Part shown: in pieces, positions 1-64,000 of the stretch
Layout of the letters: each line of letters starts with the position of its first letter
Position numbering within the stretch: the stretch's first letter is position 1
DNA from: a phage
Sequence record: OZ346158.1
Length of the DNA: 64,000 nt
Direction: 5' to 3' (one strand)
Notes under the pieces: model-generated
What the model was told of the DNA's origin: nothing
Seen by the model: the letters and a program-made list of their open reading frames with translations, nothing else
Database searches by the model: none
Position numbers and translations under genes: made by a program

Positions 1-1443
1 AATGGTTGGAAATGGTTAAAAGATAAGCTTGGCTATCCTGTAGACATGAGCGCTTTAGAATTCAAAGCCCCGCCTAAGCGAGCATTTACCTCCACAGGAG
101 ATGTCAGCAAGATGGGGATAAAATGGTGCGAAGAGATGGGCTGCAAAGACCCCGACAAGATGGCTGATTTCTTGAGAGGTTATATTAAGGGCACCTCCAC
201 ACCACAACCTTTACCTAAAGAGCTGATGGATCAGGCAATAAGTGATCTGCAGCAGAAGCGAATGCCTGACTGCAAGATACCTATGAAAATCAGCAATCAG
301 GACGACATTAAGCGATACCTGATCAGTGCTGGTTGGCTTCCGACAATGTGGAGAACTAAGGATGTAACTAAGGACAGCAAGAAGAAAGCTCTACCTGATG
401 CAGATGTTGATGCACGAGTATATGCATACATGGACGAGCTTTTAGAGTCAGAGTATTGTGACCTAATTATCAACTTCTGGAACAAAACTGATGCTAAGTT
501 TCAGACAACAGTGCACAAGTTCCGAAGCTTTCCTAACTCCGAAAGGATTAAAAAGGAAGTGTTCGGGAAAATACGCAGAAAAGCCAGGGCACTTATTACT
601 TCTCCGCAACTGAAAGATACGTTTGGACACCTATGTCCGAATCTTGAAAAATTGAACGGAGAGATGGCTAAAGATATCGTCTTGTGGTTATCATTGCGAA
701 ACCGCAGATCGGTCCTTGATCCAATCAAGGAGGATAAGGTTGATACTGGTCTTCTTAATCACCCACGTTTGAAGATTGACCATAAGCTTCCTGCTAAAAG
801 CTCTGGATTAACAAACACTTCCCGACAGAAACACAGTATTTGTGCAAACATGCCTAAACCATCTCCTAAAGTGGTTATGGGTAAAGAGATGCGTAGCTTG
901 TGGGGTGTTCCTCCTGGATACTTTGAGATCGGTATTGACGGGTCCAACTTAGAGCAGCTTATCGGGGCTTGGGGTGCCTTTGAGTTCGACAACGGCTTGT
1001 ACTATGATGTTGTAAGTAACGGGGACGCACACCAAAACAATGCTGAGGCATATACAAAAGTAGCAGGCAGAGAGGTGTCTCGTAACGACGGTAAACCTAT
1101 CACGTATGGGGTTATGTACGGGGCACAAAAAGATAAAGTTGCAGATATGCTGGATATCTCCCCAGAGTTGGGGCAAAGGGTGATCGATGCACTTTGGGAT
1201 GCCAACCCCGGTCTTAAGGGGCGCAAAGAGGATCTGGAGAAATTCTGGGAAGCAACGGGTAAGAAGTTTATCTACTCTTTTGATGGTCATGCCATCTGGA
1301 CCCGATCTAAACACTCTTTACTTAATGCATACCAACAGAATGGTGGTGCATCGCTGTGTGACTTGGTTGGGATACTTATGCACCACCAAATGGTGAAGCG
1401 TGGGTGGTACGATGAAGGTGTTCGTCGTATTATTTATTACCAT
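1..1443 (+). CDS. DNA polymerase family A, exon 1 (5'-partial; reading frame open to window start)
   Basis: Pol A motif A (IDGSNLEQL), motif B (R..SRNDGKPITYGVMYG); ORF ends ...RRIIYYH then K-stop exactly where motif C HDE is expected. Confidence 0.85.
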
Positions 1444-2285
1444 AAATAACATTGTGGCTTCGTGCAGTGATGCACGTCGAAAACCTCTTTAATTGACGGG
1501 AAGGCTAAGTTGACTTTTACACCTAAACATGGTAAAAGCTCAATATGCTAATCCGCAGCGAAGACTAAAGGGGTGTAGTTAAAATGGCTAGATCAGTTGA
1601 TTATCACGGATATACCGTGTTTGATGATGGAACAATACCTTTATCGAAACGTGATCATACAACAATGTTCTGTTTTGATAATGGTCGAGGTTACCTTTGC
1701 GTAACCATGTTCATCGAGGGGAAGCAGTGCACAAAAGGTGTCCACCACTTGGTTGCTGAATGCTTTGTATCAAACCCTGATCCTGAAAGGCTCACATGGG
1801 TGAACCATAAGGACGGAAACAAATACAACAATGCATACTGGAACCTTGAATGGACCACCCCTGGTGGAAATATCAAACACGCTTATGATAATGACCTCAG
1901 AGTAAGGCCAGTCGGTGAGTATAATGCCAACGCTGTACTGACCGAGGATGAGGTAACGGAGATTTGCGAACTGTTACAAAGTGGTTTACGACAATGCGAG
2001 ATTAGGGATCTTGGGTATCCTTATGAGACGGTCAGAGCCATAAAGCAAAGAAGACAGTGGAAACATATCTCTAAAAACTACACCTGGTAGTAACGTTCAG
2101 AGACTATCGAAAGCATAGCGCCAACATAAATTGGTGCGAAGAAGCGAGTAGAGTAGGCCAGCAAGTGCGGTCGAAATGGGAGGTGCCTTGGTAACAAGGT
2201 AGTGAGATAGTCCGATCCATACAGGAAACTGTATGGCTGTGCACGTAATGGTGCGGGGTAGCTTAACGACCTACCTGAACTATTG
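1444..2285 (+). mobile_element. Group I intron interrupting DNA polymerase at motif C
   Basis: Exon1 ends with U after CAT(His); downstream ORF begins DEYQLQV restoring HDE; P-like (aattgacgggaagg ~1489), Q-like (aatccgcagc ~1549), R-like (gttcagagacta ~2097), S-like (gagatagtcc ~2204) elements; terminal G at 2285. Confidence 0.75.
1584..2090 (+). CDS. HNH homing endonuclease, intron-encoded
   Basis: HNH motif VHHLVAECF...VNHKDGNKYNNAYWNLEW; located inside intron between Q and R elements. Confidence 0.85.
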   Translation: MARSVDYHGYTVFDDGTIPLSKRDHTTMFCFDNGRGYLCVTMFIEGKQCTKGVHHLVAECFVSNPDPERLTWVNHKDGNKYNNAYWNLEWTTPGGNIKHAYDNDLRVRPVGEYNANAVLTEDEVTEICELLQSGLRQCEIRDLGYPYETVRAIKQRRQWKHISKNYTW

Positions 2286-2639
2286 GATGAGTACCAACTT
2301 CAGGTCCCTGACACACCTAAGTATAAGACTGTGTACACCTTCGACACAATTGAAGAATTGGAAGCATTTAAGGCAGAGCAGGAGGCCAAACTTCATGTGT
2401 TCGACGGTCATAAGTACAAAAAGGCACGCAAGGATGAAAACGGAAACGAAGTGGTTGACAGAGACGGAAACACGGTGTACGATCCTATCCTGAACGATGA
2501 CGGAAAGCTTGAACTTATCTGGAGCCCTGTGGGTGAAATGGTGGTGCATTGCTTCTGGCAAGCTTCTAAAATGATGGGCGTTCCATTCCAGATCACAGGT
2601 GAATACTTGTGCGGTCGTAACTGGGGTGATTGTCACTAA
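2286..2639 (+). CDS. DNA polymerase family A, exon 2 (C-terminal, begins with DE of motif C)
   Basis: Translation DEYQLQV... in frame after intron 3' G; completes YYH|DE motif C. Confidence 0.8.
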   Translation, partial: DEYQLQVPDTPKYKTVYTFDTIEELEAFKAEQEAKLHVFDGHKYKKARKDENGNEVVDRDGNTVYDPILNDDGKLELIWSPVGEMVVHCFWQASKMMGVPFQITGEYLCGRNWGDCH

Positions 2640-2688
2640 TGTAAACTATCAGCACAGGGAGGTGCTGTTGAGCAAAGAGGAGACTTTT

Positions 2689-2973
2689 ATGGTAGTAGAG
2701 CCAACAAAAACATTTACATCCATGACCATTCCTGTTATTATGCAGGTGGAGTGTGTTCAGGTATCTCAAGTGTGGCCTGGCACCAAAATCCCAACAGGGC
2801 CTGATTTCTTTCAGGTTGGGAAAGTGTACAATGTCTGGAAGGCACCAGATTGTTACCCTTTCATTAAAGATGACCGTGGGATGCTGTGGTATCTTGGAAA
2901 TGACTTGACACTGCACCTTGGGAATGCTATTATTGCAGTATTCAGACTTAACAAGAAGGAGACCGATCAATGA
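2689..2973 (+). CDS. hypothetical protein
   Basis: ORF with SD aagaggag upstream of ATG; start codon choice uncertain. Confidence 0.5.
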   Translation: MVVEPTKTFTSMTIPVIMQVECVQVSQVWPGTKIPTGPDFFQVGKVYNVWKAPDCYPFIKDDRGMLWYLGNDLTLHLGNAIIAVFRLNKKETDQ

Positions 2974-3197
2974 CGACTTTGGTTAAAGCTACCTTTGTAG
3001 AAGAAAAGATGACAGACCTGTCATTCTTTAAAGAAGGAAAGACCTACGAGGTTTATTACGATAAAGCTCGTGCAAACAAAATGATTAAAGACGAGGAAGG
3101 GGTTGCCTGGTATATCTCTCACCTGGCAAACGGTGAGTATCATATCTACGGAACCACTTTGCTTGCCAAGTTTGTAGTTGTTGAAGAGGACCTATGA
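2970..3197 (+). CDS. hypothetical protein
   Basis: ORF, ATGA stop-start overlap with upstream gene. Confidence 0.55.
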   Translation: MTTLVKATFVEEKMTDLSFFKEGKTYEVYYDKARANKMIKDEEGVAWYISHLANGEYHIYGTTLLAKFVVVEEDL

Positions 3198-3388
3198 AAG
3201 TAAAGTATCTTGCTGAAGGTATGAATAGGTATTTTACCCTTGGTGAAGAATATTGGCCCTTTACAAACAACGGTGATGTCTACGTGAAAGATAATTTCGG
3301 CACGCCGTGGTTTCTGCACTCTAATGGGCTGGGATACTCCATTTACTGCGGTGCAGTGAACAACACAACTCTTGCAGAGTTCGTTTAG
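3194..3388 (+). CDS. hypothetical protein
   Basis: ORF with overlapping stop-start coupling. Confidence 0.5.
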   Translation: MKVKYLAEGMNRYFTLGEEYWPFTNNGDVYVKDNFGTPWFLHSNGLGYSIYCGAVNNTTLAEFV

Positions 3389-3398
3389 AGGAGGTAGG

Positions 3399-3770
3399 AT
3401 GTTAGTAAAAGGTACCCATACAGTCAAACAACGTATTGAAGTTGAGATTGATGATTGTGAGCTGAAGCATATTTTACGGTCATGCTCCAACGTTTTGCTC
3501 CTTAGTATTCTCCAGGAGCGAGCGGAGAACGAGTTCTTAAATGCACTGGCAGGCCGCCCTGGTGATTTCTGTGTGCGTAAGCGTGGTGACAACAAGTCAT
3601 GGCTGTGGGAGATAGACGCAGAATGGGATTACCATAAAAATGAGGGTATAGATGAACCTATTCGTGAATTGACGGACAACGAGGTTCAGATGTACAATGA
3701 AGTTTGTCAGTGGGCAAAAAGTCAACAAACTTATCTTGATCCTTGGTGGATGATCGAAAATAGTCGTTGA
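3399..3770 (+). CDS. hypothetical protein
   Basis: ORF with SD agaggaggtagg before ATG. Confidence 0.55.
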   Translation: MLVKGTHTVKQRIEVEIDDCELKHILRSCSNVLLLSILQERAENEFLNALAGRPGDFCVRKRGDNKSWLWEIDAEWDYHKNEGIDEPIRELTDNEVQMYNEVCQWAKSQQTYLDPWWMIENSR

Positions 3771-3795
3771 CAGGAAGTAAGATTAGATATAAGAT
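3767..3795 (+). promoter_or_regulatory. sigma70-like promoter TTGACA-N17-TAAGAT
   Basis: Hexamer match read directly. Confidence 0.45.
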
Positions 3796-3846
3796 GCTTC
3801 ACACAAACAGAGCGTTGATTGTTTAACACTTAAGGAGACCGCTAAG

Positions 3847-4101
3847 ATGAAAATTACTCTGAAGCCAGAATGCGTTGAAAATGACCGAGCTTTTAAAGAT
3901 TGCACAATCGGTGCAATTTATGAAGCAGAGTTTTGTGAGAACCCTTTGGTAAAAGCCCTTCTGGAAGAAGGGGCCCCTTTATCACAAGAAGAGATCGATG
4001 AGCTGGAAAACTCAGCACAGTGCCTTACCTTTAAAGATGATGAAGGAGACTCTGTCTGGTGCACTGTTAATGAAGTCGTTTTTGTAAAACCTGAACATTA
4101 A
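3847..4101 (+). CDS. hypothetical protein (paralog of 4165-4437)
   Basis: Shares D(R/S)AF(K/R)DCT and KDD(E/Q)GD motifs with next gene. Confidence 0.55.
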   Translation: MKITLKPECVENDRAFKDCTIGAIYEAEFCENPLVKALLEEGAPLSQEEIDELENSAQCLTFKDDEGDSVWCTVNEVVFVKPEH

Positions 4102-4104
4102 TAC

Positions 4105-4133
4105 TTGACAACAGCGATAGGACCTAATACAAT
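4105..4133 (+). promoter_or_regulatory. sigma70-like promoter TTGACA-N17-TACAAT
   Basis: Hexamers and spacing read directly. Confidence 0.5.
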
Positions 4134-4164
4134 GGTCCTATCAAAACGAAAGGGGACCACAACA

Positions 4165-4437
4165 ATGACCAAACAATACCAACGAATTAAAGCCAAGGTT
4201 AAGCCAGACTATCTGGAGAAGGACTCTGCTTTTCGGGACTGCACAGCTGACAAAGTTTACACAGGGGCCGTCCTGCTGAACGATGAACTTGAAGTAGATA
4301 TTCTTGGTAAAGAGGCCACTATTAAGGACGACCAAGGCGATTATGTTTGCTGCACCACACGTGAGCTAGAAATCTTAGAATACTTCGGTGAAATCTTCAC
4401 CTCTCTTGATGATTACTTAGATGATGAGGAAGCGTGA
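4165..4437 (+). CDS. hypothetical protein (paralog of 3847-4101)
   Basis: SD aaagggga before ATG; motif similarity to upstream gene. Confidence 0.55.
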   Translation: MTKQYQRIKAKVKPDYLEKDSAFRDCTADKVYTGAVLLNDELEVDILGKEATIKDDQGDYVCCTTRELEILEYFGEIFTSLDDYLDDEEA

Positions 4438-4826
4438 TGAAAAATATTTGGGATATCGATATCTTTGAAGCCTCTAAGCTTGATGGTGCTGATGGAGTGA
4501 TTATGGTGTCTGATGGCAAGGCAACACTAACTTCTGGGGATATCATCTATGCCTTGGACGAGCTGGCGCTTCTGAAATCTACCGGTAACACTTTAGAGGA
4601 GCGTCTTCAAGGCTTCGCCTTCAAAGAAGGCACAAATACCGCCATGATGTGCACCACACGGACAGTTCAAGTTGGTAACGGTGTCTATATGATCATTGCT
4701 GTGTGTCCTAAATTCAGCAACGTCAACAAAGATGATGCTGACGCTGTCAACGATGTGGTTGTTCTCTTCGTGGGTGACGCTATGGCAGATCTGATGAATG
4801 CAGGAGAAGCAGCAAATGAAGACTGA
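4434..4826 (+). CDS. hypothetical protein
   Basis: ORF with ATGA overlap. Confidence 0.55.
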   Translation: MMKNIWDIDIFEASKLDGADGVIMVSDGKATLTSGDIIYALDELALLKSTGNTLEERLQGFAFKEGTNTAMMCTTRTVQVGNGVYMIIAVCPKFSNVNKDDADAVNDVVVLFVGDAMADLMNAGEAANED

Positions 4827-5118
4827 AAACATCACCCCCGCAGGGTTCTTAAAAGTATACCGTGAACTGCTATATACTACAGAGGACAGTGTTCTAGAGT
4901 ATCCAGAATATCTTTTGCTGTATAAGTATCTGCAGGAGGCTGGTGAAAATCTGCCAGTTAGTGCAGAAGGTGGTCCGAACTGGATATACAGCGCATGGAG
5001 AAAGGTTGACATTCTCCCCGACCCAGGTAAAGATATGGTAGTTTGGCAGCTTATTAACAACATCGGGATTCCAATCTTTGATGAAGCTGTTAAAATCTAT
5101 TTTGAACTTGACGATTAA
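4816..5118 (+). CDS. hypothetical protein
   Basis: ORF with SD gcaggagaag. Confidence 0.5.
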   Translation: MKTENITPAGFLKVYRELLYTTEDSVLEYPEYLLLYKYLQEAGENLPVSAEGGPNWIYSAWRKVDILPDPGKDMVVWQLINNIGIPIFDEAVKIYFELDD

Positions 5119-5135
5119 TATCAGGAGACCTTAAG

Positions 5136-5381
5136 ATGACTGAAGTAGTTGCTCGCGCAGGACAGAAAGTACGTTGTGTTGAAGTAGGTTTTGGTGGCAA
5201 AGGGTGTCAAAACTTGACTCAAGGTAAGGAATACGCTGTTATTTCTGGTGGTGGCGACGAAAGTATTGTGTTCGAGGGCCACATCCTGGATGCTGAAAAC
5301 TTTGAAATCTTTGACGACGATGGGGATCCGATCACCTGCCTGCTGGACGGGAATTGGGGAACTTTCGAAGTGATTGGCTAA
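5136..5381 (+). CDS. hypothetical protein
   Basis: ORF with SD caggagacc. Confidence 0.55.
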   Translation: MTEVVARAGQKVRCVEVGFGGKGCQNLTQGKEYAVISGGGDESIVFEGHILDAENFEIFDDDGDPITCLLDGNWGTFEVIG

Positions 5382-5464
5382 CAAATACCTATTGTAATTT
5401 ACAGAAGGGGATGCTAAAATAGTGTCTCCTTCTATGTTGTTCAAATAAAATCGGAGATTCCATA

Positions 5465-5830
5465 ATGGAACAAATGAACGATCAAGCGTCGGTTGCGATG
5501 AACGAGCAAGAACAACCTCAAGAATTTTTCTTAGGGTTAAGTAAAGATCAAGTGTCTCTTTTGCTAGTGCTTTCTTCTTTCATGGGAAGACTTCAGGAGC
5601 TCACACAACAACCGGAGGCTGAACAATTATTTCAGGCTCTGCGTGAAGAAGAAAAATATCGTCGTTTGGACTATGCCTTAGGTTGGGTAGCTCAACAACG
5701 AGATATGCTGATGGCCCTCTCTGGGACCACAAGTTTTGCAATGGGCCTGTTGGCTCAAGTTCAGGACAAATTAATTCAAGCAGGGTTTGCACACACGGCA
5801 AACACTAACGAAGAACAAGGAGACAAATAA
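5465..5830 (+). CDS. hypothetical protein
   Basis: ORF with SD aatcggagatt. Confidence 0.55.
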   Translation: MEQMNDQASVAMNEQEQPQEFFLGLSKDQVSLLLVLSSFMGRLQELTQQPEAEQLFQALREEEKYRRLDYALGWVAQQRDMLMALSGTTSFAMGLLAQVQDKLIQAGFAHTANTNEEQGDK

Positions 5831-7101
5831 TGAGCGTTATTCAACAATTCGCTAACCCGATGAATCCGCGTGAAACTGTTTTACTGGCTCACGGCATGAT
5901 TAAACGCGTCAGCATCAAGCCTATCAAAGGTGCTGATCCTACAACAGGTATTAAAACCACTGTGTGGCAAGGTAAGAAAATTGAGTCCAGCCACACCATC
6001 TCTTTACTGATTTCTGAACTGGATTCCTCTGATAACCTGCTTCAAGGTGGTGAAGAAGTCTGGATCAGCATGGGTGATAAACTGCTTAAACCGGGTCATC
6101 AAGACTCTGTCTCTGTTAAGATTGATGACAAGTGGGAAACCGTAACGCCAGGATGGATCGTAAATATCCCTTTGAAGGCAAACGAGCATAACGGTAAGAC
6201 CTACTACAAGGGCTCACTGGCTAAGATGGTTAAGCTGGGTGCAGGGGAGGCTCCAGCAGCGACTCAGCAGCAAAAACAGCAACAAGGTGCACAATCACAA
6301 GGCCAGAAGCAGAAACCTCAGCAGAATGCCAATCAGGACGTTTTACGCATCTATGGCGATGTGACTCAGATTGTTGGCAACGTGGTTACTGTTAATGACC
6401 ACAAGATTGGCGAAGGTGCTATGGTTGTCACTGATGAGCAGCTTAAAGACCTGGTGGTAGGTGGTCGTGTTGCAGCCATTGTTGACAAAGACACCGGAAA
6501 CATTATCAGTGGTTTCAAAGCCTACCCACCTAAGGCAGAGAACGGCACTCAAGGCTCTGGTGGCAAGCGTAAATCCTCTTACGACCCTATTGGTGTGGAG
6601 ACGGGACATAGCATCAATGCGTTGCAAATCATCCTGGATCGCGGGTTTAAGGTAGACGACCCACTAGGTGTGGCTAAAACACTGCACGTAGTCACCATTG
6701 AGCTTAAGAAAGAGTATGCTCAAGCCACCAACCGAACTGAAGATGAAGTAGGTGCCAGTGTCGGTAATGCGGTGTTGAACGCTTGTCGCCGTATTGACAA
6801 GAAAACGAAAGTTGATGATTTTGCAGCGGCAATTACTGCAGAAGCAAAAGATGTCTTGACTAATCTGGCTGAGCCGTTGTACGATTGGATCAAGAACGGT
6901 GCTGGGTCCACTGACCATCAAGAACCTCAAGCTGCCAAACAGGAAGCTGCTTCACAGCAAAATACTGTAGACGCTCCTCCTGTAAATGACGAGGAAGATG
7001 ACCCAATGGATCAGAATCCAGCACAGTATGACTTCTGTGATGACATACCTTTCGCTCCGGTGGGTTTGCAATATGGCAAAAGTAGAATCCACGCATTGTA
7101 A
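5830..7101 (+). CDS. putative DNA-binding protein with SSB-type acidic tail motif (DDIPF) and Gln-rich linker
   Basis: Near C-terminus ...YDFCDDIPF as in bacterial SSB tails, but followed by 15 extra residues that overlap the next gene. Confidence 0.45.
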
Positions 7102-7696
7102 GAGGTGCATCAAGTGTGGAGAGGTGAAAAACCTCTCCGAGTTCTACAAACATCCAAAGATGTCTGACGGTCATCTTAATAAGTGCAAAGAGTGTTGCAA
7201 GAAGGCCAGCAGGGAGGCTGACCAATTTTCCCACGACTCTTCAGAAAAAGGTGTGATCCGCGTGTTGTACAAGACTCAAAAGTGCAACAGTAAGAAGAGA
7301 GGTCACCCACCTCCGACTTACACCAAAAAAGAGTTTAAGGAGTGGCTATACCTAAACGGTTACAAAGAGTTGTATGATCAATGGGTAGCCAGCGGATACG
7401 ACAAAAGGAAAAAGCCTTCTTGTGACAGGATAGATGATTTCAAAGGGTACTCTTTTGATAATATCCGTTTAACGACTTGGGGAGAAAATAAAGACAAGCA
7501 GACAGAGGATATTCTGTTACATAGAAGCACCAGCGGTAGACGGTGCAAAAATGTAAGGAGGTTGGACATGAATGGTAACGTTCTTAAAGAATGGGTATCC
7601 CACAATTCTTGCCGAAGAGAAACAGGGATATGTGTTGATTACTACATTCATGAAAAAATTCCAGCTCCCGATGGATACCTCTATGAATACTTCTAA
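7070..7696 (+). CDS. HNH endonuclease with CxxC zinc finger (free-standing)
   Basis: [10 protein letters not shown]...CKECC plus [25 protein letters not shown] core. Confidence 0.75.
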
Positions 7697-7711
7697 CATC
7701 TAGTTAACATA

Positions 7712-7739
7712 GCCCTGCCCGAAAGGGTGGGGCATTTTT
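7712..7739 (+). terminator. putative intrinsic terminator
   Basis: GC hairpin cccgaaaggg followed by TTTTT. Confidence 0.45.
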
Positions 7740-7758
7740 GTATAAGGAGATCTGAAAA

Positions 7759-8175
7759 ATGACATTAGAAGATATCATTGTTAAGCCTGAGAACTATGAC
7801 CAATACAACCTGTCAACTCAATCTGTAGACCTTGGATGCGCCACGGTCAGTGCGTGGCTGGTTAACGGAAAAGAGCTGGATAAATGCTTAGAAGCTCACA
7901 TGTCTATTAACAAGTTTCTGGATGAAAATACTCACTGGCTTGAGGGTGCAGGCGTATATGCTTCATGGTTGGAGAGTATGGGATTCGACTACCAATCTGA
8001 AGAGGGGTGGTGGAGCTATTTAGCTATCTGCCCAGAGACGCTGCAATGCTTCATGAAATATTCTGAAGATTTAGAGTATCGCGCTGTGGTTGACAGTGCT
8101 ATTGCCCGTTATAGCCGTAAACCTTTTTCCCACGACATTAAAACTGTGGAAGAGTTTGTTGAAGTTTTCTGTTGA
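7759..8175 (+). CDS. hypothetical protein
   Basis: ORF with SD aaggagatc. Confidence 0.55.
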   Translation: MTLEDIIVKPENYDQYNLSTQSVDLGCATVSAWLVNGKELDKCLEAHMSINKFLDENTHWLEGAGVYASWLESMGFDYQSEEGWWSYLAICPETLQCFMKYSEDLEYRAVVDSAIARYSRKPFSHDIKTVEEFVEVFC

Positions 8176-8270
8176 CACAGGTTGAAAGGTGTGCAATTAT
8201 AACTTCATAGACGGGAGGACGTGATGAACGAAGAAAACTGGGATGTATAACTAACAGGAGGCCACTGCCC

Positions 8271-8468
8271 ATGATTTATCGAATCCGTGTAAGAGAAGAT
8301 GCACCAGGCTGTTACTTTGACTGGCGTGGGTGGTGGTTTCTCCACCCGATGGATGGACTCACAGATAGAATGCTGGATGCTGCCCTTTATACAGATACCG
8401 ACATAGAATATAATCTCTATCTGAAGGACGGTATAGATAACGGTCTATTTGAAGCAATTCCTGTGTAA
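8271..8468 (+). CDS. hypothetical protein
   Basis: ORF with SD caggaggcc. Confidence 0.5.
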   Translation: MIYRIRVREDAPGCYFDWRGWWFLHPMDGLTDRMLDAALYTDTDIEYNLYLKDGIDNGLFEAIPV

Positions 8469-8536
8469 GAGACTGTGATAGCCATGTTTTATGATCTTCC
8501 TGTAGCACCACCACCTGTTGAACCCGGAGAACTAAG

Positions 8537-8962
8537 ATGATCTATGAAATGCCAAAACTGATTCGTGATGATGCCCAAAACGCTCACACCATTATTATGG
8601 GCAAACGTATGGATATTATTTGTCATAAAGATTTCTGGGAAGGAAGTTACTTCACAGAGTATTTTGGTAAACTGGACAATGGTCTGCTGATCCAGTTCTA
8701 CACCGATGCGGAAAACAACATTCACTGGGAGTTCGAAACTGAAGATATCCATAAACTTTTCACCTTCCTCGGTATTAAGGTCGAGGCCAAGTTTGAAGAA
8801 GGTGAGTGCGACGATTGTGGATTCTATGAGGTAACAGATTTCTACCTTCCAAGTGGTAAAAATCTCTACTACGAAAGCCACTTCGGCAACTCAAATATGC
8901 CACAGGGTTGGGATGAGTTTTTGGAAATTGCAGAAGAGGAGCTGGAATACCGTGATTATTGA
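8537..8962 (+). CDS. hypothetical protein
   Basis: ORF with SD cggagaact. Confidence 0.55.
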   Translation: MIYEMPKLIRDDAQNAHTIIMGKRMDIICHKDFWEGSYFTEYFGKLDNGLLIQFYTDAENNIHWEFETEDIHKLFTFLGIKVEAKFEEGECDDCGFYEVTDFYLPSGKNLYYESHFGNSNMPQGWDEFLEIAEEELEYRDY

Positions 8963-9410
8963 TACTGTAAAGGGAGATCTAATCTCCATTTTCAAGAAAG
9001 GGTCAGGCCACATGATCCACGGTTGTAACTGCTTTCACACAATGGGTGCAGGTATAGCGAAAGATATTGCCCGTGAGTTCCCTCAAGCACTGGCAGCCGA
9101 CAAAGAGACTGCTTATGGTAATCTAGACAAGCTGGGTATGTTTTCTTGTTGGGAGCATTTTGCCAAGGCCAGGGTCGTATATGGAATCAACCTGTATACC
9201 CAGTTCTACCCAGGGCCCAATGCTGAATACTTCTCAATCATGAAAGGTTTTGAGCGAGTCAACGAGGTATTCAAAGGTATGTCATTGCCGTTCTACATTC
9301 CTAAAATCGGATGCGGTATTGGAGGTCTAAAGTGGAAACATGTAGAAGATGTAATTAATCTTGCAACCACAGATATTGATGTGGTTGTAGTAGAGTACAA
9401 AAAGTGTTGA
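8952..9410 (+). CDS. macro domain protein (ADP-ribose binding / ADP-ribosyl hydrolase-like)
   Basis: HGCNCFHTMGAGIAKDI resembles macrodomain N-A-N...G-G-G-V motif; about 150 aa; start codon (GTG 8952 or internal ATG) uncertain. Confidence 0.6.
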   Translation: MIIDTVKGDLISIFKKGSGHMIHGCNCFHTMGAGIAKDIAREFPQALAADKETAYGNLDKLGMFSCWEHFAKARVVYGINLYTQFYPGPNAEYFSIMKGFERVNEVFKGMSLPFYIPKIGCGIGGLKWKHVEDVINLATTDIDVVVVEYKKC

Positions 9411-9661
9411 CGACCATCTTCTGAGGTGATATAGTTTCCACAACAACTAAGAGAGGAGAGCACTGTGGAGACTAAAATCTTAATTCTTGCTGTGGTAGAT
9501 ACAACCGAAGGAGCTATATTCGAATCTGCAGGAGGGTATTTCTACCTACCATACGGAAAAAGAACTTCCGAGCCAAGTAAAGATTCAATCCTCAAAGTGT
9601 TCCCGTGTGCTTTCTGGCTGGAGATTTTGGTATAAGATTGCAGATGATTTGGGAGAGAATT

Positions 9662-9856
9662 ATGAGAAACAAGAAAGAACTTTACTCTGGTGAGTGGATC
9701 AACGATCAACAGGTGGGAGAGGTAACCTGCTTCCGATGTTTTACCAGGTACAATCTTAAAACTGCACCAAAAAGTGTTCCAAAGACTGATGGTTATTATA
9801 TAAAAGAACCTCATTGCCCAAAATGTAAATGCCGATTGTACTGGAGCAATCTGTAA
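9662..9856 (+). CDS. small zinc-ribbon protein
   Basis: CFRCF...CPKCKC cysteine pairs. Confidence 0.45.
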   Translation: MRNKKELYSGEWINDQQVGEVTCFRCFTRYNLKTAPKSVPKTDGYYIKEPHCPKCKCRLYWSNL

Positions 9857-9860
9857 GAGG

Positions 9861-9888
9861 TTGACATCTGAAAACTGCAGTGTATAAT
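9861..9888 (+). promoter_or_regulatory. sigma70-like promoter TTGACA-N16-TATAAT
   Basis: Consensus hexamers read directly. Confidence 0.6.
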
Positions 9889-9919
9889 ATACGCATAAAC
9901 TAACAGAGAGCGATGTATT

Positions 9920-10111
9920 ATGGTAATTTTTAACCGAGATGGTATCATAGTTAGACAGCACCCGTTCCTTGAATACTATCAAATTGAGCAATGGTGCTAC
10001 GGGGATTGCAGTCACTCCTATGGGCAAAGTTGGGGATACCGTACAGTTTTTGAATCCACAGACCTTGACAAAGTAAGACAGAAAGTTTTAGAACTTATTA
10101 ACAACAAGTGA
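9920..10111 (+). CDS. hypothetical protein
   Basis: ORF downstream of promoter. Confidence 0.45.
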   Translation: MVIFNRDGIIVRQHPFLEYYQIEQWCYGDCSHSYGQSWGYRTVFESTDLDKVRQKVLELINNK

Positions 10112-10118
10112 GTATGAT

Positions 10119-10451
10119 ATGGTAACATTAGAAAGACGTAAAGCTATTGCCGCCACACTGGCAGACATCTTTTGGGATTGTAATTTAAAATCTACCCGAA
10201 ATTGTGGCGCATCTGTAGATGTATTATTCCCACGGCCTACTATTGTTGCAATGGGCAACCTTCTTGATGTGGTATATGGAGCATGGGACAAGGAAGGTGG
10301 ATTCTATATCTGGCAACCTGACTACGGGACTTGGAAAGAGGTTAGTGGTTCTACGGACTTCACTCCTGCAGTGGCTAAAATGGATGGCTGGAAAATCTAT
10401 GTCGGTAACGACATGGAACTGAAAGGCGAAATTGTTTACTGGTTACCTTAA
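10119..10451 (+). CDS. hypothetical protein
   Basis: ORF. Confidence 0.5.
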   Translation: MVTLERRKAIAATLADIFWDCNLKSTRNCGASVDVLFPRPTIVAMGNLLDVVYGAWDKEGGFYIWQPDYGTWKEVSGSTDFTPAVAKMDGWKIYVGNDMELKGEIVYWLP

Positions 10452-10471
10452 GAAAGTGCAGGAGATAAAGT

Positions 10472-10717
10472 ATGAACAAAGGGTGGACATTTGTAGACGG
10501 CGTTGAAAACATGCCTCTAGGAAAGTATATTGTAGCCATGGCAGATGAGAATGGCAAGGTTGATTTCGGAGCTTGCGAGATTGTTCTTGCAGGATCTGGT
10601 GACCATGTGCACAAAACTGGGATAATTAACGGTCATTTCTACTTTGATTACAACCCTGTTGTGGCGTATATGGCTATGCCAGAGTTAGAGCTCCCAAAGG
10701 AGGGTGCAGATGTTTAA
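10472..10717 (+). CDS. hypothetical protein
   Basis: ORF with SD gcaggagat. Confidence 0.5.
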   Translation: MNKGWTFVDGVENMPLGKYIVAMADENGKVDFGACEIVLAGSGDHVHKTGIINGHFYFDYNPVVAYMAMPELELPKEGADV

Positions 10718-10907
10718 GCTTAAATCTGCATGGAACATCGCTGTGGGGGATGAGATCCGCATCCCAGGTGGAAAGACCATTATGAAGATATCACGTATCG
10801 AGTATGAAGGTGATCGTGTATTTCATATCTTTGCAGAAGATGGTCGAGAAATTTATATACAGGCAGGCTCTCACATCTATATCAGTAAGAAAGGGGACGA
10901 CAAATGA
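10704..10907 (+). CDS. hypothetical protein
   Basis: ORF with overlapping start. Confidence 0.45.
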   Translation: MQMFKLKSAWNIAVGDEIRIPGGKTIMKISRIEYEGDRVFHIFAEDGREIYIQAGSHIYISKKGDDK

Positions 10908-11236
10908 CAGAGATCATCGTTTCAACTGCAGGGTATGTATTCCTGACAATCATTGCGTTGGCTATTCTGGTGGCGGTGTATGGATTTGTTATCCTGCCTA
11001 TTCTTGAGACATTTAGCTTGTGTCGGTGTTGGAGAAAAGCTTACGGACCACAACCGTGGAAAGACTGGTTTCATTTGGTGCGTATAGCGTTCTCTTATGC
11101 CTATGATCACTCCAGCAGTGCATGCGTAACCGGGTACCATGCCTACAACTGGAACTGGGAAGGGCTTGGGAGATGGACTGTTACAAAAACTATACCCTTA
11201 CGGTTGTATAAAGGAAAGAACACACTGGGAGCCTGA
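10904..11236 (+). CDS. putative membrane protein
   Basis: Hydrophobic N-terminal segment VFLTIIALAILVAVYGFVILPIL. Confidence 0.45.
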   Translation: MTEIIVSTAGYVFLTIIALAILVAVYGFVILPILETFSLCRCWRKAYGPQPWKDWFHLVRIAFSYAYDHSSSACVTGYHAYNWNWEGLGRWTVTKTIPLRLYKGKNTLGA

Positions 11237-11544
11237 TATTTTAAGTTATCAGATTGCCAGAGATCAGGAGGATTTCTAAAATGGATTTCCTCCTTTTGAT
11301 ATTTTACCTACCAGGATATTTTAAAATCCTTAGAAAATCAGAAAATGGATCGAAAACTAAAATGGATTTTTCAGAGCAGGCACGACGAGATGAACCACTC
11401 ATCCTATCGTCTGCACCATATTCCAGACCACCATTACAGATTTCCCGCACATGCTCACATCCTTCTACTAGAACTTCCCCCACTTACCCTTGACCTTTTA
11501 TAGTAATAATCCAACCACTACCTTGAAGTTGTGGCGCAGCTTTC

Positions 11545-11720
11545 CAAGTACTCGATCTGTTTTTCGTTTCAAAGATTTAATTTTCTGAAAATTTTTCTCG
11601 ATAAATTTCTCAGTACTCGATCTGTTTTTCGTTTTCTGAATCGGATTTTCTGGAAATCGTTCCGGCTCTCGACCTGAAATTTTTGGGGACGAAATCGATT
11701 TTTCGTTTTCAGAAATGGAT
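11545..11720. repeat. Direct repeats (25-nt unit cagtactcgatctgtttttcgtttt x2 plus degenerate copies) in non-coding region
   Basis: Identical 25-mers at 11545-11569 and 11611-11635; related atcgatttttcgttttc at about 11693. Confidence 0.8.
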
Positions 11721-11839
11721 TTTTAAAATTTCTATATGGGAATATTTTAGTGGATACTATTTTATAGGAAATTGTTACGGAGGGTAATTAGCGTGCTAAT
11801 TAAATTTATTAAATGCGAGGAGTTCTCATTTAGAATTTT

Positions 11840-12050
11840 GAATGATAATCATTCTCGTTTGCAGAATAACGGGCAGGCCCGGTGATTGTCTCCCGGCCCC
11901 TACTGCCCCGGCTTGTTATTATAGTAACACACAGGACAAAGAAAGCAAGAAGTTTTTGCATAAATTTTTAGACGATAATGATAATCGTTCTCATTTCATG
12001 CAGCGCCCATCCCCGGTGGTTGTCTCCCCCGTCACCGGTGCCTGCCGTCC
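11840..12050. repeat. Two direct copies of a ~60-bp unit (gataatc..ttctc..gcag ... ccggtgRttgtctccc)
   Basis: Units at about 11840-11901 and 11972-12048; the 16-mer ccggtgattgtctccc recurs inverted at 21016-21031. Confidence 0.75.
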
Positions 12051-12238
12051 TTTCAATAGGTATATTTTGCCACCTGGCGGGGCCGCTGTCAACACTTTTC
12101 AAAAAAAAAATTCTAACCTGATGCGCTGACCGCTGCAACCTGGCAGGGCCTAACTGACCAGGTAGGAGAGAATGAAGGCTTGCAAACCTGGTGGGCCTAT
12201 GCTATAGGATAGGTAACAATTGAAGAGGAGGTACAAAA

Positions 12239-12415
12239 ATGGAAGGTAATATGATCCCCCTGGAAAATGTAGCTATTAATGACGCTGAGGCTATCGCCCT
12301 GGTTGAAAAGGCTATGGCGGGAGCGTTGGAACATAAAGAAGAGTACGAAAAAATGGTGGTTAACCTGGCAGGGGCGGCGGCTGGAGAATTCTACCCAAAA
12401 AATAATTTTAACTAA
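12239..12415 (+). CDS. hypothetical small protein (58 aa)
   Basis: Strong SD gaagaggagg 8 nt before ATG. Confidence 0.5.
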   Translation: MEGNMIPLENVAINDAEAIALVEKAMAGALEHKEEYEKMVVNLAGAAAGEFYPKNNFN

Positions 12416-12418
12416 TGG

Positions 12419-12447
12419 TTGACAGCTCGGACAGTTCTTGTTATTCT
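12419..12447 (+). promoter_or_regulatory. sigma70-like promoter TTGACA-N17-TATTCT
   Basis: Read directly. Confidence 0.5.
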
Positions 12448-12500
12448 TATCCTCGCAAGGTGAACAACACCACACCAATTAACAGAGAGGATAAAAAATC

Positions 12501-12698
12501 ATGAACGCCTACGGAATTAAAGTACGTCGCAACACTCGCCAGGTGGTCACCAATCAAGTGATTTGCCGGGTGGATGTAACCATCAACAACGGGCAAGGCC
12601 TTTATAAATTTCGTCGCGGTCATAGCTATACCCTGCAACAGCTTAACCGTTGCGCCCTGACAAAAGGTCAGATCAACCACTGGTTTAATAAAAAATAA
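12501..12698 (+). CDS. hypothetical protein
   Basis: SD agagagga; basic small protein. Confidence 0.55.
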   Translation: MNAYGIKVRRNTRQVVTNQVICRVDVTINNGQGLYKFRRGHSYTLQQLNRCALTKGQINHWFNKK

Positions 12699-12700
12699 TG

Positions 12701-12729
12701 TTGACATAGGGTCTGACACAAAATACACT
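12701..12729 (+). promoter_or_regulatory. sigma70-like promoter TTGACA-N17-TACACT with A-rich upstream tract
   Basis: Read directly. Confidence 0.55.
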
Positions 12730-12761
12730 GAAATCACAAAAGACACTAAGAGGATAAAATC

Positions 12762-13160
12762 ATGAAAACCACTACCTTTAATTTTGATAATGCGGACTTT
12801 TCTTTTTCTGATGTCAAGAACTGCCGCCGTGATCGTGGATTTTACAAGGCTTATAATCTGGTGGGCCTGGACGATGACAATAATTTGCACGAAGTAGCTG
12901 AGATCCGGTATTATGCCGCCGCCAGTGGTAACACTCACTACTGCGTGTTTTGGATTCACGACAACAAGAACAATAAGTACGGTTATACTGGCGGCAAGGC
13001 GAGCGGTCACGGTTACGATAAAGCTAACGCAGCACTTGAGAGCGCATTAAATGCTATGGGGATCACTGCCGACGGCTGGATCTACGAAGAAGAGTTTTTG
13101 TCGGCACTTGCTGACCACCTGGGCTATAAAAAGCACATTGTGACATGCGCCCACGAATAA
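12762..13160 (+). CDS. hypothetical protein
   Basis: SD aagaggata. Confidence 0.55.
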   Translation: MKTTTFNFDNADFSFSDVKNCRRDRGFYKAYNLVGLDDDNNLHEVAEIRYYAAASGNTHYCVFWIHDNKNNKYGYTGGKASGHGYDKANAALESALNAMGITADGWIYEEEFLSALADHLGYKKHIVTCAHE

Positions 13161-13243
13161 AAATCATTGACACGCTGCAAAATTTAAGTAAACTAGACAC
13201 AAAAGGCGGGAATGTTTCCCGCCAGCACAAAGGAAAAAAGATC

Positions 13244-13639
13244 ATGAATAAGAACGTACGCCGCATCATGAACGAACTGGCAAACGATGAAAAAATTATT
13301 GACATGCATTTAGTCAACATTTGCCGCCGTTGTGTAACATATAACAACCGCGCCGCAAAAGCGCGTGAGATGAACGCAAAAGGCACCTTAAAGCCCTTTC
13401 AGGTGGTTGTAAAATCTATAACCAGTGCAGCAGGCCAGGCGCATGACCACAACAACGGGAGCACTAATATTGATCCGTCTTACGTAATGAAACGGATCCG
13501 GACTTGCAAGAATAAAGAGCAGGTGTATAATGTCATAGACTGGTTGGATTCTATGGGCGATGTGGTTTACAATAGGTTTTCTGCAGCTATCGAGATCCAG
13601 CTTGACAGGTTGGACGGTAAAGTACTGAAAACTTACTAA
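13244..13639 (+). CDS. hypothetical protein
   Basis: SD aaaggaaaaaag; preceded by promoter and 5' hairpin ggcgggaatgtttcccgcc. Confidence 0.55.
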   Translation: MNKNVRRIMNELANDEKIIDMHLVNICRRCVTYNNRAAKAREMNAKGTLKPFQVVVKSITSAAGQAHDHNNGSTNIDPSYVMKRIRTCKNKEQVYNVIDWLDSMGDVVYNRFSAAIEIQLDRLDGKVLKTY

Positions 13640-13686
13640 GATTATTTTTAGATGGCCTTGACTTCAGGGCCATCAATAAAGTAAAC
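13640..13686 (+). repeat. 47-bp conserved intergenic element, copy 1 (hairpin gatggcc/ggccatc)
   Basis: Identical to 14271-14317; near-identical to 18010-18058. Confidence 0.85.
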
Positions 13687-13719
13687 TAATCCCAGTTAAG
13701 CGAAAAAGGAGGCTTGAAG

Positions 13720-13839
13720 ATGAGCACTACACGCCAACACACAAAGGTAACGATTATCGTTTGCATCATTGGTTACATCCTGGCGCAAATGTTGATGGGT
13801 AGCGCCAATGATTTCGCAAAATTTTTCTTAGACTTTTAA
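13720..13839 (+). CDS. small hydrophobic protein (39 aa)
   Basis: SD aaaaggagg; TM-like IIVCIIGYILAQMLM. Confidence 0.4.
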   Translation: MSTTRQHTKVTIIVCIIGYILAQMLMGSANDFAKFFLDF

Positions 13840-13867
13840 TTGACAAGCTAACTTAAATCAGTATAAT
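13840..13867 (+). promoter_or_regulatory. sigma70-like promoter TTGACA-N16-TATAAT
   Basis: Perfect hexamers. Confidence 0.6.
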
Positions 13868-13919
13868 ACTAAGCACATAAACGGGAAAACTTCCCAGAAC
13901 ACCAAAAGGAGAAAACATT

Positions 13920-14270
13920 ATGAATACTTCCATCACTATGACCGCCGAAGAAAAAGCCCTGCAGATCGCCGCTCTGAAAAAACAGATTGCAGAACTTGAA
14001 GACAAGATCGACAATTTTGAAATCGACGAAGACAAGTACGACGATAAATATGATGAATGGTTAGACGAGATCTACGGCGAAATTATGATCGGAAACATTT
14101 CTTTTCTTCCGTCGCGTATCCTCAAGGAGCTAGATCCTATCGCTTACCGCTGCGGATTTAGCGACTACATCGACAGCCTGGATATTGAGGACGATGAAGA
14201 ATACCAGGAATTACAGACAGAGTTAGAAGAAGCAAAAGAAGAGCTTGCAGAACTGGAAGAAAACGAGTAA
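13920..14270 (+). CDS. highly acidic coiled-coil protein (candidate DNA mimic)
   Basis: D/E-rich throughout (EDKIDNFEIDEDKYDDKYDEW...DIEDDEEYQELQTELEEAKEELAELEENE). Confidence 0.55.
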   Translation: MNTSITMTAEEKALQIAALKKQIAELEDKIDNFEIDEDKYDDKYDEWLDEIYGEIMIGNISFLPSRILKELDPIAYRCGFSDYIDSLDIEDDEEYQELQTELEEAKEELAELEENE

Positions 14271-14317
14271 GATTATTTTTAGATGGCCTTGACTTCAGGG
14301 CCATCAATAAAGTAAAC
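14271..14317 (+). repeat. 47-bp conserved intergenic element, copy 2
   Basis: Exact repeat of 13640-13686. Confidence 0.85.
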
Positions 14318-14359
14318 TTTATACTGTTAACACTGAACTAATGCATAGGAGTTAAAACC

Positions 14360-14605
14360 ATGGCAGCACTAATCACCAAATATTATGCCCCTACCAACAC
14401 CAAAAGCGCCCGTATCATGGTAAAAGGCTTCGGACGTAAAAAGGTGTACACCTGGGATTATGCCTTAGACACGGAAGACAACTACACCAACGCGATGACC
14501 GATTTTATTAATGATCTGAACACGCGGATCTTGACAAATTATAAAATTACCGATATTGCCTATATAGGGGAAGGCGGGATCTGTTTTGTCGGTATCGTCA
14601 AATAA
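14360..14605 (+). CDS. hypothetical protein
   Basis: SD ataggagtt. Confidence 0.55.
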   Translation: MAALITKYYAPTNTKSARIMVKGFGRKKVYTWDYALDTEDNYTNAMTDFINDLNTRILTNYKITDIAYIGEGGICFVGIVK

Positions 14606-14680
14606 GCTGTTTTTTCGGTGGTCCTGGTAGCAGGGCCATCTATAAAGATAGTTTATCAATACAATGAAAGGAGAAAGTAC

Positions 14681-15034
14681 ATGATCAGCGGGGCAAGTTT
14701 TATTATTGGCGCTATTGCTACGGCTTTAATTGTAAACAAGATCCAATCTAAAAACGAAAAAGATAGCAACGCCCTTACAGAATACCCGTTTTGGGTATTC
14801 AACGACAATGAAGACTATATTATCAAGTACAAGAATGAGAAGGGCGACCAGGTAACACCTCGACCGATCCCGGCTTACAAGATGCAAGAAACACTATACC
14901 GCCTAAAGGCTGGAGGCGCAAAAATCGTAGACTTTTGGGGATACGATCACACAGATCAGGAAGTTATAAAGCGCCGTATCCGGGCTATTCAGGCCAATAT
15001 TGAAGTTAGCAAGGGGGGAATATATGAAGATTAA
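14681..15034 (+). CDS. hypothetical membrane-anchored protein
   Basis: SD gaaaggagaaag; N-terminal TM FIIGAIATALIV. Confidence 0.5.
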   Translation: MISGASFIIGAIATALIVNKIQSKNEKDSNALTEYPFWVFNDNEDYIIKYKNEKGDQVTPRPIPAYKMQETLYRLKAGGAKIVDFWGYDHTDQEVIKRRIRAIQANIEVSKGGIYED

Positions 15035-15221
15035 TTTTGAGAAGATTGTAAAGCGATCTCATGCTTCCGAAGAGCTGCCGGAACGCCGCCAGCGCAACAA
15101 TAAACTGAATAAGCCAAAAAGATTTGGGAAGATCTGGCGGAATCATTATGATCGCAAATTACCGGGCCTGCTTTTGGAACGTGAACGACAGGCGGAACGA
15201 TACCGCCACAAAGGCAAATAA
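15024..15221 (+). CDS. small basic protein
   Basis: SD aaggggggaa; Arg/Lys-rich. Confidence 0.45.
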   Translation: MKINFEKIVKRSHASEELPERRQRNNKLNKPKRFGKIWRNHYDRKLPGLLLERERQAERYRHKGK

Positions 15222-15230
15222 CAACCAACG

Positions 15231-15256
15231 CCCCGCCATTGTGCGGGGCTTTTTAT
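15231..15256 (+). terminator. intrinsic terminator
   Basis: gccccgc-cattg-tgcggggc followed by TTTTTATTT. Confidence 0.7.
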
Positions 15257-15403
15257 TTCTATCCTACAAATAGCGCCCCTGGTTGGCCCTGTAAGCGCCA
15301 AAAAGGCCCCACCTATGCAATCGCCCCCCCTTTAACCTGAAAACATCGCTTAGGGCCGTTTTATGGCGTTAAAAATATCATTGACAGTGATTTTATTTAA
15401 AGC

Positions 15404-15431
15404 TTGACATCTTAAACAGGTTAGCTATACT
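15404..15431 (+). promoter_or_regulatory. sigma70-like promoter TTGACA-N16-TATACT
   Basis: Read directly; a second TTGACA lies 23 nt upstream. Confidence 0.55.
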
Positions 15432-15463
15432 AACCACATCAAAGAGAGAAAGGAGTAAACGCC

Positions 15464-15724
15464 ATGCGTAAATTAAAAAATTTTGATAAAGTTGATGTTG
15501 TCCTGAATAATTTTTACTACTGCAACAACAAGGCCATTTGGTGGCGTGATAGTTCCACCGATAAAGTCAAGGCGCGCTTTCTCCAGGGGCACTGGCAAGG
15601 CCGCCCAGTGATTAAAATCATGGGGCAATTGGTAGCGTTTAAAAATTGCCGCCGTGTTGATGACGTTGAAGAGATCTTGAATATTTTACGCCACAATAAT
15701 TTAAAAAATAGTGTTGACAAGTAA
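15464..15724 (+). CDS. hypothetical protein
   Basis: SD gaaaggagtaaacg. Confidence 0.55.
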   Translation: MRKLKNFDKVDVVLNNFYYCNNKAIWWRDSSTDKVKARFLQGHWQGRPVIKIMGQLVAFKNCRRVDDVEEILNILRHNNLKNSVDK

Positions 15725-15741
15725 ATCTCAATAAGTATACT
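15714..15741 (+). promoter_or_regulatory. sigma70-like promoter TTGACA-N16-TATACT, followed by 5' hairpin ggcgggaagttttcccgcc
   Basis: Read directly. Confidence 0.55.
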
Positions 15742-15798
15742 TAAGCACACAGGCGGGAAGTTTTCCCGCCACTAACAAAGAAAATAGGAGAAAATATC

Positions 15799-16422
15799 AT
15801 GACCACCGTTAACATTACCACAGGTTGCAATTTATCTTTCGACGTGCTGACCGACGAACAAAAAGAAAAAGCTATTGAAATGGTCCGCGAAAGAGAAGAA
15901 CACAGCGGAGAGGATTTTTTCGCAGAAAGTGTAATTGAATATTATAAAGAACAAGTTTTTCCAGAGTACGGCCTTGAAGATACCGATGTACATTGGTCCG
16001 GCTTTTGGTGTCAAGGCGATGGCGCGTCAATTAATGCTGAAAATGTAGACTTAGAGAAATTCTTGCGTAAAGTCAAGGCCCTGACCAAGTTCCGATCAAT
16101 TCGTCACTTGTTCGGCACAATGCACGATGGCGAACTATCAGCCAGTGTTGAACGCGACAAGTACAGCCATTACAGCCATGAAAACACTGTAAGCGGATAT
16201 ATTGATACTACCTGGCTAGATCTGACCGCAAAACAAGAAAATAAAGTAGAAGATCTGGAAGAGCTGATCACCGAGACGGTACGGGAGCTATCCCGCAAGG
16301 TTTATGTAGACCTGGAGGAGGCCTATCTTGAACAGTTTACTACCGAAAACCTGATCGGCCTTATTGAAGCCAATGATTGGCGGTTTGATGTGGATGAATA
16401 TGGAGAAATGAGTTTTTCATAA
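15799..16422 (+). CDS. hypothetical acidic protein
   Basis: SD aataggagaaa; 207 aa, E/D-rich. Confidence 0.55.
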   Translation: MTTVNITTGCNLSFDVLTDEQKEKAIEMVREREEHSGEDFFAESVIEYYKEQVFPEYGLEDTDVHWSGFWCQGDGASINAENVDLEKFLRKVKALTKFRSIRHLFGTMHDGELSASVERDKYSHYSHENTVSGYIDTTWLDLTAKQENKVEDLEELITETVRELSRKVYVDLEEAYLEQFTTENLIGLIEANDWRFDVDEYGEMSFS

Positions 16423-16513
16423 ATAAAGTGTTGCAATAATCTAAAAACCTGCTATATTAAAACTTAAGGGGGAGAGATGACTTGCCCCCACACAAAACAA
16501 AGAGGAAAACATC

Positions 16514-16894
16514 ATGAAAAACACTACTAAAGCTATTGACACCGTTATGTTTAACCTGGTTACATTCCGTGAAGATATGAAAGATCTTCCACGTGAAACA
16601 GTGTGCGACCATATCGAAAACTATCGCAAACTAATCAAAGAGTTGCCTTTAAAACGTGACCAGTACGCGGCTAACGCTATGCTTAACGCCATGATCAAGA
16701 AAATGATTCAGTGCGATTTGACTTTAGCTTATGATTATGCAGGTGGTCGTTTTGCAGTATACAATCAGCCCGTGCCTGGTATGAGCACCACAGAAGAATT
16801 GCACGCGTTAAATCTAAAACAAGACGTATGGGATAACATGCCCCGCGTGGTGGTGTGGGCAGAAAGCGGAAAGATTTACGGCGATAATTTTTAA
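16514..16894 (+). CDS. hypothetical protein
   Basis: SD agaggaaaac. Confidence 0.55.
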   Translation: MKNTTKAIDTVMFNLVTFREDMKDLPRETVCDHIENYRKLIKELPLKRDQYAANAMLNAMIKKMIQCDLTLAYDYAGGRFAVYNQPVPGMSTTEELHALNLKQDVWDNMPRVVVWAESGKIYGDNF

Positions 16895-16958
16895 TCAGGT
16901 AACAGGCGGCATATTTGCCGCCTTATTGTTAAACAGAACTGCAAAAGAGGTACATAGA

Positions 16959-17330
16959 ATGGAATTTATTATTTTGGCTGTAGTAGTTGCCTTGTTCAAC
17001 GCCTGGATCGCTGGCAAGATAGGTAGATCCGCTTTTCTATGGTTTGTTATATCTATTTTCCTGGGAGTGGTTGCAACTATTGTATTGGTTATCCTTGCAA
17101 TTGTTGACAAGGGGAATAATAGAAAGGGTAAAGTATTTTCAGACCTGTACGACGCTCAAACGTTTGTCAACGCCTATTATAGTGATCTTCCAGTCTCCCT
17201 ACGTTGCAGCCTTGCACAACAGGTTTTCGATGAAGCTAAAACCAGAGATCACGCCCATGAGATTTGTTTAACTGAGGCGGATCGCCTATTTGAGAGGAAT
17301 AGAAAATATGTGGACCAGCCGTTTAAATAA
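16959..17330 (+). CDS. membrane protein (2 TM)
   Basis: FIILAVVVALFNAWIA and LWFVISIFLGVVATIVLVILAIV. Confidence 0.5.
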   Translation: MEFIILAVVVALFNAWIAGKIGRSAFLWFVISIFLGVVATIVLVILAIVDKGNNRKGKVFSDLYDAQTFVNAYYSDLPVSLRCSLAQQVFDEAKTRDHAHEICLTEADRLFERNRKYVDQPFK

Positions 17331-17547
17331 TGCCACGTTAATTAACCCCTTTAGTGAAGATTTGAAGCCAGCCGCCTGGCGGGATGGATTCAATAACGAA
17401 AGCTTTATTTTCAGGCCTGATCTTAAGGAATTTTATAACAATGGATCGAACAACGACAGAGATAATTTTTCTTGTAATGTGCGTGGTGATAATACTCCTG
17501 GGGGCCATTGCAAACCACGTCACTGCTAACAGGAGGAAAGGGGAGAC

Positions 17548-17668
17548 GATGACACCCAAGGATAAGCCCCGTACCGATAAGGCGCGCCGTGTTATGGTAT
17601 GGCTTGAGATCATCGCCCTTGAAATATTGTTAGGCGTAGGGATGTATTTTATCGCTGTAAGTAATTGA
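17548..17668 (+). CDS. small membrane protein
   Basis: SD aacaggaggaaagggg; TM VMVWLEIIALEILLGVGMYFIAV. Confidence 0.4.
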
Positions 17669-17808
17669 TAACGGCCCCGATCCCTGGGGCCTAACTTTTC
17701 AAATTTTTTTCTCCCTGAGTGTTGCAATCCGATCCAGAATATGGATAATAACAATCAACGGGGAGACACTCCCCACCGCATAGACAAAGTTCCAAAAGGA
17801 GAAACAAA

Positions 17809-18009
17809 ATGAGCAACAATATCCGCGTTATTAACTTCAAAAAAGAAGAAAAAATTGCCGTGCTGATTGACGGTCAAGAAATCTTTAAAGGTGATTATGA
17901 AGATCATCAAACGGCGATTAGTATCACTCGCGTGATTGGTTACCATAATTTTTACCCTCAAGGCGCTGAGGCAGCAGTAAAACGAATTAAAGAGATTGTA
18001 GGCCTGTAA
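17809..18009 (+). CDS. hypothetical protein
   Basis: SD caaaaggagaaac. Confidence 0.55.
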   Translation: MSNNIRVINFKKEEKIAVLIDGQEIFKGDYEDHQTAISITRVIGYHNFYPQGAEAAVKRIKEIVGL

Positions 18010-18058
18010 AATTTATTTTTAGATGGCCTTGACTCCAGGGCCATCAATAAAGTAAATT
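18010..18058 (+). repeat. conserved intergenic element, copy 3 (2 mismatches)
   Basis: tttttagatggccttgactccagggccatcaataaagtaaa. Confidence 0.8.
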
Positions 18059-18100
18059 TAAACCCTGTTAAAATAATCAGTGCAAAAAGGAGTAATGATC

Positions 18101-18400
18101 ATGTTTATCCAGGCTAATAATCTTTATTTCTTTGATGGTCAGATCGTAGACGGCGTGGAGGTGGAAATCACCGGGTGCCCTGGCGGTCAGGTTATGACTT
18201 TTCGGAATAATGCCTTTGATGATTCTCATATCGTTATGAGAATGGAAGTTAGTAAGCTGGATGACAAGAAAACACTCATTGATTATTCCGTGAAAGATCA
18301 TCCAGACTACCACATGATCTATGGTGATTTGTGCATTGTTGACCGTGACAAGGTGGGCGGCATTGTGATCGCTATTGTGAACGATGTTTTCTCAAACTAA
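18101..18400 (+). CDS. hypothetical protein
   Basis: SD aaaaaggagtaatg. Confidence 0.5.
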   Translation: MFIQANNLYFFDGQIVDGVEVEITGCPGGQVMTFRNNAFDDSHIVMRMEVSKLDDKKTLIDYSVKDHPDYHMIYGDLCIVDRDKVGGIVIAIVNDVFSN

Positions 18401-18417
18401 TTTCAGCAGGTGATTTT

Positions 18418-18768
18418 ATGAAAGTAAAACTATATTACCTTAATGAGCTTAACCCCCTTGCCCAGGTCCGCGCCATGGCTAATACCTTGATTTGTGAGAA
18501 ATCTGTATATTGTGTTGAGCTTAACTCCATGCGTGAACGTCTCAAAGGTGGTTACTTTGACATCCATGCTGCAATCAACGGCCTGAATATGGAATTTATC
18601 CGCTTACGTAACAGCCGCCAGAATCTGGGAAGAATGGAACAAGATCCGGCCCACCTTCGTAAGCTGGTTATTGAAAATCATCTAATGTTTAATGCCGATG
18701 GTGATTATTACCATTTTCACCGTAAACGCTGGTACCGTAGCGGCAATATAGGAAAGAATGCAAAATAA
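18418..18768 (+). CDS. hypothetical protein
   Basis: ORF. Confidence 0.5.
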   Translation: MKVKLYYLNELNPLAQVRAMANTLICEKSVYCVELNSMRERLKGGYFDIHAAINGLNMEFIRLRNSRQNLGRMEQDPAHLRKLVIENHLMFNADGDYYHFHRKRWYRSGNIGKNAK

Positions 18769-18976
18769 GGCCCCTGGCAGGGCCTGCAGCGATATAATCA
18801 CATAAAGGCTATGCGGTTGCATAGCCTTTATTATTTTGGCGTTACAGCGGCCCCCAAGGCGCTTAAAAAAATTTTTAAAGAAGTACTTGCATCAAGTCCT
18901 ACAATATGGATAATAAAGGGTGTCGGGGGGGCGGTGAGGCCTCCAATCATTAACCGGATAGATAGGAGTTAAAACC

Positions 18977-19261
18977 ATGGCTATTGTTACCGTTGGCGAT
19001 GTAGTAGAAATGGAAGCCAAATACTTAAAAGCTGGTATGCATATCATACGGAATGATCAAGAATTGTTATTAACCATGGTTGAATATAATCCCGGTCAGG
19101 ATTATCCAAGCATTGACTACTTTTTCCAGTATGTTGATGAAGAATTAAAAGAGGATGAGGCTTATCAGGGTGAATTTTGTAATTTCTTTTGCCCTGATGA
19201 GGTTGTAAAAGTTATCTATCAACCTGGCGTACCTTTCCCGCTGCACGCTATCAACAAATAA
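18977..19261 (+). CDS. hypothetical protein
   Basis: SD gataggagtt. Confidence 0.55.
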   Translation: MAIVTVGDVVEMEAKYLKAGMHIIRNDQELLLTMVEYNPGQDYPSIDYFFQYVDEELKEDEAYQGEFCNFFCPDEVVKVIYQPGVPFPLHAINK

Positions 19262-19316
19262 ACCTGGCGGGGCCGAAAAGGCCCCCAATTATGAAAATAA
19301 AGAGAGGCAAATCATC

Positions 19317-19550
19317 ATGATGGAACAAATTAAACGCGCCGAGGCTATTAATGGCAACGTGATCTATTTTGTCAGCAAAAACGAAAAAGGCGTACCCTAT
19401 GCGGCGGTAATAGTACAGCCTGACGGCGATTATTGGTGTACTGTGTACGGCGCTTATTCTTTTGGGCGTCCAGTGCATGATAAAATTTTGAAAGTAGCGA
19501 ACCCTACCGGGAAAAATATCACAGCAGAAAAATTTTTTGAAAATAGTTGA
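19317..19550 (+). CDS. hypothetical protein
   Basis: SD aagagaggcaaa. Confidence 0.5.
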   Translation: MMEQIKRAEAINGNVIYFVSKNEKGVPYAAVIVQPDGDYWCTVYGAYSFGRPVHDKILKVANPTGKNITAEKFFENS

Positions 19551-19621
19551 CATGACCATATAAGACTGTAGTATATAAATCAAAGGGGCAAGCCCCACCA
19601 ACCACAAAGAGGATAAAAATC

Positions 19622-19801
19622 ATGGCTATTATTGCAAAGACTGAGATCGTAGGCTTGGATTCTATTCTCCTCGCATATGAGGAAGCTATAGAAATGTATG
19701 TGGTTTCCTATGGTGAGTATATCCGTGAATATAAATCTATTGATCTGGCTTTTGAATGTTATATTCGCCAGGTTAATAAAGCGTACGATGATTATCGTTA
19801 A
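19622..19801 (+). CDS. hypothetical small protein
   Basis: SD aaagaggataaaaat; downstream of promoter at about 19547. Confidence 0.45.
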   Translation: MAIIAKTEIVGLDSILLAYEEAIEMYVVSYGEYIREYKSIDLAFECYIRQVNKAYDDYR

Positions 19802-19891
19802 AATAGTTTGAAAACAAACAACCATCTTACAAAGCATAATACATAAGGCGGTGGAATGGTCCGCCACCTGGAACAAGAAGAGGAAAACAAA

Positions 19892-19996
19892 ATGAAACAG
19901 AAATTAATTGATGCGGTGATCCTGGTTATTGCCCTGGGTATTGGCCTGATTGCAACCATGGCTAATGTGATCTTGTCTTCCAACGGTATCGGGTGA
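19892..19996 (+). CDS. small single-TM protein (34 aa)
   Basis: SD aagaggaaaac; AVILVIALGIGLIATMA. Confidence 0.35.
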   Translation: MKQKLIDAVILVIALGIGLIATMANVILSSNGIG

Positions 19997-20311
19997 GGTT
20001 GGCAAATGATCACTAACAAAACAGGCAAGCGGAATTTTTACTCAACTTACAGATCGGCAAGCCTGAGATCTGGTATTGCACTAAAACACCACGTGACGAA
20101 ATGAAAGACTTCACCGCCACGCTGCAACGGGTAAAGATATCCATCACGCAGAAAAAGGCCTTGATAGTGGTGGAAGGTGAGATCCCTCAAACCGTTGTTA
20201 TAGTTGAGCGTACAGCATAGTTTAATTTATACCGATACCCGAAAATTAACCAACAAAGCATAAACAGGCGGTTACCGCCGCCTTAAACGTAGCAGAAAGA
20301 GGATAGACACA

Positions 20312-20596
20312 ATGAAAAAGATGATCGCAGTGGTTGCCCTGGTTGTTGGACTTAATGCGCCTGTAATGGCTAAAGAGCTGGCAAAAGAGGTTAATCTAAC
20401 GGATATTCATGCCGTCAATCGAATCGGGGTTACTTATCGCTTATGCCTTGCCGCTAAAACTTTTAAGGACGGCACGACAGAGTACTACGGATTCGAAGGT
20501 GTCCGGTGCGGTGAACTTGCTCGCGACCTTAAGGAAGATCCAGACCTGGAGGATCTGCCCATCACCGTAAACGGGAAAACTTACGTAAACCGTTAA
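20312..20596 (+). CDS. secreted/periplasmic small protein
   Basis: Signal peptide MKKMIAVVALVVGLNAPVMA. Confidence 0.55.
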   Translation: MKKMIAVVALVVGLNAPVMAKELAKEVNLTDIHAVNRIGVTYRLCLAAKTFKDGTTEYYGFEGVRCGELARDLKEDPDLEDLPITVNGKTYVNR

Positions 20597-20744
20597 CCAT
20601 GATAAAGATAATCATCACCTTGGCATCGTGGCGGGATCGCTGGCGCTCTTTCTCCTTATGGTTAGGTATGTGCTGATCGGTATTGTCCTGGTAGTCAGTG
20701 ATCTATTGGAAACGGTTGGCACCTTGTTTTAAAGAGCGGTAAAA

Positions 20745-20936
20745 ATGAATATCGAACAAGTTAGAAAGGTATTGGCGGTACTGCGTTATCATAATCATAG
20801 AAAGGTCATAGACGATCCTGATTATGTCGATTCAAGCCTGGAAGGGGATACACTACAAGCCATAAGTAACATGCAAGAATTGCTAAAGCGCATGACAGAG
20901 AAAAACCGACCGGACTACATAGGCGAAAAAATATAA
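20745..20936 (+). CDS. hypothetical protein
   Basis: ORF followed by terminator hairpin at about 20955. Confidence 0.5.
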   Translation: MNIEQVRKVLAVLRYHNHRKVIDDPDYVDSSLEGDTLQAISNMQELLKRMTEKNRPDYIGEKI

Positions 20937-21015
20937 TCCTTATAAACTACAAAACAGGGCTTGCAATGGTCCTGTTTTTTGTTATACTTGTTTCACGGCA
21001 GGCGCCTGGCGACGG

Positions 21016-21031
21016 GGGAGACAATCACCGG
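21016..21031 (-). repeat. inverted copy of 16-mer ccggtgattgtctccc (extended similarity 20996-21035)
   Basis: Exact reverse complement of 11879-11894; about 85 percent match to 12014-12048. Confidence 0.8.
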
Positions 21032-21063
21032 GTGTGCCTGCTATATAAAAACTATAAAAACCG

Positions 21064-21092
21064 TTGACATCTGCCAGGTGGTGGGGTAGCAT
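21064..21092 (+). promoter_or_regulatory. sigma70-like promoter TTGACA-N17-TAGCAT
   Basis: Read directly. Confidence 0.5.
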
Positions 21093-21147
21093 TTATCTCG
21101 AAGGGGGCAAAAGCGCCCACACAACAACCGGAAGAGAGGAAAACGCC

Positions 21148-21420
21148 ATGTTAAGCTGGATTAACCAAGAAGTTGAATCACGTTTCAATGCTATTTGGGA
21201 TCTCATCGAAAAAGAGGACGGAACATCAAGCCCTTATCTCAATAATCTTGAATTCCATTTCGTGGAAGCGATGAACGCAGAACATGATCACGAAGGTGGT
21301 GCGGATGAATTCGCTAAAGGATATGGCTTCAACAATGCCAACGAAATGATCGAGGCGGTTGTACTCCAGGCTGAGGAAGATTATCAATTAAAAACGCTTG
21401 AATTCTGCCGCCGTAAGTAA
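21148..21420 (+). CDS. hypothetical protein
   Basis: SD aagagaggaaaacg. Confidence 0.5.
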   Translation: MLSWINQEVESRFNAIWDLIEKEDGTSSPYLNNLEFHFVEAMNAEHDHEGGADEFAKGYGFNNANEMIEAVVLQAEEDYQLKTLEFCRRK

Positions 21421-21482
21421 TAAGATAATGACACGGGCCAAAAGGCCCACTAAACAAAAACCACATAAAGAGGAAAAACATC

Positions 21483-21746
21483 ATGAAACGTCTTGATCAG
21501 CTCAAATTAGTTCAATATATGGCTTATCGTGTTCTTGAAGTCCAGAAAGGTAGCAAAAAAGAGGTTTGCGAGAAAGCTTATAAGATCTTCACTCGCAAAA
21601 AAGATGATTGGATGTTACGCCAGACCAAAAAAGCCGATATCTTGGGGTACCTGGAAGAAGAGATCCGGCTTGAAGAGCAAGAAGAGATCCGCCGCAGTGA
21701 GGCAGATTATCAGGCAGCTTGGGAAAACTGGATGAATAACAAATAA
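21483..21746 (+). CDS. hypothetical protein
   Basis: SD aaagaggaaaaac. Confidence 0.5.
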   Translation: MKRLDQLKLVQYMAYRVLEVQKGSKKEVCEKAYKIFTRKKDDWMLRQTKKADILGYLEEEIRLEEQEEIRRSEADYQAAWENWMNNK

Positions 21747-21812
21747 TACAACAAGTTACATGGTCAGGGGCAATAAAGCCCCTTGATCACATAAAAATTA
21801 TGCCATCCTTGG

Positions 21813-21841
21813 TTGACAGGGATCGGCAGTTTTGCTATATT
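21813..21841 (+). promoter_or_regulatory. sigma70-like promoter TTGACA-N17-TATATT
   Basis: Read directly. Confidence 0.55.
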
Positions 21842-21890
21842 CTTTTTTGAAGGGAAGTTGTAAGAAAATTAACTAAGAGGTAAAAACACC

Positions 21891-22310
21891 ATGAACATTA
21901 AATCTAATAATCCGGCATATAGCTTTGATAACGCTTTTTGTCACGGTCCGGCGGCGAAAGGATTCGAAATCGATGGTAAACTAGTTATTGTCAATGTTGA
22001 CGGGGAAGAGGTTGCAGTATATCCGGTGGCAGACGTTAAAAGCCGTCTACAATGCCGCATCGATGTTACCGCCTACCAGCTTGATCCGGTCCGGGTAGTT
22101 GCCCTGGTCCTGGAAGAAGAAATTAAAGCAATGCACCACAGCAACAAGTTTATTGGTGACGCTCAAGATAATATGAAGGTGTGCCGCCATAAAGTTAATG
22201 AAGTGCTTAAAGAATATGGCTTTAAAGATCTGATGATCAAACGTGAGGAAAAATTCCGCTACCGTAACGACCTGGCAAATCGGATTTTTGAAATATACGA
22301 ATCATTATAA
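21891..22310 (+). CDS. hypothetical protein
   Basis: SD taagaggtaaaaac. Confidence 0.55.
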   Translation: MNIKSNNPAYSFDNAFCHGPAAKGFEIDGKLVIVNVDGEEVAVYPVADVKSRLQCRIDVTAYQLDPVRVVALVLEEEIKAMHHSNKFIGDAQDNMKVCRHKVNEVLKEYGFKDLMIKREEKFRYRNDLANRIFEIYESL

Positions 22311-22328
22311 TTTCTTAACTGAATTATC

Positions 22329-22356
22329 AAGGGGCTTAAAGGCCCCTTTCTTTTTG
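22329..22356 (+). terminator. intrinsic terminator closing the + strand block
   Basis: aaggggc-ttaaag-gcccctt followed by TCTTTTTG. Confidence 0.7.
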
Positions 22357-23123
22357 TCTGCTCTTCTCCTACCATAAACGGCCCTACCTGGCAAGTGGAA
22401 TAATTGACTAGCCATCAATCCCACATACTGTACAAATATACATGGAAAATAACTATTGCATAATTTTTCATTGTGTGGTAGCAAGTCCATTTTTACCCGT
22501 TTTCTCTCCCAAAAGTGCACGTAATGCCGCTATTGCACAAATTTTAACCTGATGCACATCTCCAATATCTTGTCAACAACTAAAAATCTTTATAAGTCAT
22601 ACACTTACACAGCATCGAAAGCGTGTTCTACGCGAAAAATCGAGTATAACTATAGCCGCCAGATCTCAGAATTCACGTACGCACGCCATTCTATAGCCTG
22701 CAAAGTATTTATTCCAACCACAGAATAACGGAATAGTCAATACCTGCATAAAATAATTATTCGTGTAAACTGCATAACATAAATCAGCTCAGGTGTCAAC
22801 ATTTTTCGTAAACAGTCCGAAATTATCACGATGAGTTATCATAAACAGAGAAATCTTTAGTCGTCTAATGTTTACTGTACATTACTATACTGACTGGAAT
22901 CATTAGATGACTAATACAATAGAACAAATTAATAATGTAATTATTTTACCTGTAACAATAAGGCAACTATGCAAACGAATGGCATGGCGCGACGGAGTCG
23001 CGACATAATATAAAAGCAGTAACCATCACCCCCGTGATAGTTTGTCTGCAAACTATTAATCAGATCATAGTTGCCTTGTATTTAGTTAATCATGACATAA
23101 CAAGCAAGGCAACTATAGATATA

Positions 23124-23381
23124 CTAAACCATAGCTTCAAAAGGAGTCATGAACGAATAAACGGCATCATCATCTGCTTCAGGGAATGCTCCCAAAGACT
23201 TCATATCTGAACCCTTGACAAATACAAGGTTTTGATCAAAGGCTTCTTGGGGGTCAATCCGATACATATTTCGTAGAATATCGCTTACCTCCTCATCAAG
23301 AGGTGAGTATGCTGTGCACGTTTTTCCGATCAAGCTTTGAGAATCAGGGTATCCACCTGAAGTTTTAAAATAAACAATCAT
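23124..23381 (-). CDS. hypothetical protein
   Basis: ORF at end of - strand block. Confidence 0.5.
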   Translation of the reverse strand: MIVYFKTSGGYPDSQSLIGKTCTAYSPLDEEVSDILRNMYRIDPQEAFDQNLVFVKGSDMKSLGAFPEADDDAVYSFMTPFEAMV

Positions 23382-23472
23382 ATAGTATCACCTCTGGTAA
23401 GAGATTGGGATTCCTTTCCCACAAATAATTACAAATCTTCCTTATCGAGGAAGTATGCTAATCCAAGCAGGA

Positions 23473-23742
23473 TTATTCCTCTACAATCTCATACACATCA
23501 GGAGTTACAATCAATTCTTCTCCGTTACCCGGTGCAACAAACACCACCAAACCTTCAGGTGTGTGCTTTTTAGCCATCTCGATAACATCTTCTCGCAGAG
23601 CTGGCTCCATCAGATCAAAACCTTCACCCAGGGCATCACGAACCACCTTCATATAGTCCACTGGTTGTGCTTCAACAATCATGCCTTCAACCAGTCCACA
23701 GTTTTTGTCTGCCAGCTCAGTTTTGAATAATTTAATTTTCAT
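23473..23742 (-). CDS. small protein, distant member of MKVK..EIVEE paralog family
   Basis: MKIKL N-terminus and EIVEE C-terminus shared with 25243/28892 genes. Confidence 0.5.
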   Translation of the reverse strand: MKIKLFKTELADKNCGLVEGMIVEAQPVDYMKVVRDALGEGFDLMEPALREDVIEMAKKHTPEGLVVFVAPGNGEELIVTPDVYEIVEE

Positions 23743-23879
23743 TTAGAGGTCTCCTCAATTATTTGATATTAATAGCCGTAACCTAACACATTAACTACAA
23801 CTGCGATTGCAAACATAATTTCAAAGCATGCAATCTCTACATTTGGGACTAATTTCTTAATCACACCCATTGTAGCACC

Positions 23880-24197
23880 TCATTTTCCAAAGTCAATCTT
23901 TACTTTGCCTTTCCCCTTACCTTTCTTTCCACCGCATTTAGCCAGCTGACGTGCTGCAACATCTACCATACGGTCAGTTGCCTCGTAAGCATCACTACCT
24001 TTAGCCTTGGCAATAACTTCTTTTCCAGAATTGTCAAAAATGAACGCCATAACTTCCTGGTGATCATTTTCAACTTTTACACTCACACGTGCATAGTTGG
24101 CAGAGGGGTGCAAACGCTCCAGTTTAGACATTTTGTTGGAAATGAAAGACACCATACCTTCAGTGATTTCTACGTTGCCAGTGATTTCAATTTGCAT
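23880..24197 (-). CDS. ribosome hibernation promoting factor / RaiA (S30AE family) homolog
   Basis: MQIEITGNVEITEGM...KLERL...VSVKVE and ...GSDAYEATDRMVDVAARQLAK closely parallel bacterial HPF (MQLNITGNNVEITEAL...KLARQL). Confidence 0.8.
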   Translation of the reverse strand: MQIEITGNVEITEGMVSFISNKMSKLERLHPSANYARVSVKVENDHQEVMAFIFDNSGKEVIAKAKGSDAYEATDRMVDVAARQLAKCGGKKGKGKGKVKIDFGK

Positions 24198-24279
24198 AAC
24201 GTGTTCCTTTTAAAGAAGAGGGAACCAAACCCTCTTTGAAAACAATGATACTAAATCTGAAGCGTTGTGTCAACAGTTT

Positions 24280-24570
24280 TTACAGATTGTTGTCGATAGT
24301 TTTTAAAATATCCACAGCAAGATCTGCCATTTTTCGAACATACTCTGCAAACTCAACAGGATCCTTGATCAAAGAATTCACAGGGTCGTACCCTAGAGCG
24401 TTCAAAATGGCTGCAGCATCTACAACCTTCTCATCATTTGCGAAGATCTCTCCATCAAACTTGTAGGTCCATTTTGAGTCAATCTTGGCAGGGAAGGATT
24501 GGTCAACGCTTGTTACACCATCCTTTTTAAACGCTCCGGTGTTATCAGTGTCCAGAACTAAATCCATCAT
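24280..24570 (-). CDS. hypothetical protein
   Basis: ORF. Confidence 0.5.
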   Translation of the reverse strand: MMDLVLDTDNTGAFKKDGVTSVDQSFPAKIDSKWTYKFDGEIFANDEKVVDAAAILNALGYDPVNSLIKDPVEFAEYVRKMADLAVDILKTIDNNL

Positions 24571-24587
24571 GTTAGTACCCCACTGTT

Positions 24588-24986
24588 TCAGTTTAGCTTT
24601 TCTTCAACAACCCCATAGCTCGGGACAGAGTCAAGAGCTTTCTGGTTTAAAAGTGGTGTAGCAGAATCTGCAAACGGTGTCCAAGTTTTTGTTCTGGCAT
24701 TCCAGTAATGCTTCACTCTGGAATCTGGATGCACTATAACAAAAACTTTTTCACTTGTCAACACATTAATTTCTTCTACACCCTTGCTGATAATTTCTCC
24801 GTCATAGCCCCCAGTCTGGTATCCTTCGTACCAGGTTCTTGCATAGGCATAGCCAGCTTGCCAGCATGCAGCCTCCTCCGAGGTGGAGACTACGTAGAAG
24901 TCTTTCTCAAATTCTGGAATACGCCCTTGCTTTATGCTCCAAGCTCCGCGAATTTTCATTGTAACTTTGAACAGTTTATTTTTCAC
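24588..24986 (-). CDS. hypothetical protein
   Basis: ORF. Confidence 0.5.
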   Translation of the reverse strand: MKNKLFKVTMKIRGAWSIKQGRIPEFEKDFYVVSTSEEAACWQAGYAYARTWYEGYQTGGYDGEIISKGVEEINVLTSEKVFVIVHPDSRVKHYWNARTKTWTPFADSATPLLNQKALDSVPSYGVVEEKLN

Positions 24987-24998
24987 AACGGTTACCCA

Positions 24999-25253
24999 TC
25001 ACAGCTCTACAATATTTGCATCTGACCCTACCCCAAAGGCATAATAGGACTCTTCCCCGAAATAATATTCAGGTGCACCAGCGGTGATCAGGTCTGCTCC
25101 TAAGATAAACACTACGTTGTGGCCTACATAACTGTGATGTTGCCGAACAGGATCATCCCACGGCAACCCTTCAAAGTATACCGCAGGAACGACCTTTCCC
25201 TTCAGGAAGGATTGTCCCAAGTAGACGTTAGAATCAAGAATTTTAACCTTCAT
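24999..25253 (-). CDS. small protein, MKVK-LD/LIAAGA paralog family
   Basis: MKVKILDSNVYLGQ...GADLITAGA. Confidence 0.55.
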   Translation of the reverse strand: MKVKILDSNVYLGQSFLKGKVVPAVYFEGLPWDDPVRQHHSYVGHNVVFILGADLITAGAPEYYFGEESYYAFGVGSDANIVEL

Positions 25254-25470
25254 GATTGTCCTCCACTATCTCTACATCCTCACCTAGGGCAAAGTTGTAG
25301 GTCCACTGACTGTCAAAGCATTCCTGAGATGCACCAGCGGCAATAAGATCTGCCCCTTTTATTTTTAAAAGGTCGGGGTAATCTTCGTTAGGGACAGCAG
25401 TAAACACTTTCCCCACTAAGGGCTCCTGACCAATATAGAAGCTCGAATCTAAAACTTTAACTTTCATCAA
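25243..25470 (-). CDS. small protein, MKVK-LD/LIAAGA paralog family
   Basis: MKVKVLDSSFYIGQ...GADLIAAGA...EIVED. Confidence 0.55.
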   Translation of the reverse strand: MMKVKVLDSSFYIGQEPLVGKVFTAVPNEDYPDLLKIKGADLIAAGASQECFDSQWTYNFALGEDVEIVEDNHEG

Positions 25471-25754
25471 CGGTCTCCATCAGGTGGTTGTGGGACGTAA
25501 ACACTGTTACGAATATCGTCCGCAGTATAGTAATAAGTGTCTCCAACCCTATCTCTGGCTGCAATGTACTCTGCTATACCAATAAGTGCCATTGATTTGG
25601 TGGCGTATCTTCCCCACTCGTTAGCTCCCCAGTAGAATTTAGACCAGTAAGGAATAAGACCGAACAAATATACCTTTTGACGAACTTCCCAGTAAGTGCC
25701 TTTTCCGACAAGTTTAAACTCGACTTCACTACTGTTAATCTTTTTCATTATCAA
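25467..25754 (-). CDS. hypothetical protein
   Basis: ORF, translationally coupled. Confidence 0.5.
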   Translation of the reverse strand: MIMKKINSSEVEFKLVGKGTYWEVRQKVYLFGLIPYWSKFYWGANEWGRYATKSMALIGIAEYIAARDRVGDTYYYTADDIRNSVYVPQPPDGDR

Positions 25755-26047
25755 TCTCCCTCTACCGTGGTAGGATTGTCAGTAAGAAATTGAGCATTGG
25801 CTGGAGGCACGCCTGACATTTTCCACACAACCATAAGTTTGTAACCAGGCACTCTATTAAGTGCAGATCGAGTAGAGTTTGTGCACGTATACTTTCGCTT
25901 TCCAAACCCGTTCTCCATCATAATCCAGTACCCAGTATCTTTGTCACCAGGTATCGGTAGACCACCTTCATCAACCCACTGAATGGACCACGGCACGATG
26001 GCTACAGCTTTATATTTAAACTTTTTAAACCACTCAAAAAGTTTCAT
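25751..26047 (-). CDS. hypothetical protein
   Basis: ORF. Confidence 0.5.
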   Translation of the reverse strand: MKLFEWFKKFKYKAVAIVPWSIQWVDEGGLPIPGDKDTGYWIMMENGFGKRKYTCTNSTRSALNRVPGYKLMVVWKMSGVPPANAQFLTDNPTTVEGD

Positions 26048-26142
26048 AATTCAGCCTCGCATAGACATAATCACTATAAACAGGCAAACAATGAATCCGA
26101 ATGCCACGCCACCCATAAACGTTAATATTGATGCAATCATAG

Positions 26143-26328
26143 TCAATCAGCCTCGCTTGGCAACTCTTCTACCTTAACATGCCGAAAAGTGTTACCGTAA
26201 TGGTTGATCCATGACATCAGCTCGCTTTCTTGCTCTTCCTCTGGGATGAACTCTCGAATGCTGACAAGTTTTAAGAAAACCCAATCACAATCTGCACCCA
26301 TTCTACCAGACAGGCAATAGTGCTTCAT
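26143..26328 (-). CDS. hypothetical protein
   Basis: ORF. Confidence 0.4.
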   Translation of the reverse strand: MKHYCLSGRMGADCDWVFLKLVSIREFIPEEEQESELMSWINHYGNTFRHVKVEELPSEAD

Positions 26329-26346
26329 AAAACCCTCCCGCCTGGT

Positions 26347-26541
26347 TTAGAATATTGCTTCTTCCATTGCGCCTGAGAGCAACAAAGAGGTGATCTGGCT
26401 AACATTCATCTCAGACTCTACTTCCTCCCCTTTGAAAGGTTCGCGGCAGAATAGGACTGTTTCAGGACTTTTACTTCGAACAATATAATACAAATCATTC
26501 AATGTGTTGTAGTAATAAGTGTTAAAACGTAAGTTTTTCAT
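26347..26541 (-). CDS. hypothetical protein
   Basis: ORF. Confidence 0.45.
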   Translation of the reverse strand: MKNLRFNTYYYNTLNDLYYIVRSKSPETVLFCREPFKGEEVESEMNVSQITSLLLSGAMEEAIF

Positions 26542-26825
26542 TTTCTAGTCCTCTTCTTAGATTTTTGGGGAGAAACGCTTTCTGCAATACGAGACAGACG
26601 TTCTTCTGAAGCCTTACCTACTCCAGGTTTTTTGAGTGGATTATCTTTATGACCACAATCCAACTGGATATTGGATACCTCTCCAACTTTGTAAGTCAAT
26701 TCTAGCAAAAGGTTGTCGTCCTTGTCAAATGTTTTTACGATAAATTTTTTATCGTTCTCCTGAACTTCATATCTGGTACCTGCAGTATACAGCATGGTGC
26801 CATCAGCATAGGATATCCAAATCAT
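26538..26825 (-). CDS. hypothetical protein
   Basis: ORF. Confidence 0.5.
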   Translation of the reverse strand: MIWISYADGTMLYTAGTRYEVQENDKKFIVKTFDKDDNLLLELTYKVGEVSNIQLDCGHKDNPLKKPGVGKASEERLSRIAESVSPQKSKKRTRK

Positions 26826-27169
26826 TGAGCCTCCTTTTGCTGCAACAGCATTAACTCTTTGTTAGAAATCTTTACTGCTGTTTTTATTGTTCCATCTTCA
26901 CGAAACCACGACCAGAACTCTACAGTGTCACCACTATCAAGTAAAGCATGCCCATGGTAAAAATCTTTGTCCTTAGACAGTTTCTCATCTATATCTGCAT
27001 CAACACATTCGTGATCCATAGCATTTTGCCTGAACGCATCGGTTATGCCAATGCACGCCTTGCTCTCAAGACTGGTATATCCGATATCTTTTAATTCAGT
27101 TTCCCAAGTCCAGTACCCTATAAAAGCTAAAACAGCTACCCACAGTAATAACGTTTTAATCTTTGGCAT
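26822..27169 (-). CDS. secreted or membrane-anchored protein
   Basis: N-terminal hydrophobic LLLWVAVLAFIGYWTW. Confidence 0.5.
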   Translation of the reverse strand: MPKIKTLLLWVAVLAFIGYWTWETELKDIGYTSLESKACIGITDAFRQNAMDHECVDADIDEKLSKDKDFYHGHALLDSGDTVEFWSWFREDGTIKTAVKISNKELMLLQQKEAQ

Positions 27170-27231
27170 TCTCTCTACCTCTTTCTTAGTTTATTTCACT
27201 ATGGCACATCCTTTGTGCCATATCTCAACTA

Positions 27232-27702
27232 CTACTTAAATAGTAGTTCAAAATAGTGCAAAATTAACAGAAGTTGAACTACACCTAGTGCAACGGCGAG
27301 TATGTTAATCTTAGAATCGAAAAACTTCTTAACTTTTACTCTAAAAGGTTCCTTAATGTCCTTTACGATCCTATCTATAGATGACCTCATATCTCTGATT
27401 ACCATCCTGAACATTAAAGACGGATGCTCCCCCATCTCTGTAACGGAATCGAAAACATACTCTCTTCGGTCATAAGGGCCGCCAGCTCTGCGTATTAACC
27501 TCTCCACAGAGACCTCGAACGTCACACCTGTAACGTAATCATCTATAACAAGTCGTGACGGGTCTTTACCTTTACTGTCAAGAGGTATCAAAGTTATCTT
27601 TCCAGATTTTGTTAAAATTTCCCCTTTTTCAAGCAAGGTGTACCAATGCTCTCTGCCAAGACTGTTGAGGCACGTTTTTACATATTTAACAAACATCGTC
27701 AC
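27232..27702 (-). CDS. C-terminally membrane-anchored protein
   Basis: C-terminal ILAVALGVVQLLLILHYF. Confidence 0.5.
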   Translation of the reverse strand: MTMFVKYVKTCLNSLGREHWYTLLEKGEILTKSGKITLIPLDSKGKDPSRLVIDDYVTGVTFEVSVERLIRRAGGPYDRREYVFDSVTEMGEHPSLMFRMVIRDMRSSIDRIVKDIKEPFRVKVKKFFDSKINILAVALGVVQLLLILHYFELLFK

Positions 27703-27902
27703 CCCTCATCACACGTCTGATATAACCACTCTATGAAATCTTGATACCATTCGCCCTCTGAGCGCTCCGTAGGCCAATAATCTTCACCCTCTCGTGCATT
27801 AAAATCTGAGTATTCAACTTTCCACTCCTTTACCAGCTCGTGGAGAAGGTTTTCAGCCTGTTCTAAAGATTTATTTTTTACCATTGCTGTCTCCTTTTTC
27901 AA
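27699..27902 (-). CDS. hypothetical protein
   Basis: ORF. Confidence 0.45.
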   Translation of the reverse strand: MKKETAMVKNKSLEQAENLLHELVKEWKVEYSDFNAREGEDYWPTERSEGEWYQDFIEWLYQTCDEG

Positions 27903-27967
27903 GATAGTTATACATCAGAACTGCACCACCTAAGATGGCTACCAGTAACAATATCCCAGATAGCATC

Positions 27968-28120
27968 TCAATAAACATGGCTTGAAACACTGGAAGGTCT
28001 CCCTAAATTAACGCACCATTTTAAATACATGCTCTTTTCCCATAAAGGTGCCTGGCTAAGATCTGCGTAGAACGCAATCTCTTTAAGAACAGTATAGATA
28101 GTTTTAGGTGCGGTCTCCAT
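27968..28120 (-). CDS. hypothetical small protein
   Basis: ORF; start uncertain. Confidence 0.3.
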   Translation of the reverse strand: METAPKTIYTVLKEIAFYADLSQAPLWEKSMYLKWCVNLGRPSSVSSHVY

Positions 28121-28331
28121 CCCTACTCTCCTTCCTGATATTCTTGTAGTAATCAACTAGGCACATTATTACGATGAAGATAACAACAGGCCAAAAAGGT
28201 GCAGCAGTGATGATGGTGATAAAATCATCAAACTTCACCCTTCGTCTGGACACGATGCATACACCTGTCAAGAATACCGCTGTTATAACGGACATTACCA
28301 GGTAACCTATTAGCACAACATTTATACTCAT
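28104..28331 (-). CDS. small membrane protein (2 TM)
   Basis: VVLIGYLVMSVITAVFLTGVCIV and AAPFWPVVIFIVIMCLV. Confidence 0.5.
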   Translation of the reverse strand: MSINVVLIGYLVMSVITAVFLTGVCIVSRRRVKFDDFITIITAAPFWPVVIFIVIMCLVDYYKNIRKESRDGDRT

Positions 28332-28361
28332 TGGTCCTCCCTTTGTAGGTTAAATTGTATA

Positions 28362-28895
28362 CTACAAATGGTCGCTGAGGGTGTCAAGAAAATTATCCCG
28401 TTCTTTCTCAGAGTTTTCATGTGTGTAGCTGAAAAACATATCGAGAATAACCTTATTGATATATTCCAGCTCCTCTGTGTTCAGATGCTTAGCAGGATCT
28501 ACAATGACATCCCAAATATCATACAGACCACACTCATGATACCCATAACGCCACTCAATTGTCAAGCTGAGCGGCAAATCTTTACCTTCACAAACAACCT
28601 TCCATCTACATATGTTGGTATCTGGTCGTACCTGTGCACGGTACACCTGCACAAAATCCAATTTGAATTTGAGGTACTCGTCATACAATTTAAGCACAAA
28701 GCTCTCGATTTGTGGAGACACTTTTGCAGCAAACTGTGCGTATTTGTACTTGCACTGGATGATCTTTCTGCGTTTTGCAGTTAAATTTTTTGCCGCCAGT
28801 TGTTCTTCAGTGTATCTCCACCTACGATCAACAAACGCAACAGGGTCTTTGTCCCCATAGAGGTCTTCCCAGTTAATCAGAAGCATACCTGTCAC
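28362..28895 (-). CDS. hypothetical protein
   Basis: ORF. Confidence 0.5.
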   Translation of the reverse strand: MTGMLLINWEDLYGDKDPVAFVDRRWRYTEEQLAAKNLTAKRRKIIQCKYKYAQFAAKVSPQIESFVLKLYDEYLKFKLDFVQVYRAQVRPDTNICRWKVVCEGKDLPLSLTIEWRYGYHECGLYDIWDVIVDPAKHLNTEELEYINKVILDMFFSYTHENSEKERDNFLDTLSDHL

Positions 28896-29125
28896 TCCTC
28901 CACAACTTCAAGGCCTTTACCGCCTCGCTCTGGCAGATTACTTAAAGATAGGTAATACATATAATCAGGAGAGATCCTGCCAGACTCTGCACCTGCAGCT
29001 AGTAAATCCTTCCCTTTAACCAGGACAACATTCTCGTTTGCAGATAGCCGTTTTGCTTCCACAATTTTACCAACACAGTCAACCAAGGAAGGGTACCCTA
29101 AATCTGTAAGAAATTTAACTTTCAT
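28892..29125 (-). CDS. small protein, MKVK-LD/LIAAGA paralog family
   Basis: MKVKFLTDLGY...GKDLLAAGA...EVVEE. Confidence 0.55.
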   Translation of the reverse strand: MKVKFLTDLGYPSLVDCVGKIVEAKRLSANENVVLVKGKDLLAAGAESGRISPDYMYYLSLSNLPERGGKGLEVVEE

Positions 29126-29162
29126 GCTACCTCCTACCTACCGTCCCTGGTAAGATAAATTA

Positions 29163-29561
29163 TTACTGAACAGAGCGCGGTGCTGGGAAGGATAACTCTT
29201 CTAAAGAGAAGATTTCATTTCCTACCACCCAAGTTGCTGGGTCATCTGGATCAACAGGTTGGATAATCATTACCTCATCCGCCTCGCACACACGTTTCCC
29301 ACCCATAGTAGCGTCAGCCACTAACATACGCGGCTCTTCAGAAATGCACAGGTAGCCACCTCGGCCCACTGTTCCTTCCACGGGATCCTGCCCTTTGACC
29401 ACAATGAATACCTTCTCTCCTGTGGAGATATTACTTTTCACACTAACAGTTTGACCAACTTTAGATGTACCGATCTTGGTGGCTTCAAACATTAAATCCC
29501 GAATTACTGTTGCATAGTTGCCGGACACTTTCTTACCTTCTTTAGTAATCTCAATCTTCAT
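29163..29561 (-). CDS. hypothetical protein
   Basis: ORF. Confidence 0.5.
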   Translation of the reverse strand: MKIEITKEGKKVSGNYATVIRDLMFEATKIGTSKVGQTVSVKSNISTGEKVFIVVKGQDPVEGTVGRGGYLCISEEPRMLVADATMGGKRVCEADEVMIIQPVDPDDPATWVVGNEIFSLEELSFPAPRSVQ

Positions 29562-29833
29562 AATCTAGGCTCCTTAAATGAATCTATGTAATCAATTAAA
29601 TCCCAAGCATCGCGATGGGCTGTCAGAGGGTATACTTCTCCGAGAGGGATCATAGCAATAAGTCTATCAAAAACCCAGTCTGGACGCAACATTTTATGGT
29701 GATATTCCCACTCACCTTCCACAGATTTTTTCTGAGTGATCAGGATCTCTGTGTAGTGTTTCGCCTGTCTTGAGTAGATTGAAAATGACTTGTACATAAA
29801 TGACCCCCTCTTGTTGAAAACAACAATACACAA
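29558..29833 (-). CDS. hypothetical protein
   Basis: ORF. Confidence 0.5.
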   Translation of the reverse strand: MCIVVFNKRGSFMYKSFSIYSRQAKHYTEILITQKKSVEGEWEYHHKMLRPDWVFDRLIAMIPLGEVYPLTAHRDAWDLIDYIDSFKEPRL

Positions 29834-30148
29834 CTACCAGGTTACTGTCAAGTAGGCAACCGTATTATTTTTCTCTGGGGAGATGCCAACAACATCTACC
29901 TGCAGACCTCCTGCCCTTAAATCTCCAACAATGTGCGGGAAGTAATCTGAGAGATGCGAGGGTAGATTTATCGAAAATCCGCACCCCAGAAAGCCTGCTA
30001 ACGCTTTATTTTGTATCTCCCCTACAATCGCATCATAAATGGAGTTAAGCTCGTCAGGGAGCGTTACAGGGCGTTTTAGCGCTAGCTGGTGTAATTTGTC
30101 CTTAGCACTCATTTTCATTTCAGGTCTACCTCTGGGGGTGCCAACCAC
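29834..30148 (-). CDS. hypothetical protein
   Basis: ORF. Confidence 0.5.
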   Translation of the reverse strand: MVGTPRGRPEMKMSAKDKLHQLALKRPVTLPDELNSIYDAIVGEIQNKALAGFLGCGFSINLPSHLSDYFPHIVGDLRAGGLQVDVVGISPEKNNTVAYLTVTW

Positions 30149-30648
30149 ATAAACGGCGGCAAGTCTAAACGGTTTTTCTTATCCCACACAAAATATGCAT
30201 ATGCTTGCCCGTCAGTTCTGCCGTTTGATTGAAATGATGGACGCTTAGATATTGTGATCACAGTAGTAGGTGCATTATCAAGCCACCATTCAAATCTGGC
30301 TTTGCTTTCCAGAAAATTAAGACGCAAAAGCATAATAACTACGTCAGCATCTTTCAACGCCTTGTCTACAAACTCACGAGCCAGGCTGTATGGTGGGTTG
30401 GTGATAATACAGTCAACATGGTTGTATTCTGTATTCAGATAGTCAACACCTTCTTGTATTTCTCCCCATGCAGATCCTAACGGCATACGGGAGTAGAACA
30501 CACCTGAGGCACTATTCCTGCAAGGCTCTAAGTAGGTCCAGTCTTCTGGGAACGGAATAAGGTCATACAGCCCTTCTGCACACCACTCCGGTGTCACATA
30601 CTCATCGTAGGCGTTACGTTGTTCATCAGGTTTTCTAGCACAAGTCAT
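30115..30648 (-). CDS. DNA methyltransferase (N6-adenine/N4-cytosine class, NPPY motif), orphan
   Basis: DCIITNPPYS catalytic motif; no adjacent restriction enzyme. Confidence 0.6.
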   Translation of the reverse strand: MTCARKPDEQRNAYDEYVTPEWCAEGLYDLIPFPEDWTYLEPCRNSASGVFYSRMPLGSAWGEIQEGVDYLNTEYNHVDCIITNPPYSLAREFVDKALKDADVVIMLLRLNFLESKARFEWWLDNAPTTVITISKRPSFQSNGRTDGQAYAYFVWDKKNRLDLPPFMWLAPPEVDLK

Positions 30649-30699
30649 GCAAATCTCCAGATCATAAAAGCCCTCCGAAGAGGGCTTTAGAATTAATGT

Positions 30700-31749
30700 T
30701 TAAGCTTCTTCGACAATTCCTGCACCCAGGATTTTTTCATTGAGCTCTTTTGCTGTTTTAATAATATTGTCCACCAGACGCTTGCGAGTCTTATCTTTCA
30801 CCTTAACCTCTTCACCGCCGTTCAGAGTAGTCTTCAATTGAGACAGAATATCCTGAAGTTCAACGACAGAGAATCTCTGCAGATCTTCTGAAGTAATCTC
30901 ACTCAGGGCAATTCTGACGGTCTCGCCACTTTCCATCTGCAGATTCAGGAACACAGTGTGAACATCACCTTTCGAACCACCCGCTTTTGCAGATTCAACA
31001 GCATGAACTAACTCATCTAAAGATGTGCACTGGTGAATCTCCGGAAGACCTGCTTCACCTAACACGCCTTCTTCATCACCTTTTGCCAGAAGCTTTTTCG
31101 GTTTTTGTCCGTTCTGGATGCGTTGTATGTTGCCTTCATCCAGAATAATAGCTCCAGTGCGTGCTGCCAGCTCTTCTCCGTCCAACCACACTTCGCCACC
31201 AGCTGTGATGGATGCGATCTCATCTTCTGTCAGCACCCCACCGTAGTATTTTTCGATCAGGCGTTCAAAACGTTTTTTCCAGTAGCTGACCTGAGTATTC
31301 ATGTTCACACCGTTACCATAAGTGCCACCTTGATAGTAGTGGAACATAAACTCTGTGTCCGGAGCCACAGTACGTTCTTTACAACCAAGCCATAAGATTG
31401 TTCCAGCAGAGCAGCACATCCCTTCAGCATGTGCAACAACGCTTGCCTGAGACTCTCGGAATGCCTGCAGATAAGCCATTGCAATGTGCACGCAACCCCC
31501 AGGACTATTGATGATCACCCGAATGCTTTCTTCCGGCTGAGCCATACGGATCGTCTGCAGACGAGACATATGATCTTGTAAGTCTTCCAAATCGTCGATA
31601 TAAAGAACGTGGTCAACAACAGGTGTTGGGTAGCTGTATGTTTCCATGATACCGCCCGGCATACCGAACATTTTATTACTCATAGGTTCGAAACCGTTCT
31701 GTTTTTCTTTCATGCCGTGTACCATGGTTCTGCGAGGTGTTAAATTCAT
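30700..31749 (-). CDS. ClpP-like serine protease (S14 family) with C-terminal extension
   Basis: INSPGG...GMCCSAGTILWLG active-site serine context; about 130 aa extra C-terminal region; terminator hairpin 30661-30700. Confidence 0.65.
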   Translation of the reverse strand: MNLTPRRTMVHGMKEKQNGFEPMSNKMFGMPGGIMETYSYPTPVVDHVLYIDDLEDLQDHMSRLQTIRMAQPEESIRVIINSPGGCVHIAMAYLQAFRESQASVVAHAEGMCCSAGTILWLGCKERTVAPDTEFMFHYYQGGTYGNGVNMNTQVSYWKKRFERLIEKYYGGVLTEDEIASITAGGEVWLDGEELAARTGAIILDEGNIQRIQNGQKPKKLLAKGDEEGVLGEAGLPEIHQCTSLDELVHAVESAKAGGSKGDVHTVFLNLQMESGETVRIALSEITSEDLQRFSVVELQDILSQLKTTLNGGEEVKVKDKTRKRLVDNIIKTAKELNEKILGAGIVEEA

Positions 31750-31809
31750 GAGAAATCCTTAATATTGGAAGTTGAAAGCTATTTATTTAAACCTGATTCA
31801 CATTTACCT

Positions 31810-32121
31810 TTATTTAGCAATCACTATGGAATACTTACGATTGTCAGAAGCATCACAACTCAATGATTGCCAGTCTACCACATACCACGTATCATTGTCA
31901 ACAATTACTTTATCGCCTGTTCTGTAGCAAGTGCTGCTTTCAATAATTCGAGACTCGATAAAGAATCTGTGTCGGCGCTCACGTAGCAACGCTAAGTTAA
32001 TTATATTACCACCGCTGTCCTTGGTCCACACATTCTTGGATCCCTTATTTGCCAAAATTGTCTCGCCGTTATAGACAAACAGGCAGTATATTTTATTCAG
32101 TTTCTCTTGTATTGTAGCCAT
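31810..32121 (-). CDS. hypothetical protein
   Basis: ORF. Confidence 0.5.
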   Translation of the reverse strand: MATIQEKLNKIYCLFVYNGETILANKGSKNVWTKDSGGNIINLALLRERRHRFFIESRIIESSTCYRTGDKVIVDNDTWYVVDWQSLSCDASDNRKYSIVIAK

Positions 32122-32222
32122 ACTGTCCTTCTCTCTGTTTTGTCCGATAATAATATCTAAAGCTTACCTATTTGTCAACAACTGTTTTAGATATTTAAGG
32201 GTGGAATAACCACCCTTCTGTA

Positions 32223-33011
32223 TTACTCGGAAACAGGGGTCCAAATATGATTTGCACGATCCTCAATAAGATTGAGTGCGATCTGACGACCCAACCCAGA
32301 ACGAACGACATCGTCTGGACTATCAAAGCTGATCATTCCAACCTCAGGATCTGGATGACGAGTAAAGAAATCCGTCACCCATGCAAGGCCAGATTTACCA
32401 GGGATGTCACGTTGGCTATTATCACCCATAATTACAAGGGTGGCTTGATCAGAGATCCTTGTGATAATTGACAACATTTCTTCAGGGTTAGTTTGCTGTG
32501 CCTCGTCAATCAGGACAAAGCATCGCTCATCGAAACTACGACCACGAATGCTTTCAACTTCACAAATCTCGATACGGCTGTTCTGACCGTCTCCCAGCAT
32601 TGCGGCAAAAGCACCTTTGCCAACACGACGACAAATCGTGTCCATCATGCTTCGAAGATAGGGCCACAGTTTCTGCATTGCATTTCCAGGTTTAAATCCT
32701 GAAGTCTTTCCTGTCTGAACGTAAGGACGTGCAACAATAATCTTATCAATCTCGTTCTTACGCAGAAGATCACCTGCATATGCAGATGCCATGAATGTCT
32801 TACCGGATCCAAACACACCGTTTACAATAATAATCTTACGTGACCCTAGATAATCAAGATACTTTTGCTGCTTCTTATTCATTGGTCGGAGAGCTGGAGC
32901 GGTGTGCTCTCTTTCGTCAGCAAATTTCTCAGCAGCCTTACGCAGGCGATCAGATTTGCGAGCCTCTCTAGCTTCATCACGCATGCGTTTTGTTTCTTTA
33001 GCTCGACCCAT
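32223..33011 (-). CDS. phoH: PhoH-like ATPase
   Basis: Walker A GVFGSGKTFMA, Walker B-like VLIDEAQ, PhoH architecture. Confidence 0.85.
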   Translation of the reverse strand: MGRAKETKRMRDEAREARKSDRLRKAAEKFADEREHTAPALRPMNKKQQKYLDYLGSRKIIIVNGVFGSGKTFMASAYAGDLLRKNEIDKIIVARPYVQTGKTSGFKPGNAMQKLWPYLRSMMDTICRRVGKGAFAAMLGDGQNSRIEICEVESIRGRSFDERCFVLIDEAQQTNPEEMLSIITRISDQATLVIMGDNSQRDIPGKSGLAWVTDFFTRHPDPEVGMISFDSPDDVVRSGLGRQIALNLIEDRANHIWTPVSE

Positions 33012-33049
33012 GTTGGGACTCCTTTCAGATTGAGATGTGCCAAGTACTT

Positions 33050-33400
33050 TTACTGCAACAGTTTTTCAATAGCCGCTTCCATGCTGCTTGCAACAGCCTG
33101 AACTCGGATATTCATCTCTTCTTGGTGGATCAGCTCCTTAAGCTCTTTAATGGTAAATTCTTTAGAGAAACCTTCCACCATAATCTTGTGCAAGGCTTCT
33201 TGCGTGTCTACTTGCAAGAACTTTTCCAGTTTGTTGGCAGAGGCTTCTAAATCAGCCCGAATACGAGGGTCATCTGTGCGATTCAGCATTAGGCGTAAGC
33301 CATCAAGATTAGTAGAAATAGCATCTGCATGTTGAGTAACTAACCGTGGCAAAATGAGATCTACAAACTTATTAGCCAAATCGATACGTTCTTGTGTCAC
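33050..33400 (-). CDS. hypothetical protein
   Basis: ORF. Confidence 0.5.
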   Translation of the reverse strand: MTQERIDLANKFVDLILPRLVTQHADAISTNLDGLRLMLNRTDDPRIRADLEASANKLEKFLQVDTQEALHKIMVEGFSKEFTIKELKELIHQEEMNIRVQAVASSMEAAIEKLLQ

Positions 33401-33572
33401 TGTTGCACCCCCTCTTCATCTTCATGATGTTTCTTTTCACGCTTGTGTTTTTTCTTAAGCTCAAGCGCAATCTCTTTCTTGTACGCCTTCTTCAAGGCTT
33501 TTTTAGCCATTTGGCACCTCCTCTGCTTTCATTACGGCAATTATAACCAACTCAACAAAGCTTTGTCAACAA

Positions 33573-34046
33573 CTAGTCTACCTGAACCCAACCGCCTGAT
33601 ACTTTTTTAAACATTCTTTGGTTATCACTGCCTCGGAACGGTTTCTTGGTTGGTAAATCTTTTACATACTTACCGTCAATGATGATATCAGCCAGTTTAA
33701 GAACATCACTAGAGATATGGTCAAATGTGAACCCAGTATATACAAGAATAGTTTTCTTGTCACCAAATTTTTCCTTAATTTTCTCCATCAGGCTAATAAT
33801 ATCTGGCTCATTATAGTATGCTAAGGGTTCTCCACCCAGCAGAGAGATACCGCACACAGACGGGTTATCTAAATCTGACAAGATTTTTTGCAAGTCTTCT
33901 TCAGTGAACTCCCTCCCCTTATCTTTTGACCAAAATGCCTGATTAAAGCAACCAGGGCAAGCGTGTGGGCACCCAGATACCCACAAGGCAGTTCTAATAC
34001 CTGGTCCTTCGGTGTAAGATATTTCTGTGTATCCAGCAATGTTCAT
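33573..34046 (-). CDS. nrdG: anaerobic ribonucleotide reductase activating protein (radical SAM)
   Basis: CPHACPGC radical-SAM CxxxCxxC cluster; adjacent to nrdD. Confidence 0.85.
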   Translation of the reverse strand: MNIAGYTEISYTEGPGIRTALWVSGCPHACPGCFNQAFWSKDKGREFTEEDLQKILSDLDNPSVCGISLLGGEPLAYYNEPDIISLMEKIKEKFGDKKTILVYTGFTFDHISSDVLKLADIIIDGKYVKDLPTKKPFRGSDNQRMFKKVSGGWVQVD

Positions 34047-34159
34047 AGATACTCCGCATCACATTTAGGGCAATGCCAAATAAAATCGTCTAGTGCCTTG
34101 CACCAACGAAGATTACAACTACAGCCGCACTTGCAAATTTTATAAATACCTGATGACAT
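34043..34159 (-). CDS. small Cys-rich (zinc-ribbon-like) protein, 38 aa
   Basis: Hand translation MSSGIYKICKCGCSCNLRWCKALDDFIWHCPKCDAEYL between nrdD and nrdG; not in ORF track (under 60 aa). Confidence 0.3.
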   Translation of the reverse strand: MSSGIYKICKCGCSCNLRWCKALDDFIWHCPKCDAEYL

Positions 34160-34222
34160 ACTGCACCTCCTAGCTCACTGTGTGTCAATAATATGCCACA
34201 TCCTTGTGGCTTTTGTCAAGAA

Positions 34223-35467
34223 TCAGCAACCACAACTTCCGTAGTGCTTAACTCGCTCGATAACTTCCGCTTGCTTACCTTTATTGTAAGGACGGGAGTT
34301 AGGACTGGAAAGGTATCCAGACACACGTCGAATTACACTGATCGTTCCCTCTTCATGGTTTCCACACTCTGGGCATACAAAGCCTTTAGCTGTTGCACTG
34401 AACTCACCAGAGAAACCACACTTGAGACATTTATCCACAGGTTGGTTAATACCAAAATACATAATGTGTTTATACCCGAAGTCAACAAGAGCCTCTAAAG
34501 CATCCAGGTTGTTTTTCAGGTTAGGTGTTTCTACGTATCCGATGTTGCCACCAGAGGAGATCATAGCAAAACCTTCCTCATACTCCCACTTATCAAAAGG
34601 AGAGCTATTTATCCATACTGGCTGATGGAAACTGTTGGTGAGATATTCATGCTCGTGCTTCAACACTTCCGGATATTCACGATCCAGACAGGTTGCAGCT
34701 TTATAGCATAGACTCTCAGAAGGAGTGCCGTACAAGCTAAATGCTAGTCTACTTTCCTTCTTGTATCGCTCACAAGCATCTCTCATGTGCTGAAGGATTC
34801 CAAGAGCTAAAGCCTTGTCACCCTCTCTGCCCAAAATCTGACAGGTTTCATACACACCGATATACCCAATACTGATGGAAGCGTACCCGTCATAGAAGAG
34901 TTTATCAATACTCTCTTCAGGATCCAGGCGAGCAAGAGCGCCTTCACACCACATGATGGGGTTCTGCCCTGCCTTTGTTCCTTTTAGACGATTAACCCTT
35001 ACAAGGTGAGCCTCGTATGCAAGATCCAAGTATTCGTCAAGAACTGCAAAGAAATCAACACCTTCCGTCTTGGCTTTTGCCGCAATCATTGGCAGGTTAA
35101 GGCTAACAACGCCTAAGTTAAATCTGCCAAGGTATTTCTCCTCGCCTGTTTCCAAGTCATTGTATTTGCTAAGAAAACTCCTGCAACCCATGCTAGTTAC
35201 TTTGCCATCTGTCGAGCCTGTCACTTTTCTATTTAGTGGTACAGATACGAAGTCAGGATAGATACGTTCTGCACAGCATTCCAGAGCTAATCGTTTCAAA
35301 TCATAGTTAGGATCCCCAGGGTTCATGTTGACACCCTCTTCCAGGAAGAACAGCACTTTAGGGAACACAGGTGTGATACGTTCTTCACCAAGACCCATTT
35401 TGTGGACTTTCAGGTAGTTTTTGGTAATCATTCTACCAAAGACCGAGGTATCCAGTCCTAAACTCAA
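34223..35467 (-). CDS. nrdD: anaerobic ribonucleoside-triphosphate reductase, C-terminal exon
   Basis: C-terminal CxxC...CPECG zinc site and glycyl-radical motif RRVSGYL; exact 5' exon boundary not determined. Confidence 0.8.
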   Translation of the reverse strand: MSLGLDTSVFGRMITKNYLKVHKMGLGEERITPVFPKVLFFLEEGVNMNPGDPNYDLKRLALECCAERIYPDFVSVPLNRKVTGSTDGKVTSMGCRSFLSKYNDLETGEEKYLGRFNLGVVSLNLPMIAAKAKTEGVDFFAVLDEYLDLAYEAHLVRVNRLKGTKAGQNPIMWCEGALARLDPEESIDKLFYDGYASISIGYIGVYETCQILGREGDKALALGILQHMRDACERYKKESRLAFSLYGTPSESLCYKAATCLDREYPEVLKHEHEYLTNSFHQPVWINSSPFDKWEYEEGFAMISSGGNIGYVETPNLKNNLDALEALVDFGYKHIMYFGINQPVDKCLKCGFSGEFSATAKGFVCPECGNHEEGTISVIRRVSGYLSSPNSRPYNKGKQAEVIERVKHYGSCGC

Positions 35468-36282
35468 TGTGATGAATGGAGTCTGCTGTCTCCTCCCTGT
35501 GTTTCCACAGGGCCAGACTATCTCTTACTCTACTTCAATAAGATAATAACCCTTTATTGTGAGATGCTTACCTTCGGCATTTCCTTCGATAGCCCTATGA
35601 ACGTTACCTACGTTCAAATTTAAGGCTTTTGCACAGGCATAGAGTGAAGGATATTCACCAACCAAGGTTTTACCTTTGTATGCCTGCACTTTCCTATAGC
35701 ACTTACCTGGACAAAGTCCTGTTCGGAAAGCATGTCTCTTATTATCTTCCGGCAAAACCCACTCTAGGTTAGACGGATGATCATTCAATGTATTGCCATC
35801 TTTATGATTCACTTCCCAGTTTTCAGGGTCTACTGGGACATCTGGCAAACAATACAAGGCAACAACCCTTGAGGTTTGGATTCGAATCTTTTTGCCTTTG
35901 TGGTTGAAAGAGTACATATAACGGCGTTTAACATGCTTGTTACCTTTTCCATAACCTCCCCACAATATTGGGTGTAGCATTCCACGTTTTCCGTATACGT
36001 TTCCAACCTCATCAATCACATAGTTTGATTCTTCACCATTAAGAATGATCTTTTTCATAGAGCCTCTCCATTTCGAAGTTAGTATTTCAACTAACCCCTA
36101 CACTACTTGGTTCAGAAATGTTTGTCAAGCATCTCTGCCTTTCGTTAGTCGTTACAACCGTTCCAACTCCTGTAAGAACTAGTCACGGGATTGGCATAGC
36201 TTTCGCCTTAGCGTTCCCCGTTAGCCGGATTTACCGACCCCTCTTATGAGGTTAGGAGAGTTTTACAACGGCCAGTTTGTTA
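35468..36282 (-). mobile_element. Group I intron in nrdD (approximate bounds) carrying HNH endonuclease
   Basis: nrdD split into N- and C-terminal ORFs flanking an HNH ORF; S-like element agatagtctgg on - strand near 35480. Confidence 0.65.
35525..36058 (-). CDS. HNH homing endonuclease, intron-encoded
   Basis: NWEVNHKDGNTLNDHPSNLEWV HNH core. Confidence 0.85.
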   Translation of the reverse strand: MKKIILNGEESNYVIDEVGNVYGKRGMLHPILWGGYGKGNKHVKRRYMYSFNHKGKKIRIQTSRVVALYCLPDVPVDPENWEVNHKDGNTLNDHPSNLEWVLPEDNKRHAFRTGLCPGKCYRKVQAYKGKTLVGEYPSLYACAKALNLNVGNVHRAIEGNAEGKHLTIKGYYLIEVE

Positions 36283-37143
36283 ACCGTTGACAGAAGTTAA
36301 CGTATTGATTTGATAGAGCAAAGTCTGCATGCTGTCAAATACGTCTTTATCTGTCATTTGCATTGCAACAGTCTCAGCATCTGGCAACCAATGTTCCTGG
36401 CAAAATTTAAGGTTCTTCTCATAGGTCGCTTCAGCATACTGTGCCAGATAATGATCAATATGGCTCATAGTCTGACCACCATATTGAGCACTAGCTACCG
36501 CACTAGAGATTTGGCTAAGGATTGTTGTTGCAACCCCTATTGACTTCGGCTTACTGACATGGGCGTTACCAATGTTGAATCCGTTTTCCAACATATCTGG
36601 ATAATTTACCAAACAACAGTTTGTTAACGGACTGATCAAGTAGTCAAGATCATGCACATGGATGAATCCTTTATTGTGCTCTTCGGAGACACGGTCTGGC
36701 AGGATCTGTGTTGATGCAAGGTGTTTGCTAAGAATACCTGCAAGCAGGTCGCGATGAGTGTGTACATGATTAGTAGGCTTATTTGCGTTTTCTTTTGTAA
36801 ATTCATCACAAGTTCGATCCAAGAAGCCACTAATATCTGCAAGCAGTTTTCCACCTGCCTCTCTGTTATTATCTCTTGTCTGTCTATACTGGATGTATTC
36901 TCTGGCTGCACATTTTAAACCCATATCCATAAGAGCATCTTCAACAAGGATATGGATATTTTTTACAGAGATCGTGCACTGGTCGGTTGGTAGATTGTTA
37001 GCAACAACTTCATTAACCGCGCAGGCGATCCGGTAAGCTTCTTCTTCAGTATGTCCAGACTCAAGTAAGGCGGACTCTGCCGCCTTGATCACCTTAATTC
37101 CGTTATAGAACTCTTCTCTACCGTCCCGTTTTACAACTTTCAC
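36280..37143 (-). CDS. nrdD: anaerobic ribonucleoside-triphosphate reductase, N-terminal exon (ATP cone)
   Basis: ATP-cone start MKVVKRDGREEFYNGIKVIKA; ORF terminates at intron border. Confidence 0.8.
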   Translation of the reverse strand: MKVVKRDGREEFYNGIKVIKAAESALLESGHTEEEAYRIACAVNEVVANNLPTDQCTISVKNIHILVEDALMDMGLKCAAREYIQYRQTRDNNREAGGKLLADISGFLDRTCDEFTKENANKPTNHVHTHRDLLAGILSKHLASTQILPDRVSEEHNKGFIHVHDLDYLISPLTNCCLVNYPDMLENGFNIGNAHVSKPKSIGVATTILSQISSAVASAQYGGQTMSHIDHYLAQYAEATYEKNLKFCQEHWLPDAETVAMQMTDKDVFDSMQTLLYQINTLTSVNG

Positions 37144-37418
37144 TTTTTCTCTCCAAAACCATTCTTAACAAAAGAGATGAAATCGTCGGCACCGCCTATA
37201 TGGACACTGTCAAGATCGCTTTCTAAGAAGATCTGCGGCAACGTTCTGGGGACAATTGGACTGCACTTCTCAATAAGCTCTTCTTTTGTGTAGCCCTCGC
37301 CAAGTGTCTTATATACAAAAGGCAGACCTTTGCTGATTGCAAATTCTTTTGCTCTGACACAATGTGGGCAGTTATCCTTACCGTAAATGATGATGAAAAA
37401 AGATTTTTCGCAGCTCAT
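37140..37418 (-). CDS. glutaredoxin
   Basis: CPHC active site, TLPQIF and GGADDF motifs. Confidence 0.8.
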   Translation of the reverse strand: MSCEKSFFIIIYGKDNCPHCVRAKEFAISKGLPFVYKTLGEGYTKEELIEKCSPIVPRTLPQIFLESDLDSVHIGGADDFISFVKNGFGEKK

Positions 37419-37421
37419 ATA

Positions 37422-38510
37422 TTAAAACTCCCAAATTTCTTCTTCAGCGTCGTTAACAGTTGTGTTGACGCGGTAGTCAGTGTTCGACATTTCTTGGTTC
37501 GCCGTCTGTTGTAATGAAGGTTTCATCCACACCTGCATAAACGGTAGCGGGTCCTTTGTTGGCGGCACAAAGTCTTTGTCGATGTCGTAGTAATCATAAA
37601 TCGGTGAGCAGTTATAGTCAACCCACTCTTTAAGCAACGGTGAGTTAAGACCTATAATCGCTCTTCCTTCGCTGAAAATATAGTCACTCCAACCGTACTC
37701 TTTGGTTCGTACTTCATCAAGAATCTCTTTTAACTCCCCCTTTATCTCAAGGAAGCTTTTCTCCCATGCGGGATCATTAAGCAAGATATCAATGATGGCA
37801 AAATCACCTTTCGAATGTAGCATTTCGTCAAGCATGATTTTTTGAACAAGCTGCGCCACCTGAACAAAGATACCCTGTTCAGCTACTGCGAAAGTGCATG
37901 CAAAACTTGCAATAAACTCAATACTTTCCAGAGCTAAAAGCGCAAAAAGCGCTCTAAGAATGCATTTCCGCACAATATCTTCTTCAACACTAGAAGGATC
38001 CAGGCGGTATTTTGCACCAATAACCTCAAGCTCTTGCATGTATTTGACAATAACGCCGGATCTGCTCAGAACGTTTTGGTTTTCCTGAATCTCTTCTATA
38101 ATCTCACGGGCATTGGGGAGGCATTGTCTAACAATCTCTGAGTAAGTTAGTGCGTGAAGAACTTCAATCTCTGACTGTTTCATCAATAGAGTGAAAAGCT
38201 CACTATTAGTGATGAATGGTGAAAAGAGGCAGATGATCGATCTTGCCGCAACGCTATCAGCCTCCCATTGCCACATCAAGGTCTGCACCATCACGTCATA
38301 AGTTGACTTTGAGCATGTTACAAAATCTGAAATAGATTGCGACAAATCCACTTCATCCTCTGCCCAATCTTGCTCTTTTTGTTTTTTGTATAGTTCAAAC
38401 AGTTGTGGATATTTTTTGTTGATAGAGTCGTACATACCCATTTGCTGTCCCAGAAACAGCGGATAGTCACCAGTTTTATGAGCGGTGTTCTCAGCATTAA
38501 ATACAGCCAT
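37422..38510 (-). CDS. nrdB: ribonucleotide reductase class Ia small subunit
   Basis: About 360 aa immediately downstream of nrdA; start taken at MAVFNAEN with SD agagg; a GC hairpin lies between nrdA stop and this start. Confidence 0.75.
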   Translation of the reverse strand: MAVFNAENTAHKTGDYPLFLGQQMGMYDSINKKYPQLFELYKKQKEQDWAEDEVDLSQSISDFVTCSKSTYDVMVQTLMWQWEADSVAARSIICLFSPFITNSELFTLLMKQSEIEVLHALTYSEIVRQCLPNAREIIEEIQENQNVLSRSGVIVKYMQELEVIGAKYRLDPSSVEEDIVRKCILRALFALLALESIEFIASFACTFAVAEQGIFVQVAQLVQKIMLDEMLHSKGDFAIIDILLNDPAWEKSFLEIKGELKEILDEVRTKEYGWSDYIFSEGRAIIGLNSPLLKEWVDYNCSPIYDYYDIDKDFVPPTKDPLPFMQVWMKPSLQQTANQEMSNTDYRVNTTVNDAEEEIWEF

Positions 38511-38548
38511 TATTCTACCTCTAAAATGGGGCCGAAGCCCCTTTAAAA

Positions 38549-40864
38549 TTATAGTGCACAGCTTTCGCAATACGGATCTTCAACTGAACTATCTGCAATC
38601 AAAGGATAGTTCTTTCTGGTTTCATCTTCAGCCTGTTTCTTGGCATGAAGTTCCTCTGCCAAGGAGTCACCAGCACCAACCCTAGAGTTTAAATAATACC
38701 ATGTCTTCATCCCGAATTTAGTGGCACGGATAAGGTACCCTAACTGCTCCTTCATTGAAATTTTACCATCTTTCAACTTGGTGTAGTCTATGTATAAATC
38801 CGCGCTGATTGCCTGACCTGTGAATTTTTGAATCACGGCATACATATCGATCATGTCGTTAGTATCAACGTCCCAAGCCGAGGTATAATACTCTTTCAAC
38901 TCATCATAGTCAGGAACGATAAACAGCACCTGCCCTTGTGGCGACTTTTTAAAGATAATGTGCTCACGGACAGGATAAACCCCGTTAGTGGTGTTTGTTG
39001 CCAGCGAAGAGCTTTCATTAGGCATATATGCTTCAAGAACGCTATTACGTAGCCCACCATTCTCAATGATTTCTTTACGTAACCCTTCCCAATCCTGTTT
39101 AAGAGAAGGATCTTTCACCACGCTATCGACCTCTTTGTTATAGGTGTCGATTGGTAACCAACCTTCTGGATATTTTGTTTTATGCATCCACTCGCAGACA
39201 CCACGCTCTTTTGCCAACCGTAAACTTGCCTTATGCAAGCTGTAGCTGTGAAGTTCTGCAAGATCGTGAACGAGCTGTTTACTTTCAGGAGACCCGTAAG
39301 TAACCTTGTGGCTGGCAATAAAATGTGCAACATTGGTAAGGCCAACCCCGATGGATCTGCGTTTTTTAACTGTGCTTTCCATATTTTCATACGGATATGT
39401 CATGATTTCCATAACATTGTCAATCATAAGCACCGTATAGTATGCAACATCCTCATACTCCTCTGGAGTAACCCTCCCAGCTACAAGAGATGACAGGAAG
39501 CACAATGCAACCTCTCCATCATCAGCATCGTACTTGAAGATATTACGCATATCTGAATAGCCTTTTGTCGGGAGGGCTATTTCTGCACACAGGTTGCTTG
39601 AATAGATCACATCTTTAAAAGGTGTATGTCTATTCATCTCATCTGTCCAGTATACGTACAGCCTTCCCACCTCAGTGCGCTGCGTGATCAGTTCAACAGC
39701 AAGATCTCTAGCTCGGATCCATGTTTTAGGAATACTGTCATCTTTAGCAATACGATCAACCTCTGCATCAAACTCCTCCATAGACATGGTGAAGATACCC
39801 TCATGCAGTTGAGGCGCGTGCTTATAAGAAACAAGCATCCAATCTAAATTCTTAGCCACACGGTTGATAAACGACCTATTAATACCGATGGAGTAGTCCA
39901 TGGTGTTGATTCTTTTTGAAGCAACAGTCATAGGGTTTCTCAAACGGATTAGCTCATCAATCTGCGGGTCCAGTGCAAGGAATGATACTGTTGCAGAACC
40001 ACCACGTGATTGTTGTCTGTTCTCCTTAACCCCAGCATCAATACCTCGATAATATGGAATCTTACCCATATGTTTAATAGTGTTACCACGAACACCATCG
40101 CCTGCAGATCTTGAGGATAAGTAGTAGCCGATACCTGCTTGGTTAACCGTCATTGTGTACGCAACTTCACGTGCCACACCAATAGATTTTGCTGTATCGT
40201 CAGCTTTTATTACACAACAAGATGCATACCCTGTCTTACCTGTGCGCAGCCCGTTTAAGTACGGTGTTGGGGCATTGATCTTTAAGTCGGACAGATAAGT
40301 GTATAATTTTACAACATCGTTGATACGACGTTCTTTCGGCATATTCTTCATGACAGCCATTGCTATCCCCATAAACATCATCTGGGGAGATTCAAACAAG
40401 GTGTCTTTAAGAGTATCCTTGATCCCGTATTTGTCGCGAAACTGTTTAAGGACTGCATAGCCATAACCGAGATCTTTACTGTGGTCAATAACAGCGTCTA
40501 AAGTGTTTAGCTCGGTAAAGCTATAACCCATATCCTCCCAATAACCTTTCTCAACCATGTCATTGTAAAATGATGGTAAGGAAGGGATCTTTGTAAACCC
40601 TCCAAAAGCCTCTTTATAGATCTGACCAATAAGAACACGACCAGCCATACGGGAATGTGCTTCGTCTTTACGGCTAACACAAGAGTCTATAATAGCTTGG
40701 TTAACTTCTTTGGTTGTACATCCATCATACAACCGCTTGTAGGCATCCAGTGCAATATGTGACCAATTGCCGTTACCATCGTCACCGAAAATAGCTGCCT
40801 TATTTAAACGTTCTGGATCGAATGCCACTTCACATCCGTTGCTTTTAATTACCTTGGTGATCAA
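38549..40864 (-). CDS. nrdA: ribonucleotide reductase class Ia large subunit
   Basis: ATP cone at N-terminus, active-site SSNLCAEIALP, 771 aa. Confidence 0.9.
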   Translation of the reverse strand: MITKVIKSNGCEVAFDPERLNKAAIFGDDGNGNWSHIALDAYKRLYDGCTTKEVNQAIIDSCVSRKDEAHSRMAGRVLIGQIYKEAFGGFTKIPSLPSFYNDMVEKGYWEDMGYSFTELNTLDAVIDHSKDLGYGYAVLKQFRDKYGIKDTLKDTLFESPQMMFMGIAMAVMKNMPKERRINDVVKLYTYLSDLKINAPTPYLNGLRTGKTGYASCCVIKADDTAKSIGVAREVAYTMTVNQAGIGYYLSSRSAGDGVRGNTIKHMGKIPYYRGIDAGVKENRQQSRGGSATVSFLALDPQIDELIRLRNPMTVASKRINTMDYSIGINRSFINRVAKNLDWMLVSYKHAPQLHEGIFTMSMEEFDAEVDRIAKDDSIPKTWIRARDLAVELITQRTEVGRLYVYWTDEMNRHTPFKDVIYSSNLCAEIALPTKGYSDMRNIFKYDADDGEVALCFLSSLVAGRVTPEEYEDVAYYTVLMIDNVMEIMTYPYENMESTVKKRRSIGVGLTNVAHFIASHKVTYGSPESKQLVHDLAELHSYSLHKASLRLAKERGVCEWMHKTKYPEGWLPIDTYNKEVDSVVKDPSLKQDWEGLRKEIIENGGLRNSVLEAYMPNESSSLATNTTNGVYPVREHIIFKKSPQGQVLFIVPDYDELKEYYTSAWDVDTNDMIDMYAVIQKFTGQAISADLYIDYTKLKDGKISMKEQLGYLIRATKFGMKTWYYLNSRVGAGDSLAEELHAKKQAEDETRKNYPLIADSSVEDPYCESCAL

Positions 40865-41169
40865 TTTGCTTCCTCCACTTCACTAACGTATTTATCAAGG
40901 CAGGTATCAGTATCTTGCTGGATAAAAGTATCCTCTTCTACAGAGATATTTATAATTTTACCTGTATACTCGTCATAATAGACATCATCATACATTTTAA
41001 TATCGTTTGTCAGGCCATTGAACCAAAGCCAACCAACATACTCTGCCCGACTTGCAAAACCAAGATCCTTCCACTTGGAGTTATGACTCATCTTCACCAC
41101 CTTAGCTTTCAATACCGAATAATTTTTCCAGGCGATGCAGATCTTCAAAATTGAAAGGTTCATCAACAA
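40861..41169 (-). CDS. hypothetical protein
   Basis: ORF. Confidence 0.45.
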   Translation of the reverse strand: MLMNLSILKICIAWKNYSVLKAKVVKMSHNSKWKDLGFASRAEYVGWLWFNGLTNDIKMYDDVYYDEYTGKIINISVEEDTFIQQDTDTCLDKYVSEVEEAN

Positions 41170-41602
41170 TATGAATATCTTCAGCCTTTTCAGATTGTTT
41201 TGTATACTTTCTTACATTAACACGATCCTCTACGGGGATATCATACGGGAGATCTTGAACAAGCATTGCCTCACCAGGTGCTTTATCTACATCTAAAATA
41301 TCTACACCGTTATACATTTGTGGGTATCTAAAGTCTGCACGCATGACACCAGCAAATACATCTGCCTTTCGATAATGTGTTGGCTTATTTTTGCATCGAA
41401 CGTTTTTTCCACGAAGAACATCAATACTTTTTAAATCAAACCCTACGGCAAAGAGTGCAGCTCGGAGACCGTTTCGTGTGCGAACGTTAAACCCGGGGAC
41501 GGTAGATAGAAAATCTAAAGTAACTGAAATAAATGTCTTTTTAGGAATCATAACATTACTCATATCTGTCTCCATTTCTGGCTCACCAACAAAGTGAGCC
41601 AT
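41102..41602 (-). CDS. hypothetical protein
   Basis: ORF. Confidence 0.5.
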   Translation of the reverse strand: MAHFVGEPEMETDMSNVMIPKKTFISVTLDFLSTVPGFNVRTRNGLRAALFAVGFDLKSIDVLRGKNVRCKNKPTHYRKADVFAGVMRADFRYPQMYNGVDILDVDKAPGEAMLVQDLPYDIPVEDRVNVRKYTKQSEKAEDIHIVDEPFNFEDLHRLEKLFGIES

Positions 41603-41661
41603 TATTATAGATTATCTAATACTATTAGTCAACACAAAAGTTACCTATCGCTGTGATAGGA

Positions 41662-42645
41662 TTAACCTTTCACGAAGTGGTTATTAAGCAGTTGTCTGTG
41701 CTGAACCCACCCACAAAAGTTGGCAGACCAGAATTTACCATCACGGTCTTGATGGGTTACACCTTCCTGCCAAGTACTGATGTCTTGTGTGATTTCACAT
41801 GAAGACAGGTAGTAGTTTAAACGTTCCATTGCGTTATCGTGATCCATAGGTGTTGCCTGGTGCTCGTAAGGGCTTGCATGAATACGATCCCCACCAATCA
41901 ATTTTTTAGCCACACTATCTGCCTTTTCAAACGTGCTGTCAATATTTCGATAAGATACTTGTGCACAGCAACTAGCACTGATAGACAGAGCTTCTTTAGT
42001 ATCGAGAATGCAGAGCTTTCCTTCTGTGTCACGTACAGCGTAGTTAAACTCTCCGTCCAAATAAACGTGCTCTACATATGGGGTGTGCCATTGACCCGGT
42101 TTAAGGATTTCAGGAGTGCTATTCTCAAGAGCCTCCCACATACAATTAGCTAACATCTGAATCGTAGGATCCGCATCGTGCCAGCAACGGAGGTGGAAAA
42201 AATTATTCCACTCGGTGCTTGTTACAACTGTTTTCATGCGCTGGAACGGCTCCACTAAGCGGTTACATACTTGCTTATGGTAACCAGCAAGGGCGAACTT
42301 CTCTGCATGCCAAGCGGCGTTTTTTGCAGCTTCTTTCCAAAACTCTTCAGGAGTTAGCTCCATGTCAGTGTACTCTACACGGATCTTTTGATCGTGTTCC
42401 CCACCATCTTCCATTCCTCGCTTATTTACACCGAAGCGAACTGGCATTGCCGGATTCTCCACAATCTGTTGCAGCATCTTGCCGACAGGTACTGCACGGG
42501 AAGACATGGCGTTTCGGCTGAACACTCGGTGCGTCATAAGCTCTGAGTGAATAATTCGAGGATACTCTAGTTCAAAAGTGGTGATACGCTTACCTTTCTC
42601 GGAAATGCTGTCAGCAATAATCTTTGCAGTGCACAGTTTTAGCAT
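41662..42645 (-). CDS. thyX: flavin-dependent thymidylate synthase
   Basis: ThyX signature HRVFSRNAMSSRA (RHR..S..N..S.R pattern). Confidence 0.7.
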   Translation of the reverse strand: MLKLCTAKIIADSISEKGKRITTFELEYPRIIHSELMTHRVFSRNAMSSRAVPVGKMLQQIVENPAMPVRFGVNKRGMEDGGEHDQKIRVEYTDMELTPEEFWKEAAKNAAWHAEKFALAGYHKQVCNRLVEPFQRMKTVVTSTEWNNFFHLRCWHDADPTIQMLANCMWEALENSTPEILKPGQWHTPYVEHVYLDGEFNYAVRDTEGKLCILDTKEALSISASCCAQVSYRNIDSTFEKADSVAKKLIGGDRIHASPYEHQATPMDHDNAMERLNYYLSSCEITQDISTWQEGVTHQDRDGKFWSANFCGWVQHRQLLNNHFVKG

Positions 42646-42845
42646 TATTTAGCTCTCCTTGTTTTAATTTTGGAAATTTCGTCTGGGTTTATGTTGGCCT
42701 TAAATGCAAGGTATCTGTTGAACATGTCAGAGCACATATCTTGGGTGATCCTAGAGGCATACACTAGCTTACCTCCTAGATCATACACCTCTAGCCAGTC
42801 ACCGTATCTGACTACAGGATCGCCACCTTTAGAACATCTGCCCAT
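42645..42845 (-). CDS. hypothetical protein
   Basis: ORF. Confidence 0.45.
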   Translation of the reverse strand: MGRCSKGGDPVVRYGDWLEVYDLGGKLVYASRITQDMCSDMFNRYLAFKANINPDEISKIKTRRAK

Positions 42846-42846
42846 T

Positions 42847-43440
42847 TCAAATACCTTCTAAAAATTTTCCTATTTTATACCAGCTATTAGCGGTATAGTC
42901 AACACTGACCTTTAACTCCTCGAATTGCTCATAAGGCGTATCTTTTAGGATTTTAATAACTTCAGGTCGTGAAGCGAATTGGTTCAGGTATTCATGCCTG
43001 TCGTCAATTATAACATCTACAGCCACATTCCCTTTGAAATGTGTGGCGTAGAAGCCGTGGCCCTGGGTGTGATCGTCCAGATCCATAAAATCACTGGTCC
43101 AACGCTTTAAGAACCTTGATTTAGATGCAAGGTGACCTTTCTTGCATACCGAGATAAATGCAAGCTTGTGACCACGAGCCACCAAATCTTTCATAACCTC
43201 AATAGCCCCCTCTTCAGGCTTAAGGAAGTCGTAGAGGAACGGATCACTCCAGAAATCAAAAGGTCCTATGATGTTTTCTTTGGGACGATCAGGCCAATAC
43301 TTTGACAGATCGTAATACATTAGCCCATTAGAAGGTTTAGCTACTGTCTTACTGGCTGGACCATACAAACGCTCCAACCACTCCCACCATGCTGTTCCTG
43401 AATCTACCAGTGTCAGATCTACATCAATTCCGATTAACAT
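42847..43440 (-). CDS. HAD-superfamily 5'-nucleotidase (deoxyribonucleotidase-like)
   Basis: N-terminal DVDLT (DxDxT) HAD motif I. Confidence 0.6.
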   Translation of the reverse strand: MLIGIDVDLTLVDSGTAWWEWLERLYGPASKTVAKPSNGLMYYDLSKYWPDRPKENIIGPFDFWSDPFLYDFLKPEEGAIEVMKDLVARGHKLAFISVCKKGHLASKSRFLKRWTSDFMDLDDHTQGHGFYATHFKGNVAVDVIIDDRHEYLNQFASRPEVIKILKDTPYEQFEELKVSVDYTANSWYKIGKFLEGI

Positions 43441-44048
43441 TCTTCTTGGGCCTCTTTAGCATCAATATACTTGCACACAATCTCCGATGCACACTCCCAA
43501 GGTGCACCTTCAGGGTTTACAACATCAAACTCAACCCCTTTTATTCCGTTCTTTTCCAGACTTAGATAGGTTCTGGAATCATTTCCCCAGTCATATCCTA
43601 CACGGTGAATACGGAACAACAACAGATCTCCACCTGTGCTGTATGCGTACTCGCTAAGGCATGCCAGCTCCTCTTTGAATCCCCCATCGGAGTAAACAAT
43701 AACCCCTTTACCTTCAGGGAAATCTTTCTTCAAAGATGCGACTGCGGCTTTACCGAAAGCATCTTCACCAAAGATAGGTTTAATCAGATTTTCACTACAA
43801 TGGATCATCCATTCTCGCGGAGAAACATGCTTGCCGTCTATCATTAAGAAAGGGCAAGGCTCTTCTTTGTAGTGGCGGTCATAAAGTGCATTCCAGAGTT
43901 GAGGAGTTACACCAGCTGCCTTAATTGCCACACTGAAGAGCATTTCCTTAACCTCACGGTGGTGTGAGTTAGGAATAGCTTCCAACAAGAGATCTGCAAT
44001 GTGATCCTTACCACTGCTGGGTGGGGCGTTAAGAACAATAATATCCAT
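43434..44048 (-). CDS. P-loop nucleotide kinase (dNMP kinase-like)
   Basis: N-terminal P-loop NAPPSSGKD. Confidence 0.55.
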   Translation of the reverse strand: MDIIVLNAPPSSGKDHIADLLLEAIPNSHHREVKEMLFSVAIKAAGVTPQLWNALYDRHYKEEPCPFLMIDGKHVSPREWMIHCSENLIKPIFGEDAFGKAAVASLKKDFPEGKGVIVYSDGGFKEELACLSEYAYSTGGDLLLFRIHRVGYDWGNDSRTYLSLEKNGIKGVEFDVVNPEGAPWECASEIVCKYIDAKEAQEEC

Positions 44049-44251
44049 TAAAAACCTCCGTGGTATTCTTCAACTGCATCAATAATACTTTTACACTTAT
44101 CTACCAGCTCGTTAGCCACTACAGCATCGTCTTCCCAAACAGCCTCCTCAATCTGATCAAGCAATGATCGCATCTTACTCATCATTTCTGGGATAAAGTT
44201 TTCTGAAAAGCTGTCTGGAATTGTTAACTCTAGTGTCATTTCGGTCTCCAA
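44048..44251 (-). CDS. hypothetical protein
   Basis: ORF. Confidence 0.45.
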   Translation of the reverse strand: METEMTLELTIPDSFSENFIPEMMSKMRSLLDQIEEAVWEDDAVVANELVDKCKSIIDAVEEYHGGF

Positions 44252-44266
44252 TCATACTATGCGTTA

Positions 44267-44725
44267 TTAGAAGTTTGTTTTTACACGTCCCTTCTCATCA
44301 ACCTCGTTGTTAGCTAAAAGCGTTACAAAGTCTGTGAAACGAACATGAAGAACCCTTTTCTTATCAAGGTATCCTAAAGCCACCCCTGAGAAATTTAGCA
44401 TCAAAGGGGCTAAAGAAGCTCTGGCACTGAAATGCTGTTGTTCTACCCTTCCAACACCCTTAGTGTAGGATGGGTTAAGATTGTAAGTTCTGAATCCCAG
44501 TTTTGTTGGAGCTTTAGAATTAAAAACGACTTTATAGCGTTTCTTACTCAACTTATGCTCCAGGATAAGCATTCCCTTATCACCTTTGATAAGTTGAAAA
44601 TCTGTAAAGTGCTCTTTTAAGACGAAAGGTAGTGCCAGTCCCATCGCCTGTCCTCTTTGTACCGCTGTCTCACCAAAAGCTTTTGCATCAGTAAGTTCTT
44701 TGGTCAAGTCTATGCTTTTGATCAT
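44267..44725 (-). CDS. hypothetical protein
   Basis: ORF. Confidence 0.5.
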   Translation of the reverse strand: MIKSIDLTKELTDAKAFGETAVQRGQAMGLALPFVLKEHFTDFQLIKGDKGMLILEHKLSKKRYKVVFNSKAPTKLGFRTYNLNPSYTKGVGRVEQQHFSARASLAPLMLNFSGVALGYLDKKRVLHVRFTDFVTLLANNEVDEKGRVKTNF

Positions 44726-45536
44726 ACCTGGTCTCCAAAATGTATTGTAGTTCTTTCTTACCTATACTCTTCATTCCAGCAGTCTTACCTGCTTCTTCTT
44801 GAAAAGAAGAATAGCATTCAGCAAACACTCTGTCAACACCGTTAACTAAAGATTTTATGAAATATGTTGATTCTTCAGATTTTGGGTCATCATCCCCCAA
44901 TACTTTTCCAGCATTATACCCAACACGTCTTACACAGAAGTCGTAGTCATCTGGTGTGCTAAAAGAAAATAACTTATTCTCTCCAATCTCTACAGGATCC
45001 CTATTGCACGCCTTTTTCTCCCAAATTTGGAAAACACATGGCACGTCATAAGGTTTGCCATTAAGTAAAAACGAATTCTTAGGGCACCTTTCGCTGTAGA
45101 CAAGGTGCATCGACATGTCCAGTTTGTTTGCAAAAAATATTTTTTCAAATGTCCGTGGCAAGATGAAGGCTATAGCCCCTCCAAGCTCTAGCAATGATGC
45201 ACAATGGTTAAAGAATTTGCAAGCTAAGGATGAATTCTTGCCAAATGGTGGGTTACCTATGAAGACATCTGCCTTGGGATGCACCTCCAAGAAGTTTGCC
45301 TGAATGCACGGTGTTGGTCCTTCAAATTCAGGATCTGGTACTAAATCGTACGACAGTATCTCTGAAAATAGTTTTGAAAAAGAACCCCTTCCAGCAGAAG
45401 GCTCAACGTATGCACAATTCCCATACTTATCTTTTACTTTACCAACAAGATATTCTGCATACTCAGGGTTTGTGTAGTATTTGTCGTTGGACTCTTTCTT
45501 GCTCAAAGTGCCTCCAAAAGGAAAAGGGAGGCGCAA
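44688..45536 (-). CDS. DNA N6-adenine methyltransferase (NPPF motif), orphan
   Basis: SAM-binding VEPSAGRGSF and catalytic FIGNPPFG. Confidence 0.65.
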   Translation of the reverse strand: MRLPFPFGGTLSKKESNDKYYTNPEYAEYLVGKVKDKYGNCAYVEPSAGRGSFSKLFSEILSYDLVPDPEFEGPTPCIQANFLEVHPKADVFIGNPPFGKNSSLACKFFNHCASLLELGGAIAFILPRTFEKIFFANKLDMSMHLVYSERCPKNSFLLNGKPYDVPCVFQIWEKKACNRDPVEIGENKLFSFSTPDDYDFCVRRVGYNAGKVLGDDDPKSEESTYFIKSLVNGVDRVFAECYSSFQEEAGKTAGMKSIGKKELQYILETRYDQKHRLDQRTY

Positions 45537-45551
45537 GCCTCCCTATAATTG

Positions 45552-46535
45552 TTAGATTATCTGAATCAGGGTATTTTTCATTTCTTCTCTGGTGCGGATG
45601 TTGTTACGGTCACGAACAACAGATCCACAACCTTCGCAGCGGTATGTTTTAAATGCACTCAGTTGAGTATACGCCAAAGCTTCTTCCTCGTGAAGGTGTT
45701 CTCCACCACAGCGTGGGCAACGAACTTTTGGCTCCTCATCCTGGTAGTACAATGACATGTTGGGGTGCTGCTTAGCAAACGGGCGAGCCAGCAAATACAG
45801 GCCTTCCAGAGATAGGATATCGCCAACATTGTACTCCCGCATCTGTTTAAACGCCTCAAGATCACCGTGAACACACTTGATCCACATTTCAAATGTGTGG
45901 TCAATCAGTTTCTGTCGGGCAAGTTGGAAGTATTTGCATGCATACTCCAAAGTGTTTGCATTCAAACGGAATGCCTTCTTGATCATTTTAAGGGTGTCAA
46001 CCTCTTTGTAGGGGCTTGTTGGAGGCAATCCGTGAAATGCAAATCGTTGGTTGGCCCACCCACAGTCAAAACCTGAATTGTGGGCTACTGCGACATCACA
46101 TTTATCCAGATAATACCACAAATCCTGAATCAATTCGAGATCATTGTGAATATCCTCATCCCACATTTTGTAATCAGGAAGAGCGCAGTCAACCACACTA
46201 GGACTGTCTAACCACTTACCTGCGAAAGTTAGCATGTAGGGCATAATTTCAATACCGCAGGTTTGAATGTTGGTCTTATAGTGCCCAAAGAACCAGCCGT
46301 TTGTTGGAGATGTCTCTGTATCATACACCCAAACTTTAGCACCTTTGTGCTCTTCAAGGAAGCGCTCCGTTGCTTCTCCTACAATCTCTGACATATTCTC
46401 TTGTGCACGTTTAAGCTGTAGTCGGATCCAGCTCTCACGTGACTCACGGCCTAAAAATTCACGAGCAATTTGTCTATTAGTGTATCCCTGTTGCTTTAGT
46501 GTTAAAATTTGCTCAAGAGTTAACTTTGTCATCAT
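45552..46535 (-). CDS. DEDD-family 3'-5' exonuclease (DnaQ-like) with N-terminal HTH
   Basis: Exo I VWVYDTETS, Exo II AHNSGFD, Exo III-like YNVGD; C-terminal CPRCGG...CEGCG zinc ribbon. Confidence 0.6.
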   Translation of the reverse strand: MMTKLTLEQILTLKQQGYTNRQIAREFLGRESRESWIRLQLKRAQENMSEIVGEATERFLEEHKGAKVWVYDTETSPTNGWFFGHYKTNIQTCGIEIMPYMLTFAGKWLDSPSVVDCALPDYKMWDEDIHNDLELIQDLWYYLDKCDVAVAHNSGFDCGWANQRFAFHGLPPTSPYKEVDTLKMIKKAFRLNANTLEYACKYFQLARQKLIDHTFEMWIKCVHGDLEAFKQMREYNVGDILSLEGLYLLARPFAKQHPNMSLYYQDEEPKVRCPRCGGEHLHEEEALAYTQLSAFKTYRCEGCGSVVRDRNNIRTREEMKNTLIQII

Positions 46536-46547
46536 CGTTAAGATTCC

Positions 46548-46769
46548 TTAGTAAAACTGAAGAATGTCTTTTAAAGCGAAGTCACGATATTCGCCCTTGT
46601 CTACATCGAAGGCACGCATCAACCACTGCTCTTCTTTATGATACTCTGTAGAGCCAAACCATAAATTAGGCTCAGTAACGCAGCGATCTGCAACAACACC
46701 TTTCCAGTTACGGTATTTCATCCTGATCAGAACTGAATCGCAAGGATTGAATACCTTTTTCATCCCCAT
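46548..46769 (-). CDS. hypothetical protein
   Basis: ORF. Confidence 0.45.
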   Translation of the reverse strand: MGMKKVFNPCDSVLIRMKYRNWKGVVADRCVTEPNLWFGSTEYHKEEQWLMRAFDVDKGEYRDFALKDILQFY

Positions 46770-47313
46770 AGAAATCTCTCTCCTCAGTTTTCTTTATAAA
46801 CTCCTGCATGTAGAACTCAATAGCCTCATGCTTGGTGCACTCCGGATTAATGACAAGATTGAGATCTGATTCTGCTCGTGCAATGATCGTAGCTTTAGAG
46901 CATCTCCTCAAGAACTTTGTCATATCATCTCTGTAGTTTTTGTGGAGCGGGAAGTCGCTGTAGTCTTTCTCCAAATAGTCAGCCATCCGGCGCAACGCCT
47001 CTGATAAACTGCAATCTGTATACTCGTTACAGTATTTCATCCAGTATTTAAGCACATACCCCTCAAAGGTATTAGTGCATTGGGACAAAACACCCCTGCA
47101 ACGACCAGTCAGATGGTCATGATCCAAACAAGGCTTACGAAGTGGCTCGCACAAGATAGGATCAAGACCATCCTGCTCCTCTGACAATTCTTTTCGAAAG
47201 TTGGCTATGTCCTTAGAATCTTTTAACCACCCGTTATGAACGGGGGCTTTGACAGCTTTCTTTCTTATTTTACGCTTTGCGATAATCCCTCCAGATGCGC
47301 CCTGCCTATCCAA
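46708..47313 (-). CDS. endonuclease VII-family protein (junction-resolving / HNH-like)
   Basis: CLDHDHLTGRCRGVLSQCTN matches Endo VII core (DHDH.TG..RG.LC..CN). Confidence 0.65.
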   Translation of the reverse strand: MDRQGASGGIIAKRKIRKKAVKAPVHNGWLKDSKDIANFRKELSEEQDGLDPILCEPLRKPCLDHDHLTGRCRGVLSQCTNTFEGYVLKYWMKYCNEYTDCSLSEALRRMADYLEKDYSDFPLHKNYRDDMTKFLRRCSKATIIARAESDLNLVINPECTKHEAIEFYMQEFIKKTEERDFYGDEKGIQSLRFSSDQDEIP

Positions 47314-47894
47314 TAAGCATCTGCGAGATCGGCCTTACCTTGTACCAAATTGATCCCATCTAGGAACCCAGGTTCAGATACTTCGCAGGCCTTAACCATC
47401 AACTTTTTATCCATCGTAACAGGTTTCTTCACAGTATGCTCTTTACCTGTCTTTTTGTCAAGCTTTTTCTTCTCCTCGAAAGCAAGTTCCTCAGGAAGAT
47501 GACCACGAGCAAACTTTTTGGCAGTTGTTGGTGTCACTGTGTGGACCTTAAACAGGCCGTCATTTTCACAATCAGCTAAGGCATCCCAAAGCATAACTTC
47601 AAGACCGTAAAACAACCCAGCCAGTTCACGTGTGGCATCCCCGCGTGATCCAAAGGAAAGCCCTTCCATAACTACAGTGTCAACGCCGTGCGTGTGGATA
47701 TAATATCTGACCTGTTTGCAGATCCAGTCAATACGCTCAGCAGCTGTTGCAAAAGAAACCGTCCCTGGTTTCTTCTCTTTTGCAGATGAGCTTTGAGTTC
47801 GTAACACAACCTTATGAACAGGCTTTCCATCGTCCCATACAACGCAAGCTGTGTGTGTCAACGACTGGTCTATGGATAATAGACGCTCTCTCAT
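47265..47894 (-). CDS. RuvC-like Holliday junction resolvase
   Basis: LSIDQSLTHTACVV, VVMEGLSFGSRGD, DLADAYWIG motifs in RuvC order. Confidence 0.6.
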   Translation of the reverse strand: MRERLLSIDQSLTHTACVVWDDGKPVHKVVLRTQSSSAKEKKPGTVSFATAAERIDWICKQVRYYIHTHGVDTVVMEGLSFGSRGDATRELAGLFYGLEVMLWDALADCENDGLFKVHTVTPTTAKKFARGHLPEELAFEEKKKLDKKTGKEHTVKKPVTMDKKLMVKACEVSEPGFLDGINLVQGKADLADAYWIGRAHLEGLSQSVK

Positions 47895-48226
47895 GCTTCC
47901 TCATCCTCCTCTCCTTCATCAGGAGCATAAGCCTTATCTTTGAACAATACGAGAGAGCAAAGCTTAACATCTGTTTCCACACTGGTGAACATGCATAACC
48001 GCTCGCCCTCAATCAGCTCACAATCCTCTTTTAAAACAGCAGACCATACACGGTCATCTGCGTAATCATCCGTGTACAGGATGTATGAAATGGTGTCATC
48101 TTCATACAACCGCCACATACCTGTGGCAACAACGAATGTATTTTTTGTTTTAAGTGTCCCTGTTGTGTGATCATCCTCAAAAACAGCTTCCATAATTGCG
48201 TTATCTACAGAATTTTTAGTCATCAA
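47891..48226 (-). CDS. hypothetical protein
   Basis: ORF. Confidence 0.5.
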   Translation of the reverse strand: MMTKNSVDNAIMEAVFEDDHTTGTLKTKNTFVVATGMWRLYEDDTISYILYTDDYADDRVWSAVLKEDCELIEGERLCMFTSVETDVKLCSLVLFKDKAYAPDEGEEDEEA

Positions 48227-49362
48227 ATTGCTCCAACATTTCTAAGAACGTTAACAAGTTTTGTTTGATCATTGAATGTTCGCTTCATATACAAACAGTC
48301 AAAAATTATACTCATCCATTGACCTACAGAGATTCTACGATCAATACCATTGAAGTCAGTATACTTAACAACACCTTTCGGGAACCACTTCTTGTACTGA
48401 TCAATAATAGCCACCCACATCTCCTTTGGAGTGCTGCACTGAGACAGTAGGTAGAATGCTGAGGCATCTCCGAACTTACCCTTACCGATAAGTCCTTGAT
48501 ACGGCTTGATGTTGTCAGCAGAGTCACCACACAGCATTTGGTATCCGAAGAACAGCATTCCGTAACCACCAACCTCTCCATTAGGCTTCATGAAGATGTT
48601 CCCCATACCGTTATCGATCAGCATAGGGGTTTCCCTTACAAAATCTCCCTTATCGTTTCGCATGGGATCGAACACAAGCCCCGGTAGTGTTCTTTGGTCC
48701 TTATCAATAGAGATAATAAACTTGTTGAACTTACCTGTTTTTTGGTAGTGGTTCCAACCTTCAAATTGCTGGATAGCTAACCAGTCATCAGCCTCGATAC
48801 CGTTGATCACTTGAGCATTATACTGCTTTTGGAGATACTGTCTTGCATCTCCAAGCAGCAGTGGTCGAAGAGTATTGTTACGGTTGGCTTTGTATCTTTC
48901 CGGCATTGGAAGATCTAGTCTGAAGTTACCTGTGCCTCCCAACACCCCGACACATCGCTCTTCCGGAATACCAAGATAGTTAAGAACTGCATTTGCCTTA
49001 CATTTTATTGTGTGCAAGCAGTTCTCTACAGGGTCAGGTGTTTGGATATCCAAGACATCAAAATCTTCACGTGTCCACGGAATAAACTCCTTACCAGACT
49101 TTTTACATGCGGCTTCACGGTTGGTATTCTCAGCTTTTAGCCAACCACCAACGGTGTTCTTCTGCCGCCCCCAGAACTCTGTTCGTGTTTTAAACATCTT
49201 CTTACGTCCGGAGGCTTTGTGTGTTACCTCAATTGTCCTTTTTTCACAACTTGCTGCAGCTTGATATGCAACCTGATCGAAGTCATAATAAACTATAGCG
49301 TCAGGTTCAAGAAGATCAGCCAGACAATCTATGGACTCAATAAGTGGATATTCTCTACTCAA
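48223..49362 (-). CDS. 5'-3' exonuclease / flap endonuclease (FEN family)
   Basis: YKANR...NGIEADDWLA...ISIDKDQRTL parallels Pol I 5'-nuclease YKAGR...GVEADDVIG...STGDKDMAQL. Confidence 0.8.
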   Translation of the reverse strand: MSREYPLIESIDCLADLLEPDAIVYYDFDQVAYQAAASCEKRTIEVTHKASGRKKMFKTRTEFWGRQKNTVGGWLKAENTNREAACKKSGKEFIPWTREDFDVLDIQTPDPVENCLHTIKCKANAVLNYLGIPEERCVGVLGGTGNFRLDLPMPERYKANRNNTLRPLLLGDARQYLQKQYNAQVINGIEADDWLAIQQFEGWNHYQKTGKFNKFIISIDKDQRTLPGLVFDPMRNDKGDFVRETPMLIDNGMGNIFMKPNGEVGGYGMLFFGYQMLCGDSADNIKPYQGLIGKGKFGDASAFYLLSQCSTPKEMWVAIIDQYKKWFPKGVVKYTDFNGIDRRISVGQWMSIIFDCLYMKRTFNDQTKLVNVLRNVGAI

Positions 49363-49663
49363 AGACCCTCCTGTTAGTTATTCTGCAAGATGGTTGGATG
49401 CTGTAATGGAATGCATCATCACTCTCTGCAATAAGTGACTCAACATCCCAATACTTTTCAAAAAGGAACGGATTAGACCCCCAGTGGTGGGTTATTTTCA
49501 TCAAGGAGTCTGGTATCATATAACCACAGATCTTAATTACATCGCCAGGTTGAATTGTGTTTTCATGAAGGTTGCTTGCCTTCTTCAGAATCATACCTTT
49601 ATGATTCTCGTTTGCATACAACTGGACAATATCTTTATCTTCAACAATAAAAATTTTAAGCAT
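49355..49663 (-). CDS. hypothetical protein
   Basis: ORF. Confidence 0.5.
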   Translation of the reverse strand: MLKIFIVEDKDIVQLYANENHKGMILKKASNLHENTIQPGDVIKICGYMIPDSLMKITHHWGSNPFLFEKYWDVESLIAESDDAFHYSIQPSCRITNRRVFE

Positions 49664-49722
49664 ACCTAGTTCTCCTAGTTTATAGATATCTGACCGATAA
49701 TATCAGATTAATAACACTTTTG

Positions 49723-50016
49723 TCAAGACTTTTTAGTCTTTCTTGGAGAGCTTTTTGTTGATCTTTTCCTTTTGTGGTAGATTCCAAGTGCAGCGTTTTC
49801 TTGGGCGCACGTTTTAACAGTTCTCAGACAAGAACTTTCAGCTTTAGGCAGGTTTAACTCCCACCAACCAAGCCAGTAAAGTTCTGATTCAGACAACTGC
49901 TCAGATTCAGCCTTCCGATACAAGGATTGCATACCTCTGATGATGTCGTCCAGAGGTGTATCGAATACAAAAGCTGTCTTATCAAATTTCTCTTTTAAAG
50001 GTTTCTTAGCCATCAA
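49723..50016 (-). CDS. hypothetical protein
   Basis: ORF. Confidence 0.45.
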   Translation of the reverse strand: MMAKKPLKEKFDKTAFVFDTPLDDIIRGMQSLYRKAESEQLSESELYWLGWWELNLPKAESSCLRTVKTCAQENAALGIYHKRKRSTKSSPRKTKKS

Positions 50017-50470
50017 GGTAACCCTCTATCCACGAAAAGTCAGTCTTCCATTCTGGAACTTTACTAAGCTCACGCCACTCTGCAAAGCAGTCTCGGTAAT
50101 ACGCCTCTGCCATACCCTTGGTGATCTTATTCACCTTAGCCAACTGACTAACTGCCTGAGCATACTTTCCACGGATATTTGCTAACCCAGGATGCACAGA
50201 TGTGTGACAATCTGGGCACAACGCTATCAGTCCGACAAGCCGGATCACTCCCTCTTCGAAAGTGTAAAGTTCATGACACTCCACTGGGTGTTTGCTGCCT
50301 TTACCGCCGCACACCTCACAGGTGTAGTTGGCTTCTCTATAGCACTTCTTGCGGATCTTATCCCACTCACTCTTCTTTACAGCGTTTCGGAGGTTATTAT
50401 ACCAAGCTGTTTCTGGGATCAGTTGCACAATAAGCCTGCGTTCAGACTTCATTAAACGTCCGTCTTCCAC
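50006..50470 (-). CDS. zinc-finger HNH-like nuclease
   Basis: CEVCGG...HPVECHEL...CPDCH arrangement. Confidence 0.45.
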   Translation of the reverse strand: MEDGRLMKSERRLIVQLIPETAWYNNLRNAVKKSEWDKIRKKCYREANYTCEVCGGKGSKHPVECHELYTFEEGVIRLVGLIALCPDCHTSVHPGLANIRGKYAQAVSQLAKVNKITKGMAEAYYRDCFAEWRELSKVPEWKTDFSWIEGYLDG

Positions 50471-50479
50471 GTATCCCCC

Positions 50480-50686
50480 TTATTCAAAGAAATGGGTGCG
50501 AGGGCAGGAACCTGCCTCGCCTTGTTTCACAAGCTCGTAGAGCTCACCTTGGCTTGTCTCATAAAGGCAAATACGTTTACCATTGTCCCGATATACATCG
50601 ACAAGATACGCTGTTTCACCTGCAAACACGACACCACAGGCCAGACATGCTGCCATGAACAAAATTGCCAACAGAAAATCTTTCAT
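50480..50686 (-). CDS. small secreted protein or lipoprotein
   Basis: Signal peptide MKDFLLAILFMAACLACGVVFAG with possible lipobox. Confidence 0.45.
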   Translation of the reverse strand: MKDFLLAILFMAACLACGVVFAGETAYLVDVYRDNGKRICLYETSQGELYELVKQGEAGSCPRTHFFE

Positions 50687-50754
50687 GGTTAAACCCTCCC
50701 TAACATTGTATGAGGTAACAATACCACGTCCGTGTGGTCATGTCAATGATACTG

Positions 50755-51453
50755 TTACAATCTTTCAGCAAGAGCCTTTGCGTAACACGCTTCAGCAGAC
50801 TCTTTGGTGTCAAACCTGCCTAGCGTTTTTCCTCTGAAAGTTACTTTCCATTTGCCCCTATCTGCTTCAAATCTGACACCTCTAGATTTATCCCTCCCTA
50901 AAGGCTGTCCACGATATTCCCTGACAAACGTGCCACTTTCAAAAGACTTTTGAGCAGCAAGGGCCTCTTCTAAGGTATCGTATTCTCCTAGGTCTTTCTT
51001 ATAGTAATGACCTACCTTACCAAAAGCAGCATACCTTCCAGTTCTAGCATGAAAATATACACCCAAGTGTCCAGTGTTAGATTTAGGTATCTTGCGTGCC
51101 AGGCATCCGTCATCTGCCGCCTTTTTTGCGTTTTCTTCTGGTGTTAACAGTTGTAGGTTTTCTATCCTGTCATCAGCAACACCATCGGAATAGAAAAGTG
51201 GCTTTATGTGATCAACTTCGTACCCTTCTGGAATTGGTCCATAATGCATCTCCCACACCAATCTATGCCTGTAGTAATGCACGCCGCGATAGATTATATC
51301 CCTGTACCCGTCCATGTTAGTACATCCAGCCTCCTTTCCCATCAGTTGAGGTTTGTTTTTTGGTGGGGACTTCCAAAACAACCTTCCAGTGCCTGTATCG
51401 TATCTAAAGACACTCCACCAGTCAATCCCGTTACTCATCTGTAACAACTCCAC
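50755..51453 (-). CDS. HNH endonuclease with AP2-like DNA-binding domain (free-standing)
   Basis: HRLVWEMHYGPIPEGYEVDHIKP...NLQLLTPEEN HNH core plus C-terminal AP2-like repeats. Confidence 0.75.
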   Translation of the reverse strand: MELLQMSNGIDWWSVFRYDTGTGRLFWKSPPKNKPQLMGKEAGCTNMDGYRDIIYRGVHYYRHRLVWEMHYGPIPEGYEVDHIKPLFYSDGVADDRIENLQLLTPEENAKKAADDGCLARKIPKSNTGHLGVYFHARTGRYAAFGKVGHYYKKDLGEYDTLEEALAAQKSFESGTFVREYRGQPLGRDKSRGVRFEADRGKWKVTFRGKTLGRFDTKESAEACYAKALAERL

Positions 51454-51919
51454 CTGCCTTCTTAAAGATCTCCAGCATCTTGTCTATACTTTCTGCTCGC
51501 TGATTGTACAGCTTTCCAGCCCCTGGCGGTGGTGGGAAGCTTGCCCAGCGGCTGCGGCATTTATAAATGGCCTGATGAATACGCCCTTCATCAATGTCGG
51601 CGAGAGCCTTGCACTCACGGATCAGTTGCAACGCAATCTTGTCCTGACTGTCAGGGCCAAAATCTGGTAATCCTAACTGTTTCATGTAGTGTTTAGCAAA
51701 CTTCTCCAAAACCTGGTAACGCCCAGCAGCGGAGGAGGTAAGTTTAGCATTTAGCTTAACGTAAACACCGGGATGCTTGCTGTAATCGCTGAACAGCTTG
51801 CCTCCGACTATGACATCGTACCCCCGATCCTTGGTAGGTTGTCTACCATTATCTGTGCCTTCCGAATATGCGATCATATCCAAGAAAGCTTTTCGTTGAA
51901 CATTTTTATCAAGTTTCAT
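51431..51919 (-). CDS. endolysin, lambda R-type lytic transglycosylase
   Basis: QRKAFLDMIAYSEGTDNGRQPTKDRGYDVIVGG...AGRYQ matches lambda R nearly residue-for-residue at the N-terminus. Confidence 0.9.
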   Translation of the reverse strand: MKLDKNVQRKAFLDMIAYSEGTDNGRQPTKDRGYDVIVGGKLFSDYSKHPGVYVKLNAKLTSSAAGRYQVLEKFAKHYMKQLGLPDFGPDSQDKIALQLIRECKALADIDEGRIHQAIYKCRSRWASFPPPPGAGKLYNQRAESIDKMLEIFKKAGGVVTDE

Positions 51920-52043
51920 TTTTCATACTCTCCAGTTTACTCATAACTAACCCGATCAACAACACTGCATAGTGTGGTTATGTAGGTGCCAATTGAAAAA
52001 CCATCATTCAATTGGCTACCGTTACCTACTGAACCTCCCTACA

Positions 52044-53327
52044 TCATTCCAGCACCTCCCAAGTGTCTGGGTTAACATTTCGGACGCAGATACCGACAGG
52101 GAATTGGTAGTTGTTGTCTTCTGTCCTTGCTTGATATTTGAAGGTGACAAACTTGCCGATCATTTCCTGCATCCTGTCATAGCTACGCTCCTCGTGCGTG
52201 CCTTTCATCTTCATTTTAACAATAACACCTTCCTTGTCAACACAGATAAGAACACCTTCATCATTCTTATCTTTCTCAACGTCAATAACTTTCACCTCTG
52301 CGTCGTTGAACTTTTTCCATTTCAATGCTTCAGATGTTCGCTGACCGTACTCGTATTTACCGCAGAAATTACGCATGATAGTACCTTCATATCCTTCGGA
52401 CATGAATATACCAACAGATTCTTCGCAATGATCAACTGTGTACGCAAGCTCTGCGTCAACAACCTTGATATGGTCAAGCATCAGAGTGGTAACGGTATCC
52501 TCTGCATCCATAAGATCCTTGCAGCGTCCAGACTCTGTTTCTGGATCCCACCACACCTTGTCGCTAGGAATATCAAAAATGTGATACTCCAGATCGTAGC
52601 TACAGTACCCACCGTAACGCAAATCATCACGAACAGGCTCAACATCGACAGGAATATCTACCTTGTTGAAGTTTTTGTATGTTGATAAGCCTGCCTTAAT
52701 TGCTGCATGACGGCGTTTTTTATCTGCCTCATAGTCTTTATCGATCTCGGCCTGAATCTCTTCCTGTGTGCGCCACCGTTTAGCAAGAGACACTATTTTC
52801 TGCAAAGGAAGACCATGAATGTATAGTTCCCCATCAAGTTGTTTAATCCCAGTGGTAGAATGGAAAGAACGAAGTTGCTCTAAAAGCTTTCCTTGAATAG
52901 GGTAGGACTTATTACCACGGGAAATAAATTTAGGCTCACCATTTTGGAAAACAACAAGCAGACGAAGGCCATCTAACTTACGCAAGATCCAGCAAGGTAA
53001 TTTAAGTGCCTTGCCACGCTTCAGGTAGTCATGCACCAGCATGGGTAAAAGATCAACACCCTGCTCGCAATCTTCCATGTTTTCAACATACCCCAGACGG
53101 ACTTGTTTTTCCCACTTGCTGATAGCCTCAAGCTCGGCCTGTTGCTCAGCTGTAGTCTCGTTGGCACGACCTACGTTCTTAGGTGTGCATACCGTCTCTT
53201 TGTACTGCAGTTTACCATCAAGCTTGCCAAACTCTACGATAACCTTATCACCATCCGTGAATACTTTCCACTGTTGGTAGCTGCCATCTTTATTCAGTGC
53301 GTACAGTGTTGTTTTGATCTGATGCAT
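52044..53327 (-). CDS. DNA ligase (nucleotidyltransferase motifs I/IV/V)
   Basis: Motif I KLDGLR, motif IV EGTIMR, motif V LKWKKF. Confidence 0.7.
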   Translation of the reverse strand: MHQIKTTLYALNKDGSYQQWKVFTDGDKVIVEFGKLDGKLQYKETVCTPKNVGRANETTAEQQAELEAISKWEKQVRLGYVENMEDCEQGVDLLPMLVHDYLKRGKALKLPCWILRKLDGLRLLVVFQNGEPKFISRGNKSYPIQGKLLEQLRSFHSTTGIKQLDGELYIHGLPLQKIVSLAKRWRTQEEIQAEIDKDYEADKKRRHAAIKAGLSTYKNFNKVDIPVDVEPVRDDLRYGGYCSYDLEYHIFDIPSDKVWWDPETESGRCKDLMDAEDTVTTLMLDHIKVVDAELAYTVDHCEESVGIFMSEGYEGTIMRNFCGKYEYGQRTSEALKWKKFNDAEVKVIDVEKDKNDEGVLICVDKEGVIVKMKMKGTHEERSYDRMQEMIGKFVTFKYQARTEDNNYQFPVGICVRNVNPDTWEVLE

Positions 53328-53596
53328 TACTCGGCCTCTTCCTTAAAAATTTTAAACATCTCTTCTTTACTCATTACCAACCAGTCTCCCATAAAGTCAA
53401 CTAGCCAATCTCCCTGGTACAAGACAAGGTTACCAAAAGGCTCGACAAGCTCACACATGCGACGAAGATCTCTGGTCCGAACAGGTGACGATGTAAACAC
53501 ACCTGTATCAATCCACCGTTGCAGATCAGATACTGATGAAGAGCTTCCGTCAAACTGATGTGCTTCTACAGGTTTAGCAAGATTAAATAACGGCAT
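53327..53596 (-). CDS. hypothetical protein
   Basis: ORF. Confidence 0.5.
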   Translation of the reverse strand: MPLFNLAKPVEAHQFDGSSSSVSDLQRWIDTGVFTSSPVRTRDLRRMCELVEPFGNLVLYQGDWLVDFMGDWLVMSKEEMFKIFKEEAE

Positions 53597-53891
53597 TGCA
53601 GTCCTCCTTCTGTAGTAGGTCTTTTATAGGATAAACAAGTAAGTGTGGGTCGTAATAACGTATAGTCCTATTCTGCCACACTATGAACTTTATTACAACC
53701 AAATTTACAATATCTTTATCACCATGTAGCCCAACACACACATTTGTCCATATTTTGTGGTTGAAGACCTTGCTATCGATGTAGATTTTAGTGTCAAACT
53801 TATCTTCCATTCTACCAATAAGTTTGATCAGCTCCTTCATCTGGTCGCCAAACACAGCATCTTTTTCAAGATCTCTGGAATGCTTGTACAT
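53583..53891 (-). CDS. hypothetical protein
   Basis: ORF. Confidence 0.5.
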   Translation of the reverse strand: MYKHSRDLEKDAVFGDQMKELIKLIGRMEDKFDTKIYIDSKVFNHKIWTNVCVGLHGDKDIVNLVVIKFIVWQNRTIRYYDPHLLVYPIKDLLQKEDCNAVI

Positions 53892-53953
53892 AACTGACTA
53901 CCTCACTGCATACTTTCCATAATAAGTAAAGCCGGGTAATCCCGGCTATGTTG

Positions 53954-54667
53954 TTAAATATACTCTGTTACATCCTTGAAGCTCGAAGGCTTCATAATCT
54001 TACCTTTACTGTCAAGGAATATAATAACTTTATTGCCGTTGTAGAACTCCTCTTTAGCAACGAAACCTTCGTAGCGACCACCAAAACGACGCTCAAGATC
54101 TTTAATCTCCAACTCGATGAGTTGTTCAGCAGGCATATCTGCACTGGCACCGTGTGAATGCCGTAGATGGTTGATCCGTGCAAACTTACTGTCATTAGAT
54201 TTTAGAACCTTCCGCATCATCCCACACACATCCCCGCTAAGCTGGAACAGCAAAGCTGTTGATAACTCCGCTAGTCGGTAAGCTGACGCTCTTTGCTTGG
54301 ATGTGTTTTTCGCAGCGATCAGTGTATCATAGAACTCACCGATCTTGAACTTAAGACCTCGCGGATTATCAAACAGGTTTGACCACTTTTCGTGGTTATC
54401 ATTAACAAGATAAGCTGCATAACTTGTGACAACGTGAAGATCGCAGGCCTCTTTTAGCAGGTGATCTCCACCATCACCTTTCTCCAGCTCTTCCAAAACC
54501 TCATTGAACTCTTCCTCAATGAAGCTAAGCTGTAATTCGAATGGTGTGTATGATTTTTTCACTTTAGCTGCCACACGGTTCCAGTTTTCCACCCAGTTGG
54601 CAGACCAAAGGTAGTTTTCAGGCTGGGACAGTTTTTCCAGGTTGTCGATCAGTTTAGTATTCAGCAT
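53954..54667 (-). CDS. MazG-like nucleotide pyrophosphohydrolase (tentative)
   Basis: EEEFNEVLEELEKGD...LLKEACDLHVV resembles MazG EExxE/D metal-binding helices. Confidence 0.45.
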   Translation of the reverse strand: MLNTKLIDNLEKLSQPENYLWSANWVENWNRVAAKVKKSYTPFELQLSFIEEEFNEVLEELEKGDGGDHLLKEACDLHVVTSYAAYLVNDNHEKWSNLFDNPRGLKFKIGEFYDTLIAAKNTSKQRASAYRLAELSTALLFQLSGDVCGMMRKVLKSNDSKFARINHLRHSHGASADMPAEQLIELEIKDLERRFGGRYEGFVAKEEFYNGNKVIIFLDSKGKIMKPSSFKDVTEYI

Positions 54668-54680
54668 TAAAGGTCTCCTT

Positions 54681-55442
54681 TTAAAGTTCCATAAAGTTTT
54701 CTACAGTTTCAATAAATGCTTTATCAGAGAAAGCGTCAACAGCACCGTTAAACCATACAGGGATCCCGCGATCCTCATATTGATAAAGGTCGCTACGTGA
54801 AATGCCACTTCCATCTGCACTCTGCGAATCATACTTGTTTACAATCAGCAGTTTTGTGCCTTTACAAGTAGCAGGAAACAATTCCCAGTTAAAATTAATA
54901 ACTGTGTTAGAACAACCTACCAGGATCACCATATCATTGCTTGTGAGAGATGTCAACAGGTCATACATGTCTGTATACTTAGGAGCAACCTCACCGAAGA
55001 ACACTACATTGGGCTTAACCCAGGTATACTTGCCTGTATCTACCTCCGTGTATCCGATATTTTTAATTACATCATTACCTTCAGCATCTTCGTAGGTGAT
55101 TTCAGGCAAATACCCGTGGACATGTAAAATATCTTCATGTTTTACACCAGCACGCTCCAGCAAATCATCTACATTGGTAGTAAGGTTGATCACACGACCA
55201 GACCAGCGGGAATACCACTCAGCGATCCGAAGATGTGCAAGGTTAGGATCAACACTGCCCAGAGCTACACGACGTGCATTGTAAAAGTCATGCACCTTAT
55301 AGTAGTTCTTGGCAAAGGTGTGGATGTTGCACACCTCATCGATGCTGAAATTCTCCCACATTGCAGTGCTACCAGATCGGAAAGTGGGAATACCAGATTC
55401 AGCGCTCAAACCAGCACCGGAGATAATAATCAGTCGTCGCAT
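54681..55442 (-). CDS. Sir2-family NAD-dependent deacylase / ADP-ribosyltransferase
   Basis: GAGLSAESGIPTFR, TTNVDDLLERAG, catalytic HVHG, PNVVFFGE; no obvious zinc-ribbon cysteines. Confidence 0.8.
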   Translation of the reverse strand: MRRLIIISGAGLSAESGIPTFRSGSTAMWENFSIDEVCNIHTFAKNYYKVHDFYNARRVALGSVDPNLAHLRIAEWYSRWSGRVINLTTNVDDLLERAGVKHEDILHVHGYLPEITYEDAEGNDVIKNIGYTEVDTGKYTWVKPNVVFFGEVAPKYTDMYDLLTSLTSNDMVILVGCSNTVINFNWELFPATCKGTKLLIVNKYDSQSADGSGISRSDLYQYEDRGIPVWFNGAVDAFSDKAFIETVENFMEL

Positions 55443-55450
55443 AAGTGTCC

Positions 55451-55801
55451 TCAGTAGATGTTTTGTTTAATCTCTATTCCAAACTTCTTGAATGAGTCAG
55501 CAGCAAGCATAAATTTACGAGCTGCCGATGGATTAGAAGTATGCACGAAAATAATCACGTTGTCAATAAGTGGTGGCTTTCCGAATACAAGTTTCTCCTC
55601 TAGCGCAGAGAAGCAGTCGTACCCTTCAAGCACTTCACCTAGATCATTGTCAAAATGCCACTCAGAAACGCGCCTGTAGAGCTTTCTATTATCGTTAATA
55701 AAATCCATGAACTCAGAAGAGTTCTTCAGCCAAAGAGCATCTTGGATTCCGTAATTTGACGGATCTCTCAAGTCATCTAGCCACACAATCAACTTCTTCA
55801 T
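55451..55801 (-). CDS. hypothetical protein
   Basis: ORF; start MKKLIVW overlaps upstream stop. Confidence 0.5.
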   Translation of the reverse strand: MKKLIVWLDDLRDPSNYGIQDALWLKNSSEFMDFINDNRKLYRRVSEWHFDNDLGEVLEGYDCFSALEEKLVFGKPPLIDNVIIFVHTSNPSAARKFMLAADSFKKFGIEIKQNIY

Positions 55802-56733
55802 TGCATATAGTCCTCGTTGTGAAAATAGCAATCAAGTATCTCACGGCGTTCCTGCTCCAGGAGGCAGTTCCACACATCTTCTGTGTAATTGCTACGAATG
55901 AAGTTTACCATGCCATAAAACTCTTCGTCAATACGTTTAAAGATATCATCATCCCAAATCTTCCAAGCTTTACCCCTCATTACGGCCTTCCGTGCCAAAT
56001 AGTATGGAGACTTGATCTTCAGCTGCAGGTCATAAGGGTAGTAAGGCTTACGGATCATATACCCTTCGCCCCTTGTTTCTGCAGCTAATTCTTTTGCATA
56101 GCTGAACGGGATTTCACGCAAAGTGTGAGGACGTTTTGCACCAAGGTATTTGGCAATCCCATCTAAAGCTGCTTCTGGTAGCATTATTCCAGAATCATTA
56201 TATCTGCAACCTATCAAATATGCGCCATGGTCTTCTTGAACAATATGCGGATCTGAAGGGTGACAAATTTCAAACATGAATGTCATGTTTTCATTGCCCA
56301 TAACCTTCTTGATAAGATCTAAATTACCACATTGCTCTTGGATGGTTTCCTTTGCAAGGTTACAATATGGAGAATCAAGAGACCCGGTTGTTGAGAACAA
56401 TAGGTCACCTTTATGAGATGATACCACACCAAGGAATCCGTTCTTTTTCTCTACCGCAGTCACAAGCTTATTGTCAGGCAGGTTGGTGGAGTTTTCTCCC
56501 AAGTTAAACACTTTTGTGAAGGGCCATGCCACAACATTTCCTTCATTACCTACAACAATGCCTCGGCACTCCAGTAAACGAGGGGACAAATGCCATAAAT
56601 TGTTGTAAAATACTTTTCTAGCATATTTATAGATCTTTAACCCGAGATCTGGGTAATACCTACTGGTTACAAGACCTTTGTCAACTAGGTCGTCTGCATT
56701 AAAATACTTCATCATACGTTCCTCATTTGTCAT
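55798..56733 (-). CDS. RNA ligase-like nucleotidyltransferase
   Basis: Motif I VEKKNGFLG (Kx[DN]G), motif IV GEGYMIRKP, motif V LQLKIKSP; divergently adjacent to kinase/phosphoesterase pair. Confidence 0.6.
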   Translation of the reverse strand: MTNEERMMKYFNADDLVDKGLVTSRYYPDLGLKIYKYARKVFYNNLWHLSPRLLECRGIVVGNEGNVVAWPFTKVFNLGENSTNLPDNKLVTAVEKKNGFLGVVSSHKGDLLFSTTGSLDSPYCNLAKETIQEQCGNLDLIKKVMGNENMTFMFEICHPSDPHIVQEDHGAYLIGCRYNDSGIMLPEAALDGIAKYLGAKRPHTLREIPFSYAKELAAETRGEGYMIRKPYYPYDLQLKIKSPYYLARKAVMRGKAWKIWDDDIFKRIDEEFYGMVNFIRSNYTEDVWNCLLEQERREILDCYFHNEDYMQ

Positions 56734-56833
56734 TTTGTCAGTCTATCCTGCCACACAAATAACCTAGTGTCAACACTTGAAATTAACAAAACAGTTAGAT
56801 ATACTATCGTTGAAATTAAAACGGAGGGTCACT

Positions 56834-57244
56834 ATGTCTAAAATGCTATATATCGTGCGTGGTCTACCAGGGTCTGGCAAATCAACACTGGCAAATGCGC
56901 TATCTTTAGAGGGTCTGTATCCACATTTTGAGAACGACATGTTCTGGTATGACGATGACGGCAATTACAACTGGGATGCAAGTAAAGTAACACTCGCAGC
57001 GAAATGGTGCAAAGATAACGTAGAAGATATGATGCGTATGGGATACGACCGTATCGTGGTAAGTAATACGTTTACAAAAGAAAAACATGTGCAGGAATAT
57101 GTTGACATGGCAATCAGTCATGGGTATAGTTATACCGTGATCGTGGTTGAAAACCGCCACGGTAATAAAAGCATTCATGATGTTCCAGACAAGGTTGTGG
57201 ATCGTATGGAACGCCAGCTTAAAAACTGCATTAAACTTAAATGA
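56834..57244 (+). CDS. P-loop kinase, polynucleotide 5'-kinase-like
   Basis: YIVRGLPGSGKSTLA resembles T4 Pnk kinase P-loop; SD aacggagggtcact. Confidence 0.6.
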   Translation: MSKMLYIVRGLPGSGKSTLANALSLEGLYPHFENDMFWYDDDGNYNWDASKVTLAAKWCKDNVEDMMRMGYDRIVVSNTFTKEKHVQEYVDMAISHGYSYTVIVVENRHGNKSIHDVPDKVVDRMERQLKNCIKLK

Positions 57245-57251
57245 GGAATGT

Positions 57252-57806
57252 ATGAAATACTTTGTAACAAGCGACACACACTTTCTCCACCAGCGGGTCA
57301 TGGAGTTTGATTCATGTCAAAAACACAGATCTCAGTATGATCACAATCTTGACAGTATGAATGCGGGAATCATCGCCGAATGGAACTCTGTTGTGTCACC
57401 TGCAGACACTGTGTTCCACTTGGGAGATATTGCGTGCACTAATGATAAGAATATCAACAACTTACTTCCAGATATTCTAAATATGTTGAACGGACATATT
57501 ATTCTTGTTCGTGGCAACCATGACACACGGACGACTGTCAGAATTATGAAAGAGTTCGGTCATGAGGTTGTAGATTATTACGAGCTTCGCCACAACAAGA
57601 ATTTGATCTGTATGAGCCATTACCAATTTGCAAAGTGGAACAGAAAGCCTCACGGATCAGTCCAACTGTTCGGTCATGCTCACGGAACCACACAACAGTT
57701 GTTTGGCAGGCAGCTTGATGTCGGTTGGGATGTGTGGGGGAGACTCTTACCATTAGAAGAGGCATACCGTATTGCAATGAGTCTTGCTATTGACAGCGGG
57801 GAGTAA
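57252..57806 (+). CDS. calcineurin-like metallophosphoesterase
   Basis: DTHF, GDI, GNHD, GHAH metal-binding motifs in order. Confidence 0.75.
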   Translation: MKYFVTSDTHFLHQRVMEFDSCQKHRSQYDHNLDSMNAGIIAEWNSVVSPADTVFHLGDIACTNDKNINNLLPDILNMLNGHIILVRGNHDTRTTVRIMKEFGHEVVDYYELRHNKNLICMSHYQFAKWNRKPHGSVQLFGHAHGTTQQLFGRQLDVGWDVWGRLLPLEEAYRIAMSLAIDSGE

Positions 57807-57853
57807 TCCCTGCTATTTTAAAGAAAATTGCCACACAAGGAGAATCAGGAGAT

Positions 57854-58204
57854 ATGAAAGATGGGGATAAGCTGCTATATCTTAAAGTCCCCCTTGAAAT
57901 ACTGTCTATGTCAAAAGTTTTGAATGACACAACTGGGGAGGTTGTTGTTCTTGACTTGTATGACAAGATCGTATACTGCTACCTGCACAACTGGTATAAG
58001 CTTGGAGGAAGTTCACGCTTCACACCCAGCACAAGGAAAATTGCAGCAGATGTTGGGATAAAGAAAACAAAAGCAGCAGCGTGCGTTAAAACTTTAGAAT
58101 GTGCAGGAGTGGTTGAAATATCCACACAAGGGAGAGGTAAAAGATGCACATTTTCCAAAGTTTTGCCACCAGAAGAGGTTATTCGAATGTCAACAACTGG
58201 TTAG
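57854..58204 (+). CDS. winged-helix DNA-binding protein (replication-initiator O N-terminal-domain-like, tentative)
   Basis: HTH segment TPSTRKIAADVGIKKTKAAACVKTLECAGVVEI; immediately upstream of iteron array. Confidence 0.5.
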   Translation: MKDGDKLLYLKVPLEILSMSKVLNDTTGEVVVLDLYDKIVYCYLHNWYKLGGSSRFTPSTRKIAADVGIKKTKAAACVKTLECAGVVEISTQGRGKRCTFSKVLPPEEVIRMSTTG

Positions 58205-58278
58205 ACCAGTAAAAACTTAAATATCTGTACTATAAGGATTCGTATGTTTTATGTTCGCTCTGGAACAGAGGTTAGTAA

Positions 58279-58361
58279 CTGTCCGTGATACGGACACTAC
58301 TGTCCGTCACGCGGACACATCTGCCCGTAATACGGACACTAACTGTCCGTGATACGGACAC
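58279..58361. repeat. Four tandem about 21-bp palindromic iterons (consensus cTGTCCGTgatACGGACAc)
   Basis: Copies at 58279, 58300, 58321, 58343; each has 7-bp inverted arms with a 3-nt spacer; followed by AT-rich tract 58362-58490. Confidence 0.85.
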
Positions 58362-58864
58362 ATAAAGAATATAACTAAAATAACTAAATAATAAAAAATA
58401 AAAGATCTAGTACTTATGGTACTAAGTACATATACTTAACTTATGTAGAATATACTAGATCCTAAGTACCATGTTTTAAATTTATTACTTACTATGGGTA
58501 GTGTCGGCCCTTCATTGGCACTCGCCTACGAGGGGCGAGATGCCGGGCCTCCCTGGTGCACACAATAACAGAAGTGCATACATGCAGGTCTGGTAACATG
58601 TGTGGGAGCGAAGCGATAGCGCAGGCCAAAGGCCGAGCACTGATGTGGACCACCGACGAAAGCTTGCCAGCGCCGTAAGGAGTCGGTTGAGAGTCTCCCG
58701 CGCGAGCTTGGATGAAGTTTATGTGTGGAAACGGACAAGAAGGCCCCTAAATCGCTCCACAGCTATATAAACTATACCAGGTAAGGCAATCGCACCAGTT
58801 TGATAGAAAAGCTCGTTACAAAGCGATACAGTGAGTTTTTCTATAACTTGAAGAGGAGGTAGTT

Positions 58865-59443
58865 ATGAGTCCACGCAAAGATGACCGTGAAAAGATTGCA
58901 AAACGTTATCAGAATGAAGAACAGATGGAGAAAACTTTCAAGTGGAAGCCAGGTTTCCAGCGTAATCATTCTAACGCTCGTGATCGTAAGCATCCGGATA
59001 AGTGGTTAACACCGCCAAATGATGGCATTCAGGTTGGTGATGAGAAGGAGCTGTCACCTGGAAAAGATGGCAACTACATTCGAACTAAGGAAGCAGGTCC
59101 AAAGGATGACAGCTATCTTGTAGATAAGGTTCTTGACGGTGTTGATGTAGGTGTTGACACTGTACGAAACCTTTTTCTTGGTTGGTATCGCACAGGGTTT
59201 TTCGACATCAAGGCTATTCGTCGTGTTTGTGATATTAAAAAGTCTGCCTACGATGATGATTCCCTACATCGCACTCTGAGACAATACTCAGAGAGATACG
59301 GTCATCCAGTTATCACTCTTGACGATATTAACGAAGTTATGTATCATGTAGAGGTTGTTGCAGGTAGGTTCGGTGATGCATATCTCGGTATTCTCTCTGC
59401 AAAGGATGAGGTAATGTTAAATAAGATTTACTATGAACGCTGA
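58865..59443 (+). CDS. hypothetical protein
   Basis: Strong SD gaagaggaggtag. Confidence 0.55.
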   Translation: MSPRKDDREKIAKRYQNEEQMEKTFKWKPGFQRNHSNARDRKHPDKWLTPPNDGIQVGDEKELSPGKDGNYIRTKEAGPKDDSYLVDKVLDGVDVGVDTVRNLFLGWYRTGFFDIKAIRRVCDIKKSAYDDDSLHRTLRQYSERYGHPVITLDDINEVMYHVEVVAGRFGDAYLGILSAKDEVMLNKIYYER

Positions 59444-59453
59444 GGGGCGATTA

Positions 59454-59642
59454 ATGAACAATCCGGTAGCAAAGAACTGTAATAAATTCAACAAGTCTGC
59501 GATTCACACTGACAGGAAAAAGAGTTGGTTTCCTGACATTGACGAGGAGCTTGAGAGTTACTTTGAAGATTTAGTCACCAATGCAGAGGAGGTTGCGATT
59601 AAAGAATACGCAGACAGGAGGGATAAGGCCGGAATCTGTTGA
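59454..59642 (+). CDS. hypothetical small protein
   Basis: ORF. Confidence 0.45.
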   Translation: MNNPVAKNCNKFNKSAIHTDRKKSWFPDIDEELESYFEDLVTNAEEVAIKEYADRRDKAGIC

Positions 59643-59718
59643 CAAAAATAATGTTACCTGATAAGATCTGCAATATGATGTGATACAATTTTAACTTACG
59701 AGGTCTACAGGTAATGCT

Positions 59719-59961
59719 ATGTTTAAGGTTAAGCTCGTTTTTCGTTCCATGAATGAGGATTATTTAGAAGATGAAGGTGAATTTCGTGCACTGGATGATG
59801 CAATAGATTTTGCCAACGACTTAGCTTGTATGAATACGGGTTATGGGCTATGCTGTTGGGATGGTGGTGTTCAGATCGGTGATAGCAAGATCTTCTACTT
59901 CTACCCTGAGCCCGATAACAAACAAATTAAGTATGTTTTATTTATTTGTGCTTTACAATGA
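59719..59961 (+). CDS. hypothetical protein
   Basis: ORF with SD ttacgaggtctac. Confidence 0.5.
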   Translation: MFKVKLVFRSMNEDYLEDEGEFRALDDAIDFANDLACMNTGYGLCCWDGGVQIGDSKIFYFYPEPDNKQIKYVLFICALQ

Positions 59962-60250
59962 GGTTGTTTTCGTGTATCATGATGAATATCCAATTTAAAG
60001 ATGAATTTGATGGCTTTATCTCCGGATGCTTTGAAACAGGGTTCGGAGAAGACTGAGTTCCCCTTAGAGGGCTTGATAGTGCACCACACTTAAAATGGTA
60101 GGGGCAGCCAGCACATGACGATGTGACTCCAGCCAACCTGTAACAAGGTCGAGCCGAAGCGCGGGTAATAGGCCTCTGGTAACCCACTTGTTGGGTCTTG
60201 CTGGTCCAGGACGCTGGACAAGTCGCAGGGAACACCACCCTGCGGCGAAC

Positions 60251-60279
60251 TTGACAATCAGTATTTGCTATGATAAAAT
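60251..60279 (+). promoter_or_regulatory. sigma70-like promoter TTGACA-N17-TAAAAT
   Basis: Read directly. Confidence 0.55.
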
Positions 60280-60307
60280 CCACCTATCACGTGATAATGG
60301 AGGAAAC

Positions 60308-60646
60308 ATGGCGGATACAACTAAAAAGCGTCGCCGTAGAGGCAGACCTCTGAAAGAGGAGTCCAACGCCATTCAGCTAGAGAAGAACATCCTTGATATG
60401 AAGGAATCTTTTATAGCGATGGTTCCAGAAGCTCACAAAGTTTTAAGAGAGCTGATGTTGGACCCGAAAACCAAACAAAATATTCGTCAAAGCATTGCAG
60501 AGTATGTTCTTGATAAGGCAGACCGAATGCAGGAAGAATATGATGAGATGTTTGGTGAAGAGGAAGAGGTGGTAGTAGAAGAGGCTGAAAAACCAGCACC
60601 TTTTATGCCATTCACCACAGAAATACAGCCTGTTGGCAATAGTTAA
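60308..60646 (+). CDS. basic-N-terminus/acidic-C-terminus DNA-binding-like protein
   Basis: KKRRRRGRPLKE followed by acidic tail; SD aatggaggaaac. Confidence 0.5.
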   Translation: MADTTKKRRRRGRPLKEESNAIQLEKNILDMKESFIAMVPEAHKVLRELMLDPKTKQNIRQSIAEYVLDKADRMQEEYDEMFGEEEEVVVEEAEKPAPFMPFTTEIQPVGNS

Positions 60647-60742
60647 AATATTTTCTTGACAAACTTTGCTTAACAGTGTAATATTGTAAACATGGTCTCC
60701 CACCTTTTCTGGCGGCTAAGGTGTAAAAGAAAGCCACCCAGT

Positions 60743-60817
60743 GCCCTGTTAGCTTAGTGGATAAAGCAGCGGCCTTCTAAGCCGTTGACACTGGTTCGAG
60801 TCCAGTACGGGGTGCCA
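60743..60817 (+). tRNA. tRNA-Arg (anticodon UCU)
   Basis: Hand-folded cloverleaf: acceptor gccctgt/acggggt, anticodon loop cuUCUaa, T-loop ttcgagt, encoded CCA. Confidence 0.85.
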
Positions 60818-60821
60818 AATT

Positions 60822-60908
60822 GGGGAGTTATCCCGTAGAGGTAGCGGTGTAGACTGTAAATCTATTGTCATTGCGACTCGGGTGGTTCGACTCCACCACT
60901 CCCCACCA
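60822..60908 (+). tRNA. tRNA-Tyr (anticodon GUA), long variable arm
   Basis: Acceptor ggggagt/actcccc, anticodon loop ctGTAaa, T-loop ttcgact, CCA. Confidence 0.85.
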
Positions 60909-61022
60909 AATTTATATTTTTAGATGCATAAATAATACAGATAATGGCATTGATATTTATCGTCGTTTATACTAGTCACTAACTGCTCGAAAATCAGTGT
61001 CATTATCAGTATAATTTATAAA

Positions 61023-61113
61023 GGAGGGTAGGGAGCAATGGTGCTCAAGCGGTCTTGAAAACCGTCCCGTTGAGGATGACTCGATGATGGTTCGATTCCA
61101 TTACTCTCCGCCA
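61023..61113 (+). tRNA. tRNA-Ser (anticodon UGA), long variable arm
   Basis: Acceptor ggagggt/actctcc, anticodon loop ctTGAaa, T-loop ttcgatt, CCA. Confidence 0.8.
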
Positions 61114-61211
61114 CATTGTTGACCTTGTAATTAAGCGAAAGCCGGAAGCAGAACCGGATTATCAAATGTTACAGTCGTCATCGCCGACTAGCAACATGGT
61201 CAACATACTGA

Positions 61212-61308
61212 GCTAGGTAAGCCCTTTGGCAAGGGCGAGGATTTTTAATCCTGAAAATAGACGAGGTAGTCGTTGAATACATAGGTGGTTCGATTCCATC
61301 ACCTAGCA
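61212..61308 (+). tRNA. atypical tRNA-like gene (possible tRNA-Lys UUU with about 30-nt variable region)
   Basis: Perfect 7-bp acceptor gctaggt/acctagc, D-arm gccc..gggc, T-loop ttcgatt; anticodon arm imperfect; 97 nt. Confidence 0.4.
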
Positions 61309-61315
61309 CCTTTTT

Positions 61316-61388
61316 GCTGATGTAGCACAATCGGTAGTGCAATTGATTTGTAATCAATAGGTTGTAGGTTCAAGTCCTGCCATCAGCA
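61316..61388 (+). tRNA. tRNA-Thr (anticodon UGU)
   Basis: Acceptor gctgatg/catcagc, anticodon stem attga/tcaat, loop ttTGTaa, T-loop ttcaagt. Confidence 0.85.
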
Positions 61389-61392
61389 CCAA

Positions 61393-61467
61393 GGCCCTGT
61401 AGCTGGAAGGTTCAAGCAAGCGACTCATAATCGCCAGACGGTGGTTCAATTCCACCCAGGGCCACCA
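61393..61467 (+). tRNA. tRNA-Met/Ile2 (anticodon CAU)
   Basis: Acceptor ggccctg/cagggcc, anticodon loop ctCATaa, T-loop ttcaatt, CCA. Confidence 0.85.
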
Positions 61468-61478
61468 AATAGTAAATA

Positions 61479-61555
61479 CTCCGCGTAGCTCAGCTTGGTA
61501 GAGCGCCTGATTTGGGATCAGGAGGTCGAGTGTTCGAATCACTCCGTGGAGACCA
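61479..61555 (+). tRNA. tRNA-Pro (anticodon UGG)
   Basis: D-arm tagctcagcttggtagagc, anticodon loop ttTGGga, T-loop ttcgaat, CCA. Confidence 0.85.
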
Positions 61556-61601
61556 CTTTCAGTTATACTTTAAACATATATAAACAAAAGGAACCTTTAA
61601 A

Positions 61602-61871
61602 ATGTATACACTTAAAATTGTAGAGCGTGTAAATCCAACTCATACCGTAGATTTTCGTGACGATTTCAATCCTCTGGCTGTAAATCTTCGAGAGTCATAT
61701 CATGAACTCAGCTGCGATGCAGTGGTGGTCTTTTTTGAAGACAACTCTGAAGGGGCGGTAGCTTGTGTTGTTGATAGTGAGCAGAAGTTTTATATTTACA
61801 GAGATGTAGATGCATACTTGATGAATGAAAACGCAGTTACTGTTAGAATCATCCACCGAGTGCCTCGATAA
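61602..61871 (+). CDS. hypothetical protein
   Basis: SD aaaggaacc. Confidence 0.5.
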   Translation: MYTLKIVERVNPTHTVDFRDDFNPLAVNLRESYHELSCDAVVVFFEDNSEGAVACVVDSEQKFYIYRDVDAYLMNENAVTVRIIHRVPR

Positions 61872-61976
61872 GTATTAGTCTCCTTTTAGTTAGTTTCGAT
61901 CTATTTAGGTTACTCAATTTTAACCCGCCCCGTTAGCTGTATAGCTGCGGGGTTTTTTCGTTTCTGGAGCCTTAAA

Positions 61977-62375
61977 ATGATTTCAGGTTTAACATGGCTG
62001 AGTAGGTATAGAGGGATTATAAAAGGTTTAGTTTTTGCAGCGGCTATAGGTACAGCTTATCTTGGGGCCGTGTATTGGTTTAACTCTAAGCTTAATGAAG
62101 CCTACCAAGAAGGTGTGTTAGCAACAGAGTTGAAGTGGGAACGGATCCTTGATCAGCAACAAAAGCAGGCCGACAAAATTAAAATGGGCCACGCAGAGGA
62201 GGTTAAAAACCTTGAAAAATCCCTTTCTGATCTACAGGATAAATTAAATATAGCTGAGAGGGCAGGTAGAGAAAAGCAGATTATCTACCTCCAGTCACCT
62301 GAAGGCAAGAAGTCAACACTTCCTGATCAGCTTATAGATATTTATAATGAGAGTATCAATCAGGAGGATCAATGA
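61977..62375 (+). CDS. i-spanin (Rz-like)
   Basis: N-terminal TM LVFAAAIGTAYLGAVYWF then coiled-coil periplasmic domain; next gene is a lipoprotein. Confidence 0.6.
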   Translation: MISGLTWLSRYRGIIKGLVFAAAIGTAYLGAVYWFNSKLNEAYQEGVLATELKWERILDQQQKQADKIKMGHAEEVKNLEKSLSDLQDKLNIAERAGREKQIIYLQSPEGKKSTLPDQLIDIYNESINQEDQ

Positions 62376-62659
62376 GAGTTGCTACACTGTTTATTGTGTG
62401 CTTGTTATTATGTGGGTGTGCAACCAGCGTTGAGAGAGAATACAAGATTGACCCTCCTGATGTAGGAAGGTTGATTGTTAAACCCCCGGAAGGTGCCATG
62501 AAACCACCTGCTAAAGCTATGCCTTTGAAGAAAGGTGCGCCAGATGCAGTGAATTCTGGCATTATGAGGGATAATAATCTGTCTTGTAGCAATGATAGAG
62601 CTAAATTGATCATTTTGCAAGACTATATTAGAACACTTTTTCCAAAGGAGAGAGGTTAA
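62372..62659 (+). CDS. o-spanin (Rz1-like outer-membrane lipoprotein)
   Basis: Lipobox LLLCGCA, Pro-rich mature region; start overlaps i-spanin stop. Confidence 0.65.
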   Translation: MRVATLFIVCLLLCGCATSVEREYKIDPPDVGRLIVKPPEGAMKPPAKAMPLKKGAPDAVNSGIMRDNNLSCSNDRAKLIILQDYIRTLFPKERG

Positions 62660-63084
62660 TGTCTAAGATTTACGGACCGTGTTCTGAAAAGCAGAAGATG
62701 ATCCTAGAAAACGATGCAGATATTTTGGTAATCGGCGGTGCCGCAGGGTCTGGCAAGTCGTTCCTCTTGCAATTGATGCCACTTAAAATTATTGATGACC
62801 CCCACAGCTCTGTGGTTATGTTCCGAAGAACAACCCCACAGTTGGAAGGTGAGGGTGGATTATGGCCTAAAGCAGTAGCTATTTATAGTGATCTGCCTGA
62901 AAACATTAAGCCAAAGTTTAGAGAGAAGGATCATAAGTTCATTTTTCCACGGTTTGATCCGAACACTGGCAAGTGGGATAGAAGCAAAAAGGGAGCTGTT
63001 GTAAAATACTGCCACATGGAGTATGTACAAGATAAGCTTAACCATCAGGGGCTTGAGTACACCATGGTTTGCTTCGATGAGGGT
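62659..63084 (+). CDS. terminase large subunit, exon 1 (ATPase N-terminus)
   Basis: Walker A GGAAGSGKS, Walker B MVCFDE then G-stop at intron border. Confidence 0.8.
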
Positions 63085-64000
63085 TAATTTGTAGCTCTCG
63101 TAAAACCTCCCTAATTGCGGGGAAATCTTTATTATTGACACCACCAACCTGTCATGGTAACATGACAGAGGCTTCGAAGAGAGATCGAAGGTATGGTAAC
63201 AGTGTGTTAATTTAGATAATCCGCAGCGAAGCATCCGAGAGGATGAACGTTCAACGACTAGTCGAAAGACGTAGAATCAAGCGATTCGAAACGGGAGGGT
63301 GAATGTGTAATACTAAGAAATGTATGGATTGCCAAAGAGTTCTACCTATTGATGATTTCTTTTTATCATCTAAGAGCAAGGATGGATACTCAGGTACATG
63401 CAAGGAATGCTATATGTACTACAGGAAGGGTGGATCTCGTAAAAACAAAAATATGGTTAAGAGAGATGATGCAGCATTGTTTATTCAAGACTTGCTGAAG
63501 AAAGGTGAACTTTTTGAATGCAAATCTTGTCATGAAAGTATGCTCGCTGATAGTTTTTACACAAAACGTGACTATGGTAAAGTATATCTGGTTACGAACA
63601 GGTGTAAGATGTGTGAAAAGTTTTATCAGATTGAGAAGAAATTTCACATAACAAAAGATGAATACTATCGTCTACTCTCAGATCAAGATCATAAGTGTGC
63701 CATTTGTAGAATATCCCTTGATGAGTATAGGACGCAAGGGTATAGAGATTTCTTTTGTGTTGATCATGACCATAAAACTGGTGCTGTAAGAGGGTTGCTT
63801 TGTGATAAATGCAACAGAGCTTTAGGTTTCTTCCAAGAGGATGAGGAAACTATTCTTAGAGCGGCAGAGTATTTACACATTCATAAGATATAGTCTGGTC
63901 TGCATGGAGACATGCAGCTGCCTGAAAATGGCGGGGCAAGACTAGCGACCTTGCCCGAACATAAACGACACAATTCGAATGGGAGCAGATAGACTACCTG
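63085..64000 (+). mobile_element. Group I intron in terminase large subunit gene (3' end beyond window)
   Basis: P-like aattgcgggga (63106), Q-like aatccgcagc (63220), R-like gttcaacgactagtcg (63250); contains endonuclease ORF; shares the 15-mer taatccgcagcgaag with the polymerase intron. Confidence 0.7.
63303..63893 (+). CDS. intron-encoded endonuclease (Endo VII / HNH-like)
   Basis: Zinc fingers CMDCQ..C and CVDHDHKTGAVRGLLCDKCN core. Confidence 0.8.
   Translation: MCNTKKCMDCQRVLPIDDFFLSSKSKDGYSGTCKECYMYYRKGGSRKNKNMVKRDDAALFIQDLLKKGELFECKSCHESMLADSFYTKRDYGKVYLVTNRCKMCEKFYQIEKKFHITKDEYYRLLSDQDHKCAICRISLDEYRTQGYRDFFCVDHDHKTGAVRGLLCDKCNRALGFFQEDEETILRAAEYLHIHKI

Follow-up and report, generated by a model that had tools for sequence, protein, structure and literature searches.

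What does a virulent phage keep in one kilobase of DNA that holds no credible gene? The question is raised by positions 11237-12238 of a phage sequence (record OZ346158.1), whose whole 64,000-nt stretch is referred to here as the window. This 1,002-nt interval is bracketed by two plus-strand ORFs, 10904-11236 and 12239-12415, and lies inside a stretch of unidirectional GC skew extending from position 1 to ~22000. Matches were found in 122 phage records at 80-99% identity, nearly all from Vequintavirus (rV5-like E. coli myophages), and the window itself comes from a Vequintavirus, namely an rV5-like myophage of E. coli. The rV5 genome paper labeled one region "non-coding" without explanation, and its authors were unable to locate an origin.

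The initial annotation, made from the letters of the window, saw no credible ORF in the interval, and comparison with close relatives bears this out, as indels shift the frame of both internal ORFs. In ORF 11254-11493, an in-frame ATG at 11281 is preceded by AGGAGG, a good Shine-Dalgarno (SD) sequence; the ORF shows indels of 1, 1 and 2 nt in four of nine relatives and a net +1 indel in FV3. ORF 11842-12129, which appears as a hypothetical protein in several GenBank records (JeffSchatz, FV3, Gotham), has no SD and suffers 1-nt deletions in 4/9 relatives. Both were rejected as protein-coding on account of the frameshifts and, for the second, of the missing SD, and the annotation is corrected accordingly: three to five GenBank "hypothetical proteins" within the interval are probably not genes.

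Identity was measured by segment on an alignment of 10 members of the genus:

11266-11370: mean identity 0.94, with 84 of 106 columns invariant in the genus
11371-11540: unconstrained spacer, 48% GC, mean identity 0.71, with frameshifting indels
11541-12095: mean identity 0.91-0.97
12096-12238: variable stretch, mean identity 0.83, with 80 gap columns
Flanking coding DNA: mean identity 0.74-0.77

Approximately 650 nt of non-coding DNA are thus under stronger constraint than the adjoining genes. The proposal that a repeat-dense, functional non-coding region marks the boundary of the early gene block is upheld by these values (91-97% in blocks 11266-11370 and 11541-12095, against 74-77% in the flanks), and the comparison with homologous regions that had been suggested as a check, once run, revealed a sequence strongly kept in the genus and a layout that recurs in other genera. 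The best-supported interpretation of the sequence is that the 1-kb stretch constitutes a conserved control region, presumably acting between the upstream plus-strand operon and a terminal block of small early genes.

The left part of this region contains a hairpin and two AT-rich blocks:

11266-11306, plus strand: hairpin AGGAGGA/TCCTCCT (arms 11266-72 and 11288-94) followed by TTTTGATATTTT; RNA fold -15 kcal/mol, z = -2.46
11235-11370: first AT-rich block, with GATATTTTA in three copies (11235, 11298, 11315) and AAAATGGAT in three copies (11278, 11342, 11359)
11541-11760: AT-rich block, 68% AT and 44% T on the plus strand, with three units of 65-74 nt, each containing CTCGATCtGTTTTTCg; genus identity 0.91

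The hairpin is probably the intrinsic terminator of the upstream plus-strand operon: in slur16 it shows a compensatory change (AGGAGAA/TTCTCCT), and in Gotham-type sequences a G.U pair is functional on the plus strand only. The repeats GATATTT and AAATGG are also present in other genera. In the second AT-rich block, a pair of exact 25-mers had been reported at 11545-11569 and 11611-11635; the exact repeat is real, and its length and ends required correction, the actual repeat being 23 nt (AGTACTCGATCTGTTTTTCGTTT) at 11547-11569 and 11612-11634. It is embedded in the ~60-bp unit that had likewise been noticed in two copies, found here to be 57 nt long and 77% identical between 11541-11597 and 11606-11662, with a third, degenerate copy at 11677-11723. 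Tandem Repeats Finder returned only a 12-nt micro-repeat for the region, and TTT autocorrelation in 11541-11760 gave a weak peak at lags of 20-21 (0.19). At the equivalent place, the other sampled Vequintavirinae genera have one to three copies of TCTCGATCGnTTTTTC (three in PVP-SE1; two each in Mydo, KpS11, Kashira and F1M1E).

The core of the region, to the right of these repeats, is made of two similar sets of elements:

11838-11861: predicted Fur operator A, 15/19 to the 19-bp Fur consensus, with a 7-1-7 core TGATAATcATTCTCG at 11843-11857; invariant in the genus
11868-11915: GC-rich hairpin module A, outer stem GGGCAG (11871-76)/CTGCCC (11903-08), inner stem CCGG/CCGG, loop GGTGATTGTCTC (11881-11892)
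11921-11948, minus strand: predicted sigma-70 promoter P(-)2, TTGCTT (11948-43), 16-nt spacer, TACTAT (11926-21); invariant in the genus
11974-11993: predicted Fur operator B, GATAATGATAATCGTTCTC, 17/19 to the Fur consensus, with a 7-1-7 core at 11979-11993; conserved in the genus
11998-12050: GC-rich hairpin module B, a diverged copy of module A, loop GGTGGTTGTCTC (12015-12026); minus-strand fold -20.1 kcal/mol, z = -2.36
12064-12092, minus strand: predicted sigma-70 promoter P(-)1, TTGACA (12092-87), 17-nt spacer, CAAAAT (12069-64), with a TG extended -10

The initial annotation overlooked the most informative features of the region: the two Fur operator sequences, the hairpins and the conserved promoters that point leftward.

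By sequence, the two palindromic boxes match Fur operators. A scan of the 64 kb with the 19-bp Fur consensus GATAATGATAATCATTATC gave three matches at three mismatches or fewer, against 0.03 expected. Both boxes score 12/14 to the 7-1-7 inverted repeat TGATAATnATTATCA, the minimal dimer site (up to 13/14 in other genera), and both score 13/14 to the phage-type palindrome TGAKAATnATTMTCA. Positions 11843-11861 of box A are identical over 19/19 nucleotides to one chromosomal site present in 3973 of 5426 complete E. coli genomes and located 45-63 nt upstream of mntH; the palindrome AAACATAGCAAAGGCTATGTTT adjoining this E. coli site is, we assume, the MntR site. A two-site Fur cluster has been predicted at this very place, at -56 of mntH, by Chen et al. 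(PMC2189734). A second search of E. coli with the TGAGAAT-type box returned nine weak matches only. The 311-nt phage core found no counterpart in E. coli, with which it has the 19-nt operator alone in common, and horizontal acquisition of the module from E. coli was ruled out on this ground. Within the searchable literature library, no relevant paper on Fur boxes, on Fur decoys or on transcription starts was retrieved for this phage group.

Promoters were identified by unbiased sigma-70 scoring of both strands in 13 lineages. The best and most consistently placed candidates lie on the minus strand, with conserved hexamers and variable, GC-rich spacers. The homologue of P(-)2 in other genera (TTGCAA, TTGATC or TTGACC; 16-17 nt; TATATT, TATTAT or GATAAT) is found ~98-101 nt to the right of the last Fur box, and that of P(-)1, present in every lineage (TTGACA, TTGACG or TTGCAA; 17-18 nt; TATACT, CATAAT or TATTCT), ~243-266 nt to the right. 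P(-)1, whose variable, GC-rich spacer is palindromic, is the top-scoring promoter of the window segment on either strand. Transcription from both would run leftward, crossing first a hairpin and next a Fur box on its way to the AT-rich block (11760 to 11540); the boxes lie 70-85 nt downstream of the minus-strand promoters. Only weak plus-strand promoters (8/12; TTGAAT-18-CAGAAT and TTGCAT-18-GATAAT), conserved in some genera and not in all, overlap the boxes.

Between promoter and box, modules A and B form a duplicated unit with a register of 134-136 nt. Across genera, the loop of module A is constant (GGTGwTTGTCTC) and its stems differ (CCGG/CCGG, GGGG/CCCC, GCG/CGC), and its closing stem, ATAGCGGG/CCCGCTAT, displays repeated G:C to G.U changes that favor the minus strand. 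The place of module B is occupied in other genera by a different conserved GC-rich module, with G.U pairs favoring the plus strand. A structured RNA at the hairpin modules, read from either strand, is plausible from these patterns. The folding energy of module A is no better than that of shuffled sequences; z-scores across the hairpins range from -0.06 to -3.2 with energies mostly no better than shuffled, and the strand sums (-197 versus -186 kcal/mol) show a small asymmetry. Consensus folding of both strands gave weak energies and a covariation term near zero. Rfam covariance models, including Fur-regulated sRNAs such as RyhB, produced chance-level matches only in the window region and four related loci, and a known RNA family was rejected there on this ground; the search for trans targets of the conserved loop within the window also remained at chance level.

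The variable stretch at the right holds the elements closest to the first early gene:

12101-12110: A10/T10 tract directly upstream of P(-)1, in an UP-element-like place
12138 and 12186: copies of CCTGGYRGGGCC, with another at 12072 within the P(-)1 spacer
12180-12208, plus strand: weak predicted promoter TTGCAA-17-TATAGG
12225-31: SD GAGGAGG, serving the first early gene (ATG at 12239)

The A10 tract had been correctly noticed, one nucleotide away, at 12100. Repetition of the ACCTGG(C/T)(A/G)GGGCC motif, reported at five places, was also confirmed, with qualification as to its exactness: copies at 12072, 12138 and 19262 are exact, whereas that at 18772 has one mismatch and that at 12186 two; a further one-mismatch copy occurs at 12363. 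The motif ACCTGGYRGGGCC is enriched, with nine matches at two mismatches or fewer against 1.96 expected, a count reached in 0/100 shuffles. Relatives differ in motif copy number across 12096-12238; in phiWec189, a deletion falls between copies.

A sensitive search with 11760-12238 extended these observations beyond the genus. The segment ~11800-11949 recurs at 70-88% identity, mostly in unannotated DNA, in many other genera, including Phapecoctavirus, Mydovirus, Certrevirus, Seunavirus, Henunavirus, Serratia and Citrobacter phages, and an Aeromonas Plateaulakevirus. The same place is occupied by one to four tandem boxes in all eight of the other Vequintavirinae phages that were sampled, which represent five named genera, as well as in two Stephanstirmvirinae phages and the Aeromonas Plateaulakevirus; multiple boxes are spaced by ~29 bp in these other lineages, and PVP-SE1 and Hena1 possess a single box at the locus. 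Alignment of 13 lineages revealed a common layout comprising, from left to right, the GATATTT and AAATGG repeats, one to three TCTCGATCGnTTTTTC units, one to four boxes, the hairpin with the GGTGwTTGTCTC loop and a second GC-rich module. This layout is kept only in part in the Aeromonas phage, and in the rV5 group the second GC-rich module is replaced by a second copy of box and hairpin. In every Vequintavirinae genus sampled, the box is at a fixed position and its link to the hairpin has a constant length of 8-10 nt. Similar Fur-like boxes also occur in the terminal repeat of relatives, which suggests a DNA-level role.

The box is not restricted to phages. The family 22-mer AATGAKAATCATTCTCRTTTGC was found at 69 bacterial genome loci from many phyla, including ~20 Legionella species and several Gallionella genomes, and three of the four contexts checked are iron-linked. 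In Legionella pneumophila, it precedes an IucA/IucC-FhuF siderophore synthetase gene by 43 nt; in Gallionella, it stands at the beginning of a FUR-family gene; and in Paenibacillus, it lies within a FecCD/ABC transport cluster. In the fourth context, it flanks a DUF2325 gene. The 22-mer also occurs in 30 IMG/VR loci, about half of which have nothing else in common with the phage element, and unrelated IMG/VR contigs display similar box arrays amid different neighboring sequence. One such contig (L034) has three identical 30-bp copies directly upstream of two strong rightward promoters, and in another (L044), four boxes share 1.6 kb of non-coding DNA with a long (TA)n tract and five GTGTTAACAC repeats. 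The presence of boxes in unrelated contigs and distant phage lineages points to a binding factor common to many hosts, and the array upstream of rightward promoters in L034 indicates that the promoter-to-box geometry is not universal.

The best-supported reading of the core is a duplicated promoter-hairpin-Fur-operator module that would face the AT-rich repeat block. Since the two predicted Fur sites adjoin the two leftward promoters, this virulent phage family is probably tied to the iron status of its host, which it would either read or manipulate. Our preferred, still tentative account, to which we grant slightly less than an even chance, is that of a cis-acting, iron/Fur-dependent transcription gate at the head of the early gene block. 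In this layout, the putative terminator of the upstream operon and two AT-rich repeat blocks would precede the tandemly duplicated module, each copy of which would carry, along the minus strand, a host sigma-70 promoter, a ~50-nt GC-rich hairpin and, 70-85 nt downstream of the promoter, a predicted high-affinity Fur operator. In an iron-replete cell, Fe2+-Fur would occupy both operators, forming a switchable barrier to RNA polymerase arriving from the two leftward promoters and also repressing the weak rightward promoters with which the boxes overlap. Under iron scarcity, Fur would come off; leftward transcripts could then continue into the AT-rich repeats, and transcription running rightward to the first early gene would be freed, so that an early phage decision would be coupled to the iron status of the host. 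That Fur occupies the boxes, which way the transcripts run and where they end, and what follows from them are all inferred here from the sequence. A host factor common to all hosts fits the conservation of the boxes across lineages and in unrelated IMG/VR contigs. An operator 70-85 nt downstream of a promoter is an unusual geometry for Fur, and classical Fur repression is less fitting, as those plus-strand promoters with which the boxes overlap are weak and lack conservation in some genera. The single box of PVP-SE1 and Hena1, the other geometry in L034, the weak folding and covariation signals of the hairpins and the boxes in the terminal repeat of relatives also speak against the gate.

The same promoters could instead serve replication. 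According to this alternative, which we regard as unlikely, the region would be a transcription-primed or transcription-activated origin, in which the tandem leftward promoters fire into the AT-rich repeats (11760 to 11540), the RNA opens or primes the DNA and Fur is an accessory gate. RNA opens or primes DNA in this manner at the T7 primary origin (phi1.1A/1.1B and its AT-rich region), at T4 oriF/oriG and in ColE1. The region resembles T7 phi1.1A/1.1B, T4 oriF/oriG and the lambda iteron origin in its tandem promoters directed into AT-rich repeats and in its palindromes adjoining AT-rich DNA; it differs from them in that no initiator or DnaA box is seen and the promoters are of the host sigma-70 type, and we know of no precedent for a Fur array at a replication origin. 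Two tandem promoters, P(-)1 and P(-)2, are indeed aimed at a 68% AT block that contains three repeat units, conserved across genera, along with several further repeat sets, and the same architecture is found across genera. Moreover, module 1 contains a consensus DnaA box, TTATACACA, at a constant position in five other genera, although the window region has none, and the unrelated contig L044 joins the Fur-box array, the five GTGTTAACAC repeats and the long (TA)n tract in a single non-coding region. The likeness of the repeats to oriC 13-mers is non-specific, with 56 matches at two mismatches or fewer in the window, and iterons of the oriC 13-mer type were ruled out as equally common elsewhere in the window. 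The search for an initiator or regulator gene adjoining the region yielded only families of unknown function and DUF7170, and a search for related loci with the upstream protein returned two loci only. GC skew merely tracks the direction of transcription, and the phasing of T-tracts is weak. The rV5 paper describes primase/helicase homologues common to rV5 and podoviruses, and leaves the origin unplaced.

Two further explanations retain the boxes and dispense with the promoters or with Fur, and we hold both to be improbable, to the same degree. In the first, operators carried on hundreds of amplified genome copies would soak up the Fur pool and derepress the host iron regulon, the local promoters being incidental. 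One Fur box on a multicopy plasmid suffices to derepress a Fur-controlled reporter in the FURTA assay, of which such a sponge would be a natural counterpart. Near-ideal palindromes, non-overlapping at ~29-30 bp and varying in number from one to four among relatives, would suit such a sponge, as would the three identical copies in L034 (a sign of recent amplification), the four boxes in L044, the arrays in unrelated phages with different neighboring sequence and the additional boxes in the terminal repeat of relatives. However, the fixed position of the box and its constant link to the hairpin throughout the Vequintavirinae genera sampled would be needless for a pure sponge, the single box of PVP-SE1 and Hena1 argues in the same direction, and any benefit within one short lytic cycle is hypothetical.

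In the second, a dimeric DNA-binding protein encoded by the phage (a repressor, an initiator or a terminase partner) would use the boxes as operators or iterons, and their likeness to Fur sites would be only apparent. Regular tandem palindromes at 29 bp do resemble phage operator or iteron arrays, and the Gotham terminal repeat contains related half-sites that match the Fur 7-1-7 pattern loosely and would suit a phage DNA-handling protein. Yet both the 19/19 identity with the mntH site and the occurrence of the 22-mer beside iron genes in unrelated bacteria must then be coincidence, the same box is present in unrelated phage contigs without common neighboring sequence, and no DNA-binding gene was found next to the region.

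The remaining explanations concern the ends of the genome. In Vequintavirus Gotham, the genome carries direct terminal repeats of 459 bp, and packaging starts at a fixed point (PMC7471380). Conservation of this repeat extends to 120 relatives, several of which have records beginning precisely with it, and Gotham positions 685-1491 align to window positions 23127-22323. The ends of relatives thereby map beside another non-coding region at the strand switch (window ~22330-23130), ~11 kb to the right of the interval, and the Gotham homologue of the 1-kb region is internal, at ~10.9-11.9 kb. The terminal repeat that all relatives possess is missing from the sequence of the phage described here.

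In relatives whose ends are mapped, the region stands 10.9-11.9 kb from the left terminus, or ~8% of 137 kb, where it bounds ~35 small genes with sigma-70 promoters, all transcribed toward that end. The fraction of the genome that enters during T5 first-step transfer is similar, and the region also shares with the T5 injection-stop region its large size, its conservation and its repeat-rich, non-coding nature at the boundary of terminal early genes ~8% from the end. A stop of the T5 type, at which DNA entry would be arrested after the terminal early-gene block, nevertheless appears very improbable to us: the T5 repeat is ~10 kb long and contains the stop region, whereas the terminal repeat here is tiny (459 bp), the virion type is different, and we know of no report of two-step transfer for these contractile-tail phages.

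A packaging site or physical genome end within the interval, which the initial annotation had entertained, has almost no probability left, being largely refuted by the defined Gotham repeats elsewhere and their conservation in relatives: its sole support was the density of repeats, to which can be added a GenBank record (phiWec189) that starts inside Fur box B with a 148-nt end overlap, and this overlap looks like an assembly break at a duplicated unit.

Returning to the Fur-dependent gate, the predicted operators can be placed among known systems. They belong to the same class as enterobacterial Fur operators (those of the E. coli mntH, aerobactin and ryhB promoters), sharing with them the 19-bp consensus and 7-1-7 palindrome and the occurrence of multi-site clusters. 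They differ in that the phage boxes do not overlap, being 29 bp or, in this phage, 136 bp apart, whereas host sites overlap at a 6-bp offset; they also lie downstream of the best promoters rather than over strong -35/-10 elements, with no iron-related gene nearby, in a phage that is strictly virulent. Temperate phages likewise have genomes that use host Fur, at stx1 and at sitABCD in lambdoid prophages, a Fur box having been described upstream of the sit operons of lambdoid coliphages (PMC6969025). There, a cargo or virulence gene is joined to the host regulon, whereas here the boxes stand in a lytic phage's own conserved control region. We found no published description of the arrangement proposed here. 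Repeated non-coding elements of changeable copy number occur in the same phage group as the pseudo-ToxI of PhiTE, an RNA antitoxin mimic from a related Pectobacterium phage; the PhiTE repeat, however, is 36 nt long, arranged head to tail and without sequence similarity to the repeats described here. A type III antitoxin mimic of this kind (~34-40-nt head-to-tail repeats) was ruled out for the interval, the repeats of which are 65-74 nt apart and not tandem, and the PhiTE locus lies elsewhere in its genome.

Taken more broadly, it is conceivable, though we consider it doubtful, that consensus-grade host Fur operator arrays form a recurrent and unrecognized module of virulent phages (rV5-, PVP-SE1-, CR3- and phAPEC8-like, Aeromonas and unrelated metagenomic phages), which would either gate an early step (replication priming or early transcription) by iron or titrate Fur during genome amplification to reprogram the host iron regulon. 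A control region coupled to Fur in these phages would provide, to our knowledge, the first strictly lytic phage family with a host metal sensor in its core regulation, or the first DNA decoy for a global regulator. Whatever the mechanism, the region offers a defined candidate locus for the still unplaced origin of these phages. Among candidates for phage therapy, the rV5-, phAPEC8- and PVP-SE1-like phages combine a broad host range with activity in iron-limited niches (gut, urine, blood); were Fur to act on their control region, iron availability would alter phage replication, with a bearing on dosing and efficacy.

For a packaging or terminus region, one of the functions to which the initial annotation had likened the gene-free control region at 11237-12238, the likelier candidate is a second large non-coding region of the window, listed here with the other features discussed.

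Features of the window
22330-23130: second large non-coding region, located at a strand switch and carrying many GTAAAC/GTTTAC-type repeats
12072, 12138, 12186, 12363, 18772 and 19262, and 22380 (minus strand): copies of the motif CCTGGYRGGGCC, which form small GC hairpins
11254-11493 and 11842-12129: ORFs with annotated homologues bas55_0098-0100, FV3_00182/183 and F10B_0202/0203
61212-61310: tRNA-like gene of 99 nt reported by ARAGORN, its anticodon comprising four bases (atcc), within the tRNA cluster 60743-61555

In relatives, the counterpart of this second region directly adjoins the terminal repeat, inside which lie three looser Fur-like palindromes, namely TGGGAATaCTTCTCA, TGAGAATaCCTATCA and TGAGAACtGTTATCA (positions 9-29 and 128-164 of Gotham, a Vequintavirus with defined direct terminal repeats), one of them being followed by ACGGGCA, as in the predicted Fur-box module of the window. 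The 459-bp repeat itself belongs to a stretch of approximately 6.4 kb that is present in every relative and missing from the window at 23127/23128. The left flank of this junction corresponds to Gotham 685-1491; in JeffSchatz and bov10K2, the counterpart of the right flank lies farther along by approximately 6 kb. The junction, which is spanned by no database record, could reflect a natural deletion, an artefact of joined ends or a misassembly. Within 23127-25300, relatives annotate a gene for a ribosome hibernation factor (sigma-54 modulation/HPF-like), a previously reported trait of rV5-like phages.

The CCTGGYRGGGCC copies at 18772 and 19262 lie directly 3' of stop codons, and another copy is located within the spacer of the leftward promoter; in PVP-SE1, a phage of another genus, a promoter spacer holds the similar CCTGGCGGGG. 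Copy number differs among relatives, and phiWec189 displays a deletion between two copies. The GenBank record of the latter phage starts within predicted Fur box B and ends within predicted Fur box A, with ends overlapping by 148 nt; these ends are probably not genuine but mark a break in the assembly at the duplicated unit.

The hypothetical-protein ORFs that several GenBank records place over the conserved non-coding elements at 11254-11493 and 11842-12129 display frameshifts among relatives, and these ORFs and their annotated homologues are probably annotation artefacts.

At the same locus, five other genera (L010, L011, L013, L014 and L016) harbor a perfect minus-strand DnaA box, TTATACACA, absent in the rV5 group; its position in the hairpin module is fixed, to the right of the last predicted Fur box at a distance of approximately 70 nt, and it overlaps a plus-strand TATAAT. 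Most other genera also carry, directly right of the element, a small minus-strand ORF (L009 1794-1976, L010 1826-2011 and equivalents) of which the window has none, and whose product is a DUF7170 protein in PVP-SE1 and Mydo and unrelated small proteins in the remaining genera.

Outside this group, long non-coding regions of two unrelated metagenomic phage contigs contain arrays of three or four predicted tandem consensus Fur boxes with a period of approximately 29-30 bp (L034 1805-1890 and L044 6850-6960), adjoined by strong sigma-70 promoters in L034; in L044, repeats of GTGTTAACAC occur nearby, as does a (TA)n tract.

Follow-up and report, generated by a model that had tools for sequence, protein, structure and literature searches.

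Inverted border modules with putative Fur operators at the early-gene island of an rV5-like coliphage

Two copies of a 16-mer, arranged as an exact inverted repeat roughly 9 kb apart, bracket a block of small genes in the phage sequence OZ346158.1. The 64,000 nucleotides analyzed here, hereafter referred to as the window, belong to a Vequintavirus, an rV5-like virulent phage of E. coli, as judged by comparison with related phage genomes. What, then, is the role of the repeat arms? A previous sequence-only reading offered a recombination or inversion cassette, a modular swap region, or shared operator sites. The last of these came closest, with each arm appearing to form the core of a conserved promoter/operator unit. 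The reading favored here, to which we assign a probability of about one half, is that the arms are copies of a ~100-bp cis-regulatory module placed at the borders of an early-gene island.

The island and its inverted repeat

Provided in Table 1 are the coordinates of the relevant features. By our own count ~28 small plus-strand ORFs, encoding 32-207 amino acids, lie between the arms, as compared with the ~25 genes reported earlier and the 27 coding sequences annotated in the close relative JohannBauhin. The island is the known early ("host-takeover") gene region of the rV5-like family, accounts of which exist for rV5 (PMC3606486) and Certrevirus (PMC7344957). Gaps of 55-92 nt separate most neighboring ORFs of the island. 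The genes on either side instead overlap or directly adjoin one another (left, 10472-11236; right, 24999-26047 on the minus strand), a contrast that the sequence-only reading had noted. That reading also gave most of the genes their own promoter and often a terminator. Positions 10500-22500 contain 47 promoter-like sites (28.4 ± 5.4 in shuffled sequences) and 21 terminator-like sites (11.2 ± 3.3), and at least 13 island ORFs are preceded within 130 nt by a promoter differing from the consensus at three or fewer positions. Four PeSL-like cassettes within the island share a terminator hairpin, GGCCTTGACTTCAGGGCC, with a -35 element in its loop and a -10 element thereafter.

Taken by itself, the inverted 16-mer pair is weak evidence because such a pair is not rare by chance, with ~0.5 expected in 64 kb according to our own arithmetic. 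The degenerate third copy previously placed near position 12014 is present with one mismatch. Similarity extends beyond the 16-mer in both left copies, namely 29 nt at 86% (11866-94 versus 21016-44) and 43 nt at 77% (11994-12036 versus 21008-50). Three copies of the pattern are observed against 0.39 expected, and in the complete JohannBauhin genome (135,602 bp) the 16-mer, with up to three mismatches allowed, is not scattered but occurs at these three places only. On the basis of these values and of the border box in six other genera, the repeat is non-random. The inverted repeat is real, and it marks both edges of the early-gene block.

The inverted border pair was observed in seven genera of two subfamilies, with the copies 7.2-10.7 kb apart. 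Within their intergenic regions, blastn detects nothing but the left unit (~11805-11896) and the right unit (~20948-21047) in Phapecoctavirus, Justusliebigvirus, Certrevirus, Seunavirus, Mydovirus, and an Aeromonas phage, where the identity is 72-88%. Whereas the arms persist, tblastn against the islands of other genera recovers homologues for only 0-7 of the 29 inter-arm ORFs; the module is conserved despite turnover of the genes lying between its copies. Searches of 5,426 E. coli genomes found no copy of the module, and those of 185,579 bacterial species genomes gave a single hit, in a phage-like MAG fragment.

Architecture of the border module

Each 16-mer copy forms the center of a noncoding unit of ~100 bp in which an invariant box, GGTG[A/T/G]TTGTCTC, is situated between face-to-face sigma70-like promoters. 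Promoter A is predicted to be directed into the island and promoter B out of it; throughout, promoters and operators were called as consensus matches. In an alignment of 19 copies GGTG.TT is invariant and columns 1-26 contain no gaps, and thus the spacing between the box and a -10-like hexamer is fixed, the latter lying at a constant 13 nt from the GGTG in these columns (12-13 nt from the box across the modules). The hexamer varies in sequence (CAGAAT, CTAAAT, TATATA, TGAATA) yet remains -10-like. The promoter B pattern, TTGNNN-16/17-TATAMT, is positioned 25-37 nt on the far side of the box and matches the consensus at 9 or more of 12 positions in 12 of 20 copies, versus 10% of random positions. 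Promoter A reaches just 8/12 in most copies, a score equaled or exceeded at 12% of random positions, and in CR3 and GEC_vB_MG a GC-rich insertion interrupts it in the right copy.

Table 1. Coordinates of the border-module and island features (W1 and W2, left copies; W3, right copy)
Feature	Position	Strand	Description
Left border	11237..12238	.	Noncoding, 1 kb, from last tightly packed upstream gene to first island gene
Three direct repeats	11538..11723	+	65-74 nt spacing, each with (A)CTCGATC/TTTTTCGTTT
W1 inward promoter-like site	11838..11867	+	TTGAAT (11838-43)-18-CAGAAT (11862-67)
W1 putative Fur box	11838-56 (19-mer)	+	7-1-7 core TGATAATCATTCTCG at 11843-57
W1, left arm	11879..11894	+	16-mer CCGGTGATTGTCTCCC; box GGTGATTGTCTC at 11881-92
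W1 outward promoter-like site	11918..11948	-	TTGCTT-19-TATAAT, 9/12, leftward into box
W2 inward promoter-like site	11956..11992, including Fur box	+	TTGCAT (11956-61)-18-GATAAT (11980-85)
W2 putative Fur box	11974-92		GATAATGATAATCGTTCTC, 17/19, best in window
W2, second left copy	12013..12028	+	One mismatch; box GGTGGTTGTCTC at 12015-26
W2 outward promoter-like site	12064..12092	-	TTGACA-17-CAAAAT, TG upstream, 10/12
Early-gene island	12239..20936	+	~28 small ORFs without assigned function (ORF lists, domain search)
PeSL-like cassettes (four)	13637..13687, 14268-14318, 14603-53, 18008-58	+	Repeat and promoter/terminator scans
W3 outward unit	20951..20988	+	Terminator hairpin 20951-78 overlapping promoter TTGCAA-16-TATACT (20961-88, upstream TG); reads rightward into box
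W3, right arm	21016..21031	-	Exact reverse complement of W1; box at 21018-29
W3 inward promoter-like site	21042..21070	-	ATGTCA-17-TATATA, weak, 8/12

No credible ORF was found in the left border. An annotated 95-residue ORF spanning W1 and W2 (11842-12129) was rejected, as it contains stop codons in the relative L071 despite conservation of the DNA. Matching triple CTCGATC repeats occur in SSE121 (L004, 1546-1754) and CR3 (L003, 1444-1624), and the order of repeats, Fur boxes, and invariant box recurs in Seunavirus and Certrevirus.

In both left copies a near-consensus Fur operator overlaps the inward promoter, covering the -35 element and spacer in W1 and the -10 element in W2. Within W1, AATGATAATCATT (11841-53) matches the Fur-box core exactly. 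A search with the 19-mer consensus, allowing three mismatches, gave three matches, two of them being the two strands of the W2 site, versus 0.03 expected; across the whole JohannBauhin genome, the two best-matching Fur boxes were found at these places only. Nearly every left copy shows an offset of 41 nt from the Fur box to the invariant box. The 7-1-7 motif TGAKAATNATTMTCA occurs in 16 related loci but is missing from 84 others, nearly all of which are unrelated IMG/VR contigs. One box in the relative PcCB7V is identical at 22 of 23 positions to the sequence lying 40-62 nt upstream of iucA in ColV-type plasmids, which we take to be the classical aerobactin Fur operator. No Fur box accompanies the W3 inward promoter in this genus. 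The right copy of Mydovirus retains a full Fur box, those of Certrevirus and Seunavirus contain a remnant separated by the GC-rich insertion, and in relatives the noncoding DNA of both borders contains Fur boxes in arrays of 4-8 or more. Neither the Fur boxes, the facing promoters, nor the published accounts of the early region figured in the sequence-only reading.

Since modules at opposite borders are mutually inverted, they give rise to the inverted repeat. With a putative Fur operator lying over promoter A at the left border, iron-loaded host Fur would repress inward transcription at W1 and W2, a block that would be lifted under iron starvation. At the right border the Fur box would have been lost in this genus, and the three genes downstream of 21148 may be driven by promoter B, acting in addition as an ordinary early promoter. 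What we infer from the sequence features is active promoters, binding by Fur, and a module that controls or insulates transcription of the early genes. As for the invariant box, it could serve as a protein's operator or else lie at the 5' end (+7 to +18) of the RNA made from promoter A; a model with promoters only does not account for the strong conservation of ~20 nt between the -10 element and the box. Further considerations, besides this and the low scores of promoter A, count against the border-module reading. Most island genes already appear to have promoters of their own, and a Fur-controlled one may add little to these. Additionally, leftward transcription from W1 and W2 would have no known target.

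Alternative explanations

The units may instead be genes for small or leader RNAs, a possible but doubtful account, with the promoter A RNA carrying the 12-nt box at its 5' end as a seed or recognition sequence. W3 would encode a ~95-nt minus-strand RNA ending at the bidirectional terminator (20951-78), and W1 and W2 would be Fur-repressed copies; in one variant their A RNA would pair with the complementary plus-strand W3 leader as a kissing pair regulating 21148-22310. The placement of the box at approximately +7 to +18, fixed relative to the -10-like hexamer in 19 of 19 copies even as differing sequences keep that hexamer -10-like, fits such a role, as does the perfect W1/W3 complementarity over 16 nt. 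Moreover, W3, AV126, and KKP have a same-strand terminator hairpin followed by a U-rich tail, and individual copies can be folded into GC-rich hairpins presenting the box, with stems that differ among them (CCGG/CCGG, GCG/CGC, GGTGG/CCACC, GGTGA/TCACC, CCGGTG/CACCGG, some pairs being G-U on the RNA strand). However, no conserved RNA structure was consistently supported across the copies: RNAalifold gave no shared structure (-1.97 kcal/mol, covariation term -0.09), folding z-scores were near zero in 10 of 13 copies, neither strand folded consistently better, and no Rfam match was found. W1 and W2 lack a terminator, and the right copies of Mydovirus and CR3 lack a same-strand U-tail. The box is conserved as sequence, with no co-variation between left and right (in AV126, GGTGTTTGTCTC on the left and GGTGATTATCTT on the right), which argues against a simple self-pairing function.

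That the left border is a replication origin or another DNA landmark, for instance a stop signal for DNA entry comparable to the one that delimits the first-step-transfer DNA of T5, is unlikely. This proposal draws on the CTCGATC repeats, the AT-rich DNA, and the facing promoters, and would make the W units origin-activating promoters or structural sites. The 1-kb noncoding region, its three iteron-like repeats each with a GATC, the conservation of this architecture across three genera, and the DNA polymerase and primase genes ~8 kb upstream are all compatible with it. In the relative Gotham, furthermore, the island (~2.4-11.4 kb) adjoins a physical end with a 459-bp terminal repeat (PMC7471380), but the segment homologous to that terminus is absent from the window. 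No DnaA boxes were found, GC skew tracks gene strand only, two-step DNA entry is unreported for the rV5-like family, and the right-hand copy is left unexplained.

A recombinational role is less probable still. The arms could be crossover sites of an invertible segment, as in the Mu G and P1 C systems, or homology patches resembling PeSLs, which have been proposed to mediate modular shuffling in T4-like phages (PMC2839356, PMC4122927). The repeats do bracket a block whose genes differ almost completely among genera, PeSL-like terminator/promoter cassettes occur inside the island and in W3, and Gotham lacks 18418-18768 and 21891-22310, which are within-genus indels. The modular swap suggested earlier holds in this weak sense, with island content varying and arms staying across the seven genera. 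As for inversion, 91, 114, and 111 records cover at least 80% of 11500-21500, the left arm, and the right arm, respectively, each in one collinear place, and the direction of the island genes relative to the arms is identical in all seven genera. The arms are short (16 nt exact, ~30-43 nt degenerate), and the ten ORFs searched, nine from the island and one flanking it, contained no Pfam recombinase domain. Homologous exchange of inverted copies would flip the block, not swap it, and a homology patch requires no conserved Fur box, spacing, or promoters.

Very improbable is a decoy function, whereby replicating phage DNA would titrate Fur and derepress host iron uptake for iron-dependent ribonucleotide reductases. 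Genes for ribonucleotide reductases of classes I and III are present in the phage, and the Fur-box arrays at both borders in relatives would suit such a role. In this genus, however, there are just two Fur boxes per genome, few in comparison to the thousands of Fur molecules per cell, and the Fur box stands at a fixed distance from the -10-like hexamer and invariant box, which favors promoter control over bulk titration.

Relation to known systems

In gene layout, the predicted early island resembles the early or host-takeover clusters of rV5, Certrevirus, the T4 hyperplastic regions, the SPO1 module, and T5 pre-early DNA, with many small ORFs lacking functional annotation, a strong SD for each, mostly sigma70-type promoters and terminators, and, in Gotham, a position near the physical genome end. 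Unlike here, the descriptions for rV5 (PMC3606486) and Certrevirus (PMC7344957) mention neither an inverted border element nor Fur boxes. The PeSLs of T4-like phages (Arbiol 2010, PMC2839356; Comeau 2014, PMC4122927) combine a terminator and an early promoter between small ORFs of a plastic region, a design repeated in the four island cassettes and in the left half of W3 (20951-88). Beyond this design, the arms contain the 12-nt invariant box, a second promoter facing the first, and a putative Fur operator, which PeSLs lack; they are also inverted, confined to the borders, and conserved far beyond the genus.

Convergent promoters tens of base pairs apart, with an operator on one of them, are known from the switches of coliphage 186 (pR/pL) and P22 (Pant/Psar), and the -10 hexamers of the facing promoters are 50 nt apart in W1 and CR3. 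Those switches govern lysis-lysogeny through known repressors and transcripts, whereas the present elements are sequence predictions in a virulent phage with two to three copies. The nutL/nutR sites of lambda and putL/putR of HK022 are likewise short and promoter-proximal, and they occur as inverted pairs because the early promoters that they follow face opposite ways. They function as RNA with defined stem-loops, in contrast to the module, for which a conserved structure is unsupported; here the promoters predicted to transcribe the same-sense strand converge upon the island instead of diverging away from a control region, and no antiterminator is known for the rV5-like family. The invertible segments Mu G/Gin, P1 C/Cin, and Salmonella Hin share the inverted repeats around a gene block, but no invertase was present in the ten ORFs tested, no gix/hix similarity is apparent, no inverted isolate occurs among more than 100 genomes, and in place of alternative genes for tail fibres or flagellins the block comprises ~28 early genes.

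Finally, as in the Fur-repressed promoters of aerobactin iucA and of stx1 and sitABCD on temperate phages, the putative operator overlaps the -35/spacer or -10 region, with the W1 core equal to the consensus core and W2 matching at 17 of 19 positions. In contrast to those cases, the predicted operator lies in the noncoding border of an early region of a strictly virulent phage with no iron-related gene downstream. The predicted link between Fur and this early region appears to be new to the literature. In our best reading of the sequence, the shared border modules would tie early transcription of the phage to the iron status of its host.

The inverted repeat and its border units

The inverted repeat was confirmed; it is deeply conserved and restricted to phages, and its reading as an inversion cassette is not supported. 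Provided in the Table are the positions of its three arms, W1 and W2 on the left and W3 on the right, and of the promoter-like elements associated with them. The 16-mer, its exact inverted copy, and the additional degenerate left copy were all found as the sequence-only reading had described them. The similarity extends over 29 nt between W1 and W3 (86%) and over 43 nt between W2 and W3 (77%). By our own arithmetic, a single exact inverted 16-mer pair is expected ~0.5 times by chance in 64 kb, and thus the repeat by itself proves little. A scatter of the 16-mer over many unrelated genome positions, which the earlier reading had named as counting against it, was not observed: in the complete 135,602-bp genome of Escherichia phage JohannBauhin, searched with up to three mismatches allowed, only the three homologous sites were found.

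The anatomy of the border units was derived from the sequence around each copy and from an alignment of 19 copies representing seven genera. On the GGTG strand, a unit consists, in order, of a Fur-box-like palindrome, a -10-like hexamer, a 12-nt box with the sequence GGTG[A/T/G]TTGTCTC, and a GC-rich stretch of variable length. The hexamer is CAGAAT in the left copies and TATATA or ATATAG in the right copies. The box starts exactly 12-13 nt after it, and columns 1-26 of the alignment are ungapped. Invariant within the box are the GGTG and the TT past the variable base; the next G is replaced by A in two right copies. Beyond the GC-rich stretch, a sigma70-like promoter on the opposite strand, TTGNNN-16/17-TATAMT, is aimed back at the box. 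In a position-restricted search, this promoter scored at least 9/12 in 12 of the 20 copies versus 10% of random window positions, with its -10 element located 25-37 nt from the box in those 12 copies. The predicted box-strand promoters aim into the island from both borders, and the facing ones aim outward, that of W3 being the plus-strand promoter upstream of 21148-22310. Because the hexamer ahead of the box varies among the copies yet always remains -10-like, a real box-strand promoter is favored, from which an RNA would begin ~6 nt ahead of the box. We know of no convincing match between the box and sites for IHF, DnaA, CRP, FadR, PhoP, or RcsB, sigma54 or sigmaE promoters, ops, Chi, dif, RyhB, OmrA, GcvB, or the 3' end of 16S rRNA.

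Table. Arms of the inverted repeat, promoter-like elements, and distances between inverted pairs
Feature	Elements or extent	Position	Strand	Basis
W1 16-mer		11879-94	+	
W2 16-mer	one mismatch	12013-28	+	
W3 16-mer	exact inverted copy	21016-31	-	
W1 inward promoter-like	TTGAAT-18-CAGAAT	11838-43, 11862-67	+	consensus match
W1 facing promoter-like	TTGCTT-19-TATAAT	11948-11918	-	consensus match
W2 inward promoter-like	TTGCAT-18-GATAAT	11956-61, 11980-85	+	consensus match
W2 facing promoter-like	TTGACA-17-CAAAAT	12092-12064	-	consensus match
W3 outward promoter-like	TTGCAA-16-TATACT, embedded in terminator 20951-78	20961-88	+	consensus match
W3 inward promoter-like, weak	ATGTCA-17-TATATA	21070-21042	-	consensus match
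Inverted-pair distance, window	9,137 nt			
Inverted-pair distance, JohannBauhin	9,116 nt			
Inverted-pair distance, Gotham	8,760 nt			
Inverted-pair distance, AV126	9,849 nt			
Inverted-pair distance, KKP_3264	10,252 nt			
Inverted-pair distance, CR3	10,662 nt			
Inverted-pair distance, Mydo	7,245 nt			
Inverted-pair distance, GEC_vB_MG	about 7,900 nt			

Distant blastn searches with the intergenic regions recovered the units only (window ~11805-11896 and 20948-21047), at 72-88% identity, in Phapecoctavirus, Justusliebigvirus, Certrevirus, Seunavirus, Mydovirus, Klebsiella/Enterobacter/Pectobacterium phages, and an Aeromonas phage. In the eight phages listed in the Table, the small-ORF block is bracketed by inverted pairs. 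The units are kept across genera, whereas only 0-7 of 29 between-arm ORFs have homologues by tblastn in the equivalent regions of phages from other genera (6-7 in AV126 and KKP, three in CR3, two in SSE121, one in Mydo, and none in PhAER-3), such that the island content varies between fixed arms, as the sequence-only reading had envisaged. A blastn search with window 11800-12110 gave no match in 5,426 E. coli genomes, and the unit pattern had one match among 185,579 bacterial and archaeal species genomes, located on a 4-kb Phapecoctavirus-like MAG contig; together these scans ruled out a host origin for the unit. Since the units persist while the island genes turn over, and since they are absent from the E. 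coli genomes searched and nearly so from the other species genomes, the arms are, judging from sequence comparison, under strong purifying selection and phage-specific. Indeed, this noncoding module of ~100 bp is conserved better than nearly all of the genes that it brackets, the island itself being ordinary for rV5-like phages. Its range takes in phages of Escherichia, Salmonella, Klebsiella, Cronobacter, Pectobacterium, Serratia, Proteus, and Aeromonas. No earlier account of the border element or of its Fur boxes was found in the literature on the rV5-like phage family.

Predicted Fur operators at the left border

The Fur box of W2, GATAATGATAATCGTTCTC (11974-92), agrees with the 19-bp consensus at 17 of 19 positions. 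That of W1 is TGATAATCATTCTCG, in which the core, AATGATAATCATT, is exact. With up to three mismatches allowed, the Fur 19-mer has three matches in the window, two of which are both strands of the W2 site, versus 0.03 expected. The two best matches to the Fur consensus in the full JohannBauhin genome are the W1 and W2 sites. The 7-1-7 form, TGAKAATNATTMTCA, is present in 16 related-phage loci and in none of 84 other loci, almost all of which are unrelated IMG/VR contigs. The Fur box and the 16-mer lie at a distance of 41 nt in almost every left copy. The predicted operators overlap the predicted inward promoter, covering the -35 element and spacer at W1 and the -10 element at W2, and an operator positioned over the -35/spacer or the -10 of a promoter is the usual arrangement for Fur repression.

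Fur boxes also occur in arrays, with four each in CR3 and AV126 at ~29-nt spacing and four to five in KKP_3264. The Pectobacterium phage PcCB7V contains at least eight Fur-box-like sites in a second noncoding region, and one of its boxes matches at 22 of 23 positions the sequence 40-62 nt upstream of iucA in ~690 E. coli plasmids, which we take to be the classical aerobactin Fur operator. The PcCB7V region with these sites (L006, 10650-11460), a 1.7-kb convergent noncoding region, includes GATAATGAGAATCATTATC (18/19). Note that -10-like motifs, ATCTGCATAAA, are repeated there, and that a segment of ~23 nt is duplicated (TTACGTTCCCACGG.TCAAGGGA) around 10770-10885. At the right border, the E. 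coli phages lack a Fur box and Mydo has a full one, and the right copies of CR3 and GEC_vB_MG display a Fur-box remnant set off by a GC-rich insertion. Fur boxes were probably present at both borders in the ancestral unit.

A 95-aa ORF (11842-12129), for which both JohannBauhin and Gotham have a hypothetical-protein annotation, crosses W1-W2 and starts inside the Fur box. It is probably spurious rather than a gene, because it is interrupted by stop codons in an IMG/VR relative (L071) despite conservation of the DNA there. In several genera a small leftward gene lies just inside the left unit (L002 1753-2019, L005 1868-2053, L004 about 2100-2282, and L008, all on the minus strand). One protein is common to AV126 and KKP_3264 and a different one to Mydo and SSE121; in the window, the position is occupied by the duplicated unit W2 instead.

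The phage and its early-gene island

A megablast search with 11500-21500 matched 189 phage records. Because the best match was to JohannBauhin (Vequintavirus), at 98.4% identity over 100% of the query, the window is assigned to an rV5-like virulent myovirus of E. coli. Along its full length, the island shares 93-98% identity with Vequintavirus genomes. According to the JohannBauhin annotation, the genes for DNA polymerase and primase/helicase are found upstream in the same orientation; those for ribonucleotide reductases and for other parts of DNA metabolism, together with a tRNA cluster, are located further along. Where the sequence-only reading had counted about 25 short genes between the arms, ~28 plus-strand ORFs of 32-207 aa with SD sequences were found, and 27 CDS are annotated between the arms of JohannBauhin. 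Promoter-like and terminator-like sites, of the kinds it had remarked upon, are indeed enriched in 10500-22500 (47 versus 28.4 and 21 versus 11.2 expected, respectively), and the flanking genes abut or overlap, in keeping with its tightly coupled operons on either side.

Regions of many short hypothetical ORFs with sigma70-type promoters have been described for rV5 and for Certrevirus CB7 (PMC3606486, PMC7344957), and in the latter case named as the likely early gene region (PMC7344957). The island fits the rV5-like early, or host-takeover, region with respect to its cluster of small ORFs, its sigma70-like promoters, and its position, which is homologous to that in rV5 and Certrevirus. No significant Pfam domain was detected in the nine island proteins and one flanking protein tested, all ten of which belong to PHROGs of unknown function. 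A 51-nt cassette, the D1 family, is present in four copies and has its -35 element inside the loop of a terminator hairpin; the segment of W3 at 20951-88 is built in a like manner, with a stem-loop terminator fused to a sigma70-like promoter. Such cassettes, repeated between the small ORFs of a plastic region, are similar to the PeSL motifs of T4-like phages, which border ORFans in hyperplastic regions (PMC4122927), a likeness that belongs to the terminator/promoter cassettes and not to the 16-mer box itself. Given the rV5 and CB7 descriptions, the proteins of unknown function, and the PeSL-like cassettes, the island is the already known early region of rV5-like phages, its early timing being predicted. 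Indels within the genus are present in the region.

A 39-aa ORF at 20101-20220 encodes a protein with 86-90% identity in AV126, KKP_3264, and CR3 and 49% in SSE121. In the other subfamily and genera, all remaining island ORFs are far less conserved. Just beyond the right arm, a 139-aa ORF (21891-22310) is 93% identical in Phapecoctavirus AV126 but has no match in the homologous part of Gotham, a phage of the same genus as the window, which suggests a recent exchange between subfamilies.

Terminal repeats of 459 bp have been reported for Gotham (PMC7471380). The Gotham record begins ~2.4 kb past its right arm, and its nucleotides 686-1492 correspond to window 23127-22323. At window 23127/23128, 6,440 bp of JohannBauhin (91,820-98,259) are missing, a segment in which relatives carry ~18 small genes on the minus strand and the 459-bp terminal repeat of the Gotham type. 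None of 125 matching phage records spans this junction, which could reflect either a deletion variant or a join made during assembly. As the 6.4 kb with the Gotham-type repeat is absent and the junction is unspanned, a location of the island near a physical end is not claimed for OZ346158.1. Within the stretch homologous to the Gotham terminal repeat, outside the window, lies GGTGCGCATAATGGGTATTATGTTAAAT (JohannBauhin 92331-92358; L001 15119-15146), followed by two weak Fur-like 7-1-7 sites. We take it to be a near-perfect copy of the E. coli XerCD dif site, with both arms exact and the center TGGGTA instead of TGTATA.

Elsewhere in the window, four tandem repeats of 21-22 nt, TAACTGTCCGTGATACGGACAC, each a palindrome of the form GTCCGT-N4-ACGGAC, are located at 58276-58361 and likely constitute an operator array; the JohannBauhin annotation has a putative transcriptional regulator close by. 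An odd 99-nt tRNA at 61212-61310, with a 4-base anticodon 'atcc' according to ARAGORN and a tRNA match in Rfam at 35.5 bits, may be intron-containing or aberrant; its JohannBauhin homologue is annotated as tRNA-Lys. Four segments of ~640-840 bp (1444-2285, 7054-7690, 35487-36283, and 50751-51542) have no counterpart in JohannBauhin and are candidate mobile insertions, for example, homing endonuclease genes.

Alternative readings and significance for rV5-like phages

The proposal in the sequence-only reading that the repeat bounds an inversion cassette was not supported by comparison with relatives. No related genome contains an inverted block, collinear records covering at least 80% of the query number 114 for the left arm, 111 for the right arm, and 91 for 11500-21500, and gene direction relative to the arms is identical in all seven genera examined. 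Of the hallmarks of the Gin/Cin/Hin invertible segments, an invertase gene in or next to the segment and both orientations among isolates, neither was detected in the ORFs and genomes compared. A Pfam search of nine island ORFs and one flanking ORF, of 101-207 aa, revealed no recombinase domain (the other ORFs are mostly <100 aa), and no serine invertase is listed in the JohannBauhin annotation. The companion suggestion of a modular swap region stood in part: gene turnover in the island does occur, but the internal PeSL-like cassettes are the better candidates for its source. Exchange between inverted repeats would invert a block and not replace it. A replication origin at the left border is possible but unsupported. 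There, W1 and W2 close a 1-kb noncoding region (11237-12238) that also contains short AAATGGATTT motifs. Three direct repeats at 11538-11723, spaced by 65-74 nt and each containing CTCGATC and TTTTTCGTTT, have an iteron-like look, and the order of three repeats, Fur boxes, and box, with the repeats immediately upstream of the Fur boxes, recurs in Seunavirus SSE121 and Certrevirus CR3. A scan for DnaA boxes, however, revealed none, and the GC skew follows gene strand only.

The main rival explanation holds that the box acts as the 5' end of an RNA rather than as a DNA operator. The retention of a -10-like hexamer before the box in varied sequences speaks for it. Single copies can be folded into two-tier GC-rich hairpins presenting the box, with stems that differ among genera. 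Against an RNA, RNAalifold yielded no common structure for the 19 copies (-1.97 kcal/mol, 6 pairs), and Rfam, searched with the whole window at gathering thresholds and with both arms at permissive E-values, gave nothing relevant, any hits of the arms at E<=10 being at chance level. Shuffling z-scores were ~0 in 10 of 13 copies, and neither strand folded consistently better. With no consistent structure emerging from RNAalifold, the z-scores, or the strand comparison, a conserved hairpin was dropped as the defining feature. A hairpin with a U-rich tail is found on the box strand in W3 and in the right copies of AV126 and KKP and is lacking in W1, W2, and the right copies of Mydo and CR3. What is conserved in the units is primary sequence and spacing.

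On the basis of the sequence features, we put at roughly one half the probability that the inverted repeat represents paired cis-regulatory modules at the island borders in which promoters face each other, the left copies of which would carry Fur operators on the inward promoter. A broader proposal, which we regard as speculative and rather unlikely, is that rV5-like and phAPEC8-like virulent phages read host iron status via Fur, through a border module spanning two subfamilies and a Fur-gated, box-initiated transcript. A transcript with the box at its 5' end would act as a small RNA or leader of the phage under Fur repression; alternatively, the face-to-face promoters would serve as a Fur-gated switch or insulator. 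Either would tune the host-takeover program to iron availability. The single 12-nt box, at three sites, and the two Fur boxes provide a concrete handle on control of the poorly understood early region in the rV5-like phages. If Fur binds, a strictly lytic phage would have wired a host nutritional regulator into its earliest transcription, with consequences for infection where iron is scarce, as in the gut or in infected tissue, and for the therapeutic use of these broad-host-range phages.

Follow-up and report, generated by a model that had tools for sequence, protein, structure and literature searches.

Thirty or so small genes beside the terminus of an rV5-like phage genome

Background

In Vequintavirinae, promoters of the sigma70 type that cluster among short hypothetical ORFs have been described as putatively early (CB7 paper), and the GenBank record of rV5 annotates seven promoters of this type in the block of small genes considered here and its upstream flank. 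Vequintaviruses have been described as exceptionally susceptible to restriction-modification (RM), without effective protection, and Druantia III and ARMADA II are reported to restrict them. A search of the literature returned no transcriptome or transcription start site map for any vequintavirus, and hence 'early' is a term that we infer for these genes. The intergenic promoter and stem-loop cassettes found here fit the published definition of the PeSLs of T4-type phages.

Results and Discussion

Identity and gene content of the block

The window, a 64,000-nt stretch of phage DNA (OZ346158.1), derives from a Vequintavirus, an rV5-like myophage infecting E. coli. Its positions 12239-22310 are 98% identical to phage WalterGehring (Bas51), with values of 97.9-98.3% to Bas51 and JohannBauhin, and across 13100-16600 JeffSchatz reaches 99.9% identity. 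As an earlier sequence-only reading had it, the genes here are small; they are also co-oriented: 30 ORFs (g01 to g30, Table 1), all on the + strand and 32-207 codons long, nearly all preceded by a Shine-Dalgarno motif (AGGAG/GAGG) 6-10 nt from the ATG, and all with orthologs in WalterGehring (CDS bas51_0105-0133). The block, which borders the end of the phage genome, is already annotated in relatives, where its members map to CDS labeled 'hypothetical'. An exception in the Bas51 annotation is g16, which is not annotated there.

At least 80 phage records from isolates collected worldwide conserve the order and sequence of these genes at 90-98%, and gene content varies little across the genus. 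Comparison with rV5 reveals only two indels over 10 kb, one of them cassette-bounded; g18 is absent from rV5 via a simple deletion, and an additional rV5 gene, ORF166, sits immediately 5' of g29 between direct repeats of the 5' leader. With two indels in 10 kb, the block appears less plastic than classical anti-defence islands. Its boundaries are arbitrary, given that the small-gene architecture goes on upstream to about 2.7 kb and, from near 23.1 kb, on the - strand as well. Transcription of the block runs towards the genome terminus, not away from it, and ends at a terminator where the non-coding region reported as the Bas51 genome terminus begins.

Table 1. Coordinates of genes, promoters and stem-loop elements in and at the end of the block
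Feature	Position	Strand	Description
g01	12239..12415	+	58 aa, acidic pI 4.4, phrog_21957
promoter (g02)	12419..12447	+	TTGACA-N17-TATTCT, 10/12, TG-extended
g02	12501..12698	+	65 aa, very basic pI 11.0
promoter (g03)	12701..12729	+	TTGACA-N17-TACACT, 10/12; A-tract 5'
g03	12762..13160	+	132 aa; no PDB, Pfam or NCBIfam match
promoter (g04)	13167..13194	+	TTGACA-N16-TAAACT, 10/12
stem-loop	13205..13223	+	GC-rich 8-bp stem GGCGGGAA-TGT-TTCCCGCC; g04 5' leader, 20 nt from ATG
g04	13244..13639	+	131 aa, basic pI 9.5
cassette copy 1	13637..13687	+	51 nt, 5' of g05; T-tract, stem GATGGCC/GGCCATC, -35 TTGACT in loop, then -10 TAAACT
g05	13720..13839	+	39 aa, single transmembrane segment
promoter (g06)	13840..13867	+	TTGACA-N16-TATAAT, consensus, 12/12; P192 in rV5
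g06	13920..14270	+	116 aa, very acidic
cassette copy 2	14268..14318	+	51 nt, 100% identical to copy 1, 5' of g07
g07	14360..14605	+	81 aa
cassette copy 3	14603..14653	+	diverged, 69% identity, 5' of g08; terminator in Murica annotation
g08	14681..15034	+	117 aa, N-terminal hydrophobic anchor
g09	15024..15221	+	65 aa, basic pI 11, 11-nt overlap with g08, PF08200
terminator	15230..15249	+	rho-independent, GCCCCGC-N6-GCGGGGC, then TTTTTATTT
promoter (g10)	15404..15431	+	TTGACA-N16-TATACT, 11/12
g10	15464..15724	+	86 aa, basic
promoter (g11)	15714..15741	+	TTGACA-N16-TATACT, 11/12; overlaps g10 end
stem-loop	15752..15770	+	8-bp GC stem, g11 leader; stem invariant, loop variable in four phages
g11	15799..16422	+	207 aa, very acidic
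promoter (g12)	16431..16458	+	TTGCAA-N16-TATATT, 9/12, TG-extended; then stem-loop GGGGG...CCCCC
g12	16514..16894	+	126 aa
stem-loop	16904..16923	+	AGGCGGC-ATATTT-GCCGCCT, g12/g13 gap; terminator in Murica annotation
g13	16959..17330	+	123 aa, two N-terminal transmembrane helices
g14	17308..17529	+	73 aa, 23-nt overlap with g13 (translationally coupled)
g15	17549..17668	+	39 aa, transmembrane
promoter (g16)	17722..17749	+	TTGCAA-N16-GATAAT, 9/12
stem-loop	about 17760-17774	+	GGGGAG-ACA-CTCCCC, 3' of g16 promoter
g16	17809..18009	+	66 aa, phrog_12347
cassette copy 4	18008..18058	+	51 nt, 90% identity, 5' of g17
g17	18101..18400	+	99 aa, acidic
g18	18418..18768	+	116 aa, basic
terminator	18802..18831	+	13-bp stem, then TATTTTGG
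g19	18977..19261	+	94 aa, acidic, net -11
g20	19317..19550	+	77 aa; stem-loop GGGGCC-GAAAA-GGCCCC 31 nt upstream
promoter (g21)	19547..19574	+	TTGACA-N16-TAGTAT, 10/12; then stem-loop GGGGC-AA-GCCCC
g21	19622..19801	+	59 aa, acidic
g22	19892..19996	+	34 aa, transmembrane, smallest intact gene
g23/g24	20006..20220	+	frameshifted ortholog of 71-aa bas51_0126
g25	20312..20596	+	94 aa, Sec-type signal peptide (MKKMIAVVALVVGLNAPVMA/KE); product probably periplasmic
g26	20619..20732	+	about 34-44 aa, transmembrane; N-terminus differs from Bas51, so start uncertain
g27	20745..20936	+	63 aa
promoter and stem-loop	20961..21060	+	TTGCAA-N16-TATACT, then 45-nt GC-rich stem-loop with core GGGAGACAATCACCGGG; 29-aa CDS in Bas51 annotation, more likely non-coding
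promoter (g28)	21064..21092	+	TTGACA-N17-TAGCAT, 10/12; then stem-loop at about 21103-21120
g28	21148..21420	+	90 aa, acidic, net -12
g29	21483..21746	+	87 aa
promoter (g30)	21813..21841	+	TTGACA-N17-TATATT, 11/12, TG-extended; P164 in rV5
g30	21891..22310	+	139 aa, last gene of + strand unit
terminator	22329..22348	+	rho-independent, AAGGGGC-TTAA-AGGCCCCTT, then TCTTTTTG; closes block

Promoters, stem-loops and transcription units

The + strand carries 11 sigma70-like promoter sites of 10/12 or better, where 300 dinucleotide shuffles give 2.06 +/- 1.46, and the - strand has none; at 11/12 or better there are 4, against 0.11 in shuffles. The promoter sites of the block combine an A-tract with a -35 element, (TG)TTGACA, a spacer of 16-17 nt and a -10 element, TAnAnT. 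Four of the seven promoters annotated in rV5 (P192, P186, P168, P164) fall on sites identified here. The consensus promoter singled out by the sequence-only reading, at 13840, is real and already annotated in rV5. That each gene stands behind such a promoter was only partly borne out: the sites are enriched and strand-specific, but 14 of the 30 genes have one of at least 9/12 at 15-75 nt upstream, with about four more behind an 8/12 site. The description of the genes as monocistronic fails, since eight (g09, g14, g15, g18, g23, g24, g26, g27) overlap or closely trail the preceding gene and therefore belong to mini-operons. Similar promoters occur throughout the non-structural 64 kb, replication genes being preceded by them too, and are therefore not a specific mark of the block.

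Perfect GC-rich hairpins occupy 12 of 21 intergenic regions (0.96 +/- 0.92 in shuffles), and the GC-rich stem-loops either surround the -35 element or precede the ATG by 20-35 nt. Stems are invariant and loops variable across the four phages compared, whose sequences are too similar to reveal compensatory base changes in stems, and none were seen. Most have no U-tract and are placed 3' of the -10 element, and so do not qualify as classical terminators for the gene before them. The 51-nt promoter/stem-loop cassette is present in 4 copies in the block, and the GC-rich stem-loop with the invariant core listed in Table 1 in 3 copies in the window.

Predicted products

Searches of Pfam, NCBIfam, PADLOC and PHROGs assigned no function to 29 of 30 proteins. 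The exception, g09, is T7 gp1.1-like (PF08200, E 2.3e-10, 41.2 bits against a cut-off of 21) and homologous to early gene 1.1 of T7. The expectation that no product would carry a recognisable enzymatic motif holds only with respect to known families, since g11 has the invariant polar motif described below. Membrane or secreted products, also anticipated, number seven by hydropathy (transmembrane segment or signal peptide in g05, g08, g13, g15, g22, g25, g26). The Bas51 annotation labels g13 a 'putative holin', without evidence. In the rV5 record, the ortholog of g28 carries a note of similarity to a hypothetical protein from phage RB49. The ORFs g23 and g24 are a single 71-codon gene, frameshifted near codon 8 in the window.

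A probable early/accessory block

We consider it likely that the region is the distal half of an early/accessory ('hyperplastic') Vequintavirus block, driven by host sigma70 and encoding small effectors. It lies at the end of a long + strand transcription unit, abutting the reported physical terminus. As the DNA enters the cell, the host's unmodified sigma70 RNA polymerase would fire from the approximately 18-20 strong promoter sites, producing short mono- to tri-cistronic mRNAs with a strong ribosome-binding site per gene. The stem-loops may insulate these units by damping read-through and antisense transcription, and probably stabilise mRNA 5' ends; together with the conserved leaders they form PeSL-like cassettes, at which recombination may add or remove single genes, consistent with one observed indel. 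Judged by composition, the roughly 30 products would be small effectors aimed at the host or competitors: the seven membrane or periplasmic ones could serve in envelope remodelling or superinfection exclusion, several very basic ones, the T7 gp1.1 homologue among them, may bind nucleic acid, and several are very acidic. Early timing is a reasonable reading because the architecture fits the proposed early region, a T7 1.1 homologue is present and the terminus is adjacent. To this extent the suggestion of a host-takeover architecture stands, in that sigma70-type promoters lie among short hypothetical ORFs as proposed for the subfamily.

Alternatively, the block might be ORFan cargo, for the most part dispensable and without a coordinated role. 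Its genes would then be selfish or neutral cassettes maintained through promoter/stem-loop recombination, and the stem-loops would be ordinary terminators, as the Murica annotators have them. The 29 proteins lacking a known function would suit this, as would the frameshifted gene, the absence of g18 from rV5, and the absence from the window of about 6.3 kb of neighbouring small genes present in every related record. We regard it as unlikely, given the worldwide conservation of order and sequence, the maintenance of near-consensus promoters and strong ribosome-binding sites, the retention of the g06 and g11 families across distant phage groups, and the position and lack of U-tracts of most stem-loops.

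The g11 family

Two products are strongly acidic, as had been proposed. The larger, g11 (207 aa, 22% D+E, net -26, pI 4.43), has an invariant polar motif (GFWxQGDGA ... YxHE), matches no Pfam or NCBIfam model and has no significant match among solved folds. Its family comprises 6,504 representative clusters at E <= 1e-3, distant phage groups included. Homologues on conjugative plasmids adjoin genes for SSB, ParDE, DUF932, RadC, antirestriction, methyltransferase and strawberry-notch helicase proteins, and in an Asteriusvirus, a jumbo phage, a homologue lies within the 21.5-kb direct terminal repeat, in an array of ~80-aa genes. The family, made up of mobile-element proteins, is very large, unnamed, and common to conjugative-plasmid establishment regions and a jumbo-phage terminal repeat.

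It is quite unlikely that g11 is an orphan antitoxin against a host toxin or abortive-infection effector, possibly of Fic/Doc type. Alphaproteobacterial homologues are named 'antitoxin of toxin-antitoxin stability system' (PGAP/RefSeq, UniRef), and plasmid leading regions are enriched for orphan antitoxins (literature), but no Pfam/NCBIfam model underlies the name and no experiment was found behind it. A Fic domain is fused to a g11-like domain in one 1,479-aa protein, and a homologue adjoins the Fic-family 'mobile mystery protein B' in two plasmids; these two, however, share one syntenic context in which Fic is already paired with a partner gene of its own, and two further plasmid contexts have no Fic neighbour. 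Moreover, the phage has no toxin gene next to g11, and 207 residues with invariant Q/D/H/E positions are more suggestive of an enzyme or ligand binder than of a typical small antitoxin.

The acidic protein g06

The other acidic product, g06, has 116 aa with 37 acidic and 10 basic residues (32% D+E, net -27, pI 4.05). Its family, found in phages only and across distant phage groups, combines variable acidic coiled-coil arms with a conserved core (YDEWLDE...PSRILKELDPIAYRCGF) that lies between them; the residues that never vary (L68, E70, D72, A75, Y76, G79, plus P73 and R77) make up a compact, non-acidic core, and the arms are of low complexity. By composition, alignment and a predicted model, g06 is an acidic, coiled-coil protein whose conserved core is globular. 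T7 Ocr is close to g06 in size and charge. That g06 is a DNA mimic, as had been suggested, is very unlikely. In this reading an Ocr/ArdA-like polyanionic dimer would, early in infection, take up the groove with which type I restriction enzymes, BREX or other DNA-binding host proteins hold DNA. Beyond its likeness to Ocr, g06 has the strongest promoter of the block, predicted helicity and homologues that all stay acidic with E/D-rich arms of variable length, but the family was not found on plasmids, PDB chains gave no sequence match up to E = 5 with single sequence or profile, the predicted model matched generic helical hairpins only and no solved DNA mimic, the conserved part is the non-acidic one, and vequintaviruses have been described as exceptionally susceptible to RM. 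More likely, g06 binds a specific host protein.

Conclusions

The notion of an anti-defence arsenal receives indirect support from the SSB-, antirestriction- and methyltransferase-rich plasmid surroundings of g11 homologues; on the other side, vequintaviruses are broadly sensitive to RM, Druantia III and ARMADA II, which speaks against a potent counter to these systems. On the whole the region looks like an ordinary early/accessory one that offers a single worthwhile lead: g11 is the best candidate for a function at DNA entry or in counter-defence.

Location and relatives of the small-gene block

The region 12239-22310, a block of 30 small genes designated g01-g30, matched 209 phage records, 80 of which cover at least 80% of it. 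The top matches are WalterGehring (Bas51; 97.9% over 100% of the block) and JohannBauhin (98.3%), and JeffSchatz is 99.9% identical to the window across 13100-16600; these best-matching relatives all belong to Vequintavirus, the rV5-like myophages, and have genomes of about 137 kb. The Bas51 counterpart of the block is CDS bas51_0105-0133, all annotated 'hypothetical protein' bar one 'putative holin', and both these and ORFs 164-198 of rV5 (NC_011041) have the same genes, order and promoters as the window, at 92-98% identity. Relative to rV5, gene g18 is present in the window only and ORF166 in rV5 only; relative to both rV5 and Bas51, one gene is frameshifted in the window and about 6.3 kb is gone just past the block. 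An apparent 1.5-kb insertion in many relatives was rejected as a BLAST artefact in which repeated cassettes had been joined.

The + strand unit around the block runs in the order rIIA/B, helicase, methyltransferases, primase, DNA polymerase and then small ORFs, and the converging - strand unit carries RNA ligase, ligase, endolysin, NrdAB/NrdDG, ThyA, ClpP and then small ORFs; GC skew flips sign at about 22 kb, in agreement with this convergence. The block is therefore the distal half of an array of small + strand genes, and where it starts on the left is arbitrary. The reported Bas51 terminal region begins directly after bas51_0133, the ortholog of the last gene, g30 (window 22310), so that the block abuts a physical genome end, and its transcription runs toward the genome terminus. 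Beyond this point the Bas51 matches jump, which places the missing ~6.3 kb (the rest of the reported terminal region and the small genes bas51_0134-0150) at a junction spanned by 0 of 150 related phage records. The breakpoint sits in a repeated AACTAT..ATAGTTGCC motif, and is explained by a deletion or else by an assembly join at the genome terminus. The small genes of the converging - strand block include a homologue of the HPF/YfiA-family ribosome hibernation / sigma54-modulation factor, as annotated in BASEL relatives.

Coordinates of features in and around the small-gene block
Feature	Position	Strand	Remarks
Tandem repeats	11538-11723		Three units of 65-74 nt, each with GTACTCGATCTGTTTTTCGTTT
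Fur-box-like palindrome	11843-11857
Three-copy element	11850-11961	-
Fur-box-like palindrome	11974-11992		2 mismatches to GATAATGATAATCATTATC
Three-copy element	11985-12092	-
51-nt cassette	13637
Consensus promoter	13840-13867	+	TTGACA-N16-TATAAT, 12/12
g06	13920-14270	+	Proposed DNA mimic
51-nt cassette	14268
51-nt cassette	14603
g09	15024-15221	+	T7 gene 1.1 family
Terminator	15230-15249		Hairpin + T-run
g11	15799-16422	+	Widespread family
g13	16959-17330	+	'Putative holin' in Bas51
51-nt cassette	18008
g18	18418-18768	+	Window only, relative to rV5
Terminator	18802-18831		Hairpin + T-run
g23/g24	20006-20220	+	bas51_0126 ortholog, frameshifted near codon 8
bas51_0128 ortholog	20598-20732	+	N-terminus out of register with Bas51
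Fur-box-like palindrome	20601-20619		3 mismatches to GATAATGATAATCATTATC
Three-copy element	20961-21060	+
g30	21891-22310	+	Last gene of block
Terminator	22329-22348		Hairpin + T-run; closes block
Junction	23121-23127		Window 22299-23120 = Bas51 93900-94725; window 23127 onward = Bas51 101112 onward
HPF/YfiA homologue	23880-24197	-
tRNA-like gene	61212-61310	+	Overlong, 97-99 nt

Gene content and protein composition

The gene set was obtained by mapping Bas51 proteins onto the window together with ORF reading. All 30 genes lie on the + strand and range from 32 to 207 codons; 29 start with ATG, and an AGGAG/GAGG box is found 6-10 nt upstream of the start in almost all. Intergenic sequence makes up 2,268 of 10,072 nt, the usual gap being 55-91 nt. 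Composition bears out the earlier description of g06 as D/E-rich and of g11 as acidic: g06 (116 aa) has 37 D+E against 10 K+R, a net charge of -27 and a pI of 4.05, and g11 (207 aa) has a net charge of -26 and a pI of 4.43. Further acidic proteins are encoded by g17, g19, g21 and g28, and strongly basic ones by g02, g04, g09, g10 and g18. Several membrane or secreted products had also been proposed, and hydropathy, the one measure applied here, agrees, giving segments of transmembrane length in g05, g08, g13, g15, g22 and g26 and a Sec-type signal peptide at the N-terminus of g25.

Apart from g09, no block protein matched Pfam, NCBIfam or PADLOC, and these proteins correspond to PHROGs of unknown function. 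PDB sequence searches with g03, g04, g12 and g30 returned nothing, and a BFVD search matched only uncharacterised phage proteins. The holin label carried by the Bas51 ortholog of g13 is unsupported, given the position of the gene in the early block, the distance to the endolysin and hits that are weak throughout. Two genes appear disrupted, the 71-aa ortholog of bas51_0126 and the ortholog of bas51_0128, and either real pseudogenisation or sequencing indels would account for this.

Near-consensus promoters and transcription units

Promoters were scored by matches to the sigma70 -35 and -10 hexamers, out of 12, and the consensus site that the sequence-only reading had cited at 13840 is present with a full score. 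Between 12139 and 22350, the + strand has 11 sites of at least 10/12 and the - strand none; the expectation from 300 dinucleotide shuffles is 2.06 +/- 1.46, and no shuffle reaches 11. Sites of at least 11/12 number four, against 0.11 expected. A site of at least 9/12 ends 15-75 nt before the start of 14 genes (g02-g07, g10-g12, g16, g17, g21, g28, g30), and about four more genes have 8/12 sites in the same geometry. Eight genes (g09, g14, g15, g18, g23, g24, g26, g27) are promoterless and overlap or lie close to the preceding gene (gaps of -23 to +22 nt); the 30 genes are served by about 18-20 predicted transcription units. The earlier statement that each gene stands behind a near-consensus promoter is thus overstated, as is the description of the genes as monocistronic. 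These promoters have what is expected of sigma70 early units, namely near-consensus hexamers at 16-18 nt spacing, co-oriented with and just upstream of genes, and in excess of chance. An A-tract with TGTTGAC precedes g03 and g11, and a TGTTGCA form precedes g12.

This architecture is not new, because promoters and terminators are already annotated in the rV5 and Murica records. For rV5, 33 sigma70-type promoters and 20 terminators have been reported and four transcription units proposed (Kropinski et al. 2013, PMC3606486). Its RefSeq record annotates seven sigma70-type promoters across the block and upstream flank: P192 is the consensus promoter before the g06 ortholog; P186, P168 and P164 are the sites before g10, a stem-loop element (the + strand copy of the three-copy element) and g30 (21813); P195A falls approximately at the g03 promoter; and two more, P205 and P195B, are found before the block starts. 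Literature searches found no vequintavirus transcriptome and no vequintavirus anti-defence genes; we infer early timing from the arrangement itself.

Across the 64 kb, promoters of at least 10/12 are nearly all co-oriented with genes (+ strand at 1-22 and 56-64 kb, - strand at 24-56 kb), and sigma70-like promoters also precede nucleotide-metabolism and replication genes. From this window-wide co-orientation the phage seems to use host-type promoters extensively outside the small-gene block as well.

Stem-loops and PeSL-like cassettes

Among intergenic regions of at least 50 nt, 12 of 21 contain a perfectly paired, GC-rich hairpin that has four or more G-C pairs, compared with 0.96 +/- 0.92 in shuffles, and additional imperfect hairpins are present. 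Besides three ordinary terminators there is a class of leader hairpins, 20-35 nt before the ATG of g04, g06, g11, g13, g20, g21, g25, g28 and g29, which, where a promoter is present, lie 3' of the -10 box and hence within the first ~10-30 nt of the transcript. Leader hairpins have no U-tract and are preceded by an A-rich stretch; the leaders of g04, g06 and g11 resemble each other. There are also four copies of a 51-nt cassette (69-100% identity), with a 7-bp stem enclosing the -35 element TTGACT.

Comparison of the window with Bas51, rV5 and Murica reveals invariant stems and variable loops (GTT to AAC before g11, CCC to ATG at 17673, and variation also at g16), a pattern consistent with selection on pairing; compensatory stem changes are not available at the divergence of these four. 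The Murica record annotates the stem-loops of the block as terminators. We suggest that they insulate transcription units and may stabilise mRNA 5' ends. Alternatively they may block antisense transcription, since several of them read as a hairpin with a T-rich tail on the - strand.

In the hyperplastic regions of T4-type phages, PeSLs sit between ORFans and combine a strong sigma70-like promoter with an AT-rich tract, a GC stem-loop and a Shine-Dalgarno sequence; read-through is attenuated at the stem-loops, and genes are shuffled by way of the cassettes (Arbiol et al. 2010, PMC2839356; Comeau et al. 2014, PMC4122927). The block contains the same composite between small ORFans, and the 51-nt cassette supplies dispersed copies. 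Stem-loop position is variable and cassettes are repeated, as in T4-type PeSLs; in contrast to these, the block belongs to another phage subfamily, its cassette sequences are unrelated, and many of its stem-loops lie 3' of the -10 element, in the 5' leader. Only two gene-sized indels separate the block from rV5. One, ORF166 of rV5, is bounded on both sides by direct repeats of the 5' leader (ACTAATCA.AAC..ACCACA.AAAGAG), which, judged from the repeats, would be as predicted by cassette-mediated exchange; the other, in which rV5 lacks g18, is a plain deletion with no flanking cassette repeats. Several rV5 ORFs in the + strand small-gene array have been noted as RB49-like, of which ORF167 (the g28 ortholog) is the only one inside the block. 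A literature search yielded no report of PeSLs in Vequintavirinae, and the PeSL-like cassette organisation of a Vequintavirus is new here.

Other non-coding elements and a tRNA-like gene

A promoter followed by a ~45-nt GC-rich stem-loop occurs in three copies that share an invariant 17-mer, GGGAGACAAYCACCGGG (3 matches against 0.02 expected). The element is annotated in Bas51 as a CDS of the 29-aa class; its copies are without a ribosome-binding site and so may be small RNAs or protein-binding sites. The consensus fold across the paralogues is weak, and Rfam gave no family for this element or for any stem-loop of the block. In an unrelated 46.8-kb viral contig the 17-mer twice follows a TATAAT box. 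The window also contains three Fur-box-like palindromes (0.03 expected), two of them directly after stem-loop elements on the - strand; iron/Fur control, or titration of Fur, by a virulent phage would be unusual. Just upstream of g01, three tandem repeats sit in a ~1-kb stretch without convincing genes and could be iterons, binding sites or small transcripts. Elsewhere in the window, an overlong tRNA-like gene lies within a cluster of 7 tRNAs; ARAGORN gives it a 4-base anticodon, its Rfam score is 35.5 bits and it is tRNA-Lys in Bas51, so it may be an atypical tRNA or one that carries an intron.

The acidic protein g06

Homologues of g06 were found only in phages, first in vequintaviruses and then in Vibrio, Providencia, Proteus, Pseudomonas, Serratia and Microbacterium phages, and none was found on plasmids. 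Their alignment has a core, YDEWLDE-YG-I-IG--SF-PSRILKELDPIAYRCGF-DY-DS, whose invariant residues (L68, E70, D72, A75, Y76, G79) are mostly non-acidic; an amphipathic helix lies on the N-terminal side of the core and an E-rich helix on the C-terminal side, both of variable length and low complexity. The AlphaFold model (pLDDT 87, pTM 0.63) has two long terminal helices and a small domain of helix and beta-hairpin. The specific proposal of a DNA mimic in the sequence-only reading is not supported; the conservation would better fit a coiled-coil adaptor, acidic in composition, whose core binds one particular host protein. An anti-restriction protein of the Ocr/ArdA/Arn type would be small and strongly net-negative, as g06 is, and Ocr (T7 gp0.3) and ArdA are comparable to it in size, net charge and early position; they share no sequence or fold similarity with it, however, and neither the g06 sequence nor its family profile matched any PDB chain up to E = 5, solved DNA mimics included. 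Since the conserved part is the non-acidic core and the acidic arms vary in length, charge is the only feature that g06 shares with Ocr or ArdA. One paper on restriction-modification (RM) describes Vequintavirinae as 'exceptionally susceptible' to RM systems and has type I systems acting weakly on most phages, and a 2026 study reports vequintaviruses restricted by Druantia III and ARMADA II. We therefore regard a DNA-mimic function for g06 as improbable.

g09 and the comparison with T7 and T5

The sole Pfam hit above threshold in the block is that of g09 to PF08200 (T7 gene 1.1), at 41.2 bits against a gathering cut-off of 21 (E 2.3e-10), which places it in this family; the Murica record likewise calls it 'T7 gp1.1-like'. 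In T7, gene 1.1 belongs to the class I early genes. The block resembles this T7 region (genes 0.3-1.3), and the pre-early region that T5 carries in its terminal repeat, in having small genes beside a genome end, predicted in the block to be transcribed by host RNA polymerase, and a further parallel is that a homologue of g11 lies inside a jumbo-phage terminal repeat. It differs from T7, which uses three tandem promoters and RNase III processing, in its many individual promoters, and from both early regions in being transcribed toward the terminus. Protein-family scans detected no homologue of Ocr, gp0.7, A1, A2 or Dmp in the block.

The g11 family

Close homologues of g11 occur in vequintaviruses, and others of ~60% identity in the ~350-kb Asteriusvirus jumbo phages. 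A profile search of 1.84 billion cluster representatives retrieved 6,504 proteins at E <= 1e-3, of which 4,144 pass E <= 1e-10, the family of more than 6,500 clusters being counted at 50% identity; nearly all matches stand alone, with lengths of 185-215 aa. More than 5,142 clusters at 90% identity came out of a second profile search; none has a Pfam domain, and the only names they carry are 'hypothetical protein' and 'antitoxin of toxin-antitoxin stability system'. The motifs GFWxQGDGA and YxHE are invariant in the family, and (near-)invariant positions (G58, G68, F69, Q72, G73, D74, G75, A76, Y125, H127, E128, T130, R162, Y169) form a pattern that suggests a catalytic or ligand-binding site. 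PDB sequence and profile searches with the family gave no significant match among solved folds; no Pfam model matched g11 or a plasmid homologue (scanned against Pfam only), and no NCBIfam model matched g11 or a metagenomic homologue.

By tblastn, g11 homologues lie on 19 alphaproteobacterial plasmids; the hits fall in 20 plasmid records, 12 of them typed as conjugative, and the hhalign probability is 99.8%. Their neighbours are genes for SSB, ParD/ParE, DUF932, two RadC proteins, DUF6878, an 'antirestriction protein', an orphan methyltransferase, strawberry-notch or methylase-helicase proteins and several TA/Abi modules, a gene set that has been described for the 'anti-defence islands' of plasmid leading regions. 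The homologues thus cluster on conjugative elements near ssb, anti-restriction, methylase and TA genes as leading-region genes do, but they do not belong to a named anti-defence family. In Asteriusvirus vB_Ec-M-J the homologue (EcMJ_006) is the sixth gene within a 21.5-kb direct terminal repeat, where 1760-8987 holds ~80-aa genes spaced ~85 nt apart in the same architecture as the block. A 1,479-aa metagenomic protein, whose genomic context is uninformative, joins an N-terminal Fic domain to a g11-like domain at 777-958.

The RefSeq antitoxin label was dropped as evidence because it could not be traced to a model or experiment. No curated model identifies g11 as a type II antitoxin, and the phage gene has no toxin-like neighbour; a Fic gene adjoins a homologue in a single syntenic plasmid context, where that Fic gene already has a partner. 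On guilt-by-association grounds, g11 is the block's best candidate for an entry-stage or counter-defence function. Our combined proposal, which we offer tentatively as a possible and not a probable one, is that the family acts at DNA entry, whether as an enzyme or as a new factor in counter-defence or establishment, and, separately, that PeSL-like single-gene-shuffling cassettes organise Vequintavirus early regions. The size and distribution of the g11 family are new here, as are several minor side observations given above.

Implications for rV5-like phages

The original observation is largely correct, and describes a feature already known and annotated in rV5-like phages. It is reasonable to view the block as a putative early host-directed accessory region, which matches the published view of the subfamily. 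Few E. coli phages are isolated as often as the rV5-like ones, which are also phage-therapy candidates, and about a quarter of their genome consists of small genes of unknown function. Removing a weakly based 'DNA mimic' lead narrows the search among these genes, and the block displays a regulatory grammar of strong host-type promoters, leader stem-loops and repeated cassettes that predicts gene-swap sites and whose cassettes are reusable as parts. Because thousands of phages and plasmids carry members of the g11 family, in mapped cases near the ends at which DNA enters, the family is a high-yield target for counter-defence or establishment screens. If PeSL-like shuffling cassettes organise Vequintavirus early regions, the mechanism would extend beyond T4-type phages; if g11 is an anti-defence factor, phage early regions and plasmid leading regions would be linked by a previously unnamed family.
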